This document shows, one piece after another, positions 1 through 44,245 of a DNA stretch of 44,245 nt. Where the stretch lies: the sequence record PP920555.1; one strand, 5' to 3'. A program made the translations under genes and the position numbers. The DNA comes from Escherichia phage SM_W22. The notes below the pieces were generated by a model that made no database searches, had not been told where the DNA came from, and was given only the letters and a program-made list of their open reading frames with translations. How positions within the stretch are numbered: the first letter of the stretch is position 1; the number at the start of each line of letters is the position of its first letter.

Positions 1-22
1 ATGTTGCCGATGGTCGGCGCAT

Positions 23-595
23 ATGAACAAAAGGGCTTATATCATGGCAGAAATCAAAGTTAAGGGCCGACGCGCCAAACTGGACGGACGAGTAGCAGTA
101 ACCCCGCGCCGTAAACCAGGCGAGCAAACCGAGCACACCAATCTCGGACCTGAAATCGAGTACGGCAAGCGCCGTAAAGGCGGAAAATGTGGACGCCCTA
201 CTGACTACCGATCCGTTTACTGCGACCAGCTTCGCCGCTATTTTGCCGACGCCGACGCCTGGCAGGTAAACTACTCCGATAAAGGCGCTGCGCAAGTAAT
301 CCCCCGCAACAAAATGCCAACCTTCGGTCGATTTGCCGCTGAAATCGGCGTAGGCGTAGCTTGCCTGTACCGCTGGGCGCGAGCACATGAGGAGTTTGCC
401 GAAGCGATGGCGGACGCAATGGAACTGCAGAAAACTTTCCTGATGGAAGCCGGTGGCGTGACCATCGCGGCAGGCTTCGCTACGTTCCTGCTTAAAGCAA
501 ACCACGGCGTCCGCGACGATGTGCCGCTGGATGACGACGAAGATGATAACGGCGACGTCGTAGTGGAACCTACCGGCAAAGGCCAGGGTGAATAA
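23..595 (+). CDS. Terminase small subunit (putative); start may be the ATG at 44
   Basis: Small basic protein with HTH-like segment and acidic C-terminus, directly upstream of and overlapping (TAATG) the large terminase gene. Confidence 0.55.
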   Translation: MNKRAYIMAEIKVKGRRAKLDGRVAVTPRRKPGEQTEHTNLGPEIEYGKRRKGGKCGRPTDYRSVYCDQLRRYFADADAWQVNYSDKGAAQVIPRNKMPTFGRFAAEIGVGVACLYRWARAHEEFAEAMADAMELQKTFLMEAGGVTIAAGFATFLLKANHGVRDDVPLDDDEDDNGDVVVEPTGKGQGE

Positions 596-1980
596 TGCGT
601 AACTATGCGGCAGAACACCGCGCACTGGAACGCGCGATCGCAAAGCGCAACCGACCGCCGCGCCCGACACGCGTTGCGCAGGCCGTCCGCCTTTACCAGC
701 CCGATTGCCTTCCCCACCAGGTTGAACTACTGCGCGACACAAAGACTAAAATCCTCGGCCTGTGTTCCGGCTTCGGCGGTGGAAAGTCGTGGGTCGCTGC
801 GCGTAAGGTCATCCAGCTTTTAACCCTGAACCCCGGTCATGACGGCATCGTTACAGAACCGACTATTCCCCTCCTGGTTAAGATCATGTATCCGGAACTG
901 GAGAAGGCATTCGACGAGGCAGGCTTCCGGTGGAAGTTCAATAAGCAGGACAAGATCTATAACGTGCTTGTGAAAGGCAAATGGACCCGCGTTATCTGTG
1001 AGTCGATGGAGAACTACACCCGCCTTATCGGGGTTAACGCCGCGTGGATTGTTGCCGATGAATTCGATACCACGAAGCAAGACGTTGCGCTGGCGGCGTA
1101 TCACAAATTGCTCGGTCGTCTGCGTGCAGGCTTTGTACGCCAGTTCGTCATAGTGTCCACCCCGGAAGGCTACCGGGCGATGTACCAGATTTTCGAGGTG
1201 GAGAAGGATAGCCAAAAGCGCCTGATCCGGGCGAAGACCACCGACAACCACCATTTACCGGCAGACTTTATCGACACGCTGCGCAGTCAGTACCCGGCTA
1301 ACCTTATTGACGCGTACCTGAACGGCCTGTTTGTCAACCTTACATCGGGCGCGGTATACAAGATGTTTAATCGCGAGGAGAACGCCAGCACCGAAGAAGT
1401 ACAACCGGAAGACACGCTGATTATCGGTATGGACTTTAACGTCACGAAAATGGCGGCGGTCGTGTATGTAAGACGGCAGCGTACCACCGAGAACAAGGAG
1501 TTCCGCGACGAGATTCACGCCGTGGATGAATTCGTGGACCTGTTTGATACCCCGGCTATGATTGAAGCGATCGAGGAGCGCTACCCCGATCATTGCGCTG
1601 CCGGTCGTGTTGTCGTGTACCCGGATAGCAGCGGCAAATCCCGCAAAACGGTTAACGCTTCGTCGTCCGATATCGCGCAACTGGAGGATGCGGGCTTCGA
1701 GGTGGAATACGACAGCGTTAACCCGCCTGTGAAAGACCGATTGATCGCGATGAATACGATGATGTGCAACTCGAAGGGCGTGCGCCAGTATTTTGTCAAC
1801 CTGGATAAATGCCCTACACTAGCGAAATGTCTGGAACAGCAGGTTTACGACCTGAAGAAAGGCGAGCCGGATAAAACCGCCGGTGTGGACCACATGAACG
1901 ATGCCGCGGGTTATCCAATTGCGCACCTGTTCCCTGTGATTCGTCCAATCGCCGTTGTTCCTACCGTAGATTTCTACTAA
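595..1980 (+). CDS. terL: Terminase large subunit
   Basis: 461 aa; Walker A-like GFGGGKS near N-terminus, nuclease-like C-terminal half; position between TerS and portal. Confidence 0.88.
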   Translation: MRNYAAEHRALERAIAKRNRPPRPTRVAQAVRLYQPDCLPHQVELLRDTKTKILGLCSGFGGGKSWVAARKVIQLLTLNPGHDGIVTEPTIPLLVKIMYPELEKAFDEAGFRWKFNKQDKIYNVLVKGKWTRVICESMENYTRLIGVNAAWIVADEFDTTKQDVALAAYHKLLGRLRAGFVRQFVIVSTPEGYRAMYQIFEVEKDSQKRLIRAKTTDNHHLPADFIDTLRSQYPANLIDAYLNGLFVNLTSGAVYKMFNREENASTEEVQPEDTLIIGMDFNVTKMAAVVYVRRQRTTENKEFRDEIHAVDEFVDLFDTPAMIEAIEERYPDHCAAGRVVVYPDSSGKSRKTVNASSSDIAQLEDAGFEVEYDSVNPPVKDRLIAMNTMMCNSKGVRQYFVNLDKCPTLAKCLEQQVYDLKKGEPDKTAGVDHMNDAAGYPIAHLFPVIRPIAVVPTVDFY

Positions 1981-1991
1981 GGAAACCGACC

Positions 1992-3512
1992 ATGACCGTT
2001 AACGTTGACAACCAGCACCCGCTCTATGCGCGCATCGCGCCAGAGTGGAAAATGATCCGTGACTGCGTAGCAGGGGAGCGCGCCGTGAAGGCGTGCGGCC
2101 CATTGTACCTGCCTCATCCCGCCAGTGGCGACAATACTGACCCGAAAGCACGGGCGCGGTATAAGGCGTACAAGCAACGCGCTGTATTCCTGAACGCCAC
2201 CGCCCGCACACTTAACGCGCTGTTAGGCGTTGCCTTTGCTAAACCGGTAAGTCTGGACCTTTCCGGGGCGATGGCTGACCTGATTGACGACGTAGACGGC
2301 AGCGGTATGCCTCTGCCGCAACTCCTGCGCGGTGCTATGTCGGAAGTGCTGCAATCAGGACGTGCGGGCTTTATGGTGGACTACGACCGCCAGGCTAACT
2401 TTGATGAACTGGGTAACGTAGTTCCGCAGACAGCCGCCGAGATGGCGTCACACCGCCCGCTTATACGCCTGTACACGGCAGAACAGATCATCAACTGGCG
2501 GCAGACCCACGGCGTCGATACGCTAATTGTGCTGAAGGAAACGGACGAAATCAGCACCGAAGACCCGGACGACTTCGCAAACCACGAAGTAACAATCTGG
2601 ACCGAGCTTCGCATGATTAATGGTGCGGCACACGCCCGCCGCTGGTACTACAACGCGGACACGTCCGAGGTGCAAATGGATTTGCCGCGTGGATTCACCC
2701 GCACCGACCTGGTGCCGCTGGTGGATGCCTCCGGTAATGCGCTTACACAACTTCCGTTTTGCTGGTGTGGTGCGGTGGACAACAACGCAACGCCTGACGC
2801 CGCTCCGCTGGCGGATATCGCGTCCATCAACATTAAGCACTACAACGCCGAAGCGGACGTCGCCGAGATTGCGCACATCGTGGGCCAACCTACCCTCGTT
2901 GCGACGGGATTGACCCAATCATGGGCTGACAAGAACCTGAAGGGCGGCATTGCCCTCGGTGCGACTAAGGGCGTTATCCTGGGCCAGAACATGGACGCTA
3001 AACTGATTCAGGCCGAGGAGCGCAACTTGTCTGTTGCGCTGTGTGAGCGTCGCGAATTGCAAATGGCTAAACTTGGCGCGGCCCTTGTCGAGAAGGGGAC
3101 CGCACCTAAGACGGCAACCGAGGCGGCCTACGATGCGCAGACTGATAACAGTATCCTGTCGCTTATCGCCGGTAACGTTGAGAAGGCTTTCAACCGTGCG
3201 CTGCAAATCGTCCAGCTATTCACGGGCGACACCGCCGACCAGCGTGTGACGCTGAATAAGTTCTACACCGAAATCACTGTTGATGCTCAGCTTATGACCG
3301 CGATGATGTCGGGGGTGCAGACTGGTACGGTCCGCCTGGCTGACTTCATCAAGTGGATGATGGCGCAGGGCGTCATAGACGACTCGCAAACCGTCGAGCA
3401 GGTGGAAGACGAATTGCGAAATCAGAATCCATTGCCTCAAATGTCCCCTGATGCGGTAGAATCTACCGAAGAAGACCCGGACAAGGTAGCGGACAATGGC
3501 GAAGACAGTTAA
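1992..3512 (+). CDS. Portal protein
   Basis: 506 aa ORF immediately after terL with acidic C-terminal tail; canonical gene order. Confidence 0.8.
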   Translation: MTVNVDNQHPLYARIAPEWKMIRDCVAGERAVKACGPLYLPHPASGDNTDPKARARYKAYKQRAVFLNATARTLNALLGVAFAKPVSLDLSGAMADLIDDVDGSGMPLPQLLRGAMSEVLQSGRAGFMVDYDRQANFDELGNVVPQTAAEMASHRPLIRLYTAEQIINWRQTHGVDTLIVLKETDEISTEDPDDFANHEVTIWTELRMINGAAHARRWYYNADTSEVQMDLPRGFTRTDLVPLVDASGNALTQLPFCWCGAVDNNATPDAAPLADIASINIKHYNAEADVAEIAHIVGQPTLVATGLTQSWADKNLKGGIALGATKGVILGQNMDAKLIQAEERNLSVALCERRELQMAKLGAALVEKGTAPKTATEAAYDAQTDNSILSLIAGNVEKAFNRALQIVQLFTGDTADQRVTLNKFYTEITVDAQLMTAMMSGVQTGTVRLADFIKWMMAQGVIDDSQTVEQVEDELRNQNPLPQMSPDAVESTEEDPDKVADNGEDS

Positions 3513-4599
3513 TCAATATTTGGCGGATCGAATGATTCGCCGTCACATCTTCACCCAGCGCCTGAGCAATGATCAGGCGCGGAGGGTGCTGGCTATGTGG
3601 GAGAAGTTCCGGCCCACTTTACTTGGTAAGCTGACCGAGTTACTTGATGGCAAAAAGTCCATGAGCAACAAGGCACTTACCTCACTGTTAACGCAACTCG
3701 ACAAGACCGTCAAAACGGAACTGCGCGCCGAGTTTAAAGTGCTGGCGGAGAGCCTTCAGGAGTTCGCCGACACCGAGGCTGATTATCTCGCGGACACACT
3801 AACGGCAGCGATCCAGCCCGCTGTCGCCGTACCCGCTGTTGAAGTAGTTGGCGTTGTTACCGGCGCGCAGATTGCAGCGACGGCAATGAAAAACCCGTTC
3901 CAGGGTAATACTATGATGCAATGGCCTGATTCCCTTTCCGAGTGGACCAGGACGCAGATCGGGAATCAGGTGCGCGCCGGATTCATCCAGGGCAAGCCAA
4001 CGATGGAAATTATCGCGGACGTGAGGCGCGCGCTCGGCGGTCGTAGTGCGCAAGCAATCTCAAGCGTTGTTAAGTCCGCGGTCAACCACTATGCGGCGAC
4101 CGCCCGCGAATTAATGGTAAAAGCTAATGACGATATTCTCGAAGGTCGCCAATGGTTGGCTACATTGGACACGCATACTTCTCCCATGTGCCAGCTACGC
4201 GATCGCCTGTTTTATCCGGTTGATGTTACTCCCGACACCAAAGGAAAACGCGGCGGGAAAATGGTGGCTGGGTCACAATATGGCGCTGGTCCGGGCAAGC
4301 TGCATTATTGCTGCCGTTCGACGGAGACGTGGAAAGTCAAAGGTATGGAAGATTGGCCCAGTGGTAAGCGTCCGGCACTGAAGGCTGACGCGGGCCGATT
4401 GCTGAGTGAGCAGGTCGACGCGCAGACTGATTTCTTCTCCTGGGTGCAGCGCCAGCCGCGCCATATCCTGGAAGAATTATATGGAGTGCAACGCGCCGAC
4501 CAGATTATGCGCGGCGTGAAAGTGCCGAAGATGTTTACCGATTCTGGCGAACTGATGACTATTGCACAGCTTAAAAACCGGGGGTTATGGCGTGATTAA
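3496..4599 (+). CDS. Head morphogenesis protein (SPP1 gp7 / Mu F-like)
   Basis: 367 aa ORF overlapping portal stop; position and size typical of minor head/morphogenesis protein. Confidence 0.6.
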   Translation: MAKTVNQYLADRMIRRHIFTQRLSNDQARRVLAMWEKFRPTLLGKLTELLDGKKSMSNKALTSLLTQLDKTVKTELRAEFKVLAESLQEFADTEADYLADTLTAAIQPAVAVPAVEVVGVVTGAQIAATAMKNPFQGNTMMQWPDSLSEWTRTQIGNQVRAGFIQGKPTMEIIADVRRALGGRSAQAISSVVKSAVNHYAATARELMVKANDDILEGRQWLATLDTHTSPMCQLRDRLFYPVDVTPDTKGKRGGKMVAGSQYGAGPGKLHYCCRSTETWKVKGMEDWPSGKRPALKADAGRLLSEQVDAQTDFFSWVQRQPRHILEELYGVQRADQIMRGVKVPKMFTDSGELMTIAQLKNRGLWRD

Positions 4600-4900
4600 A
4601 TATGCAGCGATCGGACTGGTTATCGGTCTGGTGGTAGGATTCTGGCAGGGTGATTCCTACCGCGCTGCCGTTGTGGCGAGAGCAGCGCAAGAAGCGCAAG
4701 CGAAAGCCCAACGGCAGCAAACTAAGGTTGTCGAGGGGGCAGTGCAGGAAGAACAGGCCCGCGATGTGGAATACCGGACTATCACGAAAGAGGTTGTGAA
4801 ATATGTTACGCGTCCTAACCGTCCTGATTGCAGTTTTGATGCTGAGCGCGTGCGGATCAAGCAAAGCGCCATTGATGCCGCTAACCGAGTCGGTCTATAG
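4562..4900 (+). CDS. i-spanin (Rz-like); probable true start at GTG near 4592
   Basis: N-terminal hydrophobic TM segment (AAIGLVIGLVVGF) followed by charged coiled-coil region (AAQEAQAKAQRQQ); contains embedded lipoprotein ORF in +1 frame. Confidence 0.6.
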   Translation: MHSLKTGGYGVIKYAAIGLVIGLVVGFWQGDSYRAAVVARAAQEAQAKAQRQQTKVVEGAVQEEQARDVEYRTITKEVVKYVTRPNRPDCSFDAERVRIKQSAIDAANRVGL

Positions 4901-5033
4901 ACCGCCTTGCACCTTTGAGAATGCCTCGGCAGATCCAGACGAAGACTTGCTGGTTGATGTTAAGAATATGGAGTGTGGTGCGAAGCTGCGGGCGCAAGTG
5001 CTGGAGTTGCAGAAAATAATTCGGGGGCCGTGA
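4803..5033 (+). CDS. o-spanin (Rz1-like outer membrane lipoprotein)
   Basis: Signal peptide with lipobox LSAC, proline-rich mature part with Cys; overlaps i-spanin in different frame. Confidence 0.65.
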   Translation: MLRVLTVLIAVLMLSACGSSKAPLMPLTESVYRPPCTFENASADPDEDLLVDVKNMECGAKLRAQVLELQKIIRGP

Positions 5034-5048
5034 TGGCCCCCTTTCGTT
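5023..5048. terminator. Bidirectional intrinsic terminator between convergent genes
   Basis: GGGGGCC-gtgat-GGCCCCC hairpin followed by TTTCGTT; sits between plus spanin stop and minus ORF stop. Confidence 0.7.
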
Positions 5049-5811
5049 AGCGCGGAATACCGCAAATCTCGTTTAGTGTTTTCACGTCCAGCGCCACCGC
5101 CGTGGACTTCGGCTTGTCCGGGTAAGGAATGAACTGTTCAACTTCGGGCCACGCCTTGATCAGCTTCTTATCTGTATTGTGCATATCCAGCACGCCGGTA
5201 ACAGTTAGTTTGAACGCGTCATACTTAGCACGCAACTCACGGCGGGCCTTGTCGTTACGGTCCAGGCGCTTACAGAAATCATGGTCCGCCGGGTAGTCTA
5301 TACGACCGCGTGGCATATATATCGGCAGCGCTTTCCCGTCGTCATCGACTTCGCACACTGACGCTAACAAAATTTCCTCATACCCAGGCACAATATCGCC
5401 GAGATCGGGAGACAGTTTATTCATGTATTTATACTCCCCGTATCCGCGATATACTCGGACTCGGTGTCCGTCTCCGCTCAATGACACGGTACGGACGTTT
5501 CCGCCTGCGTTGATTTCGAAAGTGGCGTCGTAAACGCTGCCTACACCATATGGGCTGTCGGCGTCATGTCTATACGTCGCCTTGTTGGTGTACACACAGA
5601 CGCCGTACATCTGCGACGGGTCACCGCCGATTGCTGCAATGCGCTCACGTAGCTCGGCGAACGAATGAATGCCTTCCGGCATACAGTCCATCGTAATGGC
5701 GTACGCCAGATTTCGAGAGTCCATCATGATTGATTTGGCTTCGGTCGCGATTTCGTGGTCGCGCAGGATGTTAGCCAGAATCTGGTTTTTAATGTCTTTT
5801 GTCAGTCTCAT
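5047..5811 (-). CDS. Hypothetical protein (moron, opposite orientation to structural genes)
   Basis: 254 aa ORF with protein-like composition on minus strand inside plus-strand late module; no motif recognised. Confidence 0.55.
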   Translation of the reverse strand: MRLTKDIKNQILANILRDHEIATEAKSIMMDSRNLAYAITMDCMPEGIHSFAELRERIAAIGGDPSQMYGVCVYTNKATYRHDADSPYGVGSVYDATFEINAGGNVRTVSLSGDGHRVRVYRGYGEYKYMNKLSPDLGDIVPGYEEILLASVCEVDDDGKALPIYMPRGRIDYPADHDFCKRLDRNDKARRELRAKYDAFKLTVTGVLDMHNTDKKLIKAWPEVEQFIPYPDKPKSTAVALDVKTLNEICGIPR

Positions 5812-5854
5812 TTTTGTGTCCTCGTTGTTGGGGCTTTCGCCCCTGTTGGTTTAG

Positions 5855-6373
5855 TTAAAGTGCTTCTAGAATCTCGTAAAACTTATTTGCCAGCGCTTGG
5901 CGGCGTTCGAATTTTTCAGTGATAACCAATTCCGGGCGGTTAAATAGCTTTGCGTGGGTGTTCCAATTGAGGATTTCCGTTTCCATTATTTTCTTCCTGT
6001 CCAGCGCTTGGCGGCGTTCGAATTTTTCAGTGATAACCAATTCCGGGCGGTTAAATAGCTTTGCGTGGGTGTTCCAATTGAGGATTTCCGTTTCCATTAT
6101 TTTCTTCCTGTTGTAGTCGGTGTTTTTGATGCTAAATTCCTTGATAGCGTCATTAAGAAAATCAGTCATACACTCAACGTCTGTTCTCTTAACTTCGAAC
6201 GTACGGGACTCGATTGGGCTATTTGTGCGAAGTACGACGACTCCGCCGTGGTAGGTGTCGACTACCATATACTTATAAGTCACCCCATCCCACTCCGGAT
6301 CGAAAGGGCGCCCAAATACGTCGTCGGCTTTCCACACTTTCTGGTACGGTGTTTCTTTAATTAATGTTGGCAT
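5855..6373 (-). CDS. Hypothetical protein with internal 37-aa tandem duplication (moron)
   Basis: Track ORF 5855..6826 trimmed to Met at 6373 (upstream part is antisense of scaffold gene region); repeat KKIMETEILNWNTHAKLFNRPELVITEKFERRQAL occurs twice. Confidence 0.55.
   Translation of the reverse strand: MPTLIKETPYQKVWKADDVFGRPFDPEWDGVTYKYMVVDTYHGGVVVLRTNSPIESRTFEVKRTDVECMTDFLNDAIKEFSIKNTDYNRKKIMETEILNWNTHAKLFNRPELVITEKFERRQALDRKKIMETEILNWNTHAKLFNRPELVITEKFERRQALANKFYEILEAL
5890..6111. repeat. Perfect tandem direct repeat, 2 x 111 bp, in frame within minus-strand ORF
   Basis: Bases 5890-6000 and 6001-6111 read identical base for base; duplication also visible in translated ORF. Confidence 0.9.
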
Positions 6374-6401
6374 CTTGTTTACCTTCATATCTCTGTTGGT
6401 G

Positions 6402-6424
6402 TGCAACCAATATATGCAACCAAT
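6402..6424. promoter_or_regulatory. Two direct copies of TGCAACCAAT motif in divergent intergenic region
   Basis: TGCAACCAAT at 6402-6411 and 6415-6424, between minus moron start (6373) and scaffold start (6528). Confidence 0.4.
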
Positions 6425-6527
6425 ACGAGGATTGCAAGCGAATTTTGCGATTATTTTTATCACTGATAATATTAGAGGCGTGAAGTCGAGCGGGTGGCCT
6501 GCTCTGCCACAATCCCAGGGGGATAGC

Positions 6528-7232
6528 ATGAAACTTACTAAAGCAGAATATGACGCGTTGCCGGAAGGTATGAAGGCGCTTTTTGTTGCCGATGGCGACG
6601 GGTATAAATCAACTTTCATGACCGCAGAAGAAGTACAGGCGGAAATCAAGGGTCTGAAAGACAATAACGCGAAGCTGGTGAGCGAGAAGAAAGCAGAAGC
6701 CGAACGCCGCGCCGAAGCTGAGCGCCTTGCGAAAGAGAAAGAGGAAGCCGCCGCGCGCAAAAATGGCGACCTCGAAGCGATCGATAAATCCTGGAAGGAT
6801 AAGTTTGCGAAACACGAAGCAGACACATCTGGAAAAATCGAAGCCTACCGCAAGCAGATCCACGATCTAACCATCGGCAGCGCTGCCAAAGACCTGGCAT
6901 CGAAGCTGTTCGGTAAGAATGCTGGCATCATGCAACGTCACGTTATGGACCGCCTGACGCTGGAAGACGGCGAAGACGGCAGCTTGAAAGTGCGTGTCTT
7001 GCAGGATGGCAAACCGTCCGCGCTGACTATGGAAGAGCTTGAAAAAGAGTTCCGTAATAACGCCGATTTTGCATCCGTCCTGGCTGGCACGCCAGCCGGT
7101 GGCGCGCCTAGCAAACCGACGCAGGTTGTCGAAGATGTGAAGTCGAAAATCACTATGGGCCATAGCTTCGGCATCACTGACCTTACGAAACAGGCAGGTG
7201 ATATCATCGCTAAGATGGGCGACGACGAGTAA
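6528..7232 (+). CDS. Scaffolding protein (putative)
   Basis: Track ORF trimmed to Met preceded by AGGGGGA; K/E/A-rich coiled-coil protein immediately upstream of major capsid gene. Confidence 0.6.
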   Translation: MKLTKAEYDALPEGMKALFVADGDGYKSTFMTAEEVQAEIKGLKDNNAKLVSEKKAEAERRAEAERLAKEKEEAAARKNGDLEAIDKSWKDKFAKHEADTSGKIEAYRKQIHDLTIGSAAKDLASKLFGKNAGIMQRHVMDRLTLEDGEDGSLKVRVLQDGKPSALTMEELEKEFRNNADFASVLAGTPAGGAPSKPTQVVEDVKSKITMGHSFGITDLTKQAGDIIAKMGDDE

Positions 7233-7236
7233 GCAG

Positions 7237-7260
7237 ATTGCCCGCGAAAGCGGGCAATTT
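7237..7260 (+). terminator. Intrinsic terminator after scaffold gene
   Basis: TTGCCCGC-gaaa-GCGGGCAA hairpin followed by TTTT. Confidence 0.6.
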
Positions 7261-7329
7261 TGCGAGCGCGTAAATCTAAGGTAACATTAACGTCACTGGG
7301 CGAATGCTCACAACTCAAAGGATTTCGAT

Positions 7330-8430
7330 ATGTCTTTAACAGTGTTCCAGCGTAAACTCGTTACCGCGGTTACGCAAATGATCCCCGACAACCTGAACGT
7401 TTTCAACGCCGCCGCCAATGGCGCTGTTGTTCTCGGTACTGGTGAAGTGCTGAAGGATGTTATTGAGAAAATGTCCGTAGGCTTGATCGCCAACCTCGTT
7501 ACCGACCGTAACGCCTACGCCCCTGTCGGCACTCCGGCAACCGCGAAAGTTCTGGCGCGTATGCTGACCAACTCGGTTAACCTTTCCGCAAAAGTGGGTC
7601 CGGTAGCAATCACTAAGGCTATGATGGCTAAGATCGAAACCAACGTTAACAGCGTTGCGGCTGAGATTGCGGCACAGGCTACTCAAGCGATTATGCTGCA
7701 CTACCTGAAAGCTGGTATCGGCGCAAGTAAAGCGGCGATCGAAAGCAACGCAGCGGCAAAATACACCCAACCGGCGCGCGTTGATGGTGTTGGTGGTCGT
7801 ACCTTCCCGACCCTGGCAGACTTCCCGCTGGCGGCTTCTAAGTTCGGCGATCAGGCGTCTTTGATTAAGTCCTGGTTTATGGACGGCGTTACCTGGGCAA
7901 ACTTCATTGCGTACCAGGCACTCCCTTCCGCTGAACAGGTATTCGCAATTGGCGATCTACAGGTAATGGGTGATGGCCTGGGCCGTCGATTCATTATCTC
8001 CGATGCCGCTGCCGATGCTATGGGCGCTGGTAACATGCTGGGTCTGGTCCCTGGCGCGGTTGCAGTTACCACCAACGGCCTCGATATGCTGGCGCAGGAG
8101 AAAGGCGGTAACGAGAACATCGAACGCTGGTGGCAGGGCGAGTTCGACTTCAACGTGGCCGTTAAAGGCTACCGTCTGAAGGCGTCCGCTCGTACCCCGA
8201 TCGAAGGTGTGCGCTCGTTCAAACTGGACGATATTACCACTTCCGCTAACTGGGAACTGGACCAGGGCCAGGTAGACAACGCACCGGCAACCGTGCAGGA
8301 CGTTGGCGCTGTGGGTGATGGCGATACTAAAGGTCGTCGTAAGACCCCGGCCGCACAGGCAGTGCCTACCCGTCACATCAAGGAAACCGCTGGCGTACTG
8401 GTTACGCTGACGGCGACTACCGCGTCTTAA
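7330..8430 (+). CDS. Major capsid protein
   Basis: 366 aa ORF after scaffold, followed by strong terminator; size and position typical. Confidence 0.75.
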   Translation: MSLTVFQRKLVTAVTQMIPDNLNVFNAAANGAVVLGTGEVLKDVIEKMSVGLIANLVTDRNAYAPVGTPATAKVLARMLTNSVNLSAKVGPVAITKAMMAKIETNVNSVAAEIAAQATQAIMLHYLKAGIGASKAAIESNAAAKYTQPARVDGVGGRTFPTLADFPLAASKFGDQASLIKSWFMDGVTWANFIAYQALPSAEQVFAIGDLQVMGDGLGRRFIISDAAADAMGAGNMLGLVPGAVAVTTNGLDMLAQEKGGNENIERWWQGEFDFNVAVKGYRLKASARTPIEGVRSFKLDDITTSANWELDQGQVDNAPATVQDVGAVGDGDTKGRRKTPAAQAVPTRHIKETAGVLVTLTATTAS

Positions 8431-8447
8431 CGGGCGCACATCCCAAA

Positions 8448-8474
8448 TGGGCGGGCTTATGCCCGCCTTTTTTA
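8448..8474 (+). terminator. Intrinsic terminator after major capsid gene
   Basis: GGCGGGC-ttat-GCCCGCC hairpin followed by T8. Confidence 0.85.
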
Positions 8475-8488
8475 TAGGAGTGAATCTA

Positions 8489-8989
8489 ATGTATGGCGAC
8501 CCGCAAACCTTTGTCGATTATGCCGATGCGCGAGGCATTGAAATTACGCTGGGCGACGCAACGCGACACCTTACCATCGTTAATGACTTCCTTAACGGCA
8601 TCAACTGGATCGGCGAACAGGCGGACCAGACAGGAATAGACGCATGGCCCCGCATCAATTACCCATCGGACGGGAAGCCGGTGCGCGACACGCTAACCGA
8701 AGTCGTGGCGGTAGTGCCCGCCGGGCAGATCGTAGATTTTGCATCAATCCCCATTGCCGTCGAGCAAGCCGTTTACAGGTTGGCGATGTTGGTGGCGGAC
8801 GAGGTCGATATTTCTCCTGTTGGCAGTGGTAAGGAGACTATCCGCGAAACTGTCGGCCCGATCACGATGGAATATGACCCTGCGACGATTGGTAGCGGTG
8901 TCTCGTTCCCGTGGTGGGATGGCTTGCTGGGTCACTGGATTGGCTCAGACGGCAACGCAGCGGGTAATTTTGATGTATTCCGGGGGTAA
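8489..8989 (+). CDS. Putative head-tail connector / head completion protein
   Basis: Track ORF trimmed to Met with AGGAG RBS; position after capsid gene. Confidence 0.4.
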   Translation: MYGDPQTFVDYADARGIEITLGDATRHLTIVNDFLNGINWIGEQADQTGIDAWPRINYPSDGKPVRDTLTEVVAVVPAGQIVDFASIPIAVEQAVYRLAMLVADEVDISPVGSGKETIRETVGPITMEYDPATIGSGVSFPWWDGLLGHWIGSDGNAAGNFDVFRG

Positions 8990-9087
8990 TATGAATCCTG
9001 CATTACTGGCGGCTATTATCGCCGCAAATACTAAACGCCAACCAGAACCAGCGCCAGAACCGGAACCACCGGTACAGGAGGATGATA

Positions 9088-9441
9088 ATGGCGGGCTTTA
9101 ATTACGCGGGGTTAAAGCGGAAAGTCAATCCGCTGATTAAAAAGTTCGGCATGACGGCTACGGTGACGCGTCCGGGGTCGGTTGACCGCGTAGACGGCGA
9201 CGAAGTGATAATCCCGCCAACGTCGTTCGACGTCATCGGTCTTCGAGAGGAGTACAAGCCGAGCGAGATCGACGGGACGCGTATCGTTGCCGGTGATGTG
9301 AAGTTTTTGTGTCAGGCCGTCAAGCAGGTAAAGGTCGGGGATTTGGTTAGCCTGAACAATACAGACTACCGGGTTATCAATTCCAACCCACTGCAACCGG
9401 CGGGGACGACCATGCTGTTTCAACTACAGCTAAGGGGCTAA
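9088..9441 (+). CDS. Putative head-tail joining protein
   Basis: ORF with AGGAGG RBS about 10 nt upstream; position in neck gene block. Confidence 0.4.
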   Translation: MAGFNYAGLKRKVNPLIKKFGMTATVTRPGSVDRVDGDEVIIPPTSFDVIGLREEYKPSEIDGTRIVAGDVKFLCQAVKQVKVGDLVSLNNTDYRVINSNPLQPAGTTMLFQLQLRG

Positions 9442-9442
9442 C

Positions 9443-10036
9443 GTGGCTGAAGTCTACTCATTCGCCGCCACTATTGCTACGTGGGTGGATAAGACGAAGG
9501 AGAACAACGATAAGGCGGTGCGGGCGTACGGGATGCAAATACTCGGACGCCTTATTGAGATCTCCCCGGTGGGCGACCCTCGCCGGTGGAAAATTAACAG
9601 GGCTTACGCGCTGGCCCGCCAGCACGCGAACAAGGTGAACGCCGCGCAGCGTCGCAAGAATGGTGGCAAACTGAAGCGCGGGCAGAAAAAGCACGCCAGC
9701 GTGCTGGTATCATTCAAGACTAAAAACGGCAACGTCACGTTCCGCCAGCGTGGCTGGGCTGCGAAGAATTACACCGGCGGACGCTTCCGGGGAAACTGGC
9801 AGGTTACGTTCGACCGCCCGGCTGTTGGCGCTATTGACCGCGTGGACAAGGCCGGAACGGCAACATTAGCCGCTGGGCGTGAAGTGTTAGCGCACTATGA
9901 TTCGAGTGAATACGGGTCGATCTGGTTTACTAACAACGTGCCATACGCGCAGCGACTTGAGTATGGCTGGAGTAAACAAGCGCCCGCGGGGATTGTTCGC
10001 GTAGTAGCGGCAGAAATTAATTCGAAGGTGAAATAA
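9443..10036 (+). CDS. Putative neck / tail completion protein (HK97 gp10-like)
   Basis: 197 aa, GTG start per track; position in neck block; C-terminal EYGWSKQAP-like segment. Confidence 0.45.
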   Translation: MAEVYSFAATIATWVDKTKENNDKAVRAYGMQILGRLIEISPVGDPRRWKINRAYALARQHANKVNAAQRRKNGGKLKRGQKKHASVLVSFKTKNGNVTFRQRGWAAKNYTGGRFRGNWQVTFDRPAVGAIDRVDKAGTATLAAGREVLAHYDSSEYGSIWFTNNVPYAQRLEYGWSKQAPAGIVRVVAAEINSKVK

Positions 10037-10458
10037 TGAGCAATACTCTAATCCGCAAGGCGCTTAACCGCGTGGTAGAAGATTTATCGGTAAGCCTGAG
10101 CACCAGCCAGCGACCGATCCTTGTTAACTGGGAGAACGTGCAAGGGGACCACGCAAACGGCAGCGGTGTCTACCTGGAACCATATCTGCTTCCGGCCCCT
10201 ACCCAGTTTGTGGGCTTCCAGCAGAAGGGCCGGATCTATGCAGGCGTGTATCAGATTGCCGTGGTATTTCCTGCTGGCACGGGCACACAGTATGCGAGCG
10301 AACTGGCGGACGCCATTGCGACGTCAGACAAGTGGCAGGCCGTAAGGCTTACCGGCGCTGCATTCCAGCTTCAGGACGCGCCATACACCAGTTCAGTTAT
10401 TGAGGATGTTGATCGCGCCCGCATCGTGGTTACAGTACCCTACACCTGTTGCGCCTGA
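10036..10458 (+). CDS. Putative tail terminator / tail completion protein
   Basis: 140 aa ORF immediately preceding major tail protein gene. Confidence 0.4.
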   Translation: MSNTLIRKALNRVVEDLSVSLSTSQRPILVNWENVQGDHANGSGVYLEPYLLPAPTQFVGFQQKGRIYAGVYQIAVVFPAGTGTQYASELADAIATSDKWQAVRLTGAAFQLQDAPYTSSVIEDVDRARIVVTVPYTCCA

Positions 10459-10518
10459 TTTGGCGCAATTCTGCGCGTGCTGTATCATTAAACCGTATAT
10501 CTAAACAGGAGCTTTATT

Positions 10519-11244
10519 ATGGGTTATCAACTTCCCAACGGGTCCAGCGTCCAGATCGGGTCCGTATTAGGCAGCGGCATCGCGGTTACGGCAGCTACCA
10601 ACGCCGCGGCGTCAATCTCCGATCTTACGCAAGGTTGCGTAATTACCTGCGCGGCTTCGCATGGTCTGGTTGTTGGCGACGTTGTTATGTTCACTAAAAC
10701 CCCGTGGGTCCGAGCGCTTAACCGCGCATTCATCGTGGGTAAAGTGGACGCCAACGACGTTACGCTGGCGCGCTTCGACACCGAAGACGTCACAAAATAC
10801 CCGACAGGCGCTTTCAGCGTAGGCACTCCAGGCGAAGTGGTGAAGGTGTCTGGCTTTATCGACTTCCCTTTCATTACTAACGTTGCCGTGTCTGGTGGCG
10901 ACCAGCAGACGACTACCTTCCAGCCGTTGCAGGTGAACACCGCAATCAGTCTGAACACCACGAAAAACCCGTTGGTACAGACTTACACTTTCACCCACGA
11001 CGAAGAAGACCCGATCCGCCCAATCCTGGAAGACCTGGACGACACACAGAAAACCACTGTGATCAAGTTCACTAACCCAGCGGCAGCAAGCGGCAAAGGT
11101 GAGATCCGTATTTACCCGGCAAAGGTATCTTTCCAGAAGATTCCTTCCGCTGAAGTAAACAACGTGGAAACGGTGCAGTCCACTCTGACCATGCAGTCTG
11201 ATATGGTTATCTACCGTAAGGACCTGGTCGAGGCGATGTCTTGA
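10519..11244 (+). CDS. Major tail protein (tail tube)
   Basis: 241 aa, RBS ACAGGAG, followed by strong terminator and chaperone genes (lambda V-like position). Confidence 0.65.
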   Translation: MGYQLPNGSSVQIGSVLGSGIAVTAATNAAASISDLTQGCVITCAASHGLVVGDVVMFTKTPWVRALNRAFIVGKVDANDVTLARFDTEDVTKYPTGAFSVGTPGEVVKVSGFIDFPFITNVAVSGGDQQTTTFQPLQVNTAISLNTTKNPLVQTYTFTHDEEDPIRPILEDLDDTQKTTVIKFTNPAAASGKGEIRIYPAKVSFQKIPSAEVNNVETVQSTLTMQSDMVIYRKDLVEAMS

Positions 11245-11264
11245 TTTGGTCGCTTAAATAGCGA

Positions 11265-11289
11265 GTGTTAATATGGGGCCAGCAAGGCC
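11265..11289 (+). terminator. Intrinsic terminator after major tail protein gene
   Basis: GGGGCC-agcaa-GGCCCC hairpin followed by T8. Confidence 0.8.
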
Positions 11290-11315
11290 CCTTTTTTTTA
11301 TTGGAGAATACTACA

Positions 11316-11678
11316 ATGGCTAAAGCACCACTCTTCACACTTGACCCTAAACCAACATTTAAGCTGCCGATTGAGATCCCGCGCCCTGGTGAGAACGAAC
11401 CAGGCAAGATGACGTTTACCGTCCGCCACCGCCCTATCGACGAATTTTCGCAGACCATGCAGGACACCGAACGCAAGTTGTCGGAGTATGACGACAATGA
11501 CCCGGACGGCTTTAACGTTATGGTCGAGGCCATCATGCACGTCGCAGAAGGCTGGAATCTGCCGGACGAATTTAACGCGGAGAACGTCCGCCGCCTGGTG
11601 GTCAACTATCCACGCGCGTTCGGTGTGTTCCACACGTCGTACTATCTCGAACTGATGGGGTTGCGTGAAAAAAACTAA
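11316..11678 (+). CDS. Tail assembly chaperone (lambda G-like)
   Basis: Track ORF trimmed to Met after terminator; acidic protein upstream of tape measure; ends at slippery heptamer A AAA AAC. Confidence 0.65.
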   Translation: MAKAPLFTLDPKPTFKLPIEIPRPGENEPGKMTFTVRHRPIDEFSQTMQDTERKLSEYDDNDPDGFNVMVEAIMHVAEGWNLPDEFNAENVRRLVVNYPRAFGVFHTSYYLELMGLREKN

Positions 11679-11992
11679 TTGAGGCGGCGCGACGCTTTTA
11701 TGGCCCGCCGCCACCCTCCGAAGATTTAGCCGCAAGTTTATGGGGTGCGGCCCCCGAAGATGTTTGTCCGCCTGTTGCGCTATGGCCCGACAACGCGAAG
11801 GTAGTCGCAGTCTTCACAGATTGCTCCACGCAATGGCGCACCGGTTTTGGTGGCGCATACGGCATCGACTACGGCGTGCTGGAGTGGTTATTTAAGATGC
11901 ACGGTATCGAAAACGAACAGCGCGCGTTTAAAGATATCAAGCTAATGGAACGAATAGCGCTTGATGAGATGGCGCAGCAGAACCCCGCATAA
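11316..11992 (+). CDS. Tail assembly chaperone frameshift product (GT-like), predicted -1 frameshift at about 11669-11675
   Basis: Slippery heptamer A_AAA_AAC at last codons of G-like ORF; -1 frame is open for about 105 further codons with no start codon of its own. Confidence 0.5.
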
Positions 11993-11993
11993 T

Positions 11994-12375
11994 GAAGCGG
12001 GACAGGCGGGACGTCCCGTTTTGTCCCGCCTCTGTAAAACTGCATATCTACTCACTTCCACTGCATAAACTCAAAACGGGACAAGCGGGACGTCCCGTTT
12101 TGTCACGCCCTGTAAATATGCATACCTATGCAGATTTCGTGCATAAACCAAACGGGACAGAAAGCGGGACAAACAAGGGGCGGGACAAAGCGGGACAGCA
12201 CCCCATCCCCGCCAGTGCTGCCGCGGTTTTTAGCCGATCGGGACAGCGGGACAGCACCCCAGTCTTTCAGACTAGACGGGGGTCTATGGCCCCCCTCGTC
12301 TGAGACTGAATAAGGTTTGTTTTGAAATCGCTGATACAATATCCATCGGCAACTGCATAAAAAGGGGACTGCATA
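11994..12375. repeat. Iteron- and palindrome-rich noncoding region (copy A of duplicated element at about 12111-12313)
   Basis: About ten CGGGACA units, perfect palindrome CGGGACGTCCCG twice, CTGCATAA motifs; last roughly 200 bp near-identical to 39447-39654. Confidence 0.75.
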
Positions 12376-15018
12376 ATGGCAGATCAGGCAGCAGGCATCA
12401 CGCTAAAGGCGGATGTCGCACAAATCAGAACGGCGAATACTGTGCTGGATTCATTCGCACAGAAATCCGAGAACACAGAAAACAAGGTTAAGAAATTAAA
12501 CGACACTCTCGGCAAATCCAAAAAGGTGACGAGTGATGCCGCTGGCGGAATGGAGAAGCTGGCAAACGAATCGCAGCGCGCCGCCGATGGCATGACGAAA
12601 CAGGAGCGACTCGCCAACAGGTTAGGCATGTCGACTAAAAACCTGGGCTTTGCCTCGCGTAACGCCGCATTCCAGTTACAGGATATCGCAGTTACGCTTG
12701 AGATGGGGATGCCGGTACACCGCGTTATGCTTCAGCAGTTACCGCAGCTAACTGGGGCGTTCGGTGGATTGGGTAACACTCTGCGTTATGTTGCTGGCTT
12801 CCTCGGTCCAGTTGGGATCGGCCTTGCTGCGGTAACGGCAACGTTAGGCGTGGGCGTAGCAATTACGTCCCGCGCAGAGAACCAGGTCGCAGCGCTTAAC
12901 AAGACGCTGGCGCTGTCAGGTAACATTTCCGGCCTAACGGCAAACCAGATCCTGGTGCTATCCGAGAACGCCGAGCGCATGGGCGGATCATTCCGCAAGA
13001 CGCGTGACACAATCCAGGCGCTGGCGGCGGCGGGTGTGAAAGCGGGGGCGGACTTCGGCGCGCTGGCGAAGGTTGTGAATGACTTCGCGAAGGCGTCTAA
13101 TCAGCCGATCTCTGACGTGGTTGAATCCATCTCAAAATTGTCGAACGACCCAGTGGGCGGACTGCGTGCGCTGGCGGATAAGTATCATGTCGTTACCGAG
13201 GCGCAGATCCAGCAGGTGCAATCGCTTGTAGATATGGGGCGTGAAACGGACGCGGTTGCTCTGGCTAACAAAACAGCCGCTGCGTCGTTCTCCAGCATGA
13301 CCGATGAGGTAAAGTCCAACATGGGTACGCTTGAGCGGTCGATGAACGTAGTTACATCGGCAGCTAAATCTATGTGGGATGCCATCCTGGATGTGGGCCG
13401 CGCGCAGTCCTCGAATGAGTCCGAGATGAAAGCGCGTGAGTCCTTGCAGCGCATGACCACGGCGTACTATGCCGAGATGAGGGCGGTAAACGCTGCCGGT
13501 GGGGTGATGACCGAAGCGCAGAAAGCGCGTATTAACATGCTTTACAGCGAACTGGTCGCCCAGGAAAAGGTAGTAGCGTCGCTCACCCTTCGCAACCGTG
13601 CCGAGCGAGACAGCGCCAGCGCCGCGGATGAAGCAGCAAAGGCGAACGAGGAGGCAAACCGCGCCGCCCGCGACCGCGCCGCGTTTGAGAAGGAGTACGC
13701 AACCAACGCTAAGAAGCGCGCCGACGAGATCGCCCGCCTCAATTTGCTGAATAAGCGCGGCGTGATCGACGAGAAGGAACTGGCTGAGGCGGTGAAGCAG
13801 GTCAACGAGCGCTACAAAGACCCAGCACCGAAGAAGGCAGCGGCTGTTCGCGTGGATGCCGGCATGAAAATGCTGGAGGTCGCACGGAGCGAACTGGCAC
13901 AGCTTCGGGAATCAGGCAAGCAGATTGAGGCCAACTCCTCAACTCAGACCCGCACACAGCGCGCGCAAGCGGCCCTTAACAAGCTGATTGCCGATAATGA
14001 GCAGTTAATCGCAGCTAGTAAGGAAAGGGCACTCACGGCAGCAGAGAAGCAGCAATTAGTCGAATTTGGACGCGTGAAGGAAGTCCGCGAGCAGATCGTC
14101 GAAGAAGCCAAATTGCTGGACGCGAAAGAGAAGCAGGTCAAGGCGCACGCGCAGATCGATGCCTTCGTTAAGAACCAGAACGCAGAGCTAAAAGCCACCG
14201 CCGCGGGCTATGCACTTTCCACTCGCGAAGCGGCTAACCTTCGCGAAGAATTGCAGCTAATTGACCGCCTTCGTCGTGTTGGCGCTAACGATACCGATAT
14301 TGACCTGGCGGTGTCTAAGCTGCGCGAAGTGCAGGAAGCACAGACCGGGGCTAACGCCTCGCTATGGGATGGCTTCAGCCGCGGGCTTAAGGATAGCGTT
14401 GATGAAATGGGTAACGGATATACGCAGATGACGACACTCACAAAATTCACGTTCGGCGCTATGCAGGACACGATGAACGAGTTTTTCGAGACTGGTAAGC
14501 TGAACGCAAAGGATATGGTTAAGTCCATCCTGAGCGAATTAATCAAGCTGGCTACCTCGCAGGCGTTCAAGTCCATCGTTAGCGCTTTCGGTGGCGACGG
14601 CGGCAAAAACGGATTGTTCGGCGCTATCTTCTCTGGCCTTACTAAGAATGCGGACGGCGGAGCGTACGCAGGCGGCAATCTCGCGGCCTATTCGGGGAAA
14701 GTGGTAAGCCAGCCTACCTTTTTCAGTTATGGCGTCCAGGCGTTCGCTAGGGGCGCAGGATTGATGGGCGAGGCTGGTCCCGAGGCCATCATGCCGCTGA
14801 AGCGCGGGCCGGACGGGAAACTGGGCGTTGCCGCGTCTGGCGCAGGCGGTGGTATGGTCGTGACGACTAACGTTTACACGGGGGCCGGTAAAACGGATAC
14901 CAGTGTCAGCGGGCCGGATCCTCGTACCGCGCAGGCGTTCGGCAAGCAAATCACCGAGGCGGTGAAGGCCGAGATCGTGAAGGCGACGAAACCGGGTGGT
15001 GTACTTTACAAACGATGA
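12376..15018 (+). CDS. Tail tape measure protein
   Basis: 880 aa, long coiled-coil/Ala-rich protein with Gly-rich C-terminal region; position after chaperones. Confidence 0.88.
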   Translation: MADQAAGITLKADVAQIRTANTVLDSFAQKSENTENKVKKLNDTLGKSKKVTSDAAGGMEKLANESQRAADGMTKQERLANRLGMSTKNLGFASRNAAFQLQDIAVTLEMGMPVHRVMLQQLPQLTGAFGGLGNTLRYVAGFLGPVGIGLAAVTATLGVGVAITSRAENQVAALNKTLALSGNISGLTANQILVLSENAERMGGSFRKTRDTIQALAAAGVKAGADFGALAKVVNDFAKASNQPISDVVESISKLSNDPVGGLRALADKYHVVTEAQIQQVQSLVDMGRETDAVALANKTAAASFSSMTDEVKSNMGTLERSMNVVTSAAKSMWDAILDVGRAQSSNESEMKARESLQRMTTAYYAEMRAVNAAGGVMTEAQKARINMLYSELVAQEKVVASLTLRNRAERDSASAADEAAKANEEANRAARDRAAFEKEYATNAKKRADEIARLNLLNKRGVIDEKELAEAVKQVNERYKDPAPKKAAAVRVDAGMKMLEVARSELAQLRESGKQIEANSSTQTRTQRAQAALNKLIADNEQLIAASKERALTAAEKQQLVEFGRVKEVREQIVEEAKLLDAKEKQVKAHAQIDAFVKNQNAELKATAAGYALSTREAANLREELQLIDRLRRVGANDTDIDLAVSKLREVQEAQTGANASLWDGFSRGLKDSVDEMGNGYTQMTTLTKFTFGAMQDTMNEFFETGKLNAKDMVKSILSELIKLATSQAFKSIVSAFGGDGGKNGLFGAIFSGLTKNADGGAYAGGNLAAYSGKVVSQPTFFSYGVQAFARGAGLMGEAGPEAIMPLKRGPDGKLGVAASGAGGGMVVTTNVYTGAGKTDTSVSGPDPRTAQAFGKQITEAVKAEIVKATKPGGVLYKR

Positions 15019-15052
15019 TAAAATGGCCCTCACTACAACGTGGGGGCTTTTT

Positions 15053-15652
15053 ATGTCACAAGGTACAATCACACTAACGAAAGGAAGTAAGACCGTCACG
15101 GGCGCGGGAACGGCGTTCCTTAGCGAGATCGGGAAGGTACTCGTATTCGCCCGCATCGACGGCAACGACTACACCGGCAAAATTGCGGCATTCAACTCGA
15201 ACACGGTCATTACTCTGAAAGATAACTGGGCTGGGCCAACGAAATCCGGTGCGACATATGAGCTAATCGAAGCACACGACCCGCGATCAAACGAATGGCC
15301 CTATTACTGGCACATGCAATTGCAGGGCGGTGGCGACGTGCAGTTAGCTTTCCGGTCGGAGGAATTGCAATTCGGTAATGGCTACGGACAGAACATCGCG
15401 GACGGCCCGAACGCCGAAACGAAACAGTTCCCCGTGCAATTCGTCGGGCTGACTACTGACAAATGGTGCGACCCTAAACTGGTTTACAACTTCCTACGCG
15501 GGCACTTCGTAAAACCGTTCATTGTCACCGCGCCGGATGGCGAAACAGGTTTATTCGTGGTCGAGCGTTCGAGCTTGTCGTACACTGACAATGGGCACTA
15601 CACGGCAACCGTATCCGCTACCCTTAAGACTGCAATTGGATTCGTAAGATGA
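15053..15652 (+). CDS. Minor tail protein (lambda M-like position)
   Basis: Track ORF trimmed to Met with GGGGG RBS after tape measure stop; first gene of M-L-K-I-J-like block. Confidence 0.45.
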   Translation: MSQGTITLTKGSKTVTGAGTAFLSEIGKVLVFARIDGNDYTGKIAAFNSNTVITLKDNWAGPTKSGATYELIEAHDPRSNEWPYYWHMQLQGGGDVQLAFRSEELQFGNGYGQNIADGPNAETKQFPVQFVGLTTDKWCDPKLVYNFLRGHFVKPFIVTAPDGETGLFVVERSSLSYTDNGHYTATVSATLKTAIGFVR

Positions 15653-16437
15653 ATAAACTTTATCGCGAGGCGACGCGCTTTGACCCATCGGGTCGCGTTC
15701 GCCTGATTCACATTGACGCGCAGGACGTGGAACCAGGCGACGGTGCGATCGGCGCGGGCCATCACTATTTCCACTACTGCTTTATTCCGCACACTGCCGA
15801 GGATATTGCTGCCGCCGGTGGTGACGAGGATAAGCTAAAACCTAAATCAATCTTCTTCGGCGGGCAGGAGTTCGAATTTTGGCCCTTCGATTTGTCCGGC
15901 CTTAACTTCTCCACATCGACGGCGGCAGAACCGCAACTAACAATCGTCGATATTGGCGGCATAATCACCCGGCTGTCGCTGAATCACGACCAGCTACTTG
16001 GCGCGAAGGTTGAGATCATTGATACGTTCGCGAAGTTCCTGGACAACGGGACAGATCCAGACCCGACGCAGAAACGAGTTCAGGAGTATTACATCGACTC
16101 GCAGGTCGGGCGCAATCCGGGCAAGCAAATCACCTTCGCACTATCCTCACCTGCGGATATGGAAGGGCAGGTCGTACCCCGTCGCCAAATCATGAATATG
16201 TGCGAATGGGCGCTCAACGGGAAGTACGCCAGCGGGGACGGGTGCACCTGGAACCTTGCGAAGCCTGGTATCAAGTATTACGACGAGCGAGGTAATGAAG
16301 TCATCGCGAGGAACATGGACCGATGCGGCGGCTGTTTGTCCGACTGTTATCTTCGATTCGGGCAAGGGCTTGCGGACCCTAAAGCGGCGGTGCTGGACTT
16401 CGGCGGCTTTCCGGGGTCCAGATTAATTAAGGGGTAG
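15649..16437 (+). CDS. Minor tail protein L-like
   Basis: 262 aa; C-terminal Cys cluster (CGGCLSDC) as in lambda gpL; position. Confidence 0.65.
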   Translation: MNKLYREATRFDPSGRVRLIHIDAQDVEPGDGAIGAGHHYFHYCFIPHTAEDIAAAGGDEDKLKPKSIFFGGQEFEFWPFDLSGLNFSTSTAAEPQLTIVDIGGIITRLSLNHDQLLGAKVEIIDTFAKFLDNGTDPDPTQKRVQEYYIDSQVGRNPGKQITFALSSPADMEGQVVPRRQIMNMCEWALNGKYASGDGCTWNLAKPGIKYYDERGNEVIARNMDRCGGCLSDCYLRFGQGLADPKAAVLDFGGFPGSRLIKG

Positions 16438-16439
16438 TT

Positions 16440-17180
16440 ATGTTAACGAAGAAGGTTAAAAGCGATATCGCCGCACACGTCGCGGCCTGTCTGCCGGAAG
16501 AAGCCTGTGGCCTGGTTGTCATGGTGGGTCGTAAGCAAGTGTTCGTCCCATGTCTGAACGTATTCGAAGACCCGACCGGCGTGCGCTCACGCAAAGACGC
16601 TTTTACGATTAGTGATATGGCCTGGATGGATGCCGAGGATATGGGCGACGTCGTGCGCGTAGTCCACTCACACCCGGGTCAGCGCGAGTTAACCCCCTCA
16701 CTGGGCGACGTTAACGGATGCAACGGCAGCGGCGTAGTGTGGACCATCACTAACGAATATGGCGACTTTATTGAGATTGACCCGGAAGACCCGCCGCTGG
16801 TAGGCCGCCGATTTGTTCTCGGAATTACGGATTGTTACGGCCTCGTCATGGACTGGCACAAAAAGCAGGGAGTAAATTTGCCAGACTTCCGCGTGCCGTA
16901 TAACTGGTGGGAGACAGGCGAAAATCTGTATATGGATAACTGGTACGGCGCTGGATTCAGGGAATGCGAGGAGAATACGCCGGGGGCGATGGTCATCATG
17001 CAGATTAGCGCGCCAGTGCCTAACCACGCCGGGATATTCCTTCCAGGCAACCAACTCCTACACCATATCTACGGCAGTCTGTCGAGCGTGATACCCTTCC
17101 GGTCAGGATTTTTCCGGGACAATGTGGTTAAATGGGTACGTCATAAAGACCTACCGGGGAATATAACAGAATGGCAATGA
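16440..17180 (+). CDS. Tail assembly protein K-like (JAB/MPN + NlpC/P60)
   Basis: HSHP metal-binding motif (VVHSHPG) and downstream Cys/His-containing region; position after L. Confidence 0.7.
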   Translation: MLTKKVKSDIAAHVAACLPEEACGLVVMVGRKQVFVPCLNVFEDPTGVRSRKDAFTISDMAWMDAEDMGDVVRVVHSHPGQRELTPSLGDVNGCNGSGVVWTITNEYGDFIEIDPEDPPLVGRRFVLGITDCYGLVMDWHKKQGVNLPDFRVPYNWWETGENLYMDNWYGAGFRECEENTPGAMVIMQISAPVPNHAGIFLPGNQLLHHIYGSLSSVIPFRSGFFRDNVVKWVRHKDLPGNITEWQ

Positions 17181-17788
17181 CCACATTTAAATTATACGGC
17201 GTTTTAGGACGTCGATTCGGTAAAGTGCATAAGCTGGACTGCTTCACTCCGGGCGAGGGTATCACCGGCCTGTGCGTGAAGTTACCCGGCTTACAGGACT
17301 TTCTAATGTCGGCCCACCTGGACAATATGATGTTCAAGGTGCGCAAAGGCGACCACACGATGACCGGCTATGATGAGCTGGGCGAGTTCCACGGCAACCG
17401 CGTAGTTACCATCGCGCCGGTTATGACGGGCGCAAAAAGAGGGTTGGGACAATTGCTGGCGGGTGTCGCGATCGTAGTGGCGTCGTTCTATACGGGCGGA
17501 CTTGCTACTGCCGCTTTCGGGGCTTCGGCTGCAACCGCTGCCGCTATCGGGACGGCGACGTTTTCGTTCGGGATGTCGATGGCGCTGGGTGGCGTTATGC
17601 AATTGCTGTCGCCACAACCGAAAGGATTGCAGACAAGGCAGGACGTGGATAACAAAGCGTCGTACGCGTTCGGCGGGCCAGTGAATACAACAGCGCAAGG
17701 CACGGCGCTTGGTGTATTATGGGGCGAGCGTGAGATCGGCGGCGCTATTATTTCAGCCGGAATCGTAACCGAGGACTTGAACGAATGA
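17171..17788 (+). CDS. Tail assembly protein I-like
   Basis: 205 aa with Gly/Ala-rich C-terminal hydrophobic region, overlapping K stop and J start. Confidence 0.6.
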   Translation: MAMTTFKLYGVLGRRFGKVHKLDCFTPGEGITGLCVKLPGLQDFLMSAHLDNMMFKVRKGDHTMTGYDELGEFHGNRVVTIAPVMTGAKRGLGQLLAGVAIVVASFYTGGLATAAFGASAATAAAIGTATFSFGMSMALGGVMQLLSPQPKGLQTRQDVDNKASYAFGGPVNTTAQGTALGVLWGEREIGGAIISAGIVTEDLNE

Positions 17789-20700
17789 CGATTATCTACG
17801 ACGTCACAGGGCATAAAGGCGGCGGCGGCAAACAGCACACCCCACAGGAGACGCCAGATAGCCTGCATTCGCTGGCTAAAATCCGCATCTTGCTTGCGCT
17901 GGGGGAAGGGGAATTCGAAAGTATTACCAGCGCCAGCGAATTGCGGCAGCGTGTTTACCTTGATGGAACGCCGATCCAGAACGCTGACTTGTCCGAAAAC
18001 TTCCCTGGCGCGCGTGTGGAGTTCCGCCCCGGCACACAGCACCAGGATGTGATCCACGGATTTTCAGCGGTGGAAAGTGAGCAATCTGTCGGCGTAAAAC
18101 TGGAAAACGGTACGCCGTGGGTACGCCAGATTAACGATACCAGTCTGGACGCCGTTCGCATTCGCATCGGAATTCCGGCCCTGTACACTAACGAAGATAA
18201 TGGCGACCTGGTTGGCGGACGCATTGACTATAAGATCGTTGTGTATACGGATAACGCCGACCCGCGTGAGTTCAGATTCGCCGCCGTTGGTAAAACAATG
18301 TCGCTGTATGAGCGCGACCACCGCATCGAATTACCGCCGAACGTGAATACCGGCTGGCGCGTGGAGGTGCACCGCATAACGGCAGACTCCACATCGGCGA
18401 AAGTGGTGAACAATATTCAGGTACAATCAATTACTGAGATTATCGACGCCCGCCTGCGCTACCCGCTAACCGCGCTGTTATTCGTGGAGTTCGACGCTAA
18501 AGCGTTCCAGAACATCCCGCGCGTGTCCATTAAGTGCAAAGGCCGCAAAGTGCTGGTTCCGAACAACTACGACCCGATCAACCATACCTATTCGGGCGAC
18601 TGGGACGGGACGTTTAAACGCGCATGGACGGATAACCCTGCGTGGCACTGGTATGACATTTGTATTACTGAGCGCTTCGGCCTCGGTCGGCGTATCAAAC
18701 CGCAAATGCTAAACCGATACGCGCTCTACCAGATTGCGCAGCGCTGCGATCAGTTGGTCAGCGACGGCAACGGTGGCCGAGAAATCCGCTTTAAGAATGA
18801 TATGTACATTCAGTCACAGACGGATGCCTGGACCGTGCTTAAGGATTTAGCCGCCATCTTCGCCGGAATGACCTGGTGGGGCAACCAGATGTTGAATATC
18901 GTCAGTGACCAACCGGTCGCAGCAGTGTCGCACACTATCACCAACGCCTCGGTTATTGATGGGCGCTTCGACTACGCGTCCGGTAGCCAGAAAACTCGGT
19001 ACTCCACGTTCGCAGTAGCATACGGCAACCCGAAGAACCACTATGAAGATGCTATCGCAACGGGGCAACGTGTCGAACTGGTACGCCGCCATAAGATTAA
19101 CCGTCTCGATATTACGGCGATCGGCTGTACGCGTGAATCTGAAGCGCAGCGTCGCGGGCACTGGGCGCTAATTTCCAACCAGCTTGACCAGCAAGTTAGC
19201 TTTAAAGTTGGCATGGAAGGGTTATTCTTTATTCCCGGTAGCGTAGTCGCGATCGCGGATACAAACATTTCTGGCGGTTTTGAGACGCGCGGCGGTCGAC
19301 TGTTGTCGGACCCCGGAACTCGTACCGTGCTGAACACGGACAGCGAAATCACATTCCGCCCTGGCGATAAGTTCCTGGTACGCACCGATAGCGGTAATGT
19401 GGAGACTCGCGAGATCGCCAGCGTCAACGGCAACAAGGTAACGCTAAAAACCGCACTGGACGCCAACCCTATTCCTGACCAGCCGTTTTGCGTTGATGGC
19501 GACGATATCCAGTTGCAGAAATTCCGCATCACCGACCTGGAGTATGACGACTCTACGAGCACTTTCTCGGTGCGCGGGATTGAGTACAACGATAGCAAGT
19601 ATGATGCCGTTGATAATGGCGCGCGCCTTGATCCGGGTATCTTTACGCAAGTGCCTGACGGGGTAATGAAGGGGCCGGAATCCGTGACCATCACCCCGTC
19701 GCAGATTTCATCGCAAGGCCAGCTAATCACCAACGTGGATATTGTGTTCCCGCCGGTGAAGGATGCCGTTGTTTATGAGATCCAGTGGCGACGTACCAGC
19801 TTGCAGAATATGGCGGTCCAGTGGGGGAACGACTGGGTAAACATCCCTCGCACGGCATCGAACGGCGCTCACATCCCCAACGTGTTCTCCGGTAACTACC
19901 AGGCACGCGTCCGCGCAATCAGTATGGGCGAGATTTCATCCCCGTGGGTGTCGTCCGCTATCACGCCGGTGGAAGGTCGTCTCGGCGGTCTTAACGCGCC
20001 TATCATCACCAACGCGATTTCGGGCCTTCACCAAATTTTGTGGAAGTGGAACCACAACAACGCCGCGACGGATATTTCGTACACCGAGCTTGAAGTTCGC
20101 AAGACGGGTGAAACGGAATGGAAATTCCTAACCAACGTCCCATACCCGGGGTCGGAGTATGCGCAAACGTCGCTGGAGTTCGGCATCTATCAGCAGTTGC
20201 GCGCCCGTGTAGCGGATAAAATCGGCAACCTGTCGGACTGGTCGGCCCCGTTTGAAGGGCAGGTGAGTGACAATGTTGACGAGTATATGAAGGGGCTTGA
20301 CGACGCGTTTTTGACTTCAGAGGATGGTAAACGCTTCCAGGAAGCGATCGACACCATGCCGCAAGGCATTTATGAGGCCATGCTCACCGACGCGCAGCAA
20401 TTGTTCAACGCCCGCGCTGAGTATAAAGGGATTTATGCAGAAATCTCTGTCGCGTATAACGTGGCGGCAGATGCCCACCAGGCGGTAGCGCAACTGGAAA
20501 CGTTGATCGGTACTCGCCTTGATGACGCGGAAGCTGCGATCCACACGTTGCAGACCGCGCAGAGCACACAGGAACAAGCGTTCGCCCAGTACCAGCAAAC
20601 TGTTGCCGCTAAGTTCGGGGAACAGGAAGCCGCCATCCAGCAGGTACAAACGGCAACCGCAGACGTGGCGGGAGCGCTGGCGGAATATAAGACCCAGGTC

Positions 20701-21204
20701 GCTACACAGTTCGGTCAGCAGTCCGCCGCTATCGAGCAGAAGATGACGTCCTCGTTTAACCACTCTGGTGGTAGCGCCACGTATAGCCTTAAGGCTGGCG
20801 TGACATATAACGGGACTTATTATGATGCGGGTATGCAGCTTTCCGTTGTGACGTCTGGCAACGCGGTTAAATCGCGTATTGCGTTCAAGGCGGACCAGTT
20901 CTACATCATGCATCCGTCCAATGGGACGCTGTCGTCTGCGTTTATTGTGGACGGTGGCGCGGTGTATATCGACACGGCACGCATCAAGAACGCGTCCATC
21001 AACTTCGCGCAGATAACAGACACGCTGCAATCGAATAACTACGACGGCAGCACGCGCGGCTGGCGCTTAGGGAAAGATGGAACGTTTATCAACCTGGGCA
21101 CCGGTAGCGGCGGCGGGATGAAACAGACGAACACAAGAATCAGCGTGAAGGACGGAAACGGCGTTCTCCGCGTGCAGATTGGTGAGCTTACTGGTAGCTG
21201 GTAG
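17785..21204 (+). CDS. Host specificity protein J-like (central tail fiber / tip attachment)
   Basis: 1139 aa; N-terminus strongly resembles lambda gpJ-type proteins; canonical position. Confidence 0.85.
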   Translation: MTIIYDVTGHKGGGGKQHTPQETPDSLHSLAKIRILLALGEGEFESITSASELRQRVYLDGTPIQNADLSENFPGARVEFRPGTQHQDVIHGFSAVESEQSVGVKLENGTPWVRQINDTSLDAVRIRIGIPALYTNEDNGDLVGGRIDYKIVVYTDNADPREFRFAAVGKTMSLYERDHRIELPPNVNTGWRVEVHRITADSTSAKVVNNIQVQSITEIIDARLRYPLTALLFVEFDAKAFQNIPRVSIKCKGRKVLVPNNYDPINHTYSGDWDGTFKRAWTDNPAWHWYDICITERFGLGRRIKPQMLNRYALYQIAQRCDQLVSDGNGGREIRFKNDMYIQSQTDAWTVLKDLAAIFAGMTWWGNQMLNIVSDQPVAAVSHTITNASVIDGRFDYASGSQKTRYSTFAVAYGNPKNHYEDAIATGQRVELVRRHKINRLDITAIGCTRESEAQRRGHWALISNQLDQQVSFKVGMEGLFFIPGSVVAIADTNISGGFETRGGRLLSDPGTRTVLNTDSEITFRPGDKFLVRTDSGNVETREIASVNGNKVTLKTALDANPIPDQPFCVDGDDIQLQKFRITDLEYDDSTSTFSVRGIEYNDSKYDAVDNGARLDPGIFTQVPDGVMKGPESVTITPSQISSQGQLITNVDIVFPPVKDAVVYEIQWRRTSLQNMAVQWGNDWVNIPRTASNGAHIPNVFSGNYQARVRAISMGEISSPWVSSAITPVEGRLGGLNAPIITNAISGLHQILWKWNHNNAATDISYTELEVRKTGETEWKFLTNVPYPGSEYAQTSLEFGIYQQLRARVADKIGNLSDWSAPFEGQVSDNVDEYMKGLDDAFLTSEDGKRFQEAIDTMPQGIYEAMLTDAQQLFNARAEYKGIYAEISVAYNVAADAHQAVAQLETLIGTRLDDAEAAIHTLQTAQSTQEQAFAQYQQTVAAKFGEQEAAIQQVQTATADVAGALAEYKTQVATQFGQQSAAIEQKMTSSFNHSGGSATYSLKAGVTYNGTYYDAGMQLSVVTSGNAVKSRIAFKADQFYIMHPSNGTLSSAFIVDGGAVYIDTARIKNASINFAQITDTLQSNNYDGSTRGWRLGKDGTFINLGTGSGGGMKQTNTRISVKDGNGVLRVQIGELTGSW

Positions 21205-21206
21205 TA

Positions 21207-21228
21207 TAGGGGCTTCGGCCCCTTTTTA
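21207..21228 (+). terminator. Intrinsic terminator after J-like gene
   Basis: AGGGGC-ttcg-GCCCCT hairpin followed by TTTTT. Confidence 0.75.
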
Positions 21229-21240
21229 ACGAGGTTATTT

Positions 21241-21543
21241 ATGGCATTCGGTATCGCAACGTGGGACGCGCAAGGACGCCCAAACAACTACGGCATTAAA
21301 CCGGTAAGCGTGATCGGAAGGATTCATCTTGCGGAAGGACAAAAATCAGGCGCATGGTCATTCCCTGTACCGGCGGGGATGAAGGTCGGATACGTGGTCG
21401 CACTGGATAAAGGCGCGGTCGGGCCAGGCCGCAGAATAACCGCCAGCGGGAACACTATCACGGTTTCCGCGGCAAGTGCGGTAGGTGGCGGGGTTTACTC
21501 CGCATCTGAATGTGACGTTATTGTTTTTGTGGAGCGAGCATAA
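21241..21543 (+). CDS. Hypothetical protein (tail-associated?)
   Basis: 100 aa ORF after J terminator; no motif recognised. Confidence 0.45.
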   Translation: MAFGIATWDAQGRPNNYGIKPVSVIGRIHLAEGQKSGAWSFPVPAGMKVGYVVALDKGAVGPGRRITASGNTITVSAASAVGGGVYSASECDVIVFVERA

Positions 21544-22217
21544 TGGCTAATTACGGCGCGTTGATTGACTTACCAAACGGCAACCCGTTTATCACACCAG
21601 AATCGACGCCGTTTTGTCTATTCCGCCGTGTGGTTGTTGGGTCTTCGGCTAACGGCACTGCGCAGTCGGCGGCTGCCGATATTAATTTGGGTGGTGACTA
21701 CCCTGCAATAGCGTTTGTGAAAACTACGCACACCGCCCAGCCGACCGTCGTAGGGTCTTCTCGCGTTGGTAATGTGGTGAAGGTGAGCGCCAGCAATCCA
21801 TTCGGGAAAGGCTTCACGATGACGGCTTACATCTTTGCCATATTCCCACAGACCCTTCCGCGGTGGGGCTTCGCTATTTGGGATAAGACGGGGAAGCTAG
21901 TGCTTACTAATGAGAGTCGCGTACTAAGCGATTTAGTTACCGTCGGATCGCCAGGCGCTAACGGGGGGATTAACATTGACCAGACGCTAAATGGCAGCTA
22001 CGCCGTCGCTCCGGGCATATTGGGGTCTACGCTGATCCGGTTTTTTGTGCAGGGCCAGCCGCAAGTAATATCGGTAACGGCGTACACGGGGGCCAGATTT
22101 GATGGGTCGCGAACGCGTATATCGGCAGCGTCGGCGGGGAACGCCACGGGGGATGTGGTGGGGTATACTAACAACGGCAACGCGATTATGGCGATTAACA
22201 CGGCCAATTATGATTGA
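21543..22217 (+). CDS. Hypothetical protein (tail-associated?)
   Basis: 224 aa ORF, ATGA-coupled to upstream ORF; Gly/Ser/Thr/Asn-rich like fibre accessory proteins. Confidence 0.45.
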   Translation: MANYGALIDLPNGNPFITPESTPFCLFRRVVVGSSANGTAQSAAADINLGGDYPAIAFVKTTHTAQPTVVGSSRVGNVVKVSASNPFGKGFTMTAYIFAIFPQTLPRWGFAIWDKTGKLVLTNESRVLSDLVTVGSPGANGGINIDQTLNGSYAVAPGILGSTLIRFFVQGQPQVISVTAYTGARFDGSRTRISAASAGNATGDVVGYTNNGNAIMAINTANYD

Positions 22218-22239
22218 AGAAAATCCCCTTTCGGGGATT
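22216..22239 (-). terminator. Hairpin terminator between convergent genes (T-run on minus strand)
   Basis: AATCCCC-tttc-GGGGATT hairpin with A-run on plus side (T-run for minus transcript). Confidence 0.6.
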
Positions 22240-22456
22240 ATTCGCAGGTGGTGTTTTTGAAATGGTCTACCGACACGTACTGGAAGCTAAACGGATAACC
22301 CGCCCTTAGCATTTTATGCCCGGAGAAGTCCGCAACACCATACACAGGGACCACATAATCCATGCCGCTATTCTGGTATGTGGCGTCGCAGACTTTAGCG
22401 GGCATGTCGGCACAACCTGACAAAAGAACCGCACAAATCATAATTAAAGTTTTCAT
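22238..22456 (-). CDS. Small lipoprotein, candidate superinfection-exclusion / receptor-blocking protein (T5 Llp / Cor-like by architecture)
   Basis: Signal peptide MKTLIMICAVLLSGC with lipobox; about 57 aa mature protein with 2 further Cys; antisense and divergent from tail fiber gene. Confidence 0.6.
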   Translation of the reverse strand: MKTLIMICAVLLSGCADMPAKVCDATYQNSGMDYVVPVYGVADFSGHKMLRAGYPFSFQYVSVDHFKNTTCE

Positions 22457-22512
22457 GGTATCATCCTCTATATATTTGGTTGAGTTTTAGTATTACACCG
22501 CTCAACCAGGAT

Positions 22513-22522
22513 TGCAACCAAT
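22513..22522. promoter_or_regulatory. TGCAACCAAT motif upstream of tail fiber gene
   Basis: Motif in 82 bp divergent intergenic region between lipoprotein and fiber genes. Confidence 0.35.
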
Positions 22523-22538
22523 TTATGAGGATTTAGCT

Positions 22539-24128
22539 ATGGCAGCGGGTACGCTATCCGTAACGAACAATAGCACGGCGGTAGTAGGAGTCGGCACAAC
22601 GTTTACCGCGTTTAAAGCTGGCGACTTCTTAACGCTGGTGGTAGGACAAGTGCCTTACACAGTGGCGATCGCATCAATCGAAAGTAACACGGCGCTTACG
22701 CTGGTGTTGCCGTTCGACGGCCCAACGGCAACCGGCCTTGCTTGGGATGGTGTTAAGCGCGATACCATGTCGCTGGCAACGATGGGCGTTACCGTACAGG
22801 CCCAAAAAGCATTGCGCTTGATGATTGCAGATGAAAACAACTGGCGTGCAATCTTCGGCGATGCTGAAGAAATCACAGTCACGCTCCCGAACGGGCAAGT
22901 TATGCAGGGTATGTCGTGGGGCTACCTGTCGTCTTTGCTGAAGGAAGTAGACCCCGTTGAGATGCGCAACCTGCAACAACAAGCCGCCGCATCGGAAGCA
23001 GCCGCGCAAGGATTTCGCAATGAGGCCGAACAATTCGCTAATAGTGTTAACCCGGAAAACCTACTTGCGAAGGCCAACAACTTAAGTGATGTTGCGGATG
23101 TGGCTGTGGCGCGCGAAAACATTGGTGTAGACCGCCTAACGCAAAACATAACCAGCGGCGAAACACAAATCAGGACTGCGGCGAAGAATAAATGGATCTT
23201 CGTTAAGGAAAATGGCGACTGGGGTGGGTGGGATAATGCCAACAATAAAGCTATGCCGCTGCCGATTGCATTCGGTGGTACGGGGCGCGGCGATAACGTC
23301 GCCGAGTTCCGCCAATTCAAATCAAACGGCGACACCCAAGATGGGTTAATCATTACGCAGAACGGGTCTGGATTTGGTGGTGTATGCTGGGGGGATTCCG
23401 CCGATAAAGTACGCTGGCGCATGGGGATTAACGACGCCGCGGGTAATTTTAAGTTGCACTCATATGACGCGTCGGGCGCGTACCGCGATACCTTTATGGA
23501 GATCTCTGGATCGGGGATAAGCGGCATGGTGTGTCATCGAGATATCACGGTCCGCCCAACAGAGACAGCTCCAGTGTTGTCTTTCGTCCTAAACAACGGA
23601 AAAGCTACCGTCCCGGCTGGTAACGTCCGCACGATGTGGGATACGGTTAACATCAATAGTAATCTAATCTATAAATATTTTGAGAAGGGCGACGGCACGG
23701 GCTTTACGATCAATTGGCCTTCATCTGGTGGTGTTCTTGCCTTGCAAGGCACATCGGGGCGGGACTTTAAGAAAGATATTGTCGATGCAGACGTTACAGA
23801 AGCGGTTGCACGCATTGAACAAATGCGCATGGTGCGCTACGTGTATAAGGACGATGTGCAGGAGCGCGTCCGCTTCGGCATCATTGCCGAGGAAGCAGAA
23901 GAGATCGCGCCTCAATACATCAAACACCGTGAGGAGACGTACGATGTGGAGGTGGACCCCGAGACTAACTCCATCGTCGGGGGTAAGACGCGCGACCGTC
24001 CGTCGGTAGACGTTAACCCTATCGTGATGGACTTGATGGGGTGCGCACAATATGCGATCGCTGAGTGTAAACGCCTGGCGGCGGAAGTGGAGGATTTGAA
24101 AGCCGAGATCGCGGCGCTGAAGAAATAA
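22539..24128 (+). CDS. Tail fiber protein with C-terminal intramolecular chaperone (peptidase S74-like) domain
   Basis: Track ORF trimmed to Met with GAGGA RBS; fibre-like N-terminus; C-terminal GRDFKKDI...YVYKDD segment and terminal coiled coil typical of autocleaving chaperone domains. Confidence 0.65.
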   Translation: MAAGTLSVTNNSTAVVGVGTTFTAFKAGDFLTLVVGQVPYTVAIASIESNTALTLVLPFDGPTATGLAWDGVKRDTMSLATMGVTVQAQKALRLMIADENNWRAIFGDAEEITVTLPNGQVMQGMSWGYLSSLLKEVDPVEMRNLQQQAAASEAAAQGFRNEAEQFANSVNPENLLAKANNLSDVADVAVARENIGVDRLTQNITSGETQIRTAAKNKWIFVKENGDWGGWDNANNKAMPLPIAFGGTGRGDNVAEFRQFKSNGDTQDGLIITQNGSGFGGVCWGDSADKVRWRMGINDAAGNFKLHSYDASGAYRDTFMEISGSGISGMVCHRDITVRPTETAPVLSFVLNNGKATVPAGNVRTMWDTVNINSNLIYKYFEKGDGTGFTINWPSSGGVLALQGTSGRDFKKDIVDADVTEAVARIEQMRMVRYVYKDDVQERVRFGIIAEEAEEIAPQYIKHREETYDVEVDPETNSIVGGKTRDRPSVDVNPIVMDLMGCAQYAIAECKRLAAEVEDLKAEIAALKK

Positions 24129-24134
24129 ATAGAA

Positions 24135-24158
24135 GGGGCCATGCGGCCCCTTTTTTAG
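24135..24158. terminator. Bidirectional intrinsic terminator between late and replication modules
   Basis: GGGGCC-atgc-GGCCCC hairpin followed by T6; convergent gene ends on both sides. Confidence 0.8.
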
Positions 24159-24730
24159 TTTGAGTTTTCCCAATCCATTTTACGCCGCACCAGAGGGCTT
24201 TCGTAATATTCCTTGCCCTCCACTTCCACTAAGGGCCAATCATTAACAATCACGTAAGGCTCCGCGATATCTTCAATAACGCCGTGCGCGCTTTGCGGCC
24301 CTAACGACACACCAACCAGGATAACACCGGCAACACGACGGGCAAGATACTCGCGAGCGCAGCGTGCCTCTACCAGTCCGCGACGGATGCCGCTGGTGGC
24401 CTTAACTTCGTAGGTCCATACGGCATCGATCACATGCTCGCGGAAGTCGGGGCCGGACTTAACTTTGCGCTTGCCGACCATGATGATATCGCCGCGGTCA
24501 ATGGTATTGGCGCTAAACAGGCCGGTACGCATTAGCAAGCCTTGAGGAATACAACTGCGCCCTCCTGCCTGCCCTTCAAGATACATGCCTGCAAACATCT
24601 CGCCCAGCACACCGACCAGTCGGCTTTGCTTGCACACGTCAGACTTTAAGCGCCACTGGTCAAACTCGATGCTTGCTATCATTGCCGCCAGGTGGAATTG
24701 TTTACCGGATATTTCATATTCGCCGTACAT
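24155..24730 (-). CDS. Putative PD-(D/E)XK nuclease (possibly endonuclease I-like junction resolvase)
   Basis: 191 aa; GPDF...(about 12 aa)...YEVKATSG pattern resembles PD...(D/E)xK core; last gene of minus operon. Confidence 0.4.
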   Translation of the reverse strand: MYGEYEISGKQFHLAAMIASIEFDQWRLKSDVCKQSRLVGVLGEMFAGMYLEGQAGGRSCIPQGLLMRTGLFSANTIDRGDIIMVGKRKVKSGPDFREHVIDAVWTYEVKATSGIRRGLVEARCAREYLARRVAGVILVGVSLGPQSAHGVIEDIAEPYVIVNDWPLVEVEGKEYYESPLVRRKMDWENSN

Positions 24731-24772
24731 TGTGATCCCCTCATTGATGCGGGCCTAAGCCCGCGATTAGAA

Positions 24773-25327
24773 TTATTTCAGTGCGCCAGTCACCAGTGTT
24801 TTTTCCATGTTGCGGAAGTCTTCCGGCGTCATGAGGATTTTGGACCCATCCTCGCCAGTGAGCACGACCATAGGCTGGACGTCCTGGGCTACGACGCCGA
24901 AATCGGCGGCTTTAACAGTCTTCCCGAACGAGGCTACCACACCCTCGGCAACGCGCATTGCACTGTTATACGCATTAATCTCGCCGTCAAGACGCACGGA
25001 CAGATCTTTGAGGCTTTCAAACTGTTCTGCCGTTGTATCGATCTGAATCTCGTCGTGTACGGTCATGTACGACTCGCCCAGCAAAGCCGCATACGCTACC
25101 AGGTCGACGATATTGTCTTCCTGGTGCTTACGGTGCTGGCGCACCAGCTTCAGGCAGATCAGGAAGGTCCATGCTTCTTGCTCGGTCAGGTCGCGACCGG
25201 TAAGCGCGTTAAACACGGCGGCAATTTGTTTCGCGCTGCGTTCCTCTTTCGCGTTGTCATAGCCGTTTGCTTTCCCGCGCTGTTCCATAGTGGTGGCGGC
25301 GTTTTTGCAGTATTCGTATGCTTTCAT
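24773..25327 (-). CDS. Hypothetical protein
   Basis: 184 aa ORF with protein-like composition; no motif confidently recognised. Confidence 0.5.
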   Translation of the reverse strand: MKAYEYCKNAATTMEQRGKANGYDNAKEERSAKQIAAVFNALTGRDLTEQEAWTFLICLKLVRQHRKHQEDNIVDLVAYAALLGESYMTVHDEIQIDTTAEQFESLKDLSVRLDGEINAYNSAMRVAEGVVASFGKTVKAADFGVVAQDVQPMVVLTGEDGSKILMTPEDFRNMEKTLVTGALK

Positions 25328-25379
25328 GATGTTTTCCTTTTTAGTGGGAGGCGGTATTGCCCCCGACGAGTTAACTATA

Positions 25380-25403
25380 TTGCAACCAACCTATTGGTTG
25401 CAA
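25380..25403. promoter_or_regulatory. Palindromic pair of TTGCAACCAA motifs
   Basis: TTGCAACCAA-ccta-TTGGTTGCAA perfect inverted repeat; third partial copy TTGCAACG about 10 bp downstream. Confidence 0.45.
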
Positions 25404-25723
25404 GTGAATTTTGCAACGTTTATTGCGTAAATTTTCGGAACCAGATCGCCACACGCCCGACGAATTGCCGCGATGTTCTTCTCGCAATCTTCAATGATGA
25501 CCAGTTCCGACACGTCTGCGTAGCAGACCATTTTGAACACGGCGCACGCCTTAAACTCTGGCGGCGGGGTGTCGTCCAGCATGTGGCGCATGAACAATCG
25601 ACCTACGGGGAAGACCTTCAGTTGTTCGGCGGTCGTGTCCCAACATTCGCGCTGCCGGTTTGTCAGATACGCGATCTCGAAGCCTTGCTCTTTGTACATG
25701 CGCAGCAGCGGCAGCATATCCAT
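25391..25723 (-). CDS. HAD-like hydrolase C-terminal portion (gene appears frameshifted relative to upstream ORF 25551..25937)
   Basis: LPLLRMYKEQGFEIAYLTNRQ and MLDDTPP resemble HAD motifs II-IV; an N-terminal VDRDPAVVD motif-I-like segment lies in another frame upstream. Confidence 0.4.
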   Translation of the reverse strand: MDMLPLLRMYKEQGFEIAYLTNRQRECWDTTAEQLKVFPVGRLFMRHMLDDTPPPEFKACAVFKMVCYADVSELVIIEDCEKNIAAIRRACGDLVPKIYAINVAKFTCNQ

Positions 25724-25917
25724 GTTCAGATCTTCGCGGACGTGCGCTTCGCGCAGTAAAGGAGTTGCACACGAAATGGCAACGCTGAGTCATGACAAGC
25801 CAACCGGTGAGGTCAAGGCCCAGGATGTATTCGGGGCGAGACGCGCGCACCACACGATTGCGTCGCGGGTCAATACCGTAGTCTTTTTGCATTTGGTCTA
25901 CTACCGCGGGGTCGCGG

Positions 25918-26403
25918 TCAACGATTAAGATATTCAAGGAGTTCTCCTTCGCTCATTATTTCAATTTGTGCGCTGCCGATGGGCGGCGCTTCGTCAAATA
26001 TTATCAATTGCTGGCATTTGTTATTGCTCGGCCCGACTTCACCGGTGACGGCGTGAATGAATCTAATCCGCCAGTCCAGAAGAATTATCAGGTTTGCAGT
26101 CTTCCGGGCCATCCTCGCCCACTTCGTCGACGTGTCCTGATTCAGCAGCATGACAGTCCGGCGTCCGTGCGCCGCGCACTCTACCCACGGCAGCGGATCG
26201 GAATACGGCGGATTGCACCACTTCCACCCTTTCAACTCGGACCAGTCCACATCAAGCGCGCTATGTTCTGCTGTGAAGTAACGCGGTAGCAGGTGGTTGG
26301 CATCGCTTGCCGCCATATCGTAACGGAATCGGTATTTCCGACGAAGCGGTTTGAATAAAGCTGGCGGCGTGCGCCAGCTATCTTTTTGCTCACTCTCCGT
26401 CAT
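25918..26403 (-). CDS. DNA N6-adenine methyltransferase (phage Dam family)
   Basis: WRTPPALF near N-terminus and NPPYS catalytic motif; track ORF trimmed to Met at 26403 giving a 14-nt overlap with upstream gene. Confidence 0.75.
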   Translation of the reverse strand: MTESEQKDSWRTPPALFKPLRRKYRFRYDMAASDANHLLPRYFTAEHSALDVDWSELKGWKWCNPPYSDPLPWVECAAHGRRTVMLLNQDTSTKWARMARKTANLIILLDWRIRFIHAVTGEVGPSNNKCQQLIIFDEAPPIGSAQIEIMSEGELLEYLNR

Positions 26404-26854
26404 TCTGCGGGTCCAGTGCGTAAAGGGCAATCTTTTCGCCTTTGCCTCGGGTAAGTACGCGCTGGACCCGCGCCATCTCATCCTTGCCAAGAGGTCGGCA
26501 ATCGGAATAGTAGCTGCCGTTCGCACGCCACGCTACCAGCACCAGGTCTTTCCTGTCGATCGAAGACCGGCGACCCTTCGGGCGCACGTATTCCTCGGCC
26601 CGTTTGCAATGCTCGCGCAGGCCGTCGGCGGTGATGCGGTTTAGCGCAACGCTGGTTGTGTATCCGGTGCGCTGCATAATCCCCATCAATTCGAAAAGTA
26701 GTTCGAAGCGCTCCTCTATCTCCTGGCGCACTTTCTTCTCGCCTTCGTATAGCGCCTGGTTGGTGTCCGCCAGCGCGCTGACGCGTTCGACCTGTTCGCG
26801 GGCTTCGAGGCATTGCGCGGCCCAGTAATTTTTCTCTTCTTGTAAAATTTTCAT
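26390..26854 (-). CDS. Hypothetical protein (coiled-coil N-terminus)
   Basis: 154 aa ORF; no motif recognised. Confidence 0.5.
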   Translation of the reverse strand: MKILQEEKNYWAAQCLEAREQVERVSALADTNQALYEGEKKVRQEIEERFELLFELMGIMQRTGYTTSVALNRITADGLREHCKRAEEYVRPKGRRSSIDRKDLVLVAWRANGSYYSDCRPLGKDEMARVQRVLTRGKGEKIALYALDPQNDGE

Positions 26855-26908
26855 CGTGTTGTCTCCAGGTATTAAAAAAGGCGTCCAAACCGGACACCCT
26901 TAAGATAA

Positions 26909-26935
26909 TGCAACCAATATGATTATGCAACCAAT
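26909..26935. promoter_or_regulatory. Two direct copies of TGCAACCAAT
   Basis: Copies at 26909-26918 and 26926-26935 in intergenic gap upstream of minus gene starting at 26854. Confidence 0.4.
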
Positions 26936-27253
26936 TTACGCATAAAAGTTCGGGTCGCGTGCGACGTCTACCAGGTAAAGGTTGCTTATGCGGTTGCCGT
27001 AGTGCCCTGGAGTGCGCTGGCGGCACACAACGGCGAAGCCTGGAGGGATTGTATTGCCCGTCTCAATAATCCACGCCACGCGTGCGCCAGACAGCGTCTT
27101 GCCGTTGTATTCGATACGTGTTCCGCCATCGGCGGTATTGAGGTTGCCAATTTTGCAGCCGGTGGACTTCAGACGAATGACGCCGGTTTTGCTGTCGTAG
27201 GAGAATAACTGGTTAGTCATTGCAACCGAAAAATCGATGGCTTCGAATGTCAT
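26936..27253 (-). CDS. HNH_3-like domain protein (possibly catalytically degenerate)
   Basis: GNRISNLYLV matches the NNRIENLRLV-type C-terminal HNH signature; expected upstream D-H replaced by R-Q. Confidence 0.4.
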   Translation of the reverse strand: MTFEAIDFSVAMTNQLFSYDSKTGVIRLKSTGCKIGNLNTADGGTRIEYNGKTLSGARVAWIIETGNTIPPGFAVVCRQRTPGHYGNRISNLYLVDVARDPNFYA

Positions 27254-27960
27254 TTTAAATTTTCCTCGTTAACCGCTATCGCGAAGCCGCGCGGAGTGAG
27301 CGACCGGATTAATTTTGTGCGGGCTGATTTGCCTCCGAGGCGACTATACTGCTTCGAGTACCCTTTTTCAACGAATACAGGCTTTTTCTCTGGCATACGA
27401 AAGCCGTTGCCGGTCCATAAGCAGGTCCGCTTCGGATATGAATCGCGCGCGTTGATGTATTCCGGGAACAACGGGTGCACGTCATCCTCCGGCAGATAGC
27501 CGCCATACTCCCACGGATCAAACGAGTGGTCTGGCTTACGCCACTGTGTGGAAAGCACACTGCGCGGATTCTCAATCATATACGGCACTTCGAAGAAGTC
27601 ACCCAGGTAAGCTGCGATCTTCGCGGTGCGCACCGCCTTAAGCTGGAAGGCCGGGTCTTTAGCACGCTTGCGCGGGAAAGCTGGCGCGCCGCTCACTGCC
27701 AGATCCGTACACGGGGGGAAAGCATAAATGATATCCGGCGTACCGAAATCGCCATTCATCGCTCGGTCCACGAAGTCCAGATCGATAAACTCATTGCGAT
27801 ACCGGATCCCGCGACCATAAATCCGGTAGTCAAGGTATGACCCGTGATCAGCTTCGGAGTAGTTAAAACAGTAGCACTTATGCCCCATCTCGGCAGCACG
27901 CTCAATCATCAAGCCGCTGCCGTCAAACAGTGACCAGATTGTCATTTTCGCAATAGTCAT
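27250..27960 (-). CDS. DNA (cytosine-5)-methyltransferase-like protein, short form
   Basis: Motif I-like LFDGSG, motif IV-like FPPCT (PC catalytic Cys), motif VI-like ENP, motif IX-like RSLTPRGF; only 236 aa so target recognition region minimal. Confidence 0.5.
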   Translation of the reverse strand: MTIAKMTIWSLFDGSGLMIERAAEMGHKCYCFNYSEADHGSYLDYRIYGRGIRYRNEFIDLDFVDRAMNGDFGTPDIIYAFPPCTDLAVSGAPAFPRKRAKDPAFQLKAVRTAKIAAYLGDFFEVPYMIENPRSVLSTQWRKPDHSFDPWEYGGYLPEDDVHPLFPEYINARDSYPKRTCLWTGNGFRMPEKKPVFVEKGYSKQYSRLGGKSARTKLIRSLTPRGFAIAVNEENLK

Positions 27961-29381
27961 TTGCGCGCCTTCTTAGCTTTCATGTATTCCATCAAGTCGT
28001 CCTGAATGTCTCGCTTACTGTCGCGACGCTCGGCGACCAATTCGTCCAGTGTCCCGCGAGCCTGGATAATGTAGACGAATACTGGTCGAGGGTGTCCGGC
28101 TTGCATCTGGCGAACCGGCCCGATACGTTCAACGATCTGCGAAAAGTGTTCAAAGTTCCAGGTGTCGGAGAAGATTGCCAGGTGATGACCGCCGTCCTGC
28201 AAGTTAAGGCCGTGGCCCGCCGATGCCGGGTGTGCAAACATGATGGGGATCTCGCCCCTGTTCCATGCTTCCATATCCTTATTGCCCTGCTTACCTTTAC
28301 CCAACGCAACGCCGTGCGGGAATTTCTTCTTGAGACGTGCCAGATCATGCTTGTACTGGTAGGCAACGAGCAACGGTGCGCCGTTCAACTCCTCCACGAT
28401 ACTTTCCAGCGCGTCCAGTTTAGCGTCGTGAATTTTCACCCATTCGTCGGTGCGCTCGCCGTCTTCGTCGACCTTATACACGGCCCCGGAAGCAAGCTGA
28501 AGGCACTTAATAGTCTTCGAAGCAGCGTTCGCCGCCTCCACCGTTCCGCTTTCCAGTTCGGCAAATAGCTCGCTTTCAAACTGGTCGTAAATCTTGCGGG
28601 CTTTCTTCGGCAGGTCCACAACAACCGGCGTATAGATTGGCTTGTCACACCCGAAGTATTCAGCCGCATCAACGGTTAGCGACACGTCGGACAGTCGTTG
28701 TTGTATTTCTTTCTCGGAGTTCTTAAGCGGGGCGTGCTGCATCGTGAAGCTGCCAGGCTTAACAGGCTTGCTAATAAACCAGCGGTCCGTGAACGCCTTA
28801 TAGCTACTGCCGAGACGTTCGCCGCCGTCGACAAACCACGTCTGACCCCATAGGTCTTTCAGCCCGTTCGGTGCGGGTGTGCCAGTCAGGTTAATCCAGC
28901 GCTTGACGTGCTTATGTGCGATCGCTGCCAGCGCACGGGCGCGCTTACTTCCCTGCTTGCTTCTATAGCCTTTCAGCTTAGTGGATTCATCGGCAACCAC
29001 GACCGTAAAGGGCCACTCGTCGCCGCAATACTCAACAAGCCACTCAACTACATCATAGTTAATACAAACCACGTTAGCGTCGCTCTCAAGCGCAGCGATG
29101 CGGTCCTTCTCTGACCCAGTGCCATCTACTACCAGCAGGGCTGGGAAGCGCCATTTTTCCTGTTCCGGGGGCCATGTGCCAGATGCAACGCGCAGCGGGG
29201 CCAGCACCAGTACGCGGTCATCCTGGTTGGACAGGATGCCGGTCTGGAACATTTTATTCAGCGCCCACATAGTCGCACCGGTTTTACCAGACCCCATTGT
29301 CGCCCATATATTGCATCGCTTATGCTTGAGGATGAACGCGGTTATCAACTTCTGATATTCGCGACGTCGGAAACGTGCCAT
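27957..29381 (-). CDS. SNF2/DEAD-like ATP-dependent helicase
   Basis: Walker A GSGKT, DExx box VVADEST, helicase C-terminal motifs; start placed at MARFRR (track ORF extends to 29471). Confidence 0.75.
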   Translation of the reverse strand: MARFRRREYQKLITAFILKHKRCNIWATMGSGKTGATMWALNKMFQTGILSNQDDRVLVLAPLRVASGTWPPEQEKWRFPALLVVDGTGSEKDRIAALESDANVVCINYDVVEWLVEYCGDEWPFTVVVADESTKLKGYRSKQGSKRARALAAIAHKHVKRWINLTGTPAPNGLKDLWGQTWFVDGGERLGSSYKAFTDRWFISKPVKPGSFTMQHAPLKNSEKEIQQRLSDVSLTVDAAEYFGCDKPIYTPVVVDLPKKARKIYDQFESELFAELESGTVEAANAASKTIKCLQLASGAVYKVDEDGERTDEWVKIHDAKLDALESIVEELNGAPLLVAYQYKHDLARLKKKFPHGVALGKGKQGNKDMEAWNRGEIPIMFAHPASAGHGLNLQDGGHHLAIFSDTWNFEHFSQIVERIGPVRQMQAGHPRPVFVYIIQARGTLDELVAERRDSKRDIQDDLMEYMKAKKARK

Positions 29382-29385
29382 ATCT

Positions 29386-29604
29386 TTATCCCGCCTTTTT
29401 CCAGACTTCGGTTTCACTGTTCCAGTTCCTTTTTGTGGCGTCGTAGTTGGTGCTGTGCCCGATGTGTACACCCGTCGCCCGGAAGCTCTTAAATTTTTGC
29501 CAGCACACCGTCAACGGCAGCGGGTGATTCATGCCCGCGATAAACCATACGCGATCGCCTGGTTTGCATTCGCCCAGTGTGGTGAGTCGGTAGCGTTCTT
29601 TCAT
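29386..29604 (-). CDS. Hypothetical small protein
   Basis: 72 aa from ATG with GGAGAC RBS; follows a minus-strand terminator. Confidence 0.4.
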   Translation of the reverse strand: MKERYRLTTLGECKPGDRVWFIAGMNHPLPLTVCWQKFKSFRATGVHIGHSTNYDATKRNWNSETEVWKKAG

Positions 29605-29616
29605 CGTCATGTCTCC

Positions 29617-29641
29617 CAAAAATGGCGGGACAAGCCCGCCG
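29617..29641 (-). terminator. Intrinsic terminator (minus strand)
   Basis: On minus strand GGCGGGC-ttgt-CCCGCC followed by ATTTTT. Confidence 0.5.
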
Positions 29642-29647
29642 TATTAA

Positions 29648-29821
29648 TTATTTTTGCTCTGCGCGGTAGCGGCGCTGCCGTTCGCGCTCTTTTTTATTGC
29701 GGCACGATTTGCACTCCGCCCGATACCCGTCCGGGCTACGCGCAGTCTTGCCGGTGTATTTGTGGAACTGGGATAGCGGTTTAACGCAGCCGCAATTACT
29801 GCAACGTTTTTCTTCGATCAT
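29648..29821 (-). CDS. Zinc-ribbon protein (CxxC...CxxC)
   Basis: 57 aa from Met with GAGGA RBS; CSNCGC...ECKSC motif similar to N-terminal Zn modules of phage nucleases. Confidence 0.45.
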   Translation of the reverse strand: MIEEKRCSNCGCVKPLSQFHKYTGKTARSPDGYRAECKSCRNKKERERQRRYRAEQK

Positions 29822-29861
29822 CTCTAAAATCCTCGATATGGCTAACCGGCACACTATACCG

Positions 29862-30140
29862 CTATGCGACCAACTCAGCAACCAATAAATCACAGTCGGC
29901 TATGTTGTCAATAACGCGAACGTCGGCGCCGCGGCGAGCCATCCGCTCATGCTCTCGCACCTGGTGCGGCTTCGGTTTTCCTCCTGGGCGCTTCACTTCG
30001 ACGAATACTATGATGCCGTTGATGATGATAATCAGGTCGGGCGCACCTGCGCGCCCCTCCCATGCCACTTTGCGGCAGAATCCACCCACCGCTTTCACCC
30101 GACGCATCAGGTAGCGTTGAATCTTGCCTTCTGGAGTCAT
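29862..30140 (-). CDS. VRR-NUC domain nuclease
   Basis: GAPDLIII...VFVEVKRPGGKP...Q pattern of PD-(D/E)XK VRR-NUC domain; 92 aa. Confidence 0.65.
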   Translation of the reverse strand: MTPEGKIQRYLMRRVKAVGGFCRKVAWEGRAGAPDLIIIINGIIVFVEVKRPGGKPKPHQVREHERMARRGADVRVIDNIADCDLLVAELVA

Positions 30141-30328
30141 TTGGTTTGCAACTCCACGTTGCGCAGACAGAGGTCAACCGGTATGTCCGACCGACCGGTT
30201 AGCGCCAGCGCCAGGTTTTCAGGCGTGACAAGTGCCGTTATGGTTTTGCCACGTTCCAGTCTAATGACGATTCGAATCTCGTCTTTGTCCGCCGCGCCCG
30301 CGCGCATTATGCTAATTTCTGCTTTCAT
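30137..30328 (-). CDS. Hypothetical small protein
   Basis: 63 aa from internal Met of track ORF 30137..30400 (upstream part overlaps DNA polymerase end). Confidence 0.35.
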   Translation of the reverse strand: MKAEISIMRAGAADKDEIRIVIRLERGKTITALVTPENLALALTGRSDIPVDLCLRNVELQTK

Positions 30329-30359
30329 AATCTTATTTCCGTTAAATGCAACATTTCCG

Positions 30360-32651
30360 CTACTTGCGGTAGCGATACATGCAATCGCCTTCCGCGGCAA
30401 GCGGGAACCCTTTCGCCCAAATCGGCAGGTCGCACATCAGCGCGCAAAGTTCCTCGACAGTGTAGTCGTCAGTGTCTGGAACTTCGGTTATCAATTCATC
30501 ATGCACCGATAGAACGATTTCATAGCCCGCAGCTTCAACGCCAGGCATTGACCAGGCGAGAATATCACGGCACAACGCCTGTACTATGTTCTCCGTCAGT
30601 TTGCCGCCGTAGGTATACTGGAAGCCCCACTGGCGCGTCGTCTGATTCTCGCCCTGATATTTAATGCGGGTGCTGGTGCGTTTCTTGCCGGTATCTTCGT
30701 CGATCTCGGTCGTCACTGACAGCGCAATGCCTGGATAACTCATAATACGCCCCGACGGCAACTCAATTTTCAACCACCACCCCGCGGCGTTCGGGTCGTC
30801 GCGTTCCTCGTCGAAGGTTGGGTCATGCTTCGCCTTCGTGCGGACTATCTTGAGCGCTTTCTTACCATCCGGGCGAACGTTCGCGCCAGCCCAGTACGCT
30901 TTGCCCGGATTGCGGATTGCACACAACACCGCGTCCTCAAGCTCGGCCCAAAAGGCTACCGTCTTCGGGTGCGCCTCACGCCACATACGTTTGATTGCGT
31001 CACAAGTAAGCCATACGTTTTTCGGCAGTATGTAAGTCGGGCGCTCGTCCTTCTTGCCCGGCTTCGGCGGTCGCTTCGCTTCGTTAATTCGGGCGTACTC
31101 ATAACCCCGTTTAGCCGCTGCCCAAATGTGATCGGGGAATGTGCCCTTCATGACGTCCGCCATCGCGTAAAGGTCGAGGCCCAGGTTTTTAGCGAACTGC
31201 AAGAACGCAGCCACGCCGCCGCCATAGCCAAGTCCCAACTCACACGCCTTACCAATCTGGCGTAGGTCTTTGCGGTTGGCTTTAATGTATTCCGGGTCAA
31301 GGCCGAACATCTTACCGGCAGTTTCACAATAAATATCGCGACCGGCCCTAAACACCATTAGCGCGGTTTTCTCACCAGCGATCCAGGCGAGGCCACGCCC
31401 TTCCACGTTAGAGTAGTCCGCTACGACAAACTTCTTGCCCTTAGCCGGGATAATGCACCCGCGAACGGTCGAGGCTGTTAGCTTAGATATGTCATACGCC
31501 CAGTGCGCGGTCCCGCGTAACAGGGAATTGATGCCGTTGGTGAGCATGTGCGACCGGACCCAAAACGAGACGTCGCTCTCGCCTTCGCGGCGCTTAATCT
31601 TCCCTTCGTGGTCGTCGCTATACTCGCCGCGTGCCAGGTTTTGAGGCTGGAAGCCTTTACCGGCCCAGCGTAGCGTGCGCTTTGCACCACCATACTGAAG
31701 ACACCCACGGCGTCTACCATCGGCAGACAGACCATTAACGAGCGGATTGTACTTAGTCGATGCCGTTGACGACGCGCCGAGGCGCATTTCGATAAGCGCT
31801 TTGCCTTCGTCGGGGAAGTCCGGGTCTTCAAGCAAGTCGTTAAGTGTGGATTTCTGCGCGTTGTGGATCGTGAACGCCGGGGCGATATCACGCAGGATTG
31901 GCAGGAAGTCATTGCCTGTCAGCTTACCGCCAAATCGCTCCCAGGCTTCTTCCTTCAATTCTTCCTTATGCGCCTGTACCGCTTTGATCGCGGCGTTCGC
32001 CAGGTCAACGTCAACGTAGAAGCCGCGGTCGTTAATCAACTGGTCGATGAGCAGGATTTCATCTTCCTTCGGTGAGTTGCCCCAGTCCGGTATGCGCCAG
32101 TAGACTTCACGCATGGCAACAATATCCAGCGCGGCATAGCGCAAGAATTTGGCCCATTCTTCGGGGTGCGTCTCGCGTGTGTAGCGGCGGATTTTGTAGG
32201 TCTTAGGGGTGGGCTTACAGAATCGTTTAATCAGCGCCTTGCCTGCCTTATCTTTCGCGTGCTCTGCGTCAACGCCCAGCACCTGACACTGCATATCGAG
32301 GCTACCAGGCAGCGCGTGGCGAAAGGCCATAATCATTGTGTCTTCGATCTGGCTTACCGGCAGGTCAATACCCCACTTCTCGCGGATAACCAAGCGGTCA
32401 AACAGGAGGCCGTTAGCCATCACGATTTTTGCTTTCTTGCGGGATACCTGACGGAGCGCCTTGCGCAGTTCACGCGGCATTGTTGGGGATTCAGTAGCAT
32501 CCCATATCTGCACGCGGCCCTCGTCGATGGCGTATGTGCAAATCATAATCTCGGTGGTTGGGTGCTCTGCGTAGGCGTACGCCCCTACTTTCTTCAGGTC
32601 CACCCCGCTAAATGTCTCGGTGTCGAGAAACAGGCGTTCGAAGTCTTTCAT
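30360..32651 (-). CDS. DNA polymerase, family A, with 3'-5' exonuclease domain
   Basis: 763 aa; N-terminal exonuclease motif DTETFSG, C-terminal polymerase region with conserved acidic motifs (VHDELI). Confidence 0.9.
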   Translation of the reverse strand: MKDFERLFLDTETFSGVDLKKVGAYAYAEHPTTEIMICTYAIDEGRVQIWDATESPTMPRELRKALRQVSRKKAKIVMANGLLFDRLVIREKWGIDLPVSQIEDTMIMAFRHALPGSLDMQCQVLGVDAEHAKDKAGKALIKRFCKPTPKTYKIRRYTRETHPEEWAKFLRYAALDIVAMREVYWRIPDWGNSPKEDEILLIDQLINDRGFYVDVDLANAAIKAVQAHKEELKEEAWERFGGKLTGNDFLPILRDIAPAFTIHNAQKSTLNDLLEDPDFPDEGKALIEMRLGASSTASTKYNPLVNGLSADGRRRGCLQYGGAKRTLRWAGKGFQPQNLARGEYSDDHEGKIKRREGESDVSFWVRSHMLTNGINSLLRGTAHWAYDISKLTASTVRGCIIPAKGKKFVVADYSNVEGRGLAWIAGEKTALMVFRAGRDIYCETAGKMFGLDPEYIKANRKDLRQIGKACELGLGYGGGVAAFLQFAKNLGLDLYAMADVMKGTFPDHIWAAAKRGYEYARINEAKRPPKPGKKDERPTYILPKNVWLTCDAIKRMWREAHPKTVAFWAELEDAVLCAIRNPGKAYWAGANVRPDGKKALKIVRTKAKHDPTFDEERDDPNAAGWWLKIELPSGRIMSYPGIALSVTTEIDEDTGKKRTSTRIKYQGENQTTRQWGFQYTYGGKLTENIVQALCRDILAWSMPGVEAAGYEIVLSVHDELITEVPDTDDYTVEELCALMCDLPIWAKGFPLAAEGDCMYRYRK

Positions 32652-32818
32652 TGCTTTATCCTCACTACGGCGTCAGCGCTGCCGATCATGGAGAAGATGC
32701 CGTCGGACAGGGCGATCTCTTCTCCATTGTTGCGAATCTCGGCAACTGTGAAATACTCGCCCAGCAATTTGGACCATACCTGCATTCCGACTTTTACTTC
32801 GCTGGCTTTAATACGCAT
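32648..32818 (-). CDS. Small hypothetical protein upstream of DNA polymerase (coordinates approximate)
   Basis: About 56 codons with AGGA RBS; stop overlaps polymerase ATG (ATGA); below track size cutoff. Confidence 0.3.
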   Translation of the reverse strand: MRIKASEVKVGMQVWSKLLGEYFTVAEIRNNGEEIALSDGIFSMIGSADAVVRIKQ

Positions 32819-32833
32819 TTTTCATTGTCCTAT

Positions 32834-32857
32834 TAAAAAGCCCGCATTAAGCGGGCT
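32834..32857 (-). terminator. Intrinsic terminator after SSB gene (minus strand)
   Basis: AGCCCGC-attaa-GCGGGCT hairpin with A5 on plus side (T-run for minus transcript). Confidence 0.7.
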
Positions 32858-32876
32858 TGAATAGTGGGCTTTGCCC

Positions 32877-33659
32877 TTAACGGCGGCGACGTTTACGTGG
32901 CGCTTCGTCTTCGTCGTCGTCCTCATCTTCGTCATCGCGTGGCTTACGACGTTTGCGAGGTTTTTCATCTTCCTCATCGTCGTCGTCATCGCGGCGCTTG
33001 GATTTCTTGGACTTGCGCGGCTTGTCATCTTCATCATCGTCATCACGACGTTTTGACTTTTTGGACTTACGCGGGCTTTCGTCTTTGTCGTCGTTGTCCA
33101 GGTCTTCATCGGAGCAAGAAGACCCGCCACCGCCGAAGGCTTCACCGTCATCACGGAAGCGTAAACCCAGCAAGCCAGCACCGAGTCCCTTGCCGTTGGT
33201 GTTGTTCCACGCCCAAATATCAAGGGACACGTTGCAATAACAACCAGAGTAGATCTCCTGGCCTTCAATCTCGTCGCCGTCGATGGTCAGACCTTGTTCA
33301 GTCTGCTTCTCGCCGAGTGACGTTTGAATGATTGGTTGTTTGAACGATTTGGCGTTGATATACAACATGCCTTCGAATTCTTCGGTTACTTCATCGCGCT
33401 CGTCGCCGTCGCGCACTGCGCATTCCTTAGAATCCTGGGCGTAGTGGCGGTCCATCCACTTATCGGCATTCTTCTCGGATTTCAGCTTGTCGGTGAGCAC
33501 TGCGCGCGCTGCCGCTTCCACTTTGTCCACCTGCGGATCTTCTTTATCCAGAAGAATCACGGCACGGTATGCCGGTTTTTGTCCATCCTGTTTAGGGGTA
33601 TCACGTTCCCAAATTTTCAGGAAGCATACGCGCACATTTTTCAGGTTGACTTTAGCCAT
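32877..33659 (-). CDS. Single-stranded DNA-binding protein (DUF2815-like) with repetitive charged C-terminal tail
   Basis: N-terminus MAKVNLKNVRV typical of phage SSB of this family; C-terminus has tandem DDDDEDDKPRKSKKSKRR-like repeats. Confidence 0.55.
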   Translation of the reverse strand: MAKVNLKNVRVCFLKIWERDTPKQDGQKPAYRAVILLDKEDPQVDKVEAAARAVLTDKLKSEKNADKWMDRHYAQDSKECAVRDGDERDEVTEEFEGMLYINAKSFKQPIIQTSLGEKQTEQGLTIDGDEIEGQEIYSGCYCNVSLDIWAWNNTNGKGLGAGLLGLRFRDDGEAFGGGGSSCSDEDLDNDDKDESPRKSKKSKRRDDDDEDDKPRKSKKSKRRDDDDDEEDEKPRKRRKPRDDEDEDDDEDEAPRKRRRR

Positions 33660-33714
33660 TTTCCAATTCCTCATTTTCACATGTATCGGGGTTATTGGAA
33701 GCCACCCCGTTCGG

Positions 33715-33738
33715 CTTGGTTGCCAATTTACTTGGTTG
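33715..33738. promoter_or_regulatory. Two copies of TTGGTTGC (reverse complement of GCAACCAA) upstream of SSB gene
   Basis: Copies at 33715-33723 and 33730-33738, in gap between minus genes. Confidence 0.35.
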
Positions 33739-33749
33739 CGCTTAAGCGG

Positions 33750-33992
33750 TCAAGCATTTTCATTAAAAATATTTCTGGTCACGTAGTTGGTAGCGTTCTC
33801 GATCCAGCTTAACGGCGGGCGGTCGATGTTCTTCTCCACCCAATCGACGGCAACTTCGCTATAGCCGTCATCCAGCCAGCGGGTCGGATGGCGAATCATC
33901 CACGCCACCATTAACACGCCTTGCACGCAATGCAGGATAAAGCCCAGCGCTCCGAGCAAAAACATCAATAAGATTGCGAATACTTTATTCAT
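33750..33992 (-). CDS. Small membrane protein
   Basis: 80 aa with N-terminal hydrophobic TM segment (AILLMFLLGALGFIL). Confidence 0.45.
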   Translation of the reverse strand: MNKVFAILLMFLLGALGFILHCVQGVLMVAWMIRHPTRWLDDGYSEVAVDWVEKNIDRPPLSWIENATNYVTRNIFNENA

Positions 33993-35415
33993 TGCTTAAG
34001 TCCTCGTCAGTAGCTTCCGACCACGCAGGGCGCGGGTCGTCGATTGGTGCTAACACCGGTTTAGCTGGTGCGCGCGTGATTTTATCACACAGCTTCGCCC
34101 ACACTTTCGGTTTTTCGTCCTTCAGTACCTTCTCGGCATCGGTAGGGCTGAGCAATGTTTCTTTGTACATCACATCGCGCTTGATCCGGGCCTTCGTGAA
34201 GATTTCAATCACTTCGCTTTCGTCTGCCCACTTGCGAATCCCTTCCTTACCGGCAACCATCTTGAGGCCCAGCGATTCGCCATCGCCCGCCATAACCGCT
34301 TTGAATACCGCGGACTCGATAGCCTTGATGTGCTGGCGCATTGCGTCAAGACCTTCATATGCCTTGCGCAGTTCCGCGGCGGTCATAGCGCCTGGGGCCG
34401 CTTCTTTCTTGCCACGCTTCGCACGTCGTGCCGCTTTGCGGGCTTCGCGGGCCATATTGCGGTCGTGATTGGCGCATTCTTCCTCTGTCGCAATACTTAC
34501 GTCGTCGCCCAGGTCTTCGTCTGTTGCCGTTGGTGGGGTCATCGTGTCGATTGCAGCCTTAGCGCGGGCACTACACTGATCCGCAAATCTGCACCACTGA
34601 CACGCATCAACGCTCGGTCGGAAGTCTGCGCGGGTGAGTCCCTTCTTGCCTCGGGAATACGCCTCCAGTGCGGCAATAGCGCGCTTGGATGCAAACTTCG
34701 CGAATATCTCCAGCGCTTCTACCGAAATATCCCACTCCGACGCCCCGCCGCAATACGGCTGGAAGATAACCAGGCGAACGGTCGTAATGTCGTACATAGT
34801 TTGCAGCTTGCGTAGCAGGCCGAGCGCGTACAACATAAGCTGTTTGTTTTCTTTCGCCTCGACCTTATGCCGCCCGGTCTTCAGGTCGCCAACAATCAGC
34901 ATGTACGTTCCATCGGTCTTTTTCATGACCATGACCATATCGGCGGTACCGAACGTTTTAATCCTGTTGCCGTCGATCTCGTAGCCTGAGTGAAGGACGC
35001 GGGTCAGATCGGCGCGCATCTCAAGCTGGACAAACTCTGCCACTTCGAGGAGCGGGCGCCAGTGGTCGATGTACGCGTCGCACTGTTTCACCATATCGTC
35101 GTTGACCAGCACGCCGCCTTTCGGTGCTTTCGGGTGCGCCTTTACCGGCCCCTTACCTTCGTTCTCGACGTAACACCCTTTGTACGTCTTAGCGGTTATC
35201 AGCTTCTCACCGGCGATAATACGGTTGAGCACGACTTCAGATACGGTGTGCATACTCGTACCGTTAATCGCCGCTTGCCCGGATTCGTTCGGGATACCCT
35301 GTTCTACCACCAAGGCGGCGGGGCAACCCATCCATTTTTTAGCACCGGACGGGCCGAGTAATGAGTGTTCCGTATTGCTACCGGATTGCGTTTTACGTTT
35401 TGGTTTAATCGCCAT
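33985..35415 (-). CDS. PD-(D/E)XK exonuclease (DUF2800 / Cas4-like, with Cys cluster)
   Basis: 476 aa; nuclease core plus Cys cluster (CGG...CQWCRFADQC); paired with DUF2815-like SSB as in other phages. Confidence 0.65.
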   Translation of the reverse strand: MAIKPKRKTQSGSNTEHSLLGPSGAKKWMGCPAALVVEQGIPNESGQAAINGTSMHTVSEVVLNRIIAGEKLITAKTYKGCYVENEGKGPVKAHPKAPKGGVLVNDDMVKQCDAYIDHWRPLLEVAEFVQLEMRADLTRVLHSGYEIDGNRIKTFGTADMVMVMKKTDGTYMLIVGDLKTGRHKVEAKENKQLMLYALGLLRKLQTMYDITTVRLVIFQPYCGGASEWDISVEALEIFAKFASKRAIAALEAYSRGKKGLTRADFRPSVDACQWCRFADQCSARAKAAIDTMTPPTATDEDLGDDVSIATEEECANHDRNMAREARKAARRAKRGKKEAAPGAMTAAELRKAYEGLDAMRQHIKAIESAVFKAVMAGDGESLGLKMVAGKEGIRKWADESEVIEIFTKARIKRDVMYKETLLSPTDAEKVLKDEKPKVWAKLCDKITRAPAKPVLAPIDDPRPAWSEATDEDLSNE

Positions 35416-35594
35416 TATTCCACCCGTGTAAACTGGACAATTACATATTTCACATTCGCCAGGCCAGCTTTTTCGACTCGGCGCTTAACTTCATTTTGCG
35501 CGTCCACAAAGCAATTGCTTGCGTTGGTGTTTTCAACAATAAAAGAAGTGTGATCGTTTAATTCGTGGCATGTTGCCAGGACGAAGAATTTCAT
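35415..35594 (-). CDS. Small hypothetical protein (coordinates approximate)
   Basis: About 59 codons; start overlaps upstream stop (TAATGA) and stop overlaps exonuclease ATG, suggesting translational coupling. Confidence 0.3.
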   Translation of the reverse strand: MKFFVLATCHELNDHTSFIVENTNASNCFVDAQNEVKRRVEKAGLANVKYVIVQFTRVE

Positions 35595-35845
35595 TATTTT
35601 GTCTCCCAGCGGTCAATTGTTTTTGCTTCGGATGCAACGGCGAAGCGAACGTATTCCAGATTGGAGTCGGCCCAAATATAAAAGTCGGGATTAGTAAAGG
35701 TGGTGCGCTTAATTTGCGCGGGAGTGTTGCGGCGTTTATCAATTACGGCAACGCGCGATTGAAAGCTGCCGATGCGTTCGAATAGCCAATAGTACGGGCG
35801 CTGGTCGCGGGAGTCCACCGCCTCAATTAGCGTGAAGCGTGCCAT
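35594..35845 (-). CDS. Hypothetical protein
   Basis: 83 aa track ORF with protein-like composition; competing overlapping ORF 35533..35742 is Pro-rich and judged spurious. Confidence 0.5.
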   Translation of the reverse strand: MARFTLIEAVDSRDQRPYYWLFERIGSFQSRVAVIDKRRNTPAQIKRTTFTNPDFYIWADSNLEYVRFAVASEAKTIDRWETK

Positions 35846-35893
35846 TGTCTCGTCCTCTAAAAATAGGCCCGCTAATCTGCAGGCCGGAATATA

Positions 35894-36322
35894 TTAATCT
35901 TCCAGTTCGAAATAGGTTTCGACGATTTCTTTTAGCTCTTTGTGGAAGTCTTCGACGTCGTCATCTTCCAGCTTGGCGATTGATTTGATCTCGAACGATT
36001 CCAGCAGGTCGTCGAATTCGTCGTTCGCATCGTCGTCGTCACCACCGGCAATAATCGCGGCATACTGTTTGATCTCGTCGCGCATCTCTGCCAGCGGATC
36101 GGCATCTTTCTTGCCTTTGCCTTTTGCCGGTGCTTTTTTAGACTTAGCCGGTTTTTCGTCTTCAGCTTCATCGTCGTCATCTTCGACAACTTCTTTTTTG
36201 GCCTTAGACGGCTTCTTATCTTCCTGTTTACCAACGGCAGCGCCAACGGTTTCATAATGCTTTGCAATGGTTTCCAGTGCTACTACTCCGCGAGTGATCA
36301 GGTTTACGATTTGCTCAAACAT
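35894..36322 (-). CDS. Acidic early protein (first gene of leftward early operon)
   Basis: Track ORF trimmed to Met at 36322; about 142 aa with long D/E runs interrupted by a K-rich segment. Confidence 0.5.
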   Translation of the reverse strand: MFEQIVNLITRGVVALETIAKHYETVGAAVGKQEDKKPSKAKKEVVEDDDDEAEDEKPAKSKKAPAKGKGKKDADPLAEMRDEIKQYAAIIAGGDDDDANDEFDDLLESFEIKSIAKLEDDDVEDFHKELKEIVETYFELED

Positions 36323-36727
36323 GGTATATCTCCGATTGGTTAAGTTTAGGTGTCGGCAGTTAACTTCGTCGGTGGCCTTAACATATTGCCAGGTTACGCG
36401 TTCTCCCGTTCGGGTAGTGGACCTGGTTATATAATCACGGTTGGGAATCCTGACACTTCGATCCGGCCCCTGCGTTGCCCCTCTCCAGTTTGCGTCCTGC
36501 ATCCTGTCGACGGAGTGAATGATAGATTGGTTGCAGGATGGGTGTCAACAACTAATTTCAAAAAAAAAAAAGCGCCGAGGCAAAATGCACCGGCGCTAAC
36601 CAATAAGAGACAATGAGACGGGAATTATTATTACACGCGTGCGCGCCCGTTTCAATATCCAAAGGATTTGACACCTTGTGGTTTTAGGTGTAGTTTCATT
36701 GGTCATTAACCAACAGGAGACTGAATT
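36323..36727. promoter_or_regulatory. Divergent early control region
   Basis: About 400 bp noncoding between divergent operons; contains TTGACA -35-like hexamer, ATTGGTTGCA motif (36526-36535), A12 tract and hairpin. Confidence 0.45.
36559..36597 (-). terminator. Terminator-like hairpin with 12-A tract (T12 on minus strand)
   Basis: AGCGCCG-13 nt loop-CGGCGCT preceded on plus strand by A12; oriented to stop leftward transcription. Confidence 0.35.
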
Positions 36728-37057
36728 ATGAATATCAAAGAAGCAATTGAAGTGTTATCTAATGCAATCCGCGGCGAAGCGGGTAAATCCTGGTATTACA
36801 CAAATGCGGTGGATACTCTGTTATTTGAAGTGTCCAGATTATCGCGTGCTGAGAAGGAGCTTACCGCGAAGCTGGAATTGCTCAACGGCACGGCAGCAAG
36901 CAAGCTGCAAAAACACAATGAAGAAATGGAAGAATACAAAAAACAGGTTATCCGTCTACGTGAGGAAGGTAAATCCTGGGCGATGATTGCCGAGTTGACC
37001 GGAATTAATCAGAGCACAGTGCGCTCCTGGGTACGCAATAATAAAACTTCTAAGTAA
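36728..37057 (+). CDS. HTH DNA-binding protein (putative transcriptional regulator)
   Basis: 109 aa; C-terminal helix-turn-helix-like segment SWAMIAELTGINQSTVRSWV; first gene of rightward operon; RBS CAGGAGA. Confidence 0.55.
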   Translation: MNIKEAIEVLSNAIRGEAGKSWYYTNAVDTLLFEVSRLSRAEKELTAKLELLNGTAASKLQKHNEEMEEYKKQVIRLREEGKSWAMIAELTGINQSTVRSWVRNNKTSK

Positions 37058-37067
37058 GGCCACGGCA

Positions 37068-39332
37068 ATGAGCTTAATTAAATTCGCTGTAACAAGACCC
37101 GCTAAAAAAGGCGAAAAAGCCAGGGCGGAAAACTTCCAGATGACGACCGATGAATTTTTCGAATTTATCAAAGATGCGAAAGAGATATCGTCGGTGCATA
37201 TCAACAAGACGGAAGATAAAGCCGAGTATGCGCGCCGCAAGCGTAAGGCCGATGGCATCGTGGCGTATACCAGTGACGGATTGCGTCGTAAGACCAGTGC
37301 GGTGGACCTCTCGATCCTGTTCTTTGATATTGACCGCACCGACACCCGCACCCTGCGCCGCTGCCGTAAGGCGTTCATCGACTCGGGTCTGGAACACGTA
37401 TTTCACACCACCACCGGCGACCGCCACCCGCTGAAGGGCGGCACGCGTTGCGCCCGTTTCCTGGTGCTCACTGACAAGCCTGTACCGGCTGAAGACCTGG
37501 GCCGCGTCCAGTATGCACTATTACACCAACTGGGTCTGTCAGATGTGGACTTCGACGATTGCACGAAAGATACAAACCGCCTGATGTACCTGCCACACCA
37601 GCAGTCCGTTATTAAGTGCCACTATGGCAAGCGCGCCAATGTGCGTCGTCTACTCCGTCGGGCGGACAAGCTGGGGGTGGAAAAAGAGGAAGTACGCCGC
37701 GAGCTTACCCAGGGCGACGACGCAGTGGCAGACGGCATTCTGGACTGGTGCTTCCAGGCCGGATTCGAGGAGTTATCTTCTGGTCGCGGTTATGAAGTGC
37801 CGTGCCCGAACGAACATCTGCACAGCGGCGAAGGGTCGACGGCTATCATGGTCAAGGATGGCGAGATCCGTTTCAAGTGTATGCACACCGGCAACGAGTG
37901 TTGCTCGGAGCTGAACAGACACCAGCACCTGGCGCTACGTCTTATCGGGATCCCGGACCACCTGAACGTCGAGCCACACAACATGTCCCGTAAGCAAATC
38001 GCCGCCATCCTCCCCGGACTGGACGACGAGGAAGTGGAATCGTGCTATGAACATATCGTTGATGCGGTCGGAGACGGCGACGAGTACGGCGGATGTACCG
38101 ACGCTGACCTGGATAACGAACCGGTCGCACTGTTCAGTAAGCACGACCCGATCATAGAAGGCCTGGTCAACTTCAAATCGACCTGGTATATGGCTGGCGA
38201 GTCGAACATCGGTAAATCGTTCTACGTGCTGGGGCAAATGGGTGCGGTTGCCGCGGGGATTCCGTTCGGCGGTGCGAAGGTCGTCCAGTCCCATTGCTTC
38301 TATTTCGACGCGGAAGGTGGCGAAGCCTCCAACCAGCGTAAGGAAGCATTGCAGATCAAATACGAGCACGACCTCGACAAGCTGCACATTATCGATCTGC
38401 AATCACGCGGCTGGGATATCACCAGCAAATCCGGCTTGCGTGAAGTTATCAGCTTCATCAACCGCACCGCTAACGGCGAACCGGTTGGCCTGGTGGCGTT
38501 CGACTCACTCAACCAGACGGTTGCGCTGCGGTCCGCCGATGCCAAACCGTTCGACGAGAACAACGCCAGCGATATGGGCGAAGTGGTCAAGGCGCTGAAG
38601 GCCATCGCGGAAAATACAGGCGGCAGTGCGGGCGTCATCCACCACCCGGCGAAGGGTGCAAACGGCAGCAGATCACCCCGCGGGTCCGGCGCGCTGCATG
38701 GTGCTGTCGATTCTGCGTTCTTCCTGGAGCAACCGGACGACAATCAACCAGGCCAATTGAACCTGTATCACGAAAAGGCACGTAACGGCATCAAGCAAGC
38801 GCCGCGTGGCTTCGTCCTGCTCAAGTGCAAGGTGAAGGTAGATCTCCGCAAGTCCGAGGCGTTCGAATCGCACCAGTCCACCAGCACCGGGCCTGACTTC
38901 GGCGACGTCGTTGCCGGTTGGGACGTCAAGCCGATTGCCTCCACGCCACGCGACGAGACTCTGTACCTCGTACCGGTCGCCCTGGCACCGTTCGCCATCG
39001 AACAGGCGAAGGCCGCAGGAAAAGCCGCGGTTAAGGAAGAGAACACCGCAGGACCGCGCACCGAAAAAGAAAAGGTACTTTACGCGGCCCTGGAAAAACT
39101 GATGGAAGATAACCCGGACCATACTGGTTTCAGTAAATCGGCAATCGTCCGCCAGGCGGGATTGGCAAAAGGTGGAACATCGACGAAGGCAATCGACGAT
39201 ATGGTCGAGCGCGGCGTACTCGGTTTTTATACCGATCCGCACACCGGGGCCATCTATGGGTCGTCTAATATCGTCATAAAAACAAACATACCAACCACAC
39301 TTTCGGCGACCGACGACGACTTAAAAGATTAA
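37068..39332 (+). CDS. DNA primase / replicative helicase (primase-polymerase N-domain plus RecA-like ATPase)
   Basis: 754 aa; N-terminal region with DxD (FFDIDRTD) and Cys/His cluster, central Walker A-like GESNIGKS. Confidence 0.7.
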   Translation: MSLIKFAVTRPAKKGEKARAENFQMTTDEFFEFIKDAKEISSVHINKTEDKAEYARRKRKADGIVAYTSDGLRRKTSAVDLSILFFDIDRTDTRTLRRCRKAFIDSGLEHVFHTTTGDRHPLKGGTRCARFLVLTDKPVPAEDLGRVQYALLHQLGLSDVDFDDCTKDTNRLMYLPHQQSVIKCHYGKRANVRRLLRRADKLGVEKEEVRRELTQGDDAVADGILDWCFQAGFEELSSGRGYEVPCPNEHLHSGEGSTAIMVKDGEIRFKCMHTGNECCSELNRHQHLALRLIGIPDHLNVEPHNMSRKQIAAILPGLDDEEVESCYEHIVDAVGDGDEYGGCTDADLDNEPVALFSKHDPIIEGLVNFKSTWYMAGESNIGKSFYVLGQMGAVAAGIPFGGAKVVQSHCFYFDAEGGEASNQRKEALQIKYEHDLDKLHIIDLQSRGWDITSKSGLREVISFINRTANGEPVGLVAFDSLNQTVALRSADAKPFDENNASDMGEVVKALKAIAENTGGSAGVIHHPAKGANGSRSPRGSGALHGAVDSAFFLEQPDDNQPGQLNLYHEKARNGIKQAPRGFVLLKCKVKVDLRKSEAFESHQSTSTGPDFGDVVAGWDVKPIASTPRDETLYLVPVALAPFAIEQAKAAGKAAVKEENTAGPRTEKEKVLYAALEKLMEDNPDHTGFSKSAIVRQAGLAKGGTSTKAIDDMVERGVLGFYTDPHTGAIYGSSNIVIKTNIPTTLSATDDDLKD

Positions 39333-39345
39333 ATTCTGCGCGCGT

Positions 39346-39442
39346 TGGTTGCCGATATGTGGATCCCCATATCGCTAAAAGACTAAATTTTGCGCGCATT
39401 GGTTGCCATTTTGAGTGTTTTTATCCAGTCGCATTGGTTGCC
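39346..39442. repeat. Three direct copies of GCGC(G/A)TTGGTTGCC-containing repeat flanking a GGATCC-centred palindrome
   Basis: TAAATTcTGCGCGCgTTGGTTGCC and TAAATTtTGCGCGCaTTGGTTGCC 54 bp apart, third GCATTGGTTGCC copy downstream; GATATG-tggatcccc-CATATC hairpin between. Confidence 0.6.
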
Positions 39443-39446
39443 GTGT

Positions 39447-39654
39447 AGTGTAAATATAATGAATAGTTATGCAGTTTTGCTGCATAAAGTAAGCGGGACA
39501 AAAAGCGGGACAAACAAGGGGCGGGACAAAGCGGGACAGCACCCCCGTCCCGCCAGTGCTGCCGCGGTTTTTAGCCGATCGGGACAGCGGGACAGCACCC
39601 CAGTCTTTCAGACTAGACGGGGGTCAATGGCCCCCCTCGTCTGAGACTGAATAA
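39447..39654. repeat. Copy B of duplicated roughly 205 bp iteron element (GCGGGACA repeats)
   Basis: Aligns by eye at roughly 90-95% identity with 12111-12313, including five GCGGGACA units and a GC-rich terminal hairpin. Confidence 0.75.
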
Positions 39655-39804
39655 AATCCGGAGATTGCAAAATACACGGCAACATGATGCGAAGTGCGGT
39701 CGTCGATGAACTAGGCAACCAATGCGGGTTGTATTATGCTGAGTGAAAAATGCAGTTTGCAGCCACAGCAGATAGCGATCAACTTTTTCATACGCGTGAT
39801 TAAT

Positions 39805-39844
39805 ATTGGTTGCATCCGTGCCAGCACCCTGCTATATTGGTTGC
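39805..39844. promoter_or_regulatory. Two direct copies of ATTGGTTGCA upstream of 39869 gene
   Basis: Copies at 39805-39814 and 39835-39844, 30 bp apart; a further GCAACCAAT at 39714-39723. Confidence 0.4.
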
Positions 39845-39868
39845 ACATCAACATGAGGACTGAACAAA

Positions 39869-40345
39869 ATGAAATTTCCAGTAATCATCAAAGACGGTAA
39901 ATCAACTATCACCTTCACCAGCAACGACCACGGCACTTACGAGAGCGGCGCGGCTTGCATGTCCACCCTGGAAGATATGATGATTCGTGTTAATTCAGGT
40001 AAAGCCTCAATTATTACCACCCTCGCGGAGAGTACCAAAATGAAAGCACTAATCTGGAATTACTCACTGGCCCTGGCAAAGCTGAACGAAGCGAAGGCGC
40101 TGAACGGCAACGTAGACCGTGCGCGCCAGTTTGCGACACTGGCACACCAGTCAATCATGTGTGCGCTAGACGATATGGACGCCAGCATGGATGGCCTGGG
40201 TCCGCTGCGTAAGGCAATCCATGAATACGCGCTGGCATTCTCCCGTGAGCGCCTGGCTTATCGCTTCGGTATTGGCGAGAAGGCAGTGACAAACGTCGCC
40301 AGGATTAAAGCCCAGCGTGAGCTATTCGCCCAGCTTGCGAAATAA
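39869..40345 (+). CDS. Hypothetical protein
   Basis: 158 aa ORF with RBS GAGGA; no motif recognised. Confidence 0.5.
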   Translation: MKFPVIIKDGKSTITFTSNDHGTYESGAACMSTLEDMMIRVNSGKASIITTLAESTKMKALIWNYSLALAKLNEAKALNGNVDRARQFATLAHQSIMCALDDMDASMDGLGPLRKAIHEYALAFSRERLAYRFGIGEKAVTNVARIKAQRELFAQLAK

Positions 40346-40354
40346 GGGGCTAAA

Positions 40355-40624
40355 ATGGGACGTAGACGAGCAAAACAGCTTTCGTGGCATATTCCCCTGC
40401 ATTGCATACGAATATGGGCTGAGAATGCAGTTGAGGGCGATTCTGTGTACTGGTGCTATCGCGACGACGTAAAGCCGTTGACGCAGACTCGCTACTTGCA
40501 CCAGTTCGCAGCACAACACGATTTCAGGGTGCGGACTTCCTTGCAACCAATGGGGATTCGTATTACATTACGCCGGAAGCCCGCCGTTGAGCGGGTAGGC
40601 AAACACTGGAGACTGAGCAAATGA
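40355..40624 (+). CDS. Hypothetical protein
   Basis: 89 aa basic ORF; contains TTGCAACCAAT motif near its 3' end. Confidence 0.4.
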   Translation: MGRRRAKQLSWHIPLHCIRIWAENAVEGDSVYWCYRDDVKPLTQTRYLHQFAAQHDFRVRTSLQPMGIRITLRRKPAVERVGKHWRLSK

Positions 40625-41166
40625 AATTACTATTCCGCCGCAACCACGACGGCTGTATCGTGGAGCCGGTCCAGGTAATGGCCTTGACTAAGAACGTGCT
40701 CCTATGCCACCAGGCAAGCGGCAAAGTATTCCGCACGCCAACCAGCACGCTGCCGCAGTTCTTCACAGTCCACACCCACGATATTGAGCGCGGCGATGTG
40801 CCGCGTAATATTCGCGACGGGCAACTGTGGGTCGTCGAGTACACCTCCCAGCACGGCTTGCGTATGCAGACCCGCAAGGGCGGCGTATCGGGCAACATGA
40901 TTAGGGGTATGACGTACTTCGGGCTAATCCACTACGAGCGCGTGGGGCGCAAGTACAGACTCCGCAAGTCGCAGCCAGCCTATGCGACCTACGACGCCCA
41001 CCAGGTGCAAGCGAAGATGGGCCGTGCCATACACGAAATCGTCAATCGCTTTGATGCCGTCACGAATGCACAGCGCCATGCGCAGGAATATGGCGTGGGG
41101 CTTATCCGGGTAGAACAAGACGGCAGCATGAAAGCTATCGACCCGCGCTCGGTGATTCTGAAATGA
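40621..41166 (+). CDS. Hypothetical protein
   Basis: 181 aa ORF, ATGA-coupled to upstream ORF. Confidence 0.5.
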   Translation: MKLLFRRNHDGCIVEPVQVMALTKNVLLCHQASGKVFRTPTSTLPQFFTVHTHDIERGDVPRNIRDGQLWVVEYTSQHGLRMQTRKGGVSGNMIRGMTYFGLIHYERVGRKYRLRKSQPAYATYDAHQVQAKMGRAIHEIVNRFDAVTNAQRHAQEYGVGLIRVEQDGSMKAIDPRSVILK

Positions 41167-41385
41167 GCGCGTCTATCCGTGATATGCTGATGCATAACCG
41201 ATTTGAGATAGGCGGTCGGGTATTTCGCAATTACTTCGTGGCGCGTGCATGGGCGCGCCATATTGGCAAACCGGAAGGGGCAATTCGATGCTATACGTCT
41301 TCGCGGTAGTATGTGGCGGTAGTCTGGCGGCCCTGGTGCTGTTGGCGTCGGTTATTAGTCTGGTTAAATACCTATGGGGCAGATT

Positions 41386-41673
41386 ATGATTCATGATGTG
41401 ATTTATTGGTTTGGTTTGATCTGCGGGCTGTGCCTGCTTACCGCGGTGCTGTTGGGCATCCTGATGTTCGTCGTATGGCCTGCAGTGGAAGCCGCCAGCA
41501 TTACCCGCATGACGTTCGAGGTATACAAGCGCCGCGGGATCACGGAGCACCCGACCAGGTTGCGCATGTGGTGGCTGTGGTATCGGGATATGATAGGCGG
41601 GCGAACATTCGAGGCCGTCCGGTCGAGTGGATGGGAGTGGAAAGGCGTCGGCAAGTGGTCCATTTTCGATTAA
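41386..41673 (+). CDS. Small membrane protein
   Basis: Track ORF trimmed to Met; hydrophobic TM segment (WFGLICGLCLLTAVLLGILMFVVW). Confidence 0.45.
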   Translation: MIHDVIYWFGLICGLCLLTAVLLGILMFVVWPAVEAASITRMTFEVYKRRGITEHPTRLRMWWLWYRDMIGGRTFEAVRSSGWEWKGVGKWSIFD

Positions 41674-41690
41674 TTATGCAAGCGTGATAT

Positions 41691-41725
41691 AGTCCCAGTG
41701 AGCTAAAACTTACTGGGACTTTTTT
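41691..41725 (+). terminator. Hairpin plus T-run immediately upstream of holin gene
   Basis: AGTCCCAGT-12 nt loop-ACTGGGACT perfect 9-bp stem followed by TTTTT, ending at holin ATG. Confidence 0.5.
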
Positions 41726-42016
41726 ATGGATAAGCTAAACGAGTGGTTATTTGCCCTCGCATGTCTGGCAGGCGGCTTCGTAGGCGCACGCATTCACGGC
41801 GAGGCTACGAAAGGGCCGCTAAACTTCGTGTTATATATCGTAGTTGGCTTCCTGTGTGCCATCTTTGGTGCGCCAGCTATCGCCGAGTGGGCTGGCTTAT
41901 CTGGCGAGCGCACTGTCGCCGGTTTGGGCTTCGTAACTGCAATCTTCTGGATGCCAATAGCAGCCCGGATCAGGGAGACTATTGAGTCGTTCCGACTTCC
42001 GGGGGGCGCAAAATGA
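41726..42016 (+). CDS. Holin-like membrane protein
   Basis: 96 aa with three hydrophobic segments and charged C-terminus; directly upstream of second membrane protein and endolysin. Confidence 0.5.
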   Translation: MDKLNEWLFALACLAGGFVGARIHGEATKGPLNFVLYIVVGFLCAIFGAPAIAEWAGLSGERTVAGLGFVTAIFWMPIAARIRETIESFRLPGGAK

Positions 42017-42258
42017 TTATCTCCGTCCTGTTGTTTGTTATCATAGGGGCTTCGTCCCTGTTTAACGTGTATGCGCCGTCCGTCCAGGATGGCATTTTAG
42101 GCCGGGTGCTGTATCTGTTAACGGCAATGACCTGTATTGTCGGTCTGTTGCAAACGGGAGACGTATCTGACGCCACCTGGACCGCGTTAATCTGGCTGTT
42201 TGCATTGCGCACACTGCGTAATGCTGTTTTGAATGGGGTAAAACATGCGATTCAGTGA
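42013..42258 (+). CDS. Second holin/antiholin-like membrane protein
   Basis: 81 aa, two to three hydrophobic segments; overlaps neighbours (ATGA). Confidence 0.45.
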   Translation: MIISVLLFVIIGASSLFNVYAPSVQDGILGRVLYLLTAMTCIVGLLQTGDVSDATWTALIWLFALRTLRNAVLNGVKHAIQ

Positions 42259-42736
42259 CAACGGTCTGAGATTTACGGCAGCATGGGAGCAATTCAGCCC
42301 AGTGCCGTATTTCGCGACTAAGAAAGAGCAGGCCCGCGGCCTGTATACCTGGGGCTATGGTCACACCGGCACTAATCCGCCGCGGAGCATTACCCGTGCG
42401 GAAGCACTGGAGCTACTCAAGCGCGACGTGGCGTATGCCGAAAACTGGGTGAACAAGTACGCACACCCGAGCATCAATCAGGCGCAATTCGACGCGCTGG
42501 TGGACCTGGTTATCAATGCCGGTCCTGGTCCGATCATGCCGGACGACGTCGCTGGTGACTTCGACGATGCGATCCGCCTGGGTGACTGGGCAAAAGTCCG
42601 TGCTACATTGCCACAATTCCGCAAGCAAGGCGGGGTGGTGCTCAAGGGGCTTGTCCGTCGTGCAATCGGCAGGCAAGCGCTATTCGATGGTAAGCAGTGG
42701 GACGTTGCCGAGCGAATCGGTCGTAACGCTGCATAA
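42245..42736 (+). CDS. Endolysin, lysozyme (GH24-like)
   Basis: 163 aa; TWGYGHTG and FDALVDLVINAG segments match phage lysozyme family signature with N-terminal catalytic Glu. Confidence 0.8.
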   Translation: MRFSDNGLRFTAAWEQFSPVPYFATKKEQARGLYTWGYGHTGTNPPRSITRAEALELLKRDVAYAENWVNKYAHPSINQAQFDALVDLVINAGPGPIMPDDVAGDFDDAIRLGDWAKVRATLPQFRKQGGVVLKGLVRRAIGRQALFDGKQWDVAERIGRNAA

Positions 42737-42752
42737 TACGAGGTGACACGAT

Positions 42753-42920
42753 ATGTTAAAAAGTATTCTTGATCATAATGCGGACGCGCTCGCCGCGCTG
42801 GCTAAAACCGAAGACCCTGGCGCACGCGCTATCATCGCGGACACTATCAGCCATGCAGGCGTCTTTGACGCGAAGCTGCCTAGCCCGCCGCCACAGGAAG
42901 AATCTGACCCAGTGACGTAA
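42753..42920 (+). CDS. Small hypothetical protein (coordinates approximate)
   Basis: About 55 codons after AGGTGA RBS, ending just before terminator; below track cutoff. Confidence 0.3.
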   Translation: MLKSILDHNADALAALAKTEDPGARAIIADTISHAGVFDAKLPSPPPQEESDPVT

Positions 42921-42926
42921 ACAATC

Positions 42927-42951
42927 AAGCCCGGTTAATTCCGGGCTTTTT
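42927..42951 (+). terminator. Intrinsic terminator after lysis cassette
   Basis: AGCCCGG-ttaatt-CCGGGCT hairpin followed by T6. Confidence 0.75.
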
Positions 42952-43015
42952 TATTTATTGCCCCAGTACCGTGGTATATTGCATCCAGGTCATCTCAATC
43001 TGGAAGTAAATTAAT

Positions 43016-44158
43016 ATGCACCCGCAAACTAAAATCACCGACGAGCAATTGATCGCAGAATTGCAATCCGGCACTACCGCGAAAGAGATTGCGAAGAAGT
43101 ACGGCCTTTCCCTACGAAATGTCTACATGCGCAAAGCCCGCCTGTCGAAGAAAGGTATTGGTCATGGTAACGATGCCGTAATCCGTAAGCGCGTTGCCGA
43201 TGGCTTTGGCGTTAAGCGCGTATCCGCCCTGGTGCGCGGCAATGGTGAAGAGGTCATGTCGTGGGTTATCACTGAGCAGGACAAGGAGCGCCAGCTTGAA
43301 GCAATGCGCGCCGTTGTCGAGGGTATGAACAGCGAAATCACACCGGCAGCACCAGTAAGCGCCCCGCCAGTCCCGATCCAGGCACTTGACCTACTTAACC
43401 TGTACACCGTGTCCGACTTCCACCTGGGCATGTTGGCCTGGGGCGAGGAGACTGGCGAAGACTGGGATATGGCGATTGCCGAAGACCTGTTCTACCGCTG
43501 GTTTGTCGAAGCCTTCGCACGCGCACCGGACGCAGGCACCGCCGTAATTAATATTCTCGGTGATATGGCGCACTTTGATAGCCTCGATGCCGTCACCCCA
43601 GCCAGCGGGCACGTACTGGACGCGGATACTCGCTACCAGAAGCTGGTCCGCTACATGATTCGCATGGTGCGCAACGTGGTGGAACTGGCGCTGCAAAAAC
43701 ACCACAAAGTCAAACTGCTAATCGTCCAGGGGAATCATGACGAGTCTGGCATGATTTGGCTGGCTGAGATGTTCAATACTCTGTACGAGAACGAGCCGCG
43801 CGTCGATGTGGATACGTCCCCGGACGTGTACAAAATGGTGCAACACGGCAAGACCACGCTATTCTTCCACCACGGGCATAAGGCGCGTTTTGACGCTATT
43901 GAAACCGTCATGATTTCAAAATTCAGACAAGCGTTCGGATCCAGCGAGTACAGCTACGCGCATGTAGGCCACTTGCACCACCAGAAGATTGTTGAATCCC
44001 GCAACATGATTGTTGAGCAGCACCGGACACTCGCAGCGAAAGACGCATATGCCAGCCGCGGCGGTTGGATGTCCGGTCGTAGTGCCAACGTAATCACCTA
44101 TAGCGCCAACTACGGCGAAGTAGCGCGCTTAACCATTAGCCCGGAAATGTTGAAGTAA
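43016..44158 (+). CDS. HTH domain fused to calcineurin-like metallophosphoesterase
   Basis: N-terminal HTH-like TAKEIAKKYGLSLRNVY; C-terminal GDMAHFD, GNHDE and HHGH metallophosphoesterase motifs. Confidence 0.6.
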   Translation: MHPQTKITDEQLIAELQSGTTAKEIAKKYGLSLRNVYMRKARLSKKGIGHGNDAVIRKRVADGFGVKRVSALVRGNGEEVMSWVITEQDKERQLEAMRAVVEGMNSEITPAAPVSAPPVPIQALDLLNLYTVSDFHLGMLAWGEETGEDWDMAIAEDLFYRWFVEAFARAPDAGTAVINILGDMAHFDSLDAVTPASGHVLDADTRYQKLVRYMIRMVRNVVELALQKHHKVKLLIVQGNHDESGMIWLAEMFNTLYENEPRVDVDTSPDVYKMVQHGKTTLFFHHGHKARFDAIETVMISKFRQAFGSSEYSYAHVGHLHHQKIVESRNMIVEQHRTLAAKDAYASRGGWMSGRSANVITYSANYGEVARLTISPEMLK

Positions 44159-44199
44159 CGGCAGCCAGTAATCCTCCCAGCCTGCCGATTTGGTGGGCT

Positions 44200-44216
44200 T
44201 TTTTGTGCCTGTTATA
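44200..44216 (+). promoter_or_regulatory. Possible promoter (extended -10 TGTTATAAT) reading toward terminase genes across window junction
   Basis: TGnTATAAT-like sequence CTGTTATAATCC near window end; terminase ORF starts at window start. Confidence 0.3.
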
Positions 44217-44245
44217 ATCCCACTTAGATGGCAGGGCCGTCTCCT

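Follow-up and report, generated by a model that had tools for sequence, protein, structure and literature searches.

What are two genes transcribed from the minus strand doing inside the late structural module of Escherichia phage SM_W22? The initial annotation of this genome (sequence record PP920555.1; the window analyzed here is the whole 44,245-nt stretch) placed both ORFs between the spanin genes and the scaffold gene and read them as accessory cargo inserted in the opposite orientation. We compared the locus with those of related phages, examined its predicted expression signals, and searched sequence and structure collections with both proteins. The reading that we favor, to which we assign a probability of roughly 0.6, is that the locus is a dispensable slot of the moron type, that one of its two present occupants, Nmad5, is likely a non-catalytic adaptor, and that the other, ORF B, is likely a soluble effector.

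Anatomy of the locus

The 2.8 kb round the locus matched 158 phage records, nearly all of them Escherichia or Shigella phages of the genus Dhillonvirus, and SM_W22 is by this comparison a coliphage of that genus (HK578-like siphoviruses). The best full-length match to the region was PTXU06, at 92.8%. Genes follow the order terminase, portal, head morphogenesis, i-spanin (4562-4900), o-spanin (4803-5033, with the lipobox LSAC), the two minus-strand ORFs, scaffold (ATG at 6528), and major capsid, the spanin and scaffold genes being so named in relatives. ORF A (5047-5811, minus strand) encodes 254 amino acids and is nmad5, a member of Pfam family PF18757. A 43-bp linker (5812-5854, minus strand) separates it from ORF B (5855-6373, minus strand), which encodes 172 amino acids plus a stop codon and belongs to the family of HK578 gp06. 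The positions first reported for the pair were borne out, as was the length of 254 amino acids, but the 173 given for ORF B was one too many. Judged by homology, with a Pfam match of 184 bits for ORF A and protein homologues for ORF B, both are genuine genes. Against a genome GC content of 54.4%, nmad5 stands at 52.4%, near the genome value, and ORF B at 44.7%, a value that places it among the bottom ~1% of 500-bp windows. Annotated relatives give no sign of a lysogeny module in this phage.

Predicted expression signals

The promoters and terminators described here were called from consensus matches and folding energies. Downstream of nmad5, at 5023-5041, lies a predicted two-way intrinsic terminator hairpin, GGGGGCC-N5-GGCCCCC, which can be read on both strands and has T-rich tracts on either side. 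It has 7 to 8 pairs, 7 of them G-C, and a folding energy of -19.0 kcal/mol (z = -1.95) when read on the plus strand and -17.3 kcal/mol (z = -2.87) when read on the minus strand. On the plus strand the T-rich tail extends to about 5048, in agreement with the bidirectional terminator that had been proposed at 5023-5048, and on the minus strand it extends to about 5013. The depositors of PTXU06 and HK578 marked a terminator at the equivalent position. The cassette on the minus strand shares this predicted terminator with the spanin operon on the plus strand.

At the other end, a divergent control region of 154 bp (6374-6527) separates the cassette from the scaffold gene and is about 88% identical across relatives regardless of cargo, as compared in nine phages whose slots are filled in five different ways. 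The initial annotation had suspected a motif-bearing promoter region here, and we found both a promoter-like site and two copies of the motif TGCAACCAATA. The predicted sigma-70-like promoter (6409-6437, minus strand; TTGCAA-17-TATATT) matches 9 of 12 consensus positions, and both hexamers are kept in relatives. The two direct TGCAACCAATA copies (6402-6425, minus strand), which read TATTGGTTGCA in the direction of transcription, overlap the promoter spacer, the -10 hexamer, and the start region. Across the whole window TGCAACCAATA occurs 11 times, against 0.70 expected, a count reached by none of 100 shuffled sequences. Most of the other copies lie in promoter-like intergenic gaps in the half of the genome that holds the early and replication genes, and, read as TATTGGTTGCA, the motif points to the downstream gene at at least five loci. 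Because TATTGGTTGCA is common to the cassette and to promoters of the early and replication regions, we infer that the cassette belongs to the regulatory class of the early and replication operons and not to that of the head operon.

The linker between the two genes contains a second hairpin, GGGGCGAAAGCCCC, at 5830-5843 (-11.5 kcal/mol, z = -4.2), which is followed by no U-tail on the minus strand. When the linkers of this phage, PTXU06, welsh, CHD5UKE2, and EP23 were aligned with the corresponding sequence of phages that carry only nmad5, one and the same linker was found to join three unrelated upstream cassette types to nmad5. In the model that we propose, host RNA polymerase would probably initiate near 6402, at the sigma-70-like promoter bearing TATTGGTTGCA, and would transcribe ORF B, the tail-less linker hairpin, and nmad5 before stopping at the 5023-5041 terminator.

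A slot with interchangeable contents

The contents of the slot were compared in eleven relatives by annotation and local tblastn, except that GeorgBuechner was assessed from annotation only and Zar3M from collection searches only; two uncultivated viral genomes (UViGs) from IMG/VR were examined separately. Read from promoter to terminator, the slot holds nmad5 only in Gluttony, SM_S22, and GeorgBuechner and ORF B only in HK578. ORF B followed by nmad5 is the arrangement of SM_W22, PTXU06, Zar3M, and the two UViGs. Other genes take the upstream position elsewhere: a gp52-type gene (104 amino acids) precedes nmad5 in welsh and SM_A8 and an nmad5 remnant (amino acids 1-57) in JL1, and a gene of the SO-1 gp07 type (172 amino acids) precedes nmad5 in EP23. 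CHD5UKE2 carries the gp52-type gene, nmad5, and the gp07-type gene in succession, and SO-1 and TheodorHerzl carry the gp07-type gene only. Nine slot configurations were found, with the promoter, leader, and linker conserved throughout, and the match spans in the wider sample fall into the same slot size classes. The neighboring scaffold gene is 97 to 100% identical throughout the compared relatives, and nmad5 is 82 to 95% identical.

By these sequence comparisons at least four cassettes can replace one another in the slot behind a single, fixed predicted promoter, which supports the interpretation of the locus, and of ORF B, as a cargo island. The SO-1 record itself labels gp07 at this slot a “possible moron gene product.” In its layout the unit is autonomous; it is also dispensable and modular, and neither of its genes depends on the other.

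The two genes differ in how widely they are distributed. Searched by tblastn at 60% identity or more, nmad5 is full-length at this locus in about 149 of the roughly 158 related records, both counts including GenBank/RefSeq duplicates, and its natural loss or reduction to a remnant was seen in HK578, SO-1, TheodorHerzl, JL1, and Teewinot, the last of which retains residues 1-38 only. ORF B occurs in 6 of the ~158 records that share the locus, among them PTXU06, Zar3M, and HK578, and IMG/VR supplied two more Dhillonvirus genomes with ORF B and nmad5. The proposal of opposite-orientation accessory cargo thus holds for the locus and for ORF B, given the variable content and the cassette's own predicted promoter and terminator, but fits nmad5, a near-universal resident, poorly. 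Likewise, the suggested check of presence or absence in relatives came out clearly for ORF B and for the slot as a whole and weakly for nmad5. The initial annotation had taken occurrence at one locus in every relative as a sign of core genes; nmad5 comes close to this and ORF B, being sporadic, does not. Its near universality makes nmad5 close to a genus-wide resident and not a recent insertion.

Evidence of recent exchange comes from the comparison with PTXU06, in which, the internal repeat of ORF B aside, the ORF B cassette differs at 3 of 135 codons and the adjacent nmad5 at 75 of 254. A near-identical cassette beside a diverged nmad5 indicates a mosaic produced by recent cassette exchange. 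We propose that nmad5 is the long-standing tenant of the genus and that the position upstream of it is filled by recombination from a pool of at least three alternative cassettes, ORF B among them.

Nmad5, the long-term resident

Where two unknown proteins without a recognizable motif had been reported, ORF A proved to be a full-length Nmad5, a protein already studied in this genus. It matches PF18757 from end to end (E = 4.5e-54; 184.1 bits against a cutoff of 27; all 206 profile positions aligned, over residues 1-253) and also matches phrog_1965. All of the family motifs are present: the N-terminal R-L and, toward the C terminus, T-x-x-[KRQ]-L-x-x-x-W-P, A-x-A-L, L-N, and G-x-P. The R-L and C-terminal motifs are invariant in the Dhillonvirus, metagenomic, lambdoid (HK542), and Yuavirus members, and across this same set the invariant residues are R2, L3, L16, A175, T213, L217, W221, P222, P229, A238, A240, L241, L246, N247, G251, and P253, largely hydrophobic or structural positions. 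In Dhillonvirus the stretches 1-20 and 181-254 hardly differ from one phage to another, and residues 50-130 are variable. Conservation is confined to the N-terminal helices and the C-terminal helix and tail, the middle being variable or, elsewhere, absent. Neither conserved residues of a catalytic type nor an enzyme fold was found in Nmad5, and a PDB sequence-profile search returned nothing usable. The structure model is mediocre (mean pLDDT of 67, with the middle below 50), so that the absence of a fold match is weak evidence against catalysis. Searches of the PADLOC-DB defense models with Nmad5 and ORF B gave zero matches at E <= 1.

In other phages Nmad5 is encoded in early or DNA metabolism regions and not in virion modules. 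The gene directly follows N in the pL operon of the lambdoid phage HK542, belongs in a Klebsiella phage to the module for replication and recombination, stands beside thymidine-hypermodification genes in Yuavirus (M6-like Pseudomonas phages), and is found two genes after a queuine tRNA-ribosyltransferase-like gene in Salmonella phage SPN3UB. The Yuavirus protein shares with ORF A the motifs T-x-x-K-L-x-x-x-W-P-E and A-x-A-L...L-N...G-x-P, and the C-terminal 80 residues of the two are 38% identical, but at 186 amino acids it lacks the middle third found in ORF A. The settings differ as well. The Yuavirus gene adjoins genes for aGPT-Pplase1, a kinase, and a ThyA-like protein, none of which is present in SM_W22. 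When the proteins of the PAC5 cluster were searched by tblastn against the whole window, Nmad5 alone was matched (E = 2e-11), the rest giving E >= 0.036; the kinase, aGPT-Pplase, ThyA-like, and radical-SAM partners have no homologue in the 44,245 nt, and annotated relatives list no thymidine-hypermodification partner enzymes. Assessed by the co-occurrence of partners, this phage does not carry the M6/Yuavirus type of thymidine-hypermodification cassette. Homology to relatives indicates that SM_W22 encodes Dam- and Dcm-like methyltransferases.

Yamashita et al. (2025; Commun Biol, PMC11846954) studied exactly this nmad5 gene, crediting the Nmad naming to Iyer et al. 2013. Escherichia coli expressing Tmn selects Dhillonvirus mutants with the nmad5 change K216E (in SM_A8) or K296E (in SM_S22), and reversion of the escape change restores sensitivity (PMC11846954). 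A phage with nmad5 deleted is viable yet still restricted by Tmn, and the gene resisted cloning, apparently because it is toxic (PMC11846954). A charge reversal at K216 alters the outcome with Tmn and deletion does not, a pattern that an altered interaction fits better than the loss of an enzymatic product. The nmad5 gene of SM_A8 occupies the same locus, even the same coordinates (5047-5811), and is 95% identical to that of SM_W22; the position upstream of it holds a gp52-type gene in SM_A8, is empty in SM_S22, and holds ORF B here. The 334-amino-acid Nmad5 of SM_S22 is an over-extended ORF call, its coding sequence traversing the conserved promoter and overlapping the scaffold gene, and the 80-residue extra N terminus is an annotation artifact.

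Escape from Tmn by K216E is the only phenotype recorded for either protein of the slot. Residue 216 of SM_W22 Nmad5 is a lysine, the wild-type state that goes with sensitivity to Tmn and not the K216E escape allele, and it sits in the T-x-x-K-L-x-x-x-W-P-E motif, the best-conserved surface motif of the protein, on a short, confidently modeled helix. The published anti-Tmn gene is separate from nmad5 and ORF B, and its homologue in this phage (26411-26854) is 76% identical. A preprint on Tmn synergy gave no data on triggers. With a wild-type K216 and a 76%-identical anti-Tmn homologue, the behavior of SM_W22 toward Tmn is a testable prediction.

From its sequence features we infer that Nmad5 is a non-catalytic adaptor; most likely it would be a helical one that acts in DNA metabolism or in conflict between phage and host, and not a base-modifying enzyme.

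ORF B, a rare cassette with a fresh duplication

Protein homologues of ORF B, 43 to 99% identical, occur in several phage groups. Five clusters were found among 5.8 billion clustered proteins, and a HMMER profile search of 1.8 billion representatives added one credible distant member; three further matches look like low-complexity noise. The closest counterparts, hypothetical proteins PTXU06 gp18 and HK578 gp06 (YP_007112613), are respectively 99% and 91% identical to ORF B over a shared 135 residues and have the same slot and leader, HK578 lacking nmad5. Outside the slot, homologues are encoded downstream of the tail-tip gene in a group of Serratia phages, among small early genes in Erwinia phage Snitter, and in small-gene blocks of two metagenomic phages. 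A linkage of ORF B to nmad5 beyond Dhillonvirus was considered and rejected, as nmad5 is not found near any of these homologues in the Serratia, Erwinia, and metagenomic phages, and so was an origin from a prophage, as no DNA match was found among 5,426 complete E. coli genomes. The sporadic occurrence of ORF B and its AT-rich composition are what would be expected of acquired cargo.

Structure and homology searches of the kind that the initial annotation had recommended assigned ORF A to a Pfam family and left ORF B without a family or a PDB fold. ORF B had no match in Pfam, PHROGs, NCBIfam, or PADLOC, and a sequence-profile search of the PDB gave nothing usable. An AlphaFold2 model (mean pLDDT of 81) predicts a four-stranded N-terminal beta domain followed by long helices. 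Foldseek searches of the PDB with this model returned coiled-coil matches only and no solved fold, and comparison with BFVD gave two matches, both to uncharacterized coliphage proteins.

The homologues in the five clusters are 130 to 137 amino acids long and PTXU06 gp18 and HK578 gp06 135 to 140, and ORF B of SM_W22 owes its 172 amino acids to a tandem repeat of 37. An exact, in-frame duplication of 2 x 111 bp (5890-6111; 100% match, 2.0 copies, 37 codons) repeats residues R91-L127; it was seen in this phage only, all of the homologues found having been compared, and no microhomology was present at the junction. In the AlphaFold2 model the duplication adds a third helix to what is otherwise a helical hairpin. 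We take ORF B to be, most likely, a soluble binding protein. It would act as a cytoplasmic effector that engages a partner through the beta domain and helical hairpin, and the recent 37-residue duplication would have lengthened the helical region in this phage.

Alternative explanations

The enzyme reading of Nmad5, put forward in PMC11846954 and suggested by what the family is called, makes the protein a DNA base-modification enzyme, or an obligatory cofactor of one, with Tmn sensing or being affected by the modification. Besides the name, it can draw on the place of Nmad5 inside the thymidine-hypermodification cluster of M6-like Yuavirus, on its location in SPN3UB two genes downstream of the queuine tRNA-ribosyltransferase-like gene, and on the finding that a point mutation in nmad5 alters the outcome of Tmn defense (PMC11846954). 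Nmad5 beside DNA-modification genes in two phage groups, taken with the Dam- and Dcm-like genes of SM_W22, keeps a cofactor role alive. Yet the Yuavirus partner enzymes have zero homologues in this phage, the modification genes annotated in its relatives are Dam- and Dcm-like methyltransferases only, and the protein itself shows no conserved catalytic-type residues or enzyme fold. Nor is there a DNA-modification gene annotated near the lambdoid Nmad5 of the pL operon, and the continued restriction of the deletion phage by Tmn is hard to square with a system that senses an Nmad5-made modification. On balance we consider the enzyme reading unlikely. A broader conjecture, to which we would give similarly little credence, treats the slot as a plug-in site for effectors of DNA metabolism and immunity: Nmad5 would serve not as an enzyme but as a conserved adaptor with varied DNA-modifying partners, and ORF B would act in anti-defense or host takeover, its partner-binding hairpin duplicated under selection. 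The partners of Nmad5 would be aGPT-Pplase in Yuavirus, the product of the TGT/DpdA-like gene in SPN3UB, and in SM_W22 Dam or Dcm.

ORF B raises a different doubt, namely that it is inactive or without meaning and that its 111-bp duplication is an artifact of assembly or sequencing, or a recent neutral or deleterious slip. The 100% identity of the two copies makes the event either very recent or artifactual; no other member of the family has the duplication, the ORF B and Nmad5 sequences of this phage are absent from a 15-billion-protein collection, and most Dhillonviruses lack ORF B. Set against this, the duplication is exactly in frame over 37 codons, the duplicated piece is a complete helix-loop unit from which the model builds an added helix (pLDDT of 62 to 91 along the repeat), and an exact repeat of 111 bp can be spanned by ordinary reads, so that an error of collapse or expansion is not especially likely. 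We regard a meaningless ORF B as possible but doubtful. That both proteins are head assembly or virion proteins encoded on the opposite strand is far less credible and can be given only a few chances in a hundred. Position, between the head-morphogenesis and spanin genes on one side and the scaffold and capsid genes on the other, is the sole point in favor of a structural role. The cassette is on the opposite strand with its own predicted promoter and terminator, homologues elsewhere lie in early, replication, or small-gene regions, and neither protein resembles a structural family of Pfam or PHROGs, a homology that the initial annotation had named as fatal to the cargo interpretation. Each gene is absent from some viable relatives, and the published nmad5 deletion is viable (PMC11846954); natural and engineered deletions together essentially exclude a structural role for the genes of the slot.

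Implications and comparison with known systems

Three points deserve attention. The name of Nmad5 is at odds with the evidence, the slot has an architecture that can be reused, and ORF B, an orphan gene, is seen here soon after an internal duplication that kept the frame. The label “DNA modification enzyme” attached to Dhillonvirus nmad5 derives from the domain name alone. By tolerating at least four cargos as well as complete emptying, with its promoter, leader, and linker fixed, the slot presents itself as a natural payload site in Dhillonvirus therapy candidates. Both nmad5 and this type of slot were already known; ORF B is a rare orphan, and its duplication is found in this phage alone. 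The gene is a candidate for a cheap anti-defense screen, in which the fresh duplication supplies a natural pair of alleles.

As reportedly described by Hendrix and colleagues, a lambdoid moron is a unit of promoter, gene, and terminator inserted between conserved genes, and classical morons are expressed from the prophage and benefit the lysogen. The slot resembles the lambdoid morons in its autonomous layout, encoded opposite to the conserved late genes that flank it, and in its variable content. A predicted sigma-70-like promoter lies upstream of the cassette and a predicted two-way hairpin downstream, both of them conserved. Atypical base composition, a further mark of morons, is displayed by ORF B, whereas nmad5 is no different from the genome. 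Unlike the classical morons, the slot belongs to a phage for which the annotations of relatives show no lysogeny module, and it differs from them further in that one promoter here serves stacked, exchangeable cassettes, one of which, nmad5, is nearly fixed in the genus.

A repeated promoter-like element

The window contains 11 copies of the 11-mer TGCAACCAATA, which reads TATTGGTTGCA along the direction of transcription, where 0.70 copies would be expected. Sites lie at 6402-6425, 22513, 25392, 26909-26936, 36525, and 39804-39845, with weaker sites at 29877 and 40542. The copies are frequently paired, lie in promoter-like intergenic gaps, and point to the downstream gene. It probably acts as a promoter or operator peculiar to the phage, which would serve operons of the early and replication region together with the nmad5 slot. 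One pair, at 26909/26926, lies directly upstream of a minus-strand gene (26411-26854) whose product is 76% identical to that of CDS0035 of the relative SM_S22. SM_A8 has no homologue of CDS0035 other than a 36-aa remnant, and CDS0035 thus matches the published anti-Tmn gene (ORF35). The activity of that gene is reported to vary among close homologues (PMC11846954).

The 5' leader of the scaffold gene (6484-6527, plus strand) contains a small conserved hairpin, GAGCGGG-N3-CCTGCTC, which immediately precedes the ribosome-binding site GGGGGA. The hairpin folds with an energy that is ordinary given its composition (z = -0.55).

Length of nmad5 and mosaicism around the slot

The nmad5 coding sequence deposited for SM_S22 (PP627283.1; 749-1753 in our record L017) encodes 334 aa and runs over both the scaffold coding sequence and the conserved promoter. 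The true SM_S22 gene encodes 254 aa, like that of SM_A8. The published K296E substitution is therefore K216E, and the N-terminal truncation reported for SM_A8 reflects a difference in annotation.

Comparison with phage PTXU06 (L001) places a mosaic boundary inside the slot, between ORF B and nmad5: only 3 of 135 codons differ in ORF B (5855-6373), versus 75 of 254 in the adjoining nmad5 (5047-5811). Among close relatives, nmad5 has many nonsynonymous differences (for example, 17 nonsynonymous and 11 synonymous codon differences from Gluttony), and these cluster in residues 50 to 130. The o-spanin gene (4803-5033, plus strand) falls into two allele groups in relatives, with approximately 95 to 100% or 78 to 83% identity to the window's copy; these groups are independent of slot content, which is further evidence for mosaicism near the terminator.

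A third cassette family in the slot is represented by SO-1 gp07, with members of 170 to 172 aa in four related phage records (L008 and L009, both 851-1369; L010, 1694-2206; L011, 853-1368). Annotations of this family conflict among records, naming either a RusA-like resolvase or a DNA polymerase III beta subunit. PHROGs assigns it to a family named RusA-like (E = 7e-56), and the sole Pfam match is to the sliding-clamp central domain, below threshold at 24 bits against a cutoff of 27.

Nmad5 homologues in other phages

The lambdoid phage HK542 encodes a 207-aa homologue of the C-terminal region of Nmad5 (L013, 2692-3315), and tblastn searches found this same homologue in many Stx-converting phages as well. 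A distant, full-length homologue with 23% identity is found in SPN3UB (L021, 2489-3121), where a gene annotated as queuine tRNA-ribosyltransferase lies two genes upstream of it; this locus is a second, chemically different DNA modification context for the Nmad5 family. The HK542 homologue is the first gene past N in the pL operon, and in lambda that neighborhood holds small accessory genes such as ral.

What the first reader, a model, noticed from the sequence alone, without database searches (positions are those of the whole stretch)
5890..6111. Perfect 111 bp in-frame tandem duplication inside moron gene
Bases 5890-6000 and 6001-6111 read identical base for base, duplicating a 37-aa segment (KKIMETEILNWNTHAKLFNRPELVITEKFERRQAL) of the 173-aa protein. 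Zero divergence implies a very recent duplication, copy-number variable repeat or assembly artefact. Tandem module duplication would be consistent with a binding or decoy protein under selection.
Basis: seen in the sequence. Interest (0 to 1): 0.6.

Follow-up and report, generated by a model that had tools for sequence, protein, structure and literature searches.

The report
Assembly artefact: untrimmed 111-bp contig overlap
The perfect 111-bp tandem duplication is in the sequence, but it is almost certainly an untrimmed assembler end-overlap left in when a circular phage contig was rotated, not a biological duplication; the real gene is a 135-aa accessory protein of unknown function.

Summary
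Window 5890-6000 and 6001-6111 are identical (111 bp x 2.0, 100%), in frame, inside a minus-strand ORF (5855-6373, 172 aa).

The biological reading is not supported. The window is a complete, circularly permuted Dhillonvirus (HK578-like coliphage) genome. It has been rotated to start at exactly the same base as a series of GenBank records from one Japanese study (PP627283, PP920550-PP920554).

- All six of those sibling records also contain exactly one perfect tandem duplication of period 111, each at a different, unrelated locus. One lies in the replicative helicase gene and one is intergenic.
- Seven Dhillonvirus genomes from other laboratories have no 111-bp duplication.
- Each duplication is private to its record. 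All relatives are single-copy there, including every known homologue of this gene (130-153 aa).

The same arbitrary length at seven random places is the signature of a de Bruijn-graph k-mer overlap (k = 111) at the ends of a circular contig, kept when the contig was re-originated. Two other papers co-authored by the depositing study's senior author (Kiga) report phage assembly with Shovill defaults on 150-nt reads. From memory, those defaults end at k = 111.

The true gene is a rare 135-aa ORFan upstream of nmad5. Artefact confidence is about 0.96 and interest is low.

The parts
5890..6000 (.). Copy 1 of the 111-bp unit. Presumed to be one end of the original assembler contig (the k-mer overlap).
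   Evidence: Identical to 6001-6111.
6001..6111 (.). Copy 2 of the 111-bp unit. Presumed to be the other end of the original contig. One of the two copies is redundant, so the true genome is about 44,134 bp.
   Evidence: PTXU06, Zar3M and HK578 have one copy.
6000..6001 (.). Blunt duplication junction (…TTCTTCCTGT|CCAGCGCTTGG…). Inferred to be the point where the contig end was joined to the contig start when the record was rotated.
   Evidence: No microhomology. The junction pattern is absent from viral contigs and genome contigs, with one unrelated chance hit in metagenomes. The junction 60-mer is absent from 13 other Dhillonvirus genomes.
5855..6373 (-). ORFan accessory gene as recorded (172 aa). 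The real product is inferred to be 135 aa: a small beta-sheet followed by three helices, function unknown.
   Evidence: 99% identical to the 135-aa PTXU06 protein apart from the 37-aa insert. No Pfam, PHROG, PADLOC or NCBIfam hit. AF2 model pLDDT 80.9. In the 172-aa model the extra copy has pLDDT 60-80 against about 90 for the native-like copy.
5047..5811 (-). Downstream neighbour: Nmad5-domain protein (254 aa).
   Evidence: Pfam PF18757, E 4.5e-54, 184 bits against a cutoff of 27. phrog_1965. Reported as the trigger sensed by the Tmn defence system in these phages (PMC11846954).
6409..6437 (-). Sigma-70-like promoter candidate upstream of the ORFan.
   Evidence: Consensus scan, 9 of 12 matches. 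This is a pattern match only.
5023..5041 (.). Bidirectional terminator-like hairpin that closes the minus-strand ORFan-nmad5 unit.
   Evidence: PTXU06 has a terminator annotated at the equivalent position. HK578, which lacks nmad5, has terminators annotated directly downstream of its ORFan gene.

Best explanation
The duplication is a bioinformatic artefact, not phage DNA. The phage packages by a headful-type mechanism and its genome is circularly permuted, so short-read de Bruijn assembly closes on itself. The assembler then outputs a linear contig whose first and last k bases are identical, here k = 111. The submitters re-originated the contig to begin just upstream of the small terminase gene by moving the front part behind the back part, without trimming the overlap. 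That placed the two identical 111-bp contig ends next to each other and created a perfect, blunt, 2.0-copy tandem repeat at an arbitrary genome position, which here happens to be inside an accessory gene.

Because 111 = 3 x 37, the artefact never breaks a reading frame. It was therefore silently annotated as a protein 37 aa longer.

Shown here: the repeat itself; the rotation of the record; recurrence of the same period at unrelated loci in all sibling records; and single copy in all relatives.

Inferred: that the assembler's largest k was 111 (the Shovill default for 150-nt reads, from my own knowledge), and that the window is the seventh phage of the series (SM_W22, PP920555).
For: 1. The window is a complete rotated genome. 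Its last and first bases are adjacent in JLBYU37 (34317/34316). KS_S9 and Dru_SM5 start at the same base as the window. The terS and terL ORFs end at 595 and 1980, as in KS_S9, SM_A8, Dru_SM5 and SM_S24.

2. A perfect-tandem scan finds exactly one period-111 duplication in each record of the series:
- window, 5890-6111
- KS_S9, 36217-36438
- SM_A8, 42844-43069
- Dru_SM5, 27904-28129 (inside the DNA helicase CDS)
- SM_A2, 9105-9328
- SM_S22, 39478-39700
- SM_S24, 37945-38166 (intergenic)
That is 7 of 7 records at 7 different loci.

3. Controls from other laboratories carry no 111-bp duplication. HK578, PTXU06, Kente and LF50P3 have none of any size. SECphi18 carries a 55-bp terminal direct repeat. 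The UNVERIFIED records TH11 and TH13 carry 515-bp and 587-bp perfect tandem duplications. So the artefact class exists elsewhere, but the number 111 is specific to this series.

4. Each duplication is private. Wherever another genome shares the locus (six of the seven sites; nothing aligned across the SM_A2 site), it aligns contiguously across the single-copy version, and no junction 60-mer is found elsewhere.

5. All homologues of the gene are single-copy. These are PTXU06 and Zar3M (135 aa), HK578 (140 aa), 5 clusters of 130-137 aa, and the 15 listed of 26 members of the main cluster (the complete ones 135-153 aa, plus one 67-aa fragment). Neither the 172-aa form nor the collapsed 135-aa window allele is in the 15-billion-protein collection.

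6. The junction is blunt, and both copies share the window-specific T at 5998/6109.

7. Two other papers that share the depositing study's senior author (Kiga) report assembling phage genomes from 150-nt paired reads with Shovill under default settings (PMC11074155; PMC13096335). Another Shovill-based phage paper explicitly removes terminal repeats from circular contigs (PMC9692438).
Against: No reads were available, so copy number was not measured directly.

The paper that deposited the series (PMC11846954) does not name the assembler.

That Shovill picks k = 31, 51, 71, 91, 111 for 150-nt reads is recalled from memory and could not be verified in the library.

Identifying the window as SM_W22 is an inference. 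It rests on PP920555 being the only accession of the series missing from the collection.

In two of the seven records the match runs 4 nt beyond 2 x 111, which is somewhat more than chance predicts.
Confidence: 0.96

Rival explanations
1. A genuine, very recent in-frame tandem duplication, or copy-number-variable repeat, of the C-terminal helix-loop module of the ORFan protein, arisen by illegitimate recombination or replication slippage in this isolate.
For: The sequence as given is a clean in-frame duplication. The gene is accessory, so an altered product would be tolerated. AF2 still gives a plausible fold for the 172-aa form, mean pLDDT 81. A perfect 90-bp tandem duplication in SM_A2 (36340-36525) may be a genuine duplication of this kind, though it was not checked against relatives.
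Against: This would require seven independent real duplications in seven phages, all of exactly 111 bp, each at a different locus including an essential helicase gene, and only in one laboratory's records. There is no microhomology. There is no second observation in any database. The extra copy is the low-confidence part of the model.
Confidence: 0.03
2. The 111-bp repeat reflects physical direct terminal repeats of the virion DNA that were joined during assembly.
For: Short exact terminal repeats do produce tandem duplications when the ends are concatenated. This is general knowledge, not tested here.
Against: Real termini would lie at a homologous site in related phages. Here the seven sites are scattered between 5.9 kb and 42.8 kb and lie inside conserved genes. 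Records of this genus start at many different points, consistent with circular permutation.
Confidence: 0.005
3. An engineering or cloning scar from the laboratory's in vitro genome assembly (PCR fragments joined with HiFi assembly).
For: The depositing laboratory rebuilds these phages from PCR fragments (PMC11846954).
Against: The deposited genomes are described as the wild-type phages. Homology-based assembly removes overlaps rather than duplicating them. A fixed 111-bp length at a different site in each genome does not fit primer-designed overlaps.
Confidence: 0.005

Closest known systems
k-mer end overlap of circular contigs from de Bruijn-graph assemblers (SPAdes, or Shovill which runs SPAdes), left untrimmed on circularisation or re-origination
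   Same: Perfect identity, exactly two copies and a blunt junction. The period is an odd number of 127 or less. The genome is circularly permuted and the record has been rotated. The same period recurs in every record of the same submission series, and relatives are single-copy.
   Different: In unrotated records the two copies sit at the two ends of the sequence, as in SECphi18 with its 55-bp terminal repeat. Here rotation has moved them into the interior, where they look like a gene-internal duplication.
Genuine tandem segmental amplification in phage genomes, for example the anti-defence locus amplification in T6 described in PMC13096335
   Same: Head-to-tail repeat with zero divergence in a phage accessory region.
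   Different: The same fixed length at unrelated loci in seven genomes does not fit independent biological events, and there is no supporting second observation. I read only the abstract and methods passage of that paper, so its repeat sizes are not compared here.
HK578_006 / PTXU06_00018 ORFan family (the real gene underneath)
   Same: 99% identity to the PTXU06 protein and 91% to the HK578 protein outside the insert. In PTXU06 the gene sits in the same position, between nmad5 and the scaffold gene. HK578 has the gene upstream of the scaffold gene but lacks nmad5.
   Different: Only the window's record has the extra 37 aa.

Membership tests
Untrimmed assembler k-mer overlap artefact | Two copies, 100% identical, with no partial third copy | tested here: met
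   TRF gives 2.0 copies at 100% identity. Flanking bases mismatch on both sides.
Untrimmed assembler k-mer overlap artefact | Period equals a legal or likely assembler k (odd, 127 or less; the largest k of the run) | tested here: inconclusive
   111 is odd and below 128. That Shovill's default for 150-nt reads ends at k = 111 is from my memory. Two other papers sharing the depositing study's senior author report Shovill defaults on 150-nt reads, but the depositing paper names no assembler.
Untrimmed assembler k-mer overlap artefact | Genome assembles as a circle and the record has been re-originated | tested here: met
   The window's ends are adjacent in JLBYU37. The window starts at the same base as KS_S9 and Dru_SM5, 22 nt before the terS ORF.
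Untrimmed assembler k-mer overlap artefact | Same period at unrelated positions in other genomes from the same pipeline, and absent from other pipelines | tested here: met
   7 of 7 series records have one 111-bp perfect duplication, at 7 different loci. 0 of 7 outside controls have a 111-bp one.
Untrimmed assembler k-mer overlap artefact | Reads support only one copy (no junction-spanning reads) | not testable with these tools
   No read data are accessible.
Genuine tandem gene-internal duplication | Seen in an independent isolate or assembly, or variable in copy number among relatives | tested here: not met
   All homologues are single-copy. The junction is absent from the phage, viral, genome and metagenome collections apart from one unrelated chance hit.
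Genuine tandem gene-internal duplication | Length and end points idiosyncratic to the event | tested here: not met
   The identical 111-bp length appears in six sibling records at other loci.
Virion direct terminal repeat | Located at a fixed, homologous genome position in related phages | tested here: not met
   The seven sites are non-homologous and mostly intragenic.
Nmad5 (PF18757), neighbour gene only | Full-length match above Pfam's gathering score | tested here: met
   184.1 bits against a cutoff of 27, covering profile positions 1-206 of 206.
Moron (autonomous accessory transcription unit in a structural module) | Patchy distribution among close relatives, with its own promoter and terminator | tested here: inconclusive
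   The gene is present in only 3 distinct phages among roughly 150 Dhillonvirus records. Promoter-like and terminator-like sites are pattern matches only.

The most novel reading that the evidence does not exclude
The 111-bp duplication is physically present in this phage's DNA: a just-arisen in-frame duplication that adds a fourth helix to a rare ORFan protein encoded next to nmad5, the trigger of Tmn defence. On this reading its length only coincidentally equals the artefact length seen in the six sibling records.
Probability: 0.03. Interest if true: 0.3.

Novelty: not a real feature. Interest (0 to 1): 0.06.

Why it matters
Biologically it does not matter: there is no duplicated module, no copy-number variation and no evidence of selection.

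Practically it matters a little. Seven public Dhillonvirus records from one study (including the window's inferred record, PP920555) each appear to carry a spurious 111-bp insertion. Because 111 is a multiple of 3, these yield plausible-looking proteins with false 37-aa insertions. One is in the DNA helicase of Dru_SM5 and one is in this ORFan. Such sequences can propagate into protein databases, comparative genomics and phage-engineering designs.

The test used here is quick and can be reused for findings of this kind: scan sibling records for the same exact period.

Tried and rejected
- **Natural occurrences of the duplication junction.** There were 0 matches in viral contigs and 0 in genome contigs. 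The single metagenome hit (L018) is an unrelated 71%-GC contig.
- **An independent assembly of the same phage.** Neither the 172-aa protein nor the collapsed 135-aa allele (with S56) is in the protein collection.
- **The assembler used for the deposited genomes.** It is not stated in PMC11846954. Literature confirmation of Shovill's k list failed: one search term was rejected as too short, and the other search was not informative.
- **E. coli genomes.** No match, so this is not a prophage region.
- **Rfam over the whole window.** No family matched.
- **Plus-strand ORFs across the repeat (5919..6116 and others).** Treated as chance ORFs on the antisense strand of a conserved gene.

Full report
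**Observation.** Window 5890-6000 and 6001-6111 are identical base for base. TRF gives period 111, 2.0 copies, 100% matches and no indels. The repeat finder and my own scan agree. The flanking bases mismatch on both sides (5889 G vs 6000 T; 6112 T vs 6001 C), so the repeat is exactly 222 bp with a blunt junction and no microhomology. It is the only perfect tandem duplication of period 15-600 in the window. It lies in the minus-strand ORF 5855..6373 (172 aa from the ATG at 6373) and repeats 37 residues in frame: RKKIMETEILNWNTHAKLFNRPELVITEKFERRQAL, followed by D in the first copy and A in the second.

**Context.** The window is a Dhillonvirus (HK578-like E. coli siphovirus), 90-99% identical to about 150 phage records, and has no match in E. 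coli genomes. The ORF and the downstream Nmad5-domain gene (5047..5811; PF18757, E 4.5e-54) form a minus-strand unit inside the plus-strand head module. A promoter-like site lies at 6437..6409 and a bidirectional terminator-like hairpin at 5023-5041. The slot between nmad5 and the scaffold gene is variable. It is empty in KS_S9, holds an unrelated 104-aa gene in SM_A8, and holds this ORFan only in PTXU06, Zar3M and HK578 among the collection's records.

**Relatives are single-copy.**
- PTXU06 and Zar3M encode 135 aa and HK578 encodes 140 aa. The protein and DNA alignments show a clean 111-nt / 37-aa gap relative to the window.
- In 5.8 billion protein clusters there are only 5 related clusters, of 130-137 aa. 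The 15 listed of 26 members of the main cluster are 135-153 aa, apart from one 67-aa fragment.
- Neither the 172-aa form nor its collapsed 135-aa allele is in the collection.
- The junction sequence is absent from viral and genome contigs. Its single metagenome match is an unrelated 71%-GC contig.
- Both copies share a window-specific T (5998/6109) where PTXU06 and HK578 have G, so the copies post-date all divergence.

**The decisive test.** The window is a complete, circularly permuted genome that has been re-originated. Its last and first bases are adjacent in JLBYU37. It begins at exactly the same base as KS_S9 (PP920551) and Dru_SM5 (PP920550). Its terS and terL ORFs end at 595 and 1980, as in KS_S9, SM_A8, Dru_SM5 and SM_S24. 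I fetched the whole series deposited by one study (PMC11846954: PP627283 and PP920550-PP920555) and scanned each genome for perfect tandem duplications. Every record has exactly one of period 111, each at a different place:

| Record | 111-bp duplication | Location |
|---|---|---|
| window | 5890-6111 | ORFan gene |
| KS_S9 | 36217-36438 | hypothetical CDS |
| SM_A8 | 42844-43069 | hypothetical CDS |
| Dru_SM5 | 27904-28129 | inside the DNA helicase CDS (1539 nt, against 1425 nt in KS_S9, SM_A8, SM_S24 and SM_S22) |
| SM_A2 | 9105-9328 | partly intergenic, overlapping two annotated CDSs |
| SM_S22 | 39478-39700 | hypothetical CDS |
| SM_S24 | 37945-38166 | intergenic |

- PP920555 (SM_W22) is the only accession of the series missing from the collection. 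The window is therefore probably that phage, though this is an inference.
- Seven Dhillonvirus genomes from other laboratories contain no 111-bp duplication. HK578, PTXU06, Kente and LF50P3 have none at all. SECphi18 has a 55-bp terminal direct repeat. The UNVERIFIED TH11 and TH13 records have 515-bp and 587-bp perfect tandem duplications. Artefacts of this class therefore occur elsewhere, but with other lengths.
- Each 111-bp duplication is private to its record. For six of the seven sites the other genomes align contiguously across the single-copy version; nothing aligned across the SM_A2 site. No junction 60-mer is found elsewhere.

**Mechanism.** A de Bruijn-graph assembler emits a circular genome as a linear contig whose two ends share the final k-mer. 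This is established behaviour of SPAdes-type assemblers, stated here from my own knowledge. PMC9692438 describes removing such terminal repeats from Shovill contigs. If the contig is cut at a chosen origin and the front part is pasted behind the back part without trimming, the two identical ends become an internal, perfect, blunt, two-copy tandem repeat of length k. Two other papers that share the depositing study's senior author (Kiga) report assembling phage genomes from 150-nt paired reads with Shovill under default settings. From memory, Shovill then runs SPAdes with k = 31, 51, 71, 91, 111. I could not confirm this in the paper library, and the depositing paper names no assembler. Because 111 = 3 x 37, the artefact is always in frame, so it escapes annotation checks and simply lengthens whatever ORF it falls in.

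**What is really there.** The gene is a 135-aa accessory ORFan.
- AlphaFold2 on a 5-sequence alignment gives mean pLDDT 80.9. The model has a small beta-sheet (residues 3-50) followed by helices at 65-82, 89-106 and 121-134.
- The 'unit' spans the second helix, the following loop and the start of the last helix.
- In a model of the 172-aa form, the extra copy is the low-confidence part (pLDDT 60-80), while the second copy packs like the native C-terminus (about 90).
- No family, solved structure or informative fold match was found. Function remains unknown.
- Given its position in a variable slot next to nmad5, which PMC11846954 reports as the trigger of Tmn defence, a role in host interaction or anti-defence is a guess without evidence.

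**Rivals.**
- *Real duplication.* This would need seven independent events of identical length at unrelated loci, restricted to one laboratory's records. I give it about 3%.
- *Physical terminal repeats.* Excluded by the non-homologous, intragenic positions.
- *Engineering scar.* Does not fit a fixed length at varying sites in wild-type genomes.

**Caveats.** No reads were available. Two of the seven duplications extend by 4 matching bases beyond 2 x 111, a little more than chance predicts, and this is unexplained.

**Verdict.** It is not a real biological feature (confidence about 0.96), and interest is low. The useful by-product is that seven public records from one study (including the window's inferred one) appear to need a 111-bp correction.

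Noticed in passing
L004 36217-36438; L005 42844-43069; L006 27904-28129; L007 9105-9328; L008 39478-39700; L010 37945-38166: Six public sibling records (KS_S9, SM_A8, Dru_SM5, SM_A2, SM_S22, SM_S24) each carry one perfect 111-bp tandem duplication at a different locus. In Dru_SM5 it lengthens the DNA helicase CDS. These are likely the same artefact and the records likely need correction.
   Followed up: yes
L013 ends; L014 15266-16295; L015 29939-31114: Control records from other laboratories show related problems. SECphi18 has a 55-bp terminal direct repeat, as expected for an untrimmed k = 55 overlap. The UNVERIFIED TH11 and TH13 records have perfect 515-bp and 587-bp tandem duplications.
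   Followed up: partly
L007 36340-36525: SM_A2 has an additional perfect 90-bp tandem duplication inside the hypothetical CDS 36030..36641. That CDS sits at the same place in the gene order as the window ORF 35894..36502, which contains the acidic GAT/GAC-rich repeats. It could be a genuine length polymorphism of that gene.
   Followed up: no
window 12118-12313 and 39459-39654 (also the 79-bp tandem at 11998-12159): A non-coding element of about 196 nt occurs in two dispersed direct copies that are 93% identical. Each copy has six or more GCGGGACA / CGGGACA repeats followed by a GC-rich hairpin. One copy lies upstream of the tape-measure gene and the other downstream of the primase/helicase ORF. 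It may be a set of regulator-binding iterons. No Rfam family matched.
   Followed up: partly
window 5812-6420, compared with L004 5811-5960, L005 5852-6166, L006 5825-5986 and L007 5816-6145: The slot between nmad5 and the scaffold gene is a variable accessory-gene site in Dhillonviruses. It is empty in KS_S9. SM_A8 carries an unrelated 104-aa gene there, Dru_SM5 and SM_A2 carry short genes of 53 and 109 aa that I did not compare, and a few phages carry the 135-aa ORFan. HK578 has the ORFan but lacks nmad5.
   Followed up: partly
L003 2646-3439 (minus strand): In phage Opt212 the Nmad5 gene is annotated as two ORFs (180 aa and 89 aa) that match the N-terminal and C-terminal halves of PF18757. 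This is either a frameshift or a sequencing error.
   Followed up: no
P0022 (157 aa): A metagenomic protein built of three units of about 55 aa contains SEIKNWNTNVKVSNYHDVIITSKWR, which weakly resembles the ORFan's TEILNWNTHAKLFNRPELVITEKFERR (E 1e-4). It is probably a translated satellite repeat and the resemblance coincidental.
   Followed up: no
L005 42844-43069 and L006 27904-28129: In two of the seven records the perfect match runs 115 nt rather than 111, because the 4 bases after the second copy equal the start of the unit. That is slightly more than chance predicts and is unexplained.
   Followed up: no

What the first reader, a model, noticed from the sequence alone, without database searches (positions are those of the whole stretch)
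11316..11992. Programmed -1 ribosomal frameshift in tail assembly chaperone (G/GT-like)
The G-like ORF ends ...GAA AAA AAC TAA; the heptamer A_AAA_AAC is a canonical slippery site. The -1 frame from that point is open for about 105 codons to a stop near 11990 and has no start codon producing an ORF of its own, so no independent ORF is listed there. This matches the conserved G/GT frameshift strategy of long-tailed phages, and the extension ends exactly where the iteron region begins.
Basis: partly seen in the sequence, partly recalled or inferred. Interest (0 to 1): 0.5.

Follow-up and report, generated by a model that had tools for sequence, protein, structure and literature searches.

The report
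Tail chaperone G/GT −1 frameshift site
This is the usual programmed −1 ribosomal frameshift that long-tailed phages use to make a little extended tail-assembly chaperone alongside the short one; it is real and strongly conserved, but ordinary, and public genomes of this phage genus simply do not annotate it.

Summary
The window is a Dhillonvirus, an HK578/SO-1-like E. coli siphophage. Between the tail tube gene and the tape measure gene lies a 120-aa ORF (11316-11678, Pfam Phage_TAC_4) that ends CGT GAA AAA AAC TAA.

The −1 frame is closed by a TGA at 11666-11668. It is then open from 11669 to the TAA at 11990-11992. The two frames therefore overlap only in the heptamer A_AAA_AAC (11669-11675).

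The extension encodes a complete DUF1799 domain. Its first ATG/GTG/TTG is 67 codons in, so it cannot be made whole on its own.

- In 90 of 92 distinct relatives (G 39-100% identical), AAAAAAC plus the following T is invariant, and a −1 extension of at least 100 codons is kept.
- Sequence variation switches its three-base rhythm from frame 0 to frame −1 at the site.
- T1-like homologues share the same heptamer and adjacent stop, and two of them (Stevie, Sweeny) carry annotated joined frameshift products.
- A Ralstonia phage has G_GGA_AAC plus a stop instead.
- Within Dhillonvirus, a 23-nt fully invariant stretch covers the heptamer, the stop, a 7-nt spacer and the 5' arm of a −17 kcal/mol hairpin.

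Verdict: a real G/GT-type −1 frameshift giving G (14.0 kDa) and GT (25.6 kDa). It is a new member of a known kind and of low interest.

The parts
10519..11244 (+). Tail tube (major tail) protein gene, the upstream neighbour that fixes the G/GT position
   Evidence: Pfam Phage_tail_3 PF08813, E = 6e-32; ORF list
11275..11299 (+). Terminator-like hairpin GGGGCC-AGCAA-GGCCCC followed by T8, between the tail tube gene and G. It may lower transcription of the chaperone and tape measure genes relative to the tube gene.
   Evidence: Consensus scan. Annotated as a terminator in phage CS16 and at the equivalent place in T1 and Stevie. Function inferred, not tested.
11316..11678 (+). G: tail assembly (tape measure) chaperone ORF, 120 aa, 13.96 kDa, with GGAG at 11303-11306 as the likely ribosome binding site
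   Evidence: Translation; Pfam Phage_TAC_4 PF08748 covering 1-124 of 124 profile positions, E = 1.4e-23; PHROG 569 and 17368; mass
11666..11668 (+). TGA in the −1 frame that closes that frame immediately 5' of the heptamer, so the shift cannot happen further upstream
11669..11675 (+). Slippery heptamer A_AAA_AAC, the proposed site of the −1 shift
   Evidence: Sequence. It is the only overlap of the two frames. It is invariant in 90 of 90 distinct intact relatives, while neighbouring third codon positions vary. The same heptamer occurs in T1, Stevie, 12397I, SRT8 and JLBYU07, and G_GGA_AAC in a Ralstonia phage.
11676..11678 (+). Frame-0 stop TAA directly 3' of the heptamer. It is TAA or TGA in all 90 relatives and may act as a pause element ('shifty stop').
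   Evidence: The stimulatory role is inferred.
11683..11712 (+). Candidate stimulatory hairpin GGCGGCG...CGCCGCC (11 pairs with bulges), 7 nt after the heptamer
   Evidence: Fold −17.1 kcal/mol, z about −1.8. The stem arms are invariant in 28 Dhillonvirus haplotypes. Variable sites fall in unpaired positions or keep a G-U pair. T1-like phages have a hairpin at the same spacing (L124, z = −5.9). Several prophage clades show nothing significant.
11675..11992 (+). T: −1 frame extension, 105 codons plus TAA (LIEAARRF...QQNPA). It is translated only as the C-terminal part of GT. The predicted product is join(11316..11675,11675..11992), 225 aa, 25.6 kDa.
   Evidence: Variable sites by codon position in the −1 frame are 22/9/71%.
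11741..11971 (+). DUF1799 domain inside the extension. It begins 45 codons upstream of the first possible start codon in that frame (GTG 11876).
   Evidence: Pfam PF08809 covering 1-80 of 80 profile positions, E = 2.8e-21; start codon positions
12376..15018 (+). Tape measure protein gene, the downstream neighbour
   Evidence: Pfam TMP_2 and Tape_meas_lam_C

Best explanation
Ribosomes translating the chaperone gene G (11316-11678) mostly terminate at TAA 11676. This gives the 120-aa G protein.

A small fraction slips back one base on A_AAA_AAC (11669-11675). In that event tRNA-Lys moves from AAA to AAA and tRNA-Asn moves from AAC to AAA. The next codon read is then CTA at 11675, and translation continues for 105 more codons to TAA 11990-11992. 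The product is a 225-aa GT fusion with the junction ...REKN-LIEAARRF.... It consists of the Phage_TAC_4 domain followed by a DUF1799 domain.

By analogy with lambda gpG/gpGT, the G parts would coat the tape measure protein. The rarer T part would recruit the tail tube protein, and neither would end up in the virion.

The heptamer is a weak shifter in E. coli, which suits a low GT:G ratio. The stop codon directly behind it may raise or set the rate. In this genus, the hairpin 7 nt downstream may do the same.

**Shown here:** the frame geometry, the domain content, the conservation of the heptamer, and purifying selection in the −1 frame.

**Inferred:** that the fusion is made, its ratio to G, the roles of the stop and the hairpin, and the assembly function.
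For: **Geometry**
- The two frames overlap only in the heptamer.
- The +1 frame is closed.

**Coding content**
- G is a full-length Phage_TAC_4 domain, and the extension is a full-length DUF1799 domain.
- PHROG 17368, a 213-position profile, matches G at positions 1-107 and T at positions 147-212. A fused family therefore exists.
- The first start codon in the −1 frame is at codon 67. It lies inside the domain, and its position is not conserved between clades.

**Comparative evidence**
- There are 92 distinct relatives from viral and bacterial genome collections. Of these, 90 keep a −1 extension of 100-105 codons. The other two are a nonsense mutant and a truncated prophage.
- AAAAAAC plus the following T is invariant in 90 of 90. 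The neighbouring third codon positions 11660, 11663 and 11666 take 3-4 different bases.
- 11675 stays C even though C to T would be silent in both frames. The one AAT variant is the locus that has lost T.
- Five sequences have GGA AAA AAC and the T1-like phages have GTA or GCA AAA AAC. The heptamer is thus kept with only six A's.
- A Ralstonia phage has G_GGA_AAC TGA. That is a different heptamer that is still slippery.

**Within Dhillonvirus (28 haplotypes)**
- Variable sites by codon position are 9/6/72% in G. In T read in the −1 frame they are 22/9/71%.
- The longest run of invariant third positions is 8, spanning 11669-11689. The next longest is 3, and the permutation p is 0.005.

**Precedent**
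- Stevie's G is 42% and its T 35% identical to those of the window.
- Stevie and Sweeny carry annotated joined frameshift products (PMC4319613).
- The eiAU paper predicted the frameshift for homologues of SO-1 gp15 and gp16 (PMC3025963).
- A_AAA_AAC is the proven IS1 shift site in E. coli. It is of low efficiency there and has no established stimulator (PMC4066793).
Against: - No protein or ribosome-profiling data were available, so the fusion has not been seen.
- A_AAA_AAC is an inefficient shifter in E. coli (PMC4066793, PMC5009743), so the yield may be very low.
- The downstream hairpin is only marginal against shuffled sequences (z about −1.8). It is not conserved in several prophage clades.
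- No natural in-frame TAC_4-DUF1799 fusion appeared among the top 150 of 1124 DUF1799 cluster representatives. All were 38-150 aa.
- The SO-1 record annotates the extension as a separate gene starting at ATT.
Confidence: 0.9

Rival explanations
1. Transcriptional slippage. RNA polymerase adds one extra A in the A7 run (11668-11674). A fraction of the mRNAs then read ...GAA AAA AAA CTA ATT... in a single frame and give a GT protein with the junction ...REKK-LIEAAR.
For: The window has seven consecutive A's at the site. One inserted A would put the T frame in phase. Slippage of this kind is documented in bacteria and in IS elements (reviewed in PMC5009743).
Against: - Homologues keep the in-phase heptamer with only six A's: GGA AAA AAC in five prophage sequences, and GTA or GCA AAA AAC in T1, Stevie, SRT8, JLBYU07 and 12397I.
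- The Ralstonia homologue has GGGGAAAC, which has no long homopolymer run but is a canonical ribosomal heptamer.
- From general knowledge, not tested here: efficient slippage by E. coli RNA polymerase needs longer runs, about 9 or more.
- The invariant C at 11675 and the invariant adjacent stop codon have no role in this model.
Confidence: 0.04
2. The extension is a separate gene. Translation starts independently at the ATT at 11678-11680, which overlaps the G stop (TAATT), as annotated for gp16 of Sodalis phage SO-1. It could also start by termination-reinitiation. Either route would give a free 104-aa T protein and no fusion.
For: The SO-1 record annotates gp16 as starting at that position. 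Gene callers across databases list DUF1799 proteins as stand-alone ORFs of 38-150 aa.
Against: - The codon at that position is ATT in only 16 of 90 relatives. It is ATA in about 27 and AGG in about 47, and it is AAA in the T1-like phages.
- No Shine-Dalgarno sequence precedes it at a usable distance. The upstream sequence is GCGTGAAAAAAACTA.
- Start codon positions in the −1 frame scatter from codon 5 to codon 74 between clades. That is the pattern expected if gene callers take whatever start is available.
- This model does not explain why the heptamer's three silent third positions are invariant.
Confidence: 0.04
3. The open −1 frame is a non-functional remnant or a chance open frame, and only G is made.
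For: None beyond the absence of direct protein data. Ten sampled Dhillonvirus records do not annotate the frame as a full gene.
Against: - The extension gives a full-length Pfam DUF1799 match, E = 2.8e-21.
- Codon-position variation of 22/9/71% in the −1 frame shows purifying selection.
- An extension of 100-105 codons is kept in 90 of 92 relatives down to 39% identity in G.
- DUF1799 has 1124 cluster representatives.
Confidence: 0.01

Closest known systems
Phage lambda gpG/gpGT and the conserved tail-assembly-chaperone frameshift of long-tailed dsDNA phages (Levin 1993; Xu, Hendrix and Duda 2004, 2013, 2014, as reviewed in PMC5009743)
   Same: The ORF pair lies between the major tail and tape measure genes. 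The second ORF is in the −1 frame and has no start of its own. [quoted passage not shown] The expected outcome is a low level of fusion product.
   Different: The heptamer is A_AAA_AAC, not lambda's G_GGA_AAG. The frame-0 stop follows the heptamer immediately, and the frames overlap by only 7 nt. Searches report only Phage_TAC_4 and DUF1799 for these proteins and list no lambda-named G or T family. A 383-nt repeat-rich spacer separates T from the tape measure gene.
T1-like (Drexlerviridae) tape measure chaperones, e.g. Citrobacter phage Stevie CPT_Stevie15/16 and Klebsiella phage Sweeny, with annotated joined frameshift products
   Same: They are true homologues: Stevie's G is 42% and its T 35% identical. 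T1, Stevie, SRT8, JLBYU07 and 12397I have the same A_AAA_AAC followed directly by TAA, and four of those five (not 12397I) show a hairpin about 7 nt downstream by eye or by folding. The joined CDS is annotated in Stevie and Sweeny (PMC4319613; U136B in PMC8104045).
   Different: They have six A's rather than seven. The tape measure gene starts about 40 nt after T, with no repeat spacer. Sweeny uses a different site, GCA AAA GTT TAA. Many T1-like records, including T1 itself, still annotate two separate genes.
IS1 insA / insAB' −1 frameshift at A_AAA_AAC in E. coli
   Same: It uses the same heptamer in the same host. It is a proven shift site of low efficiency with no established stimulator, and it is used to make a small amount of a fusion protein (PMC4066793).
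   Different: The proteins and the biology are unrelated (a transposase rather than a tail chaperone). This is a resemblance in mechanism only, not family membership.
Edwardsiella phage eiAU ORF23/ORF22, homologues of Sodalis phage SO-1 gp15/gp16
   Same: The published paper predicts the conserved tail-assembly frameshift for this same gene pair. SO-1 is a Dhillonvirus whose G-T region is 95.9% identical to the window (PMC3025963).
   Different: The paper names no slip site, and the eiAU sequence itself was not examined here.

Membership tests
G/GT-type tail assembly chaperone with programmed −1 frameshift | Gene pair located between the major tail (tube) protein gene and the tape measure protein gene, on the same strand | tested here: met
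   Tube gene 10519-11244 (Phage_tail_3), G 11316-11678, T to 11992, tape measure gene 12376-15018 (TMP_2)
G/GT-type tail assembly chaperone with programmed −1 frameshift | Second reading frame is −1 relative to the first, overlaps its 3' end, and lacks its own start codon and ribosome binding site | tested here: met
   The −1 frame is open from 11669 to 11992. The first ATG/GTG/TTG is at codon 67. Start positions are not conserved among clades.
G/GT-type tail assembly chaperone with programmed −1 frameshift | In-phase slippery sequence (X_XXY_YYZ) inside the overlap | tested here: met
   A_AAA_AAC at 11669-11675 is the whole of the overlap
G/GT-type tail assembly chaperone with programmed −1 frameshift | Slip site and two-frame arrangement conserved among diverged homologues | tested here: met
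   Invariant in 90 of 90 relatives. The same or an equivalent heptamer occurs in T1-like phages and in a Ralstonia phage.
G/GT-type tail assembly chaperone with programmed −1 frameshift | Both parts are under selection as protein, the second in the shifted frame | tested here: met
   Pfam Phage_TAC_4 and DUF1799, both full length. Third-position variation is 72% in G and 71% in T read in the −1 frame.
G/GT-type tail assembly chaperone with programmed −1 frameshift | A fusion protein is actually made at a few percent of G, is needed for tail assembly, and is absent from virions | not testable with these tools
   Needs western blotting, mass spectrometry or a reporter assay, plus genetics
G/GT-type tail assembly chaperone with programmed −1 frameshift | Chaperone fold shared with characterised tail assembly chaperones | tested here: inconclusive
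   No solved structure was found by sequence. The single-sequence AlphaFold model of G had mean pLDDT 55, too poor for a fold search.
Stimulated bacterial −1 frameshift of the dnaX / IS3 type (heptamer plus downstream structure) | Stable, conserved downstream stem-loop or pseudoknot 5-9 nt after the heptamer | tested here: inconclusive
   A hairpin lies at 11683-11712 (−17.1 kcal/mol, 7-nt spacer, z about −1.8). Its arms are invariant within Dhillonvirus, and a hairpin is present at the same spacing in T1-like phages (L124, z = −5.9). It is not significant in several prophage clades.
Stimulated bacterial −1 frameshift of the dnaX / IS3 type (heptamer plus downstream structure) | Upstream Shine-Dalgarno-like stimulator about 10 nt 5' of the heptamer | tested here: not met
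   Only ATGGGG (Met-Gly codons) lies 8 nt upstream, and there is no GGAGG-like element. Position 11660 is freely variable.

The most novel reading that the evidence does not exclude
The frame-0 stop codon sits directly behind the heptamer in every intact homologue that keeps an X_XXA_AAC heptamer: 90 of 90 relatives, the T1-like phages and the Ralstonia phage. That invariance could mean it is part of the signal.

On this reading the shift is a termination-paused event, a 'shifty stop'. The P-site and E-site tRNAs would slip while the A site waits for a release factor, rather than by classical A/P tandem slippage. The GT:G ratio would then depend on release-factor activity and on the host's physiological state.
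Probability: 0.2. Interest if true: 0.35.

Novelty: new member of a known kind. Interest (0 to 1): 0.2.

Why it matters
The main value is for annotation. Ten of ten sampled Dhillonvirus GenBank/RefSeq records lack the joined GT product. Instead they list spurious 31-38-aa fragments or an ATT-started gene, and several label G itself 'major tail protein' or 'tail length tape measure protein'. Of the 158 matching records, 157 cover at least 80% of the G-T region.

A correct join(11316..11675,11675..11992) would fix this for a phage genus that is widely used in E. coli collections and in therapy screens.

The site is also a compact natural test case. The frames overlap by only the 7-nt heptamer, the heptamer is weak in E. 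coli, and a stop codon lies directly behind it. That makes it suitable for asking how much an adjacent stop codon and a short hairpin contribute to −1 frameshifting in E. coli. It does not change what is known about tail assembly.

Tried and rejected
- **Long-range RNA structure.** Folds of 92-121 nt downstream of the site are no better than shuffled sequences (z = 0.07 and 0.47). Only the local 30-nt hairpin stands out, and only marginally.
- **Hairpin covariation.** The hairpin arms do not vary at all in the 28 Dhillonvirus haplotypes, so no compensatory changes can be counted. Across clades the sequences differ too much and the structures are heterogeneous.
- **Search for natural or annotated fusions.** The word-indexed search with the fused sequence returned only three hits, none fused. 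The exhaustive search with T found 1124 clusters, but the top 150 are all 38-150 aa. PHROG 17368 and the joined CDSs in Stevie and Sweeny are the only fused entries seen.
- **Structure route.** G alone gave a model with pLDDT 55, which is unusable. There was no PDB relative by sequence and no NCBIfam model.
- **Literature.** No paper was found that mentions a Dhillonvirus or HK578 frameshift, DUF1799 in this context, or Phage_TAC_4.
- **Upstream Shine-Dalgarno-like stimulator.** Considered and rejected.
- **ORF-end baseline.** The crude baseline of −1 frame lengths after all ORF ends in the window was uninformative, because ordinary overlapping downstream genes dominate it.
- **Metagenome scan.** The 18-mer scan returned mostly chance hits. 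Only the roughly 44-kb Dhillonvirus contigs were useful.

Full report
**What the window is.** The region 10500-12400 is 95-97% identical to dozens of Dhillonvirus genomes. These are HK578/SO-1-like E. coli siphophages such as Oekolampad, TheodorHerzl, mckay and SECphi18. The G-T region matches 158 phage records, and 157 of them cover at least 80% of it.

**Checking the observation.**
- The ORF starts at ATG 11316, preceded by GGAG at 11303-11306. It ends ...CGT GAA AAA AAC TAA, with the stop at 11676-11678, and encodes 120 aa.
- In the −1 frame there is a TGA at 11666-11668. After it the frame is open through 11989 to TAA 11990-11992. That is 107 codons, 104 of them beyond the G stop.
- The two frames are therefore open together only across 11669-11675, which is exactly the heptamer A_AAA_AAC in the X_XXY_YYZ phase.
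- The +1 frame closes after one codon.
- The first ATG/GTG/TTG in the −1 frame is GTG 11876, at codon 67. This explains why no ORF of 40 aa or more is listed there.
- AAAAAAC occurs only twice on the + strand of the whole window.
So is the remark that the extension stops where the repeat region begins.

**What the two frames encode.**
- G matches Pfam Phage_TAC_4 (phage tail assembly chaperone) over the whole profile, E = 1.4e-23.
- The extension matches DUF1799 over the whole 80-position profile, E = 2.8e-21. The match covers residues 25-101 of the extension (11741-11971), well upstream of the first possible start codon.
- The upstream neighbour is the tail tube protein (Phage_tail_3). The downstream neighbour is an 880-aa tape measure protein (TMP_2, Tape_meas_lam_C).
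- PHROG 17368 has 213 positions and matches G at 1-107 and T at 147-212. Fused entries of this family therefore exist in phage databases.

**Comparative evidence across relatives.** Searches of the viral and bacterial genome collections with G, and with an alignment of G homologues, gave 92 distinct G-T sequences with G 39-100% identical.
- Ninety keep a −1 extension of 100-105 codons. The two exceptions are a prophage with a nonsense mutation inside T and a truncated locus.
- In the 90 intact sequences, A AAA AAC plus the next T is invariant. The third codon positions just upstream (11660, 11663, 11666) take three or four different bases.
- The three third positions inside the heptamer could change silently: GAA to GAG, AAA to AAG, AAC to AAT. 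They never do.
- C to T at 11675 would be silent in both frames (Asn in frame 0, Leu in frame −1). The only AAT seen is in the locus that has lost T.
- Downstream of the stop, the variable columns move to the third positions of the −1 frame.

**Comparative evidence within Dhillonvirus.** There are 28 haplotypes of the 677-nt region, including those recovered from metagenomes.
- Variable sites by codon position are 9/6/72% in G and 22/9/71% in T read in the −1 frame. If T is read in frame 0 instead, the variation piles up at 'position 2'.
- The longest run of invariant third positions is 8, at 11669-11689. The next longest is 3, and the permutation p is 0.005. The longest fully invariant stretch is 23 nt, 11667-11689.

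**More distant homologues.** By tblastn, the G family is present in about 1100 phage records and the T family in about 1160. Most are T1-like Drexlerviridae.
- T1, Stevie, SRT8, JLBYU07 and 12397I end G with GCA or GTA AAA AAC TAA. This is the same heptamer and the same adjacent stop, with six A's rather than seven.
- A Ralstonia phage has CGG GGA AAC TGA, that is G_GGA_AAC plus a stop. Its extension begins KLIEAARRLY, almost the same as the window's KKLIEAARRFY.
- The heptamer can thus change identity while staying slippery. This is the pattern expected for ribosomal slippage and not for polymerase slippage on an A run.
- Klebsiella phage Sweeny uses a different site, GCA AAA GTT TAA.

**Mechanism.**
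- The best-supported mechanism is −1 ribosomal frameshifting on A_AAA_AAC. It would give G (13.96 kDa) and a minor GT fusion (225 aa, 25.6 kDa, junction REKN-LIEAAR).
- A_AAA_AAC is the proven shift site of IS1 in E. coli. It is classed as low-efficiency there, though above 0.1% without stimulators, and it has no established stimulator (PMC4066793). It is far weaker than A_AAA_AAG (PMC5009743).
- A weak site fits the roughly 30:1 G:GT ratio known for lambda (PMC5009743).

**Two possible modulators.**
- The frame-0 stop directly 3' of the heptamer is conserved in all 90 relatives as TAA or TGA. Position 11678 stays A even though the −1 frame amino acid it starts varies (Ile, Arg, Lys, Thr). This suggests that the stop itself is under selection. 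Whether it acts as a pause element is inferred, not shown.
- A hairpin at 11683-11712 (GGCGGCG/CGCCGCC) lies 7 nt after the heptamer and folds at −17.1 kcal/mol.
  - Its arms do not vary in Dhillonvirus.
  - The variable sites nearby lie in unpaired positions or keep a G-U pair.
  - T1-like phages have a hairpin at the same spacing (L124, z = −5.9).
  - Several prophage clades show nothing significant there. I therefore call it a candidate stimulator only.
- No Shine-Dalgarno-like element lies upstream.

**Rivals.**
- Transcriptional slippage on the A7 run would also fuse the frames, with the junction EKK-LIEAAR. It is disfavoured by the A6 homologues and by the GGGGAAAC homologue.
- Independent initiation at the ATT that overlaps the stop is how the SO-1 record annotates gp16. 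It is disfavoured for three reasons:
  - That codon is ATT in only 16 of 90 relatives and AGG in about half.
  - No ribosome binding site precedes it.
  - The model leaves the invariance of the heptamer unexplained.
- A non-functional frame is excluded by the domain match and the codon-position pattern.

**Comparison with what is known.**
- This is the conserved tail-assembly-chaperone frameshift first shown for lambda G/GT and generalised by Xu, Hendrix and Duda (reviewed in PMC5009743).
- In the same protein family, joined frameshift products are already annotated for Stevie and Sweeny. They are also mentioned in genome announcements (PMC4319613, PMC8104045).
- The eiAU paper predicted the frameshift for homologues of SO-1 gp15 and gp16 (PMC3025963).
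- No paper was found that describes it for Dhillonvirus.
- None of the ten Dhillonvirus records inspected has the join: SECphi18, CS16, jat, UDS3lw, phiEco273, Zar3M, Oekolampad, SO-1, JL1 and the unannotated LM40P1. They list 31-38-aa fragments, an ATT-started gene, or nothing. G is variously called 'major tail protein', 'tail length tape measure protein' or 'hypothetical protein'.

**Verdict.** It is an unannotated member of a well-known kind, so interest is low. The only slightly unusual points are the 7-nt minimal overlap and the universally adjacent stop codon behind a heptamer that is weak in E. coli. Direct proof needs detection of the fusion protein and its junction peptide.

Noticed in passing
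window 11993-12375 and 39449-39654: The 383-nt gap between the T stop and the tape measure start is packed with CGGGACA repeats in both orientations. The window holds 20 copies against 6.0 ± 2.5 expected, and 9 of them lie in this gap. The gap also holds two tandem units of about 78 nt and three copies of ACTGCATAA, the last overlapping the tape measure ATG. Segment 12111-12313 is duplicated at about 93% identity at 39449-39654, downstream of the 754-aa ORF 37068-39332. The SO-1 record calls these 'region A' and 'region B' (direct, inverted and palindromic repeats). T1-like relatives and phiES15 have no such spacer. Function unknown: possibly binding sites for a regulator, or a replication or packaging element.
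   Followed up: partly
window 12283-12313 and 39624-39654: Both copies of the duplicated repeat module end in the same GC-rich inverted repeat, GACGGGGGTC(T/A)ATGGCCCCCCTCGTC, nested inside CAGTCTTTCAGACT...TCTGAGACTG. No T run follows, so it does not look like a standard intrinsic terminator.
   Followed up: no
window 11275-11299: A terminator-like hairpin (GGGGCC/GGCCCC followed by T8) lies between the tail tube gene and G. The same placement is annotated in CS16, T1 and Stevie. It would lower chaperone and tape measure transcription relative to the tube protein.
   Followed up: partly
window 36560-36571: An A12 run lies in the divergent intergenic region between the − strand ORF 35894-36502 and the + strand ORF 36728-37057. 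It is probably just an AT tract in a promoter region.
   Followed up: no
public records (loci L001, L127, L182, L183): Product names for G are wrong in several records. It is called 'major tail protein' in RefSeq SECphi18, and 'tail length tape measure protein' in phiEco273, JL1 and T1. PHROGs 569, 680 and 17368 label both chaperone families 'tail length tape measure protein'.
   Followed up: yes
L184 (Klebsiella phage Sweeny) 880-895: This Webervirus homologue, which has an annotated frameshift product, lacks the A_AAA_AAC heptamer. Its G ends GCA AAA GTT TAA, so the shift must use a different and weaker-looking site (A_AAA or A_AAG-like). The site has therefore been replaced within the family.
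   Followed up: partly

What the first reader, a model, noticed from the sequence alone, without database searches (positions are those of the whole stretch)
11994..12375. Iteron- and palindrome-rich 380 bp noncoding insertion between tail chaperone and tape measure genes
In lambda-like tail modules the tape measure gene normally follows the G/GT chaperone directly. Here a 380 bp noncoding block is inserted with about ten CGGGACA units, the perfect palindrome CGGGACGTCCCG twice, CTGCATAA motifs and a GC-rich hairpin. Its last roughly 200 bp are repeated almost exactly 27 kb away (39447-39654). This looks like a binding array for a sequence-specific protein: replication origin, packaging (pac) site or partition-like site.
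Basis: seen in the sequence. Interest (0 to 1): 0.75.

Follow-up and report, generated by a model that had tools for sequence, protein, structure and literature searches.

The report
Second replication-origin-like module in tail operon
The 380-bp noncoding block between the tail chaperone and tape measure genes of this Dhillonvirus coliphage is most likely a second copy of the phage's replication-origin module (repeated binding sites plus a conserved hairpin), whose primary copy lies just after the phage's own primase-helicase gene; this resembles phage SPP1's two origins but has never been tested here.

Summary
Locus A (11993-12375) and locus B (39333-39868) share a module of six CGGGACA units plus a 49-nt hairpin. 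The window is a near-complete Dhillonvirus genome, and all 158 GenBank relatives hold the shared module, with at least two matching places in every listed record. The Sodalis phage SO-1 record already annotates both loci as repeat regions A and B, with no function tested.

B lies directly 3' of the replicative helicase-primase gene (HP, 37068-39332). In a motif-first scan of viral contigs, 45 of 120 CGGGACA-array loci encode an HP-type helicase, against 3 of 120 for a permuted control. In all 45 the array lies at the gene's 3' end. HP orthologues at 46-48% identity carry different repeats at that position. One of them, Klebsiella phage VLCpiS11a, also has a second repeat cluster inside its late genes.

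The small ORFs are not conserved. There is no Rfam match and no canonical terminator.

Best reading (confidence about 0.6): B is the primary origin. A is a second origin-type array for the same initiator, comparable to SPP1 oriR or P4 crr. Whether A fires, enhances initiation or blocks forks is unknown.

The near-exact 200-bp repeat is specific to this phage and reflects a recent A-to-B gene conversion. Verdict: new member of a known kind; interest moderate.

The parts
11993..12375 (.). Locus A: the whole noncoding block between the tail chaperone frameshift product (stop 11990-11992) and the tape measure gene (12376-15018)
   Evidence: The shared module is present in all 158 Dhillonvirus records and locus A aligns in 15 of 15 Dhillonvirus A loci. 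Annotated as 'repeat_region, region A' in the SO-1 record NC_013600.
11998..12028 (.). Palindromic four-unit cluster 1: CGGGACA, then CGGGAC|GTCCCG, then TGTCCCG
   Evidence: (family D4). Conserved in 15 Dhillonvirus A loci. Absent from locus B.
12031..12076 (.). AT-rich segment 1 (GC 0.35 against 0.54 for the genome), containing TGTAAAA and two TGCATA motifs
12077..12109 (.). Palindromic four-unit cluster 2; the fourth unit is degenerate (TGTCACG)
   Evidence: (D4, 92% identical to cluster 1).
12110..12152 (.). AT-rich segment 2 (GC 0.35) with the inverted repeat TATGCA-N-TGCATAA; a candidate DNA-unwinding element or second protein site. Shared in outline with locus B.
12153..12197 (+). Direct units 1-4 (CGGGACA at 12153, 12165, 12181 and 12191)
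   Evidence: Nearly invariant across 13 A and 17 B copies. A-B identity of 0.91 equals the identity between orthologous copies.
12198..12238 (.). GC-rich spacer (GC 0.66). It is locus-specific in other genomes, but in this window it has been copied into locus B.
12239..12253 (+). Direct units 5-6 (CGGGACA at 12239 and 12247)
   Evidence: Spacing of 8 or 9 nt varies between genomes, with a compensating 1-nt change nearby.
12260..12308 (.). Long imperfect hairpin, CAGTCTTTCAGACTAGACGGGGG-loop-CCCCCCTCGTCTGAGACTG. Both arms are invariant and the loop varies.
   Evidence: The exact 23-mer occurs only in Dhillonvirus-type contigs (~42-45 kb), twice in most of them. There is no T-tract, so it is not a canonical terminator.
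12332..12340 (+). TGATACAAT, an extended -10-like element 36 nt before the tape measure start codon; a probable promoter for the distal tail genes
   Evidence: Invariant in 15 of 15 A loci. Single exact copy in the window. Promoter function is inferred.
39333..39868 (.). Locus B: the noncoding region directly 3' of the helicase-primase gene, proposed as the primary origin
   Evidence: Annotated as 'region B' in SO-1.
39445..39493 (.). AT-rich segment of locus B (GC 0.29) with the inverted repeat TTATGCAG-N5-CTGCATAA
39494..39594 (+). Locus B units: four direct (39494, 39506, 39522, 39532), one inverted (GTCCCG 39547-39552) and two direct (39580, 39588)
39601..39649 (.). Locus B copy of the hairpin
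37068..39332 (+). Replicative helicase-primase (HP, 754 aa): primase-like N-terminal part, AAA_25 helicase (aa 357-531), C-terminal winged-helix-like domain (about 39063-39278) and an acidic tail. Proposed binder of the units.
   Evidence: DNA binding is inferred, not shown.
36728..37057 (+). Small HTH protein (109 aa; HTH_23 / Sigma70_r4_2) encoded immediately upstream of HP. Alternative candidate binder or operon regulator.
   Evidence: A small HTH gene occupies the same position in four HP orthologue loci.

Best explanation
Loci A and B are two copies of the phage's replication-origin module. Each copy has an AT-rich stretch, an array of CGGGACA units (iterons) spaced mostly 8-16 bp apart, and a conserved 49-nt hairpin. 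Locus B, directly 3' of the helicase-primase gene (HP), is the ancestral, primary origin. HP probably binds the units through its C-terminal winged-helix-like domain, assembles its hexameric AAA_25 helicase there, opens the AT-rich DNA or hairpin, and primes. Locus A is a second array for the same initiator, placed inside the late tail operon. It has 13 hexamer sites against 7 in B, including two palindromic four-unit clusters. Its role would be comparable to SPP1 oriR or P4 crr: a second origin, a cis-acting enhancer of initiation, or a bound-initiator roadblock that stalls forks and helps switch to the concatemer synthesis that a headful packager needs. Shown here: the anatomy, its conservation, the linkage of such arrays to replicase genes, and the change of repeat sequence along with the replicase. 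Inferred: that HP rather than the small HTH protein is the binder, that B fires as an origin, and what A does.
For: (1) Only A and B are iteron-like clusters in the genome, with 7 and 6 copies of one 7-mer per 250 nt; the next best cluster has 4.
(2) Motif-first scan of IMG/VR: among 120 stretches with three close CGGGACA, 45 encode an AAA_25 helicase homologous to HP, and 3 more match by their C-terminal domain. No other window protein is shared by more than 4 stretches.
(3) In all 45, the array lies at the 3' end of that gene; in 44 of 45 it starts between 48 nt before and 108 nt after the stop, and in the other it lies inside the 3' end.
(4) A permuted control heptamer gives 3 of 120 helicase-linked loci and 0 of 120 with mixed orientation, against 59 of 120 for CGGGACA.
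(5) The 12 arrays inspected share the layout of direct units followed by a G/C-stem hairpin. Three metagenomic partner proteins tested are Prim-Pol plus AAA_25 (2) or AAA_25 only (1).
(6) A further 17 loci carry the array inside an organizer-type initiator gene (as SPP1 does; lambda O from my own knowledge). Six more loci carry the same large protein (one member shows a sub-threshold Toprim match); in the four examined the array lies directly 3' of it.
(7) Orthologue series: HP at 68% identity keeps CGGGACA and the hairpin. HP at 48% identity has (A)CTCGCAA repeats plus a long hairpin. HP at 46% identity has other repeats. All sit in a 350-650-nt gap right after the gene.
(8) Rhizobium phage 16-3 p101 is followed by CGTGACA arrays that end in unit-hairpin-inverted unit.
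(9) Klebsiella phage VLCpiS11a (99-98% identical over the L272 origin region; HP 48% identical to the window's) has CTCGCAA clusters at exactly two places: 3' of HP, and in a noncoding gap inside the head-gene region.
(10) Units and hairpin are as similar between A and B (0.90) as between orthologous copies, while the spacer and AT-rich segments are locus-specific.
(11) The HP C-terminus is predicted as H1-b-H2-H3-b-b. The top-ranked PDB fold matches are dominated by winged-helix domains, and the putative recognition-helix residues change along with the repeat type.
(12) Precedents: SPP1 has oriL inside the initiator gene and oriR interrupting the late gene order, with bound gp38 proposed to stall forks (PMC6316719). 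In pRN1 a stem-loop 3' of the prim-pol/helicase/winged-helix replicase gene is required for replication and is the proposed origin, with a small repressor gene upstream (PMC4234260).
Against: No experiment exists for any Dhillonvirus, so origin activity and protein binding are entirely inferred. The HP C-terminal domain shows no significant sequence similarity to the C-terminal domain of the metagenomic CGGGACA-linked replicases or to the organizer N-domains (hhalign probability below 1%), so 'same unit, same binder family' is not established. The fold-search matches are all at E above 0.1, and the model is of medium confidence (mean pLDDT 64.5). The small HTH protein upstream of HP changes along with the repeat type just as HP does, so it is an equally placed candidate binder. 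Guernseyvirinae relatives (Kagunavirus, Jerseyvirus, SaI_NFG_5579) show no strong iteron cluster. Phage 16-3 has only one locus, so a second site is not general. GC skew follows transcription and gives no origin signal. Both modules sit just upstream of likely promoters, which also fits a transcriptional role. About 40% of the 120 CGGGACA-array loci could not be tied to a replication gene, and two lie next to packaging ATPase genes.
Confidence: 0.6

Rival explanations
1. Transcription-unit boundary with operator arrays. The hairpin ends the upstream transcript. The CGGGACA units are operators for a phage regulator, for example the 109-aa HTH protein. That regulator times the promoters just downstream: TGATACAAT before the tape measure gene in A, and the late-operon promoter in B.
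For: The invariant extended -10-like TGATACAAT lies 24 nt after the hairpin and 36 nt before the tape measure ATG. Locus B lies at the boundary between the HP operon and the next plus-strand operon. One GenBank record annotates a terminator under the locus B match (vB_Eco_CS16). A small HTH gene always precedes HP.
Against: The hairpin has no T-tract and is not called as a terminator in either locus. Its arms are sequence-invariant, which a terminator would not need. In unrelated phages the same units flank and form part of the hairpin and are tied to the 3' end of replicase genes, or lie inside initiator genes. The HTH protein has no homologue in the non-Dhillonvirus CGGGACA loci. A regulatory role could also coexist with an origin role.
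Confidence: 0.2
2. The shared module encodes a structured noncoding RNA, for example a protein sponge built on repeated GGA-containing units or an antitermination element.
For: The repeated GGGACA units and a stable fold: RNA minimum free energy -72.4 kcal/mol, z = -2.06. Both copies have the same orientation as the surrounding transcription.
Against: No Rfam family reaches threshold. The z-score is modest. Locus A also carries the units in inverted orientation as perfect DNA palindromes. The 12 metagenomic arrays inspected mix orientations (59 of 120 loci overall). No covariation is available because the stems are invariant.
Confidence: 0.05
3. Packaging initiation (pac) site or other terminase recognition array.
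For: Repeated units could bind the small terminase. Two of ten 'other' loci sampled have CGGGACA arrays next to packaging ATPase genes (L114, L025).
Against: Relatives package by headful, and genomes are conventionally opened at terS. Neither locus is near terS (23-595). Two pac sites 27 kb apart would be unusual. Linkage to replicase genes is far stronger.
Confidence: 0.04
4. The block is coding: the ORFs 11992-12303 and 39390-39644 are real small proteins.
For: Both ORFs are open in the window and share a C-terminal reading frame. A stop-to-stop frame of 85 codons stays open in 12 of 17 locus B copies. Several GenBank records call hypothetical proteins here.
Against: The start codon of the locus A ORF exists in only 4 of 15 genomes, and those ORFs differ in frame and length: 103, 103, 106 and 40 aa. 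Single-base indels occur between units. The locus B frame is broken in the more divergent genomes. There is no Pfam or PHROG match. All three frames are open across this stretch.
Confidence: 0.02

Closest known systems
Bacillus phage SPP1 oriL / oriR (initiator gp38)
   Same: Both phages have two origin-type modules of similar organisation (direct repeats plus an AT-rich element) several kb apart in a roughly 44-kb genome of a virulent pac/headful siphovirus. One module is tied to the initiator gene. The other interrupts the otherwise conserved order of late structural genes (PMC6316719).
   Different: The initiator family differs: SPP1 uses gp38 with a separate loader and a DnaB-type helicase, whereas this phage has a single fused primase-helicase. 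SPP1 oriL lies inside the initiator gene, whereas locus B lies 3' of it. The repeat sequences are unrelated. The SPP1 text read describes no hairpin; the Dhillonvirus module has a conserved one. SPP1 binding is shown biochemically; here nothing has been tested.
Satellite phage P4 ori / crr with the alpha primase-helicase (own knowledge, plus the summary in PMC4234260)
   Same: One multifunctional protein combines primase, helicase and a C-terminal winged-helix origin-binding domain. Its repeats occur at two separate loci, the origin and a distant cis-required region.
   Different: P4 alpha has a Toprim-type primase and, by my own knowledge, an SF3 helicase; HP has an AEP-like N-terminal part and an AAA_25 (RepA/RecA-type) helicase. 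The P4 repeats are TGTTCACC (own knowledge). The two P4 loci are about 4.5 kb apart rather than 27 kb (own knowledge).
pRN1 ORF904-type origin, also proposed for Bordetella BIP-1-like phages
   Same: An archaeo-eukaryotic-type primase, helicase and winged-helix replicase, preceded by a small DNA-binding protein gene. The origin is a long stem-loop immediately 3' of the replicase gene; for pRN1 this was tested by deletion and displacement (PMC4234260).
   Different: pRN1 has an SF3 helicase, no iterons and a single origin. The Dhillonvirus module combines iterons with the stem-loop and is duplicated.
IncQ plasmid RSF1010 oriV (RepC iterons, RepA helicase, RepB' primase and the ssiA/ssiB hairpins; summary in PMC4234260)
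   Same: Iterons, GC-rich and AT-rich segments and hairpins occur together. The helicase is of the RepA type (summary), which by my own knowledge is the AAA_25 family matched by HP.
   Different: RSF1010 uses three separate proteins. It replicates by strand displacement on a plasmid. There is no second distant locus.
SO-1 GenBank annotation 'repeat_region, region A / region B' (NC_013600)
   Same: These are the orthologous loci of a Dhillonvirus, described as direct, inverted and palindromic repeats with mutual similarity.
   Different: This is an annotation only. I found no paper that analyses or tests these regions.

Membership tests
Iteron-type replication origin | Several copies of one short unit at roughly helical-turn spacing | tested here: met
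   Locus A has 13 CGGGAC sites and locus B has 7. Spacings between same-orientation neighbours are 8-16 bp. Enrichment is 20 against 6 expected.
Iteron-type replication origin | Adjacent AT-rich DNA-unwinding element | tested here: inconclusive
   AT-rich stretches of 43-49 nt abut the arrays, with GC 0.35 in A and 0.29 in B against 0.54 for the genome. They are short, and unwinding was not modelled or tested.
Iteron-type replication origin | Cognate initiator encoded next to the repeats, with repeats that change as the initiator diverges | tested here: met
   Locus B is directly 3' of HP. The same linkage holds in 45 of 45 homologue-bearing loci. Different repeats follow the 46-48% identity orthologues and 16-3 p101. 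For locus A the feature is met only by shared sequence, not by adjacency.
Iteron-type replication origin | Initiator binds the repeats, and the fragment supports initiation | not testable with these tools
   Needs EMSA or DAP-seq, marker-frequency analysis or a plasmid replication assay.
SPP1 oriR-type second origin | A second module with the same repeats as the primary origin, located within the late structural gene block | tested here: met
   Locus A lies between the tail chaperone and tape measure genes. It shares the units and hairpin with B. A parallel case exists in VLCpiS11a.
SPP1 oriR-type second origin | Initiator homologous to gp38 (replisome organizer) | not tested
   SPP1 gp38 itself was not compared. 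HP's domain architecture (AAA_25 helicase core; PHROG 'replicative helicase-primase') differs from an organizer protein, and its C-terminus shows no significant similarity to the organizer-type N-domains from the CGGGACA loci. So any likeness to the SPP1 system is functional, not by descent.
P4 alpha-type ori/crr system | Fused primase-helicase with a C-terminal winged-helix origin-binding domain | tested here: inconclusive
   The AAA_25 helicase is certain. The primase part rests on weak PHROG matches. The C-terminus is predicted as winged helix with pLDDT 70-85 in the core, and the top-ranked fold matches are mostly winged-helix domains, but all at E above 0.1.
P4 alpha-type ori/crr system | Toprim primase and SF3 helicase homologous to P4 alpha | tested here: not met
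   Pfam finds AAA_25 only, with no Toprim or SF3 domain. There is no solved-structure relative by sequence.
pRN1-type origin | Long stem-loop directly 3' of a prim-pol/helicase/winged-helix replicase gene, with a small DNA-binding protein gene upstream | tested here: met
   The hairpin at 39601-39649 begins 269 nt after the HP stop. The HTH gene at 36728-37057 lies directly upstream. The same holds in orthologue loci.
pRN1-type origin | SF3 helicase domain; origin without iterons | tested here: not met
   The helicase is AAA_25 and iterons are present.
Intrinsic (Rho-independent) terminator | G+C-rich hairpin immediately followed by a T-run | tested here: not met
   The scan does not call the 12260-12308 or 39601-39649 hairpins. 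The sequences after the stems are TGAATAAGG and TGAATAAAA.
Known RNA families (Rfam 15), tRNA and tmRNA | Covariance-model match at gathering score, or an ARAGORN call | tested here: not met
   No matches in the whole window.
pac site | Terminase recognition and cleavage site, usually in or near terS, marked by read termini | not testable with these tools
   Position argues against it: terS is at 23-595. Relatives package by headful. Read data are not available.
Plasmid-prophage partition site (parS / sopC-like) | A ParB-type protein encoded by the element, and a plasmid-like lifestyle | not tested
   No ParA/ParB appears in the annotated right half of relative Bas84. The module has no plasmid or E. 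coli genome match. A dedicated protein search was not run.

The most novel reading that the evidence does not exclude
CG(G/T)GACA arrays ending in a G/C-stem hairpin would define a widespread, undescribed class of phage replication origin, used by at least three initiator architectures with no detectable similarity in their DNA-binding parts: Prim-Pol/AAA_25 fusions, organizer-type proteins with the array inside the gene, and large Toprim-like proteins. These occur in phages whose contigs range from 33% to 74% GC. In virulent headful siphoviruses (Dhillonvirus, Klebsiella phage VLCpiS11a) a second copy planted inside the late genes would act as a programmed initiator-bound fork barrier or second origin. 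That would drive the switch to concatemer synthesis, meaning the SPP1 oriR logic arose independently in Gram-negative phages.
Probability: 0.25. Interest if true: 0.65.

Novelty: new member of a known kind. Interest (0 to 1): 0.5.

Why it matters
Dhillonviruses are common coliphages used in phage-therapy and defence-system studies, including the BASEL collection, yet I found no paper that analyses or tests their replication origin. Locating the origin and a second cognate array gives concrete targets. Locus B plus HP could serve as a minimal replicon for engineering. Locus A offers a test of whether a second initiator-binding site in the late region controls the switch from early to concatemeric replication, a model so far argued mainly for SPP1. 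The link between CGGGACA-type arrays and self-loading primase-helicases could also be used to predict origins in many uncultured phage contigs. Practically, the two small 'hypothetical proteins' often annotated at these loci should be removed from annotations.

Tried and rejected
- The raw count of CGGGACA-array hits in IMG/VR is not evidence. Only context differs between the two sets.
- GC and AT skew follow gene orientation and show no origin signature.
- I looked for sequence homology between the HP C-terminus and the conserved C-domain of the metagenomic replicases or the organizer N-domains. The results were hhalign probability 0.2-0.45% and HMM scores of 8 bits or less.
- The word-indexed protein search with the C-terminal 146 aa found one fragment. 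The exhaustive search found only 10 representatives, those with length or name data being HP-type proteins or fragments. The domain is therefore confined to this lineage.
- The PDB sequence search of HP gave nothing.
- Cultured relatives carrying HP homologues (SaI_NFG_5579, Kagunavirus, Jerseyvirus, Bas73) have no CGGGAC arrays and no strong iteron cluster.
- The origin region of L273 has no match among cultured phages.
- Caulobacter phage RW and Microcystis phage Mae-JY30 have no CGGGAC or CGTGACA array after the gene.
- Phage 16-3 has no second locus.
- The module has no match in plasmids or in E. coli genomes.
- The Rfam, tRNA, promoter and terminator scans gave nothing decisive.
- Hairpin covariation could not be assessed: 17 of 19 pairs never or almost never vary.
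- Literature searches for Dhillonvirus, HK578 or SO-1 origins, and for the unit sequence, found no description.
- The full text of the SO-1 note could not be read because the tool truncates it.
Full report
WHAT THE WINDOW IS
The 44,245-bp window is an essentially complete genome of a Dhillonvirus, the SO-1 / HK578-like virulent coliphages. Both loci match 158 GenBank phage records at 80-98% identity, almost all Escherichia or Shigella Dhillonviruses. Relatives assemble as circles and are predicted to package by headful (PMC9022532). The gene layout is as follows:
- Plus-strand structural genes, 23 to about 24128.
- Minus-strand replication genes, 24155-36502, including DNA polymerase, exonuclease, Gp2.5-like SSB and a helicase.
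- A plus-strand block from 36728: an HTH protein, the replicative helicase-primase (HP, 37068-39332), small genes and lysis genes.

CHECKING THE OBSERVATION
- The gap between the stop of the frameshifted tail chaperone (11990-11992) and the tape measure ATG (12376) is 383 nt.
- CGGGACA occurs 20 times in the window against 6.0 expected (0 of 100 shuffles reach 20), with 9 in locus A and 6 in locus B.
- On both strands the hexamer CGGGAC gives 13 sites in A and 7 in B.
- The palindrome CGGGACGTCCCG is at 12007 and 12086. Each copy sits in a 36-nt direct repeat.
- The long repeat is 12111-12313 against 39449-39654, 91.7% identical over 206 columns.
- A sliding scan for any repeated 7-mer flags only these two places in the genome.

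ANATOMY OF LOCUS A
- Two palindromic four-unit clusters, 11998-12028 and 12077-12109. Each is followed by an AT-rich stretch (GC 0.35) containing TGTAAA and TGCATA motifs.
- Four direct units, 12153-12197.
- A GC-rich spacer.
- Two more direct units, 12239-12253.
- A 19-pair imperfect hairpin, 12260-12308.
- An invariant TGATACAAT at 12332, 36 nt before the tape measure start codon.

ANATOMY OF LOCUS B
Locus B has three ATTGGTTGC repeats, which belong to a separate, genome-wide intergenic motif. It then has an AT-rich stretch (GC 0.29) with the inverted repeat TTATGCAG-N5-CTGCATAA. After that comes the same 4 + 1 (inverted) + 2 units and the same hairpin.

COMPARATIVE ANALYSIS WITHIN DHILLONVIRUS
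I aligned 13 A modules and 17 B modules from IMG/VR copies of these phages.
- The six units and both hairpin arms are almost invariant. The hairpin loop varies.
- Identity between A and B in units 1-4 (0.91) and in units 5-6 plus hairpin (0.90) equals the identity between orthologous copies (A-A 0.90-0.91; B-B 0.88-0.95).
- The AT-rich segment and the 32-nt spacer are locus-specific: A-B identity is about 0.6, against 0.80-0.90 between orthologous copies.
- The window is the single exception. Its B locus carries the A-type spacer, with A-B spacer identity 0.94 against 0.47-0.66 in 12 other genomes.
- So the near-exact 200-bp repeat that drew attention reflects a recent A-to-B gene conversion in this phage. 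It is not the general state of the genus.
- The exact hairpin 23-mer occurs only in Dhillonvirus-type contigs of about 42-45 kb.

THE BLOCK IS NOT CODING
- The ATG of ORF 11992-12303 exists in 4 of 15 genomes, and those ORFs differ in frame and length.
- Single-base indels occur between units.
- The B frame is open in 12 of 17 closely related genomes but broken in the more divergent ones. All three frames are open there.
- Neither ORF has a Pfam or PHROG match.

NO KNOWN RNA FAMILY OR TERMINATOR
- No Rfam family, tRNA or tmRNA matches.
- The hairpins lack a T-run and are not called as terminators.
- The RNA fold of the module is only modestly better than shuffles, z = -2.06.

THE KEY LEAD: A MOTIF-FIRST SCAN OF VIRAL CONTIGS
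- Three CGGGACA within short gaps hit at least 120 IMG/VR stretches from contigs of 33-74% GC.
The context differs sharply, however.
- Of all window proteins, only HP has homologues in many of these loci: 35 by BLAST and 45 by iterated HMM. No other protein is found in more than 4 loci.
- The control set has 3 of 120 such loci. It has no arrays of mixed orientation, against 59 of 120 for CGGGACA.
- In all 45 loci the array lies at the 3' end of the helicase gene. In 44 of 45 it starts between 48 nt before and 108 nt after the stop; in the other it lies inside the 3' end.
- Three of the partner proteins were tested: two are Prim-Pol plus AAA_25 fusions and one shows AAA_25 only. The 12 arrays inspected share a layout of 3-9 direct units followed by a G/C-stem, AT-loop hairpin, usually flanked by inverted units.
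- The Dhillonvirus module has the same layout.
- A further 17 loci carry the array inside an organizer-type initiator gene, just after its N-terminal domain. SPP1 oriL has this arrangement; lambda O does too, from my own knowledge.
- Six more loci carry the same large protein (one member shows a sub-threshold Toprim match); in the four examined the array lies directly 3' of it.
- About 40% of the 120 loci could not be assigned. Two of ten sampled lie next to packaging ATPase genes.

THE REPEATS CHANGE WITH THE REPLICASE
- HP orthologues form a graded series.
- The 68%-identity orthologue (L274) keeps CGGGACA and the hairpin.
- The 48%-identity orthologues (L272, L275) have (A)CTCGCAA/TTGCGAGT repeats plus a long hairpin.
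- The 46%-identity orthologue (L273) has other repeats.
- In every case the repeats sit in a 350-650-nt noncoding gap right after the gene, and a small HTH gene lies right before it.
- Rhizobium phage 16-3 p101, a homologue of the Prim-Pol/AAA_25 query annotated DNA polymerase/primase, is followed by 357 nt of CGTGACA units, one base different. These end in unit, hairpin, inverted unit.
- Other Guernseyvirinae relatives show no strong iteron cluster, so the feature is not universal in the family.

A SECOND SITE INSIDE LATE GENES ALSO RECURS
- Klebsiella phage VLCpiS11a matches the L272 origin region at 91% identity. Its CTCGCAA units cluster at exactly two places.
- One is directly 3' of HP (5036-5280).
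- The other is a 283-nt noncoding gap (35652-35934) between a spanin gene and the head morphogenesis gene, with a similar internal layout.
- Phage 16-3, which by my own knowledge is temperate and packages from cos ends, has a single locus.

THE CANDIDATE BINDER
- HP has a robust AAA_25 (RepA-type) helicase core at aa 357-531 and weak PHROG matches to primases at its N-terminus.
- Its roughly 100-aa C-terminal domain was modelled as H1-b-H2-H3-b-b, with pLDDT 70-85 in the core.
- The top-ranked Foldseek matches to this model are dominated by winged-helix domains (ArsR/MarR, histone H1, LexA, Rio2), but all are at E above 0.1.
- The residues at the start of the putative recognition helix differ between the CGGGACA-type, CTCGCAA-type and other orthologues.
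- This domain is confined to the lineage: only 10 representatives among 1.8 billion proteins.
- It shows no significant similarity to the C-domain of the metagenomic replicases or to the organizer N-domains.
- How three dissimilar domains would read the same heptamer is unexplained.
- The small HTH protein upstream remains an alternative binder.

COMPARISON WITH KNOWN SYSTEMS
- SPP1 has oriL inside the initiator gene and oriR in a segment that interrupts the late gene order. [quoted passage not shown]
- For pRN1, a stem-loop 3' of the prim-pol/helicase/winged-helix replicase gene is required for replication and is the proposed origin, with a small repressor gene upstream. The same layout was proposed for BIP-1-like phages (PMC4234260).
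- That paper also summarises P4 alpha, in which a winged helix binds the origin repeats, and RSF1010, which combines iterons with ssi hairpins.
- The Dhillonvirus module combines iterons with the 3' stem-loop and is duplicated. The resemblance to SPP1 and P4 is functional; none of the tested homology criteria is met.

PRIOR KNOWLEDGE AND NOVELTY
The SO-1 GenBank record already marks both loci as 'repeat_region, region A / region B', with direct, inverted and palindromic repeats and mutual similarity. I found no paper that analyses or tests them. The module has no match in plasmids or in E. coli genomes.

VERDICT
The feature is real and strongly conserved. It is best explained as a second origin-type initiator-binding module (confidence about 0.6), with locus B as the primary origin. 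A transcriptional role, as a unit boundary with operators, is the main rival (0.2) and could coexist with the origin role. This is a new member of a known kind. Interest is moderate at 0.5. It would rise if the CG(G/T)GACA-plus-hairpin origin class and the second-site logic are confirmed experimentally.

Noticed in passing
window 6403, 6416, 22514, 25393, 26910, 26927, 29878, 36526, 39398, 39433, 39715, 39805, 39836, 40543: The 9-mer ATTGGTTGC has 14 exact copies (26 with up to 1 mismatch, against 12.3 expected; 0 of 100 shuffles reach this). By my reading of the ORF list, most lie in or near gaps between genes, and they often come in pairs. In locus B two copies overlap a -35-like TTGCAT that lies 17 nt before TATATT. 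This is probably a phage promoter or operator motif. It is distinct from the CGGGACA units and absent from locus A.
   Followed up: partly
window 12332-12340: An invariant extended -10-like TGATACAAT lies 36 nt upstream of the tape measure start codon in 15 of 15 Dhillonvirus genomes. This suggests the distal tail genes have their own promoter.
   Followed up: partly
window 5890-6111: A perfect 111-nt tandem duplication, 5890-6000 and 6001-6111 at 100% identity, reported by the repeat finder (family D3). It was not examined.
   Followed up: no
window 39494-39654 versus 12153-12313: In this phage only, locus B carries the locus A version of the spacer between units 4 and 5. A-B spacer identity is 0.94 against 0.47-0.66 in 12 other genomes, which is evidence of a recent gene conversion between loci 27 kb apart.
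   Followed up: yes
L276 (Klebsiella phage VLCpiS11a, NC_069154) 5036-5280 and 35684-35908: A different repeat, CTCGCAA, clusters at exactly two places: 3' of the helicase-primase gene, and in a noncoding gap between a spanin gene and the head morphogenesis gene.
   Followed up: yes
L277 (Rhizobium phage 16-3, NC_011103) 2557-2913, which is record 56250-56606: A 357-nt unannotated gap after gene p101 is filled with CGTGACA units in both orientations and ends in unit, hairpin, inverted unit. This is a likely origin of this classical phage, and the genome holds only one such locus.
   Followed up: partly
L093 1346-2407, L050, L097 and 14 further loci: Organizer-type initiator genes carry 4-11 CGGGACA units inside the coding sequence, just after the N-terminal domain. 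The units are translated as G-Q / R-D / G-T-rich linkers; one of the two proteins tested has a DUF7833 C-terminal domain.
   Followed up: partly
window 39309-39329 (C-terminus of the helicase-primase): The C-terminal tail is acidic in all 11 aligned orthologues, ending ...D-x-D-L-x-D with D and L invariant. From my own knowledge it is reminiscent of the acidic C-terminal tails of T7 gp4 and gp2.5, which contact the DNA polymerase.
   Followed up: no
MG065648.1 'Campylobacter phage A144' (hit H4): A record labelled as a Campylobacter jejuni phage matches locus A at 97% identity over 550 nt. This is probably a mislabelled or contaminating Dhillonvirus sequence.
   Followed up: no

What the first reader, a model, noticed from the sequence alone, without database searches (positions are those of the whole stretch)
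22238..22456. Antisense lipoprotein gene divergent from tail fiber gene: candidate receptor-masking superinfection exclusion factor
A 72-aa protein with a classical lipoprotein signal (lipobox LLSGC) is on the minus strand between tail genes, sharing an 82 bp motif-bearing divergent region with the side tail fiber gene. Phage T5 Llp and phi80/T1 Cor lipoproteins sit next to receptor-binding protein genes and block the receptor. The short Cys-containing mature peptide is compatible with that.
Basis: partly seen in the sequence, partly recalled or inferred. Interest (0 to 1): 0.6.

Follow-up and report, generated by a model that had tools for sequence, protein, structure and literature searches.

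The report
Cor receptor-blocking lipoprotein gene, already known
The small antisense gene is real and encodes Cor, a known phage lipoprotein that shuts down the FhuA receptor so an infected E. coli cell cannot be attacked again; identical copies are already annotated in sequenced relatives, so it is ordinary.

The parts
22238..22456 (-). cor gene: 72-aa precursor of the Cor superinfection-exclusion lipoprotein (stop codon included)
   Evidence: ORF. PHROG 1119 E=3.1e-26, full length. NCBIfam NF047972 at 56.3 bits against a cutoff of 31. 100% identical to JLBYU37 Cor, 47.9% to T1 Cor, 44.4% to phi80 Cor. dN/dS 0.04-0.20.
22415..22456 (-). signal peptide, residues 1-14 (MKTLIMICAVLLSG); the lipobox L-L-S-G-C spans 22412-22426
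   Evidence: PS51257 pattern match, Lys2, hydrophobic core. G14 and C15 are nearly invariant in the family alignment.
22241..22414 (-). mature 58-aa lipoprotein: lipidated Cys15, Ala at +2 (outer-membrane sorting), invariant Cys23 and Cys71, AGYPF motif
22464..22469 (-). Shine-Dalgarno sequence AGAGGA, 7 nt upstream of the cor ATG
   Evidence: Read from the sequence. Purine-rich block conserved in relatives.
22489..22517 (-). putative sigma-70 promoter of cor: -35 TTGCAA (22517-22512), 17-nt spacer ending in TG (22497-22496), -10 AATACT (22494-22489)
   Evidence: Coordinates. The -35 hexamer, the TG and ATACT of the -10 are invariant in 7 FhuA-type Dhillonviruses and in HK578; only the first -10 base varies (G in SECphi4), and the spacer varies. 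It scores 8 of 12, below the tool's 9-of-12 threshold, so it was not listed. Inferred, not mapped.
22214..22239 (-). intrinsic terminator of cor: hairpin AATCCCC-GAAA-GGGGATT followed by TTTTCTTC. It overlaps the stop codons of cor and of orfB.
   Evidence: Sequence. Relatives have GCCCC...GGGGC at the same place, a compensatory change on both stem sides.
21241..22217 (+). orfA (100 aa, 21241-21543) and orfB (224 aa, 21543-22217): the two genes that always accompany cor downstream of J. The literature proposes them as the FhuA receptor-binding module.
   Evidence: PHROG 557 and 425. Same sizes and order in T1 and phi80. 55-70% identical to the T1 and phi80 counterparts, 99-100% to JLBYU37. PMC8594841 and PMC13164509.
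17785..21204 (+). J-like central tail tip protein (1139 aa)
   Evidence: ORF. 98.9% identical to the J protein of FhuA-dependent JLBYU37.
22539..24128 (+). lateral tail fibre gene (529 aa) with a C-terminal S74 intramolecular chaperone domain. It is the divergent neighbour, not the functional partner.
   Evidence: PHROG 1980 E=6e-132 and Pfam PF13884. The central part differs from most relatives (65% coverage; 61% identity).

Best explanation
The ORF is the cor gene of a virulent E. coli siphophage of the genus Dhillonvirus. Shown or directly readable: the precursor carries a lipoprotein signal peptide, and the gene has its own promoter-like element, ribosome-binding site and terminator. Inferred from established pathways: Lgt, LspA and Lnt would lipidate Cys15 and cleave before it. 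[quoted passage not shown] Cys23 and Cys71 would form a disulphide tying the two ends together, as in T5 Llp. Inferred by homology to T1 and phi80 Cor and by structural similarity to Llp: the protein binds the periplasmic face of the ferrichrome transporter FhuA. That binding would lock FhuA in a state whose extracellular loops no longer accept phage tail tips. FhuA is the terminal receptor recognised by this phage's own J-orfA-orfB module. The infected cell and the debris left after lysis would then stop adsorbing this phage's progeny and other FhuA-dependent phages such as T1, T5 and phi80. The gene points the same way as the early DNA-metabolism genes and opposite to the tail genes. It is transcribed on its own from a host-type promoter in the 82-bp gap, which fits expression from early in infection.
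Against: Nothing here is a functional test of this protein, and I found no paper testing a Dhillonvirus Cor. No experimental Cor:FhuA structure exists. The molecular mechanism of Cor is described as not yet elucidated, so periplasmic allosteric closure is extrapolated from Llp at about 22% identity. The Foldseek E-values against PDB are not significant on their own (0.067), and part of the profile hit to Llp is signal peptide. [quoted passage not shown] The promoter and the timing of expression are inferred from sequence conservation only.
Confidence: 0.9

Rival explanations
1. Literal receptor masking: Cor reaches the cell surface and sterically covers the extracellular phage-binding site of FhuA.
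For: The exclusion phenotype would look the same. An early in-vitro study placed Llp outside the cell (cited in PMC9586334). An initial AF3 run docked a T1-like Cor on the outer side of FhuA (PMC13164509).
Against: Lol-sorted lipoproteins with a non-Asp +2 residue normally face the periplasm (established E. coli lipoprotein sorting). The Llp crystal structure shows binding to the periplasmic face with allosteric loop closure. This protein's model matches the FhuA-bound Llp conformation best. The AF3 model with the FhuA N-terminal region removed put Cor on the periplasmic side with ipTM 0.84.
Confidence: 0.07
2. Cor excludes phages indirectly, through other outer-membrane proteins such as OmpA or porins, or by blocking DNA entry after adsorption, rather than by a 1:1 inactivating complex with FhuA.
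For: A published study reports Cor interacting with outer-membrane proteins (title cited as reference 13 in PMC13164509). The Cor mechanism is described as unresolved.
Against: Cor was reported to inactivate FhuA functions generally (Uc-Mass et al. 2004, as cited). The cassette co-occurs strictly with FhuA use. The fold matches an established direct FhuA binder.
Confidence: 0.12
3. The lipoprotein blocks a different receptor (BtuB, LptD or another TonB-dependent transporter) rather than FhuA.
For: Cor-like or Llp-like lipoproteins occur in BtuB-using phages. Dhillonviruses such as HK578 carry an Rtp45-type lipoprotein in the same slot, and Rtp45 was shown to block LptD (PMC12685063).
Against: The whole recognition module is 99-100% identical to that of phages proven FhuA-dependent. 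The mature domain is unrelated to the HK578 Rtp45-like lipoprotein: only the signal peptide aligns, and 9rps_D scores E=0.75.
Confidence: 0.02
4. It is some other small phage lipoprotein, such as an o-spanin for lysis or a Bor-like host-fitness factor, or it is a non-functional chance ORF.
For: Small outer-membrane lipoproteins in phage genomes are often o-spanins. Short ORFs are abundant: 76 of at least 30 aa in 7 kb.
Against: In the collinear relative Envy, the spanin genes and the holin-endolysin genes lie elsewhere. The mature peptide has only 3 prolines in 58 residues. The protein matches the curated Cor model, not another family. dN/dS is 0.04-0.20.
Confidence: 0.01

Closest known systems
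Cor of phages T1, phi80, N15, HK022 and mEp167 (NCBIfam NF047972; PHROG 1119)
   Same: Homologous over the full length, 44-48% identity. Same lipobox, same two invariant cysteines, same RAGYPF block. Same position at the end of the J / 100-aa / 224-aa cassette. Same receptor, FhuA.
   Different: In phi80, a temperate phage, cor is on the same strand as J and acts from the prophage. Here, as in virulent T1, it is inverted relative to J. Here it also lies head-to-head with the lateral tail fibre gene. The mature domain is 3-5 residues shorter.
Cor of sequenced Dhillonviruses (JLBYU37, Opt212, Envy, JLBYU60, bob and others)
   Same: 100% identical protein in JLBYU37 and Opt212, and 79-96% in about 75 other records. 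Identical locus layout. Already annotated as a super-infection exclusion protein. These hosts' phages are experimentally FhuA-dependent.
   Different: Nothing of substance at this locus. The adjacent tail fibre of the window is a shorter, different allele (529 aa against 805 aa).
T5 Llp, the lytic conversion lipoprotein (PDB 8A60 chain B, 7QJF)
   Different: Only about 22% identity, with a borderline sequence-profile match (E=0.0048). A different phage family and a different receptor-binding protein (pb5). The periplasmic allosteric mechanism is proven for Llp only.
Rtp45-type lipoprotein of phage Rtp and Dhillonvirus HK578 (LptD blocker, PDB 9RPS chain D)
   Same: Occupies the same genomic slot between J and the lateral fibre, on the same strand. 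It sits behind the same conserved promoter, 5' leader and first five codons, MKTLI.
   Different: The mature domain is unrelated. It targets LptDE and displaces loops sterically rather than allosterically (PMC12685063). It is co-transcribed with its receptor-binding protein gene.

Membership tests
Cor superinfection-exclusion lipoprotein family | Sequence match to the curated family model above its cutoff | tested here: met
   NF047972.1 equivalog, 56.3 bits against a cutoff of 31, residues 2-72 on profile positions 2-77 of 78. PHROG 1119 E=3.1e-26. Pfam has no model that hits.
Cor superinfection-exclusion lipoprotein family | N-terminal lipoprotein signal peptide with a lipobox cysteine | tested here: met
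   PS51257 pattern IMICAVLLSGC, Cys15, Lys2. G14 and C15 are conserved in all full-length homologues. SignalP and LipoP themselves were not available.
Cor superinfection-exclusion lipoprotein family | Conserved mature-domain signature: a cysteine near each end and the (R/K)AGYPF block | tested here: met
   C23, G53, F66 and C71 are invariant; A52, Y54 and F56 are at least 90% conserved in 19 sequences including T1 and phi80.
Cor superinfection-exclusion lipoprotein family | Gene lies at the end of the J / ~100-aa / ~224-aa cassette | tested here: met
   Same order and sizes in T1, phi80 and Dhillonviruses.
Cor superinfection-exclusion lipoprotein family | The phage uses FhuA as its terminal receptor | not testable with these tools
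   By proxy only: J, orfA, orfB and Cor are 98.9-100% identical to JLBYU37, which was shown FhuA-dependent by knockout and complementation.
Cor superinfection-exclusion lipoprotein family | Expression excludes FhuA-dependent phages and inactivates FhuA functions | not testable with these tools
   Needs plating and adsorption assays. No published test of a Dhillonvirus Cor was found.
Llp-like receptor-blocking lipoprotein fold (T5 Llp) | Same three-dimensional fold as Llp | tested here: met
Llp-like receptor-blocking lipoprotein fold (T5 Llp) | Intramolecular disulphide tying the N- and C-terminal regions together | tested here: inconclusive
   The cysteines are present and invariant at equivalent positions: mature Cys9 and Cys57 against Llp Cys11 and Cys58.
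Llp-like receptor-blocking lipoprotein fold (T5 Llp) | Detectable sequence homology to Llp | tested here: inconclusive
   The Cor profile's best PDB sequence hit is Llp, but at E=0.0048 and partly through the signal peptide.
Llp-like receptor-blocking lipoprotein fold (T5 Llp) | [quoted passage not shown] | not testable with these tools
   No complex prediction or experiment was available here. Literature AF3 models of a T1-like Cor support it.
o-spanin (Rz1-like outer-membrane lipoprotein of the lysis cassette) | Located in or next to the i-spanin gene in the lysis region; proline-rich mature peptide | tested here: not met
   In collinear Envy, the spanin genes and the holin-endolysin genes lie far from cor. 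There are 3 prolines in 58 residues and no spanin PHROG hit.
Rtp45-type LptD-blocking lipoprotein | Mature-domain homology to Rtp45 or HK578 gp24 | tested here: not met
   BLASTP aligns only the signal peptide. The profile hit to 9rps_D is E=0.75 over residues 2-25.

The most novel reading that the evidence does not exclude
The 82-bp gap plus the first five codons (MKTLI) may be a fixed 'socket' shared by unrelated exclusion lipoproteins: Cor for FhuA here, an Rtp45-like protein for LptD in HK578. It would serve as the recombination junction for swapping whole receptor modules. It could also form a timing switch. The conserved leftward cor promoter (22489-22517) overlaps head-to-head with a strong rightward promoter-like site, CTGACA-16-CATAAT at 22417-22444, hidden in the signal-peptide codons and pointing into the tail fibre gene. 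Early cor transcription and late fibre transcription could then interfere with each other.
Probability: 0.12. Interest if true: 0.3.

Novelty: already known. Interest (0 to 1): 0.07.

Why it matters
Cor-type lipoproteins determine whether FhuA-dependent phages can be combined in cocktails, and they explain why lysates are not inactivated by their own cell debris. Recognising the cassette also predicts the receptor (FhuA) from sequence alone. All of this is already in the literature for this genus and its relatives, so the window adds one more copy rather than new biology. The only untested point is that no Dhillonvirus Cor appears to have been assayed directly.

Tried and rejected
- **Pfam:** no hit for the ORF even at E of 1 or less. 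The family is covered only by NCBIfam and PHROGs.
- **Homologue searches:** the word-indexed search returned only 6 close relatives. The exhaustive representative search returned 13. Two of those (P0009 at 968 aa and P0013 at 2404 aa) are long repetitive proteins with multi-stretch low-grade matches, and I discarded them as spurious.
- **Inverted repeat:** GGTTGAG/CTCAACC (22501-22507 and 22478-22484) was examined as a possible operator or hairpin. Its left arm varies in 5 of 6 relatives without compensation, so it is not supported as a conserved element.
- **Fibre promoter:** the consensus scan found no sigma-70-like promoter for the fibre gene within the 82 bp. The only rightward site lies inside cor, and the base that differs among relatives is a synonymous Ser codon position, so coding constraint explains its conservation equally well.
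- **Other identities:** o-spanin, Bor- or Lom-like factor, Rtp45-type lipoprotein and chance ORF were considered and rejected.
- **orfA and orfB:** tested for homology to each other and found not significant.

Full report
**Observation**

Window 22238-22456 on the minus strand runs from an ATG to a TAA stop and encodes 72 aa: MKTLIMICAVLLSGCADMPAKVCDATYQNSGMDYVVPVYGVADFSGHKMLRAGYPFSFQYVSVDHFKNTTCE.

The N-terminus satisfies the PROSITE lipoprotein rule PS51257 (IMICAVLLSGC, residues 5-15). Lys2 is present, the hydrophobic core is strong, and the lipobox cysteine is at position 15. Cleavage would leave a 58-aa mature peptide with Ala at +2 and two further cysteines, C23 and C71.

The distance to the ATG of the next plus-strand gene at 22539 is exactly 82 bp. 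That gene is a 529-aa tail fibre with a C-terminal S74 chaperone domain.

**It is a real gene**

A 72-codon ORF alone means little, because there are 76 ORFs of at least 30 aa in the surrounding 7 kb. This one has independent support:

- A Shine-Dalgarno AGAGGA lies 7 nt before the ATG.
- A hairpin AATCCCC-GAAA-GGGGATT followed by TTTTCTTC sits immediately after the stop. In relatives the outer stem pair changes on both sides, GCCCC...GGGGC, so pairing is preserved.
- Pairwise dN/dS against six other Dhillonvirus copies is 0.04-0.20, at dS up to 0.86.

**Identity**

The protein matches PHROG 1119 'Cor superinfection exclusion protein' over its full length, E=3.1e-26. It also matches the NCBIfam equivalog NF047972 'phage exclusion lipoprotein Cor' at 56.3 bits against a curated cutoff of 31. 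Pfam has nothing.

tblastn against 50,697 phage records finds 242 records with a full-length match:

| Group | Identity to the window protein |
|---|---|
| About 76 Dhillonvirus-type copies | 79-100% |
| T1-like phages | 44-52% |
| Classical lambdoid Cor (phi80, HK140, mEp213, mEp234, mEp235, mEpX1, mEp390) | 38-42% |

Direct pairwise alignment gives 100% identity to the annotated 'putative super-infection exclusion protein' of phage JLBYU37. It gives 94% to Envy Cor, 47.9% to T1 Cor and 44.4% to phi80 Cor.

In a 19-sequence alignment, C23, G53, F66 and C71 are invariant. G14, C15, G31, V36, A52, Y54 and F56 are at least 90% conserved.

**The window and the locus**

The region is 93-97% identical at the DNA level to E. 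coli siphophages of the genus Dhillonvirus, including EE09, SM_A8, Opt212, JLBYU37 and Envy.

The local order is:

- J-like tail tip protein, 17785-21204 (+)
- orfA, 100 aa, 21241-21543 (+)
- orfB, 224 aa, 21543-22217 (+)
- cor, 22238-22456 (-)
- lateral tail fibre, 22539-24128 (+)
- a block of minus-strand DNA-metabolism genes, after a bidirectional terminator at 24131-24154

The module J / ~100 aa / ~224 aa / cor recurs with the same gene sizes in T1, where cor is also inverted. It recurs in phi80, where cor is co-directional. orfA and orfB are 54-70% identical to their counterparts in those phages.

The gene therefore belongs to the receptor-recognition cassette on its 3' side. The lateral fibre gene on its 5' side is only a neighbour. 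In small siphophages that fibre is thought to bind surface glycans (PMC8594841).

**Receptor**

J is 98.9%, orfA 100%, orfB 99.1% and Cor 100% identical to JLBYU37. That phage cannot infect a fhuA knockout and is rescued by a fhuA plasmid. JLBYU60, Teewinot, bob and Envy are FhuA-dependent as well (PMC10373560). FhuA is therefore the terminal receptor of the window's phage. This is inference by near-identity.

**Structure**

An AlphaFold2 model built on 17 homologues is confident in the mature domain, with block pLDDT of 95-97 for residues 21-70.

- Foldseek ranks 8a60_B second, but with a non-significant E-value among Tudor and SH3-like barrels.
- In BFVD the hits after the Dhillonvirus Cor itself are T5-like 'receptor-blocking protein' and lipoprotein entries.
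- The Cor sequence profile's best PDB hit is again Llp, E=0.0048.
- The invariant cysteines, mature Cys9 and Cys57, correspond to the Llp Cys11-Cys58 disulphide that constrains the termini.

**Mechanism**

Steps read from the sequence are the lipobox, Ala at +2 and the cysteine pair.

Steps inferred by homology are these. T1 and phi80 Cor inactivate FhuA functions and exclude FhuA-dependent phages (as cited). [quoted passage not shown]

I therefore think this Cor most likely locks FhuA from the periplasmic side. That would protect the infected cell from superinfection and protect progeny from being wasted on debris. 'Receptor masking' in the literal, surface sense is the less likely reading. 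The Cor mechanism itself has not been solved structurally.

**Expression signals**

In cor-sense orientation the 82-bp gap contains TTGCAA (22517-22512), a 17-nt spacer ending in TG, and AATACT (22494-22489). The -35 hexamer, the TG and ATACT of the -10 are invariant in seven FhuA-type Dhillonviruses. Only the first -10 base varies (G in SECphi4), and spacer bases vary. At 8 of 12 matches the element falls just below the consensus scanner's threshold, so it was not listed.

The early-gene block is separated from cor by a bidirectional terminator. cor must therefore be transcribed on its own, in the same direction as the early genes. This fits early expression but does not prove it.

The visible inverted repeat GGTTGAG/CTCAACC is not conserved with compensation.

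**Context from the type species**

HK578 has a different cassette in the same slot: an Rtp44-like protein and an Rtp45-like lipoprotein, both on the minus strand. Rtp45 itself has been shown to block LptD (PMC12685063).

The intergenic promoter, the leader and the first five codons (MKTLI) are nevertheless conserved with the window. The mature lipoproteins are unrelated. This is the modular receptor-locus exchange already described for small siphophages (PMC8594841; bioRxiv 10.64898/2026.04.02.716166).

**Comparison with what is known, and novelty**

Every element of the finding is already documented:

- The gene is annotated as cor or as a super-infection exclusion protein in most close relatives.
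- A 2026 paper reports the extended cor cassette in Drexlerviridae and Dhillonvirus phages that use FhuA, and an Llp-like AF3 model of a T1-like Cor (PMC13164509).
- A 2026 preprint states that Cor and Llp belong to one family.

What remains untested, as far as the searched library shows, is a direct exclusion assay for a Dhillonvirus Cor.

**Verdict**

Novelty is 'already known' and interest is low.

Noticed in passing
window 22417-22444 (+), inside the cor signal-peptide codons: The strongest sigma-70-like match in the 3.9-kb scan (CTGACA-16-CATAAT, 10 of 12) lies antisense within cor and points into the tail fibre gene. Its transcript would overlap the 5' end of the cor transcript head-to-head. 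The -10 is invariant in relatives, but it coincides with the Ile-Met codons, and the variable -35 base is a synonymous Ser position. Coding constraint could therefore explain the conservation.
   Followed up: partly
window 22457-22538 and cor codons 1-5; L011 (HK578) 21534-21652: The promoter, the leader and the first five codons (MKTLI) are shared between the Cor gene here and the unrelated Rtp45-like lipoprotein gene of HK578. The junction of the swapped receptor cassette therefore lies inside the signal-peptide coding sequence.
   Followed up: partly
window 21241-22217 (+), orfA and orfB: [quoted passage not shown] Neither has a signal peptide or a hydrophobic segment (maximum 19-residue Kyte-Doolittle score about 1.2), and neither hits Pfam or NCBIfam. 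Recent literature treats them as the likely FhuA-binding proteins, so the labels look like misnomers (PMC8594841; bioRxiv 10.64898/2026.04.02.716166).
   Followed up: partly
window 22222-22239, compared with relatives in alignment A1: The terminator hairpin between orfB and cor has its 4-nt loop as GAAA in some phages and as its reverse complement TTTC in others. This looks as if the palindromic hairpin has been flipped. The window also carries a compensatory T-A outer pair instead of G-C.
   Followed up: no
window 22539-24128 (+): The lateral tail fibre is a short allele: 529 aa against 805 aa in JLBYU37 and Envy. Only the N-terminal and C-terminal (S74 chaperone) parts are conserved, and only EE09 and SM_A8 share the whole gene. 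This fits exchange of the glycan-binding middle part.
   Followed up: no
window 24131-24154: A GC-rich hairpin with T-runs on both strands sits between the end of the tail fibre gene and the end of the minus-strand early-gene block. It is a probable bidirectional terminator isolating cor and the fibre gene from the early operon.
   Followed up: no
proteins P0009 (968 aa) and P0013 (2404 aa) from the representative search: Two long, highly repetitive bacterial surface-type proteins scored E of 1e-8 to 1e-12 against the 72-aa query, through 6-8 short stretches each. They look like repeat-driven false positives, not Cor relatives.
   Followed up: partly

What the first reader, a model, noticed from the sequence alone, without database searches (positions are those of the whole stretch)
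25380..25403. Genome-wide recurring motif TGCAACCAAT (ATTGGTTGCA) in intergenic regions
The 10-mer or close variants occur at 6402, 6415, 22513, 25381/25393 (perfect palindrome TTGCAACCAA-ccta-TTGGTTGCAA), 26909, 26926, 33715, 33730, 36526, 39346, 39398, 39433, 39714, 39805, 39835 and 40541, mostly within about 120 bp upstream of gene starts and often as tandem or inverted pairs. Enrichment at regulatory positions suggests an operator for a phage regulator or a phage-specific promoter element; it does not match the sigma70 consensus.
Basis: seen in the sequence. Interest (0 to 1): 0.65.

Follow-up and report, generated by a model that had tools for sequence, protein, structure and literature searches.

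The report
Dispersed operator-like motif in a Dhillonvirus
A 10-base word, (T/G)GCAACCAA(T/C), is scattered about 20 times through this E. coli phage genome, almost always on top of predicted promoters of non-structural genes, and most likely is the docking site of a still unidentified regulator that turns those promoters down.

Summary
The window is a Dhillonvirus (HK578/SO-1-like virulent siphophage). TGCAACCAAT occurs 10 times against 0.11 expected and is the most over-represented 9/10-mer. Of 20 GCAACCAA cores, 15 lie in the 6% of non-coding DNA and 3 more lie within 74 nt of a gene's 3' end.

The cores are nearly invariant in more than 15 related genomes while their flanks vary. The same core is also the top word in Edwardsiella phage eiAU-183, a different genus, at syntenic gene boundaries. 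Ten other relatives that share the replication module lack it.

The copies sit on sigma70-like core promoters in no fixed register: in the spacer next to -10, supplying a TTGCA(A/T) -35, or across -10/+1. They occur in both orientations. This fits operators of a DNA-binding regulator, probably negative and Cro-like. It does not fit a phage-specific promoter element.

Its HTH is invariant, and its own promoter carries a motif copy in divergent relatives. It remains unproven, and eiAU has no homolog. The sites at 6402/6415 and 22513 probably serve minus-strand moron and cor genes rather than the scaffold and tail-fibre genes.

This is a new member of a known kind and of moderate interest.

The parts
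6402..6424 (+). direct pair TGCAACCAAT-ata-TGCAACCAAT (13-bp spacing) in the divergent region between a minus-strand moron ORF (5855-6388) and the scaffold gene (ATG 6529)
   Evidence: Minus-strand promoter TTGCAA(6437-6432)-N17-TATATT(6414-6409) puts one copy in the spacer next to -10 and the other across -10/+1. The pair is conserved in HK578, SO-1, Oekolampad and L101.
22513..22522 (+). single copy between the cor-like gene (22238-22456, minus) and the lateral tail fibre gene (ATG 22539). Degenerate inverted copies TTGGTTGA (22476) and TCAACCAG (22501) lie nearby.
   Evidence: On the minus strand ATTGG-TTGCAA(22517-22512)-N17-(TGt)AATACT(22494-22489) points to cor (my reading of the sequence). 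cor identity from phrog_1119, E = 3e-26.
25380..25403 (.). the finding's coordinates: perfect inverted pair TTGCAACCAA-ccta-TTGGTTGCAA between the PNK-like gene stop (25391) and the DUF6378 gene start (25327)
   Evidence: Minus-strand promoter TTGCAA-N18-TATAGT at 25403-25374. Invariant in the 3 relatives aligned. It can form an RNA hairpin (-24.8 kcal/mol for the 81-nt context, z = -3.3) but has no U-tract on the transcribed strand.
26909..26935 (+). direct pair (17-bp spacing) between the HNH gene (stop 26936) and the ligase-like gene (start 26854), both on the minus strand
   Evidence: Minus-strand reading: ATTGG-TTGCAT(26930-26925)-N17-TATCTT(26907-26902), with the second copy filling the spacer.
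29865..29886 (+). pair TGCGACCAAC (degenerate) + AGCAACCAAT (12-bp spacing) in the last codons of the VRR-NUC gene, upstream of the Lar-like zinc-ribbon gene (ATG 29821, minus)
   Evidence: Minus-strand reading: TTGGTTGCTG-ag-TTGGTCGCA-tagcgg-TATAGT. eiAU-183 has the same spacing at 42934/42946.
33715..33740 (-). direct pair GCAACCAAG (16-bp spacing) flanking the -10 of the promoter of the Enc34/gp2.5-type SSB gene
   Evidence: TTGACC(33753)-N17-TAAATT(33725). The -35, both motif copies and TAnATT are conserved in 15 unique sequences, while the upstream spacer and the third -10 base vary.
36526..36535 (-). single copy inside the spacer of the main leftward early promoter P_L
   Evidence: TTGACA(36548)-N18-TATCAT(36519), an 11/12 consensus match. 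The motif is invariant while the rest of the spacer varies and carries a 1-nt indel. In the divergent relatives L150/L152 two tandem copies fill the spacer: TTGAC-GCAACCAAC-GCAACCAAT.
36698..36714 (.). degenerate inverted half-motifs ATTGGT-catt-AACCAAC just downstream of the -10 of the rightward early promoter P_R (TTGACA 36668-36673, TAGTTT 36691-36696), in the 5'UTR of the HTH gene
   Evidence: The same position carries an exact GCAACCAAT in L150 and L152 (TATATT-N9-GCAACCAAT-N15-ATG). The element is absent in HK578.
36728..37057 (+). 109-aa protein: a long helix (residues 23-79) followed by a C-terminal tri-helical HTH; the leading but unproven candidate binder
   Evidence: Pfam HTH_23 7e-7 and Sigma70_r4_2 8e-7. 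The C-terminal ~60 aa, including the recognition helix STVRSW, are invariant across very different N-termini. AF2 pLDDT 87. Fold hits match the HTH only (transposase, LuxR and resolvase types), none with E <= 0.001.
39344..39442 (-). three copies (39344-39353, 39398-39407, 39433-39442) of the extended form GGCAACCAA(T/C)GCG, in the non-coding region after the primase-helicase gene
   Evidence: The first copy lies in a 54-bp unit that is absent from 9 of the 16 unique sequences aligned. ATTGGTTGCCGTG of the third copy is invariant, 12 nt upstream of a TATAAT-like hexamer.
39714..39723 (+). single copy GGCAACCAATGCG, 8 nt upstream of a variable nAnnAT hexamer
39805..39845 (-). direct pair (31-bp spacing) on the promoter of the first rightward small gene (ATG 39869): ATTGG-TTGCAT(39810-39815)-N17-TATATT(39833-39838), with the second copy across -10/+1
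   Evidence: Both copies are near-invariant while the 17-bp spacer between them is highly variable. eiAU-183 18148/18116 has the same architecture.
40542..40551 (+). single copy in the 3' end of gene 40355-40624: TTGCAA(40541-40546)-N17-TACATT(40564-40569), upstream of the gene at 40621
   Evidence: The motif and the downstream CGTATTAC are retained in genomes whose upstream gene is not homologous (a mosaic junction).
13699..13706 (+). GCAACCAA core deep in the tape-measure gene; probably a chance copy
   Evidence: About 1.9 copies are expected by chance in the window.
17047..17054 (+). GCAACCAA core inside a minor tail gene; probably a chance copy

Best explanation
The word (T/G)GCAACCAA(T/C) is the recognition site of a sequence-specific double-stranded-DNA-binding regulator. 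Its roughly 18 functional copies are operators laid over the core (about -40 to +15) of sigma70-type promoters read by host RNA polymerase. These promoters head the non-structural transcription units: the five units of the leftward replication arm (P_L, SSB, Lar-like, ligase-like, DUF6378), the rightward small-gene units after the primase-helicase gene, and two minus-strand accessory genes (a moron ORF and cor) embedded in the structural arm. A protein bound in the spacer, on the -35 or across -10/+1 would exclude RNA polymerase. The most likely effect is therefore coordinated negative control, meaning Cro-like turn-down or autoregulation of early/middle transcription as the regulator accumulates. 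The binder is most likely phage-encoded, and the best candidate is the 109-aa long-helix + HTH protein encoded first on the rightward arm. SHOWN: enrichment, intergenic location, conservation above the flanks, synteny across two genera, absence of a fixed register or orientation. INFERRED: that the sigma70-like hexamers are real promoters, the sign of regulation, and the identity of the binder.
For: Enrichment and location. Footprints: motif columns are 85% fully conserved vs 56% for other non-coding columns in the same alignments, and the motif is invariant inside otherwise variable promoter spacers. Cross-genus conservation: the same core is the top word in Edwardsiella phage eiAU-183. It lies upstream of the SSB gene, between the VRR-NUC gene and the next gene, upstream of the scaffold gene, and in a 13-copy cluster after the primase-helicase gene, although the intergenic DNA is not alignable. 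Promoter overlap: 4 of the 27 promoter-like scan hits fall on motif clusters. P_L is an 11/12 consensus promoter that needs no activator yet carries the motif in its spacer, and two tandem copies fill that spacer in L150/L152. Several sites have a copy across -10/+1 (39837, 6403, 33716, eiAU 18116). The promoter at 39806 and eiAU 42946 have TGn extended -10 elements, so a copy at -35 is not needed for activity (my reading). Variable register and 10:10 orientation argue for an operator rather than a promoter element. Candidate binder: the HTH is invariant across hypervariable N-termini, the gene's own promoter carries a copy at about +1..+12 in L150/L152, and the long helix suggests a dimer able to bridge paired sites.
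Against: No binding or transcription data exist, and none were found in the literature. The promoters are consensus matches only, and such matches occur at chance frequency genome-wide. eiAU-183 keeps the motif but has no homolog of the HTH protein. It has an XRE-type HTH at the equivalent position and a Hin-like HTH protein, gp54, and the hhalign probability for gp54 vs the Dhillonvirus family is only 7.7%. So either two unrelated proteins read the same word or the binder is something else. Several sites put the motif exactly on a weak -35 (TTGCAT/TTGCAA/TTGCTG + N17 + TAnnnT), which is also the geometry of class II activators. The copies at 39344-39442 have no convincing promoter.
Confidence: 0.55

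Rival explanations
1. Activator site / -35 surrogate. The regulator binds the motif where it overlaps a weak -35 and recruits host RNA polymerase to 'middle' promoters (like Mu Mor/C, phi29 p4 at A3, or T4 MotA), possibly while repressing the consensus early promoters.
For: At least 7 sites have ATTGG-TTGCA(T/A) or TTGCAA-CCAAT exactly 17 (16-18) bp upstream of a TAnnnT hexamer: 39806, 26927, 29878, 40543, 25394, 22514 (minus strand), eiAU 18148 and 42946. The -35 hexamers are only 3-4/6 matches. The HTH domain scores as sigma70 region 4-like. The protein's layout (N-terminal helices + C-terminal HTH, about 110 aa) resembles Mor/C (my knowledge).
Against: The register is not constant: the motif sits in the spacer next to -10 at 36527 and 33732, across -10/+1 at 39837, 6403 and 33716, and 12 nt from -10 at 39434. 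Orientation is mixed. Only 4/20 (window) and 2/23 (eiAU) copies have TAnnnT at 16-18 bp in the reverse orientation, against about 1.2 expected by my rough estimate. P_L is near-consensus, and some class-B promoters have extended -10 elements.
Confidence: 0.17
2. Replication-initiator boxes (DnaA-box-like). The motif is bound by a phage replication protein at an origin in the non-coding region after the primase-helicase gene, and the dispersed copies couple replication to transcription.
For: The largest clusters lie directly downstream of the primase-helicase gene in both genera: 6 copies at 39.34-39.85 kb in the window and 13 in eiAU 26.87-27.64 kb. The SO-1 record annotates this stretch as repeat 'region B'. 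Other relatives carry different repeated words at the same place (L028 CAGCCAAC, L023 AAGGGATA, L025 GACAGACC).
Against: Two thirds of the copies are outside that region and lie on promoters. Copies are irregularly spaced and in both orientations. No domain of the primase-helicase co-varies with the motif: window vs eiAU is no more similar than window vs motif-less relatives, and the HK578 N-terminus is only 49% identical although HK578 has the same motif. Region B holds a second, better iteron candidate, the direct CGGGACA arrays.
Confidence: 0.1
3. Host-factor site. A protein shared by E. coli, Sodalis and Edwardsiella (a transcription factor or nucleoid protein) binds the motif, and the phages exploit it.
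For: The motif is shared by two genera whose candidate phage regulators are not homologous. All motif-bearing phages infect Enterobacterales.
Against: I know of no E. coli regulator with this consensus (memory only; CytR GTTGCATT and PdhR ATTGGT..ACCAAT share fragments only). Kagunavirus St162, which infects Salmonella and has the same replication module, has 0 copies. The host genome was not scanned.
Confidence: 0.1
4. Not a binding site. The copies are short boundary sequences left by, or promoting, mosaic recombination between gene modules, or a compositional accident.
For: Several copies lie at mosaic junctions: 40543, the 54-bp indel at 39.35 kb, and beside variable moron genes at 6.4 and 22.5 kb.
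Against: 10 bp is too short for homologous recombination. The word is kept exactly across genera with unalignable flanks. The enrichment is about 90-fold over expectation (10 copies vs 0.11), and no shuffle reaches the observed count.
Confidence: 0.03

Closest known systems
Phage P1 C1 repressor operators (asymmetric 17-bp ATTGCTCTAATAAATTT sites dispersed over the genome) - from my knowledge, not tested here
   Same: Asymmetric site, a dozen or more copies scattered through the genome, single or paired in either orientation, lying over promoters of many separate transcription units.
   Different: P1 is temperate and C1 is an immunity repressor. This phage is virulent (no integrase or repressor annotated in the relatives). 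The site is 10 bp rather than 17, with unrelated sequence, and the binder is unknown.
Lambda Cro / O_R-O_L logic (first gene of the rightward operon encodes a small HTH protein that turns down both divergent early promoters)
   Same: A small HTH gene is the first gene of the rightward arm. There are divergent early promoters P_L and P_R. A motif copy lies in P_L and, in L150/L152, another lies just downstream of the P_R -10 in front of the HTH gene itself.
   Different: Lambda operators are 17-bp pseudo-palindromes confined to two loci. Here a 10-bp asymmetric word is spread over about 12 loci. The HTH is of the HTH_23/sigma-r4/resolvase type with a long helix, not the Cro fold.
Mycobacteriophage L5 gp71 'stoperators' (13-bp asymmetric sites in short intergenic regions) - from my knowledge
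   Same: Short asymmetric word, about 20-30 copies, confined to intergenic DNA, conserved in related phages.
   Different: Stoperators have one orientation relative to transcription and act on elongation. Here orientation is 10:10 and the sites coincide with promoter cores.
IncP plasmid KorA/KorB global regulon - from my knowledge
   Same: One short operator reused at many backbone promoters, at different positions relative to the promoter, giving coordinated repression.
   Different: That is a plasmid system, KorB is a ParB homolog, and its operators are palindromic. No ParB-like gene was seen here.
T4 MotA boxes / Mu Mor and C activator sites
   Same: A 9-10-bp word replaces a poor -35 at several promoters; the regulator is small with a C-terminal HTH.
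   Different: MotA boxes sit at a fixed -30 in one orientation. That feature was tested here and is not met.

Membership tests
sigma70 core promoter element (-35 or -10 hexamer) | Fixed register: -35 hexamer 16-18 bp upstream of a TAnnnT -10 | tested here: not met
   The motif is found in the spacer abutting -10 (36527, 33732), on the -35 (39806, 26927, 29878, 40543), and across -10/+1 (39837, 6403, 33716).
sigma70 core promoter element (-35 or -10 hexamer) | Match to TTGACA or TATAAT | tested here: inconclusive
   The motif contains TTGCA(A/T), 3-4 of 6 matches to the -35 consensus; when preceded by TAT it creates TATATT (39833, 6414). It overlaps the hexamers rather than being one of them.
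Phage-specific promoter (T7-type RNAP promoter or T4 MotA-box middle promoter) | One orientation relative to the downstream gene and constant distance to the start site | tested here: not met
   10 copies read GCAACCAAT and 10 read ATTGGTTGC in the sense of local transcription (from and the gene map). Distances to -10 range from 0 to 18 nt.
Phage-specific promoter (T7-type RNAP promoter or T4 MotA-box middle promoter) | Phage-encoded RNA polymerase or sigma/appropriator | tested here: inconclusive
   No RNAP is annotated in Oekolampad, HK578 or SO-1, and none appeared in the Pfam/PHROG scans of about 30 window proteins. The 109-aa protein has a sigma70 region-4-like HTH but no other sigma regions.
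Dispersed asymmetric repressor operators (P1 C1-type) | Asymmetric short site, many copies dispersed in intergenic DNA, conserved among relatives | tested here: met
   conserved in two genera.
Dispersed asymmetric repressor operators (P1 C1-type) | Sites overlap promoter cores | tested here: inconclusive
   They overlap predicted sigma70-like promoters at 9 or more clusters, and 4 of the 27 scan hits fall on them against about 0.4 expected by my estimate. No start sites have been mapped.
Dispersed asymmetric repressor operators (P1 C1-type) | A cognate protein binds the site and represses | not testable with these tools
   Needs EMSA/footprinting and reporter assays. The candidates are only inferred.
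L5-type stoperators | Single orientation relative to the direction of transcription | tested here: not met
   10:10 split.
Replication-origin iterons | Same-orientation, regularly spaced array confined to one locus next to the initiator gene | tested here: not met
   Only 6 of 20 copies are in 39.34-39.85 kb; they have mixed orientation and irregular spacing (54, 35, 281, 91 and 31 bp). The CGGGACA arrays in the same region fit better.
Rho-independent terminator (for 25380-25403 only) | G+C-rich hairpin followed by a U-tract on the transcribed strand | tested here: not met
   The stem has 4 GC of 10 pairs. The plus-strand tail GTGAATTTTG made the scan list it, but local genes are on the minus strand, where the hairpin is followed by UAUAGUUAACUCG.
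Known structured RNA family (Rfam) | Covariance-model match at gathering score | tested here: not met
   0 matches in the whole window.

The most novel reading that the evidence does not exclude
The motif is read not by a classical repressor but by the transcription machinery itself. In this reading the 109-aa protein, whose HTH scores as sigma70 region 4, docks on host RNA polymerase as a surrogate region 4 and retargets it to promoters with TTGGTTGCA at -35. This would be a sigma-appropriation scheme like T4 AsiA/MotA, but built from a single small protein. Alternatively, the word is read by a factor common to Dhillonvirus and Eiauvirus that is not any annotated regulator, either a host protein or a replication protein with hidden sequence specificity. 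That would explain why two genera with non-homologous HTH proteins keep the same 9-bp word.
Probability: 0.08. Interest if true: 0.7.

Novelty: new member of a known kind. Interest (0 to 1): 0.4.

Why it matters
Dhillonviruses are common coliphages. More than 150 genomes exist, several are in the BASEL collection, and they are used in defence-system and phage-engineering work. Despite this, their gene-expression programme is undescribed. I found no paper that mentions this motif, promoters or transcript maps for the genus. The SO-1 GenBank record only flags two repeat regions.

A single 10-bp word marking about a dozen promoter regions gives a concrete, testable map of the transcription units and a handle for finding the regulator. 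It is also practical for engineering: insertions should avoid the motif or can reuse it, and the word could act as a portable phage-controlled operator. Its conservation in Eiauvirus, with different candidate regulators, raises the question of who reads it. The kind of thing (dispersed operators of a phage regulator) is well known, so the surprise value for a specialist is moderate.

Tried and rejected
1. Scan of IMG/VR for paired cores (GCAACCAA-N1-28-GCAACCAA). Apart from Dhillonvirus contigs, the multi-copy hits were coding tandem repeats: collagen-like GGN-CAA-CCA-AGG arrays and 21-27-bp repeats.

2. Literature search for the word itself returned only primers and unrelated sequences. The eiAU and YD-2008.s genome papers do not discuss repeats or promoters. 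The only 'Dhillonvirus + transcriptome' paper has RNA-seq for a T5-like phage only.

3. Primase-helicase as the binder. Per-domain identities do not track motif presence.

4. 'Lar-like' zinc-ribbon protein (29648-29821) as a binder shared with eiAU. The first table showed a 58% match only in eiAU, but the free-standing eiAU gp21 does not match the window, and the domain is the zinc ribbon common to endonuclease VII/HNH proteins. I dropped it.

5. gp46-like first gene of the leftward arm. It has no Pfam or PDB sequence match, it is present in motif-less relatives too, and it is no closer in eiAU.

6. eiAU gp54 as a distant homolog of the HTH protein. There is only a generic HTH resemblance: BLASTP finds nothing, the shuffle z-score is 2.3-4.7, and hhalign probability is 7.7%.

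7. Motif as an RNA element or translational operator next to the SD. The apparent GAGGA after 6424 is not conserved, orientation is mixed, and there is no Rfam hit.

8. Terminator reading of the 25380 palindrome was rejected.

9. Kagunavirus St162 as a further motif carrier: 0 copies.
Full report
WHAT THE WINDOW IS. A megablast of 24-42 kb finds 187 phage records, and 116 of them cover at least 80% of the query at about 90-94% identity. These include Escherichia phages jat and Oekolampad, Sodalis phage SO-1 and other Dhillonvirus members. The gene order follows the annotated relatives. A rightward structural arm runs from TerS (23) to the lateral tail fibre gene (ends 24128). A leftward replication arm runs from 36502 down to 24155 and encodes the gp46-like protein, exonuclease, Enc34/gp2.5-type SSB, DNA polymerase I, VRR-NUC, helicase, Dcm, HNH, Dam and others. 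A rightward arm runs from 36728 and encodes the HTH protein, the primase-helicase, a 540-bp non-coding stretch, small genes, the lysis genes and an exonuclease. The two non-structural arms diverge from 36502-36728.

With a gene map built from the ORF list and the annotated relatives, 15 of the 20 cores fall in the 6.2% of DNA that is non-coding (binomial P = 8e-15). Three more lie 3, 16 and 74 nt from the 3' end of a gene, just upstream of the next one. The two remaining copies (13699 and 17047) are deep in tail genes, which is the number expected by chance. The information lies in 10 positions, (T/G)GCAACCAA(T/C), and the flanks carry no signal.

CONSERVATION. I aligned seven motif-bearing intergenic stretches with up to 16 distinct Dhillonvirus sequences: three annotated genomes and 15 IMG/VR loci found through the primase-helicase. 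Motif columns are fully conserved in 85% of cases, against 56% for the other non-coding columns (mean identity 0.95 vs 0.85).

The individual footprints are informative. In the leftward early promoter the -35 (TTGAC) and the word TGCAACCAATCTA are invariant, while the rest of the spacer varies and even changes length by one base. Upstream of the SSB gene the two motif copies, the -35 and positions 1, 2, 4, 5 and 6 of the -10 are fixed. At 39805-39845 both copies are fixed while the 17 bases between them are among the most variable in the region. At 40543 the conserved block begins exactly at the motif in genomes whose upstream gene is unrelated.

BEYOND THE GENUS. Ten loci with a primase-helicase only 37-45% identical were also recovered. 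Nine have 0-2 copies of the core. One, L027, has 16 copies in 22 kb, with GCAACCAAC as its top 9-mer. L027 is Edwardsiella phage eiAU-183, genus Eiauvirus.

In the complete eiAU-183 genome the copies occupy the same kinds of places as in the window, although the intergenic DNA cannot be aligned. About 13 copies (10 exact cores plus 1-mismatch copies) lie in the non-coding stretch after the primase-helicase gene. One lies upstream of the SSB gene. Three lie between the VRR-NUC gene and the next gene. One lies upstream of the scaffold gene. A cluster lies in the non-coding stretch before the tape-measure gene.

A more divergent Dhillonvirus-like lineage, L150/L152, aligns to the window at about 71-73% nucleotide identity over only part of its length. 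It was reached through homologs of the HTH protein and also has the motif as its top word. Salmonella phage St162 (Kagunavirus) shares the replication module and has no copy. Conservation of a 9-bp word at syntenic gene boundaries across genera is strong evidence that it is read by something.

ANATOMY RELATIVE TO PROMOTERS. The simple sigma70 scan lists 27 promoter-like sites in about 40 kb, no more than in shuffles. However, four of them sit on motif clusters, where I estimate about 0.4 would by chance. Reading the conserved hexamers in the alignments gives three arrangements.

(a) A good -35, then 8 nt, then the motif, then the -10. This applies to P_L, TTGACA-N8-GCAACCAAT-c-TATCAT (36548-36519), and to P_ssb, TTGACC-N8-GCAACCAAG-TAAATT-g-GCAACCAAG (33753-33715).

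(b) The motif supplies a weak -35, as ATTGG-TTGCA(T/A) or TTGCAA-CCAAT, followed by 17 (16-18) nt and TAnnnT. This applies to 39810-39838, 26930-26902, 29881-29853, 40541-40569 and 25403-25374. It also applies, on the minus strand, to 22517-22489 in front of the cor-like gene, and to eiAU 18148 and 42946.

(c) A copy lies across -10/+1 as TATA-TTGGTTGCA. This applies to 39833-39845 and 6414-6402, with TATAG-TTGGTTGCA at eiAU 18116.

In L150 and L152 two tandem copies fill the entire P_L spacer (TTGAC-GCAACCAAC-GCAACCAAT-c-TAGTAT). An exact copy also lies 9 nt downstream of the -10 of the rightward promoter, in front of the HTH gene. The window has the degenerate inverted half-sites ATTGGT-catt-AACCAAC at that position.

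Relative to the local direction of transcription, ten copies read GCAACCAAT and ten read ATTGGTTGC. A word that is conserved inside spacers, occupies no fixed register and works in both orientations is not a core promoter element. It behaves like a protein-binding site placed wherever it overlaps the polymerase footprint.

WHICH GENES. All the promoters involved head non-structural units. At 6402/6415 the best promoter (TTGCAA-17-TATATT) points leftward to a 177-codon minus-strand ORF at 5855-6388. The scaffold ATG is 105 nt further right and has its own TTGCGA-16-TAATAT (my reading). At 22513 the -35/-10 pair points to the cor-like superinfection-exclusion gene (phrog_1119). I cannot exclude that these copies also act on the rightward late promoters from about -50.

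MECHANISM PROPOSED. The copies are operators for one regulator that occludes host RNA polymerase at about a dozen early/middle promoters. This would give a coordinated turn-down and, at the regulator's own promoter, autoregulation. The main arguments for repression rather than activation are:
- P_L is an 11/12 consensus promoter.
- Several sites have copies across -10/+1.
- Copies lie inside normal-length (17-18 bp) spacers.
- Two class (b) promoters have TGn extended -10 elements, which make the -35 dispensable.
The sign of regulation remains an inference. The class (b) geometry is also that of class II activators, so a dual repressor/activator is possible.

WHO BINDS? An AlphaFold model (pLDDT 87) shows a 57-residue helix running into a tri-helical HTH. 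Structural neighbours match only the HTH (transposase, LuxR/NarL and serine-recombinase types), and none reaches E <= 0.001. Across homologs the N-terminal 45 residues are hypervariable, while the last ~60, including the recognition helix STVRSW, are invariant. That pattern fits an invariant DNA target. The gene's Cro-like position and the motif copy in its own promoter region fit too.

Against this candidate, eiAU-183 keeps the motif but has no detectable homolog. It has an XRE-type HTH gene at the equivalent position. It also has a 117-aa protein, gp54, with a Hin-like GRPRA arm and HTH, whose own predicted promoter is covered by motif copies. gp54 is not demonstrably related to the Dhillonvirus protein: hhalign probability is 7.7%.

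No domain of the primase-helicase tracks the motif, and other shared proteins gave no lead. I therefore put about 0.3 on the 109-aa protein as the binder and leave a host factor or an unrecognised phage protein open.

COMPARISON WITH WHAT IS KNOWN. Functionally the nearest analogues are dispersed asymmetric operators such as those of P1 C1, the Cro logic of lambda, the stoperators of mycobacteriophage L5 and the KorA/KorB regulon of IncP plasmids (my knowledge). Membership in fixed-register promoter classes (sigma70 hexamers, T4 MotA boxes, phage-RNAP promoters) was tested and not met. The same holds for origin iterons, an intrinsic terminator (for the palindrome) and any Rfam family.

The SO-1 GenBank record already marks the stretch after the primase-helicase as a repeat region. 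I found no description of the genome-wide word. My verdict is a real, conserved, previously undescribed regulatory word of a familiar kind.

Noticed in passing
window 11998-12247 and 39494-39588: A second repeat family, (G)CGGGACA(A/G). There are 8 direct copies (plus one inverted at 12022) in the non-coding stretch before the tape-measure gene and 6 direct copies after the primase-helicase gene. These are the 'region A' and 'region B' repeat regions annotated in the SO-1 record. In eiAU-183 the equivalent two regions carry GCAACCAA clusters instead. The arrays are candidate origin iterons or sites for a second DNA-binding protein.
   Followed up: partly
window 39603-39650: A highly conserved long hairpin, AGTCTTTCAGACTAGACGGGGG...CCCCCCTCGTCTGAGACT, with sequence changes confined to its tip in relatives. 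It lies between the CGGGACA array and the next motif copy and could be an ssi-like or RNA element.
   Followed up: no
window 5890-6000 / 6001-6111: A perfect 111-bp tandem duplication inside the minus-strand ORF 5855-6388, which duplicates 37 codons (KKIMETEILNWNTHAKLFNRPELVITEKFERRQAL...). The region is variable among relatives: a RusA-like gene in SO-1 and a different ORF in HK578.
   Followed up: partly
window 36561-36600 (minus strand): An intrinsic-terminator-like hairpin, GCGCCG...CGGCGC followed by T12 on the minus strand, immediately upstream of P_L and inside the divergent control region. Oekolampad annotates a tiny ORF there. Between it and P_R lies a strongly conserved block, GCTAACCAATAAGAGACAATGAGACGG, which holds a 7/9 motif-like word.
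   Followed up: no
window 36728-37057 and homologs P0010-P0024, L002 35575-36003: The HTH protein has an invariant C-terminal 60 aa but many unrelated N-terminal segments of 30-90 aa. HK578 has a 142-aa version, and its 5'UTR is replaced from just after the -35. This looks like modular swapping of an effector or dimerisation part on a fixed DNA-binding module.
   Followed up: partly
window 5047-5811 (minus) and 24773-25327 (minus); L029 28137-28778 and 23021-23413: Both genera encode an Nmad5 (nucleotide-modification-associated domain 5) protein and a DUF6378 protein. This hints at a shared DNA or nucleotide modification function that is not annotated in the records.
   Followed up: no
L028 (IMGVR_UViG_3300036781_000031) 8450-9750; L023; L025: Distant relatives lacking GCAACCAA carry their own repeated 8-9-mers in the stretch after the primase-helicase gene: L028 has ACAGCCAAC, a 7/9 match to the motif; L023 has AAGGGATAA; L025 has CCGACAGACC. 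This suggests lineage-specific versions of the same kind of site.
   Followed up: partly
window 24131-24154: A bidirectional terminator hairpin (AGAAGGGGCC-atgc-GGCCCCTTTT, with T-runs on both strands) where the rightward structural arm and the leftward replication arm converge.
   Followed up: no
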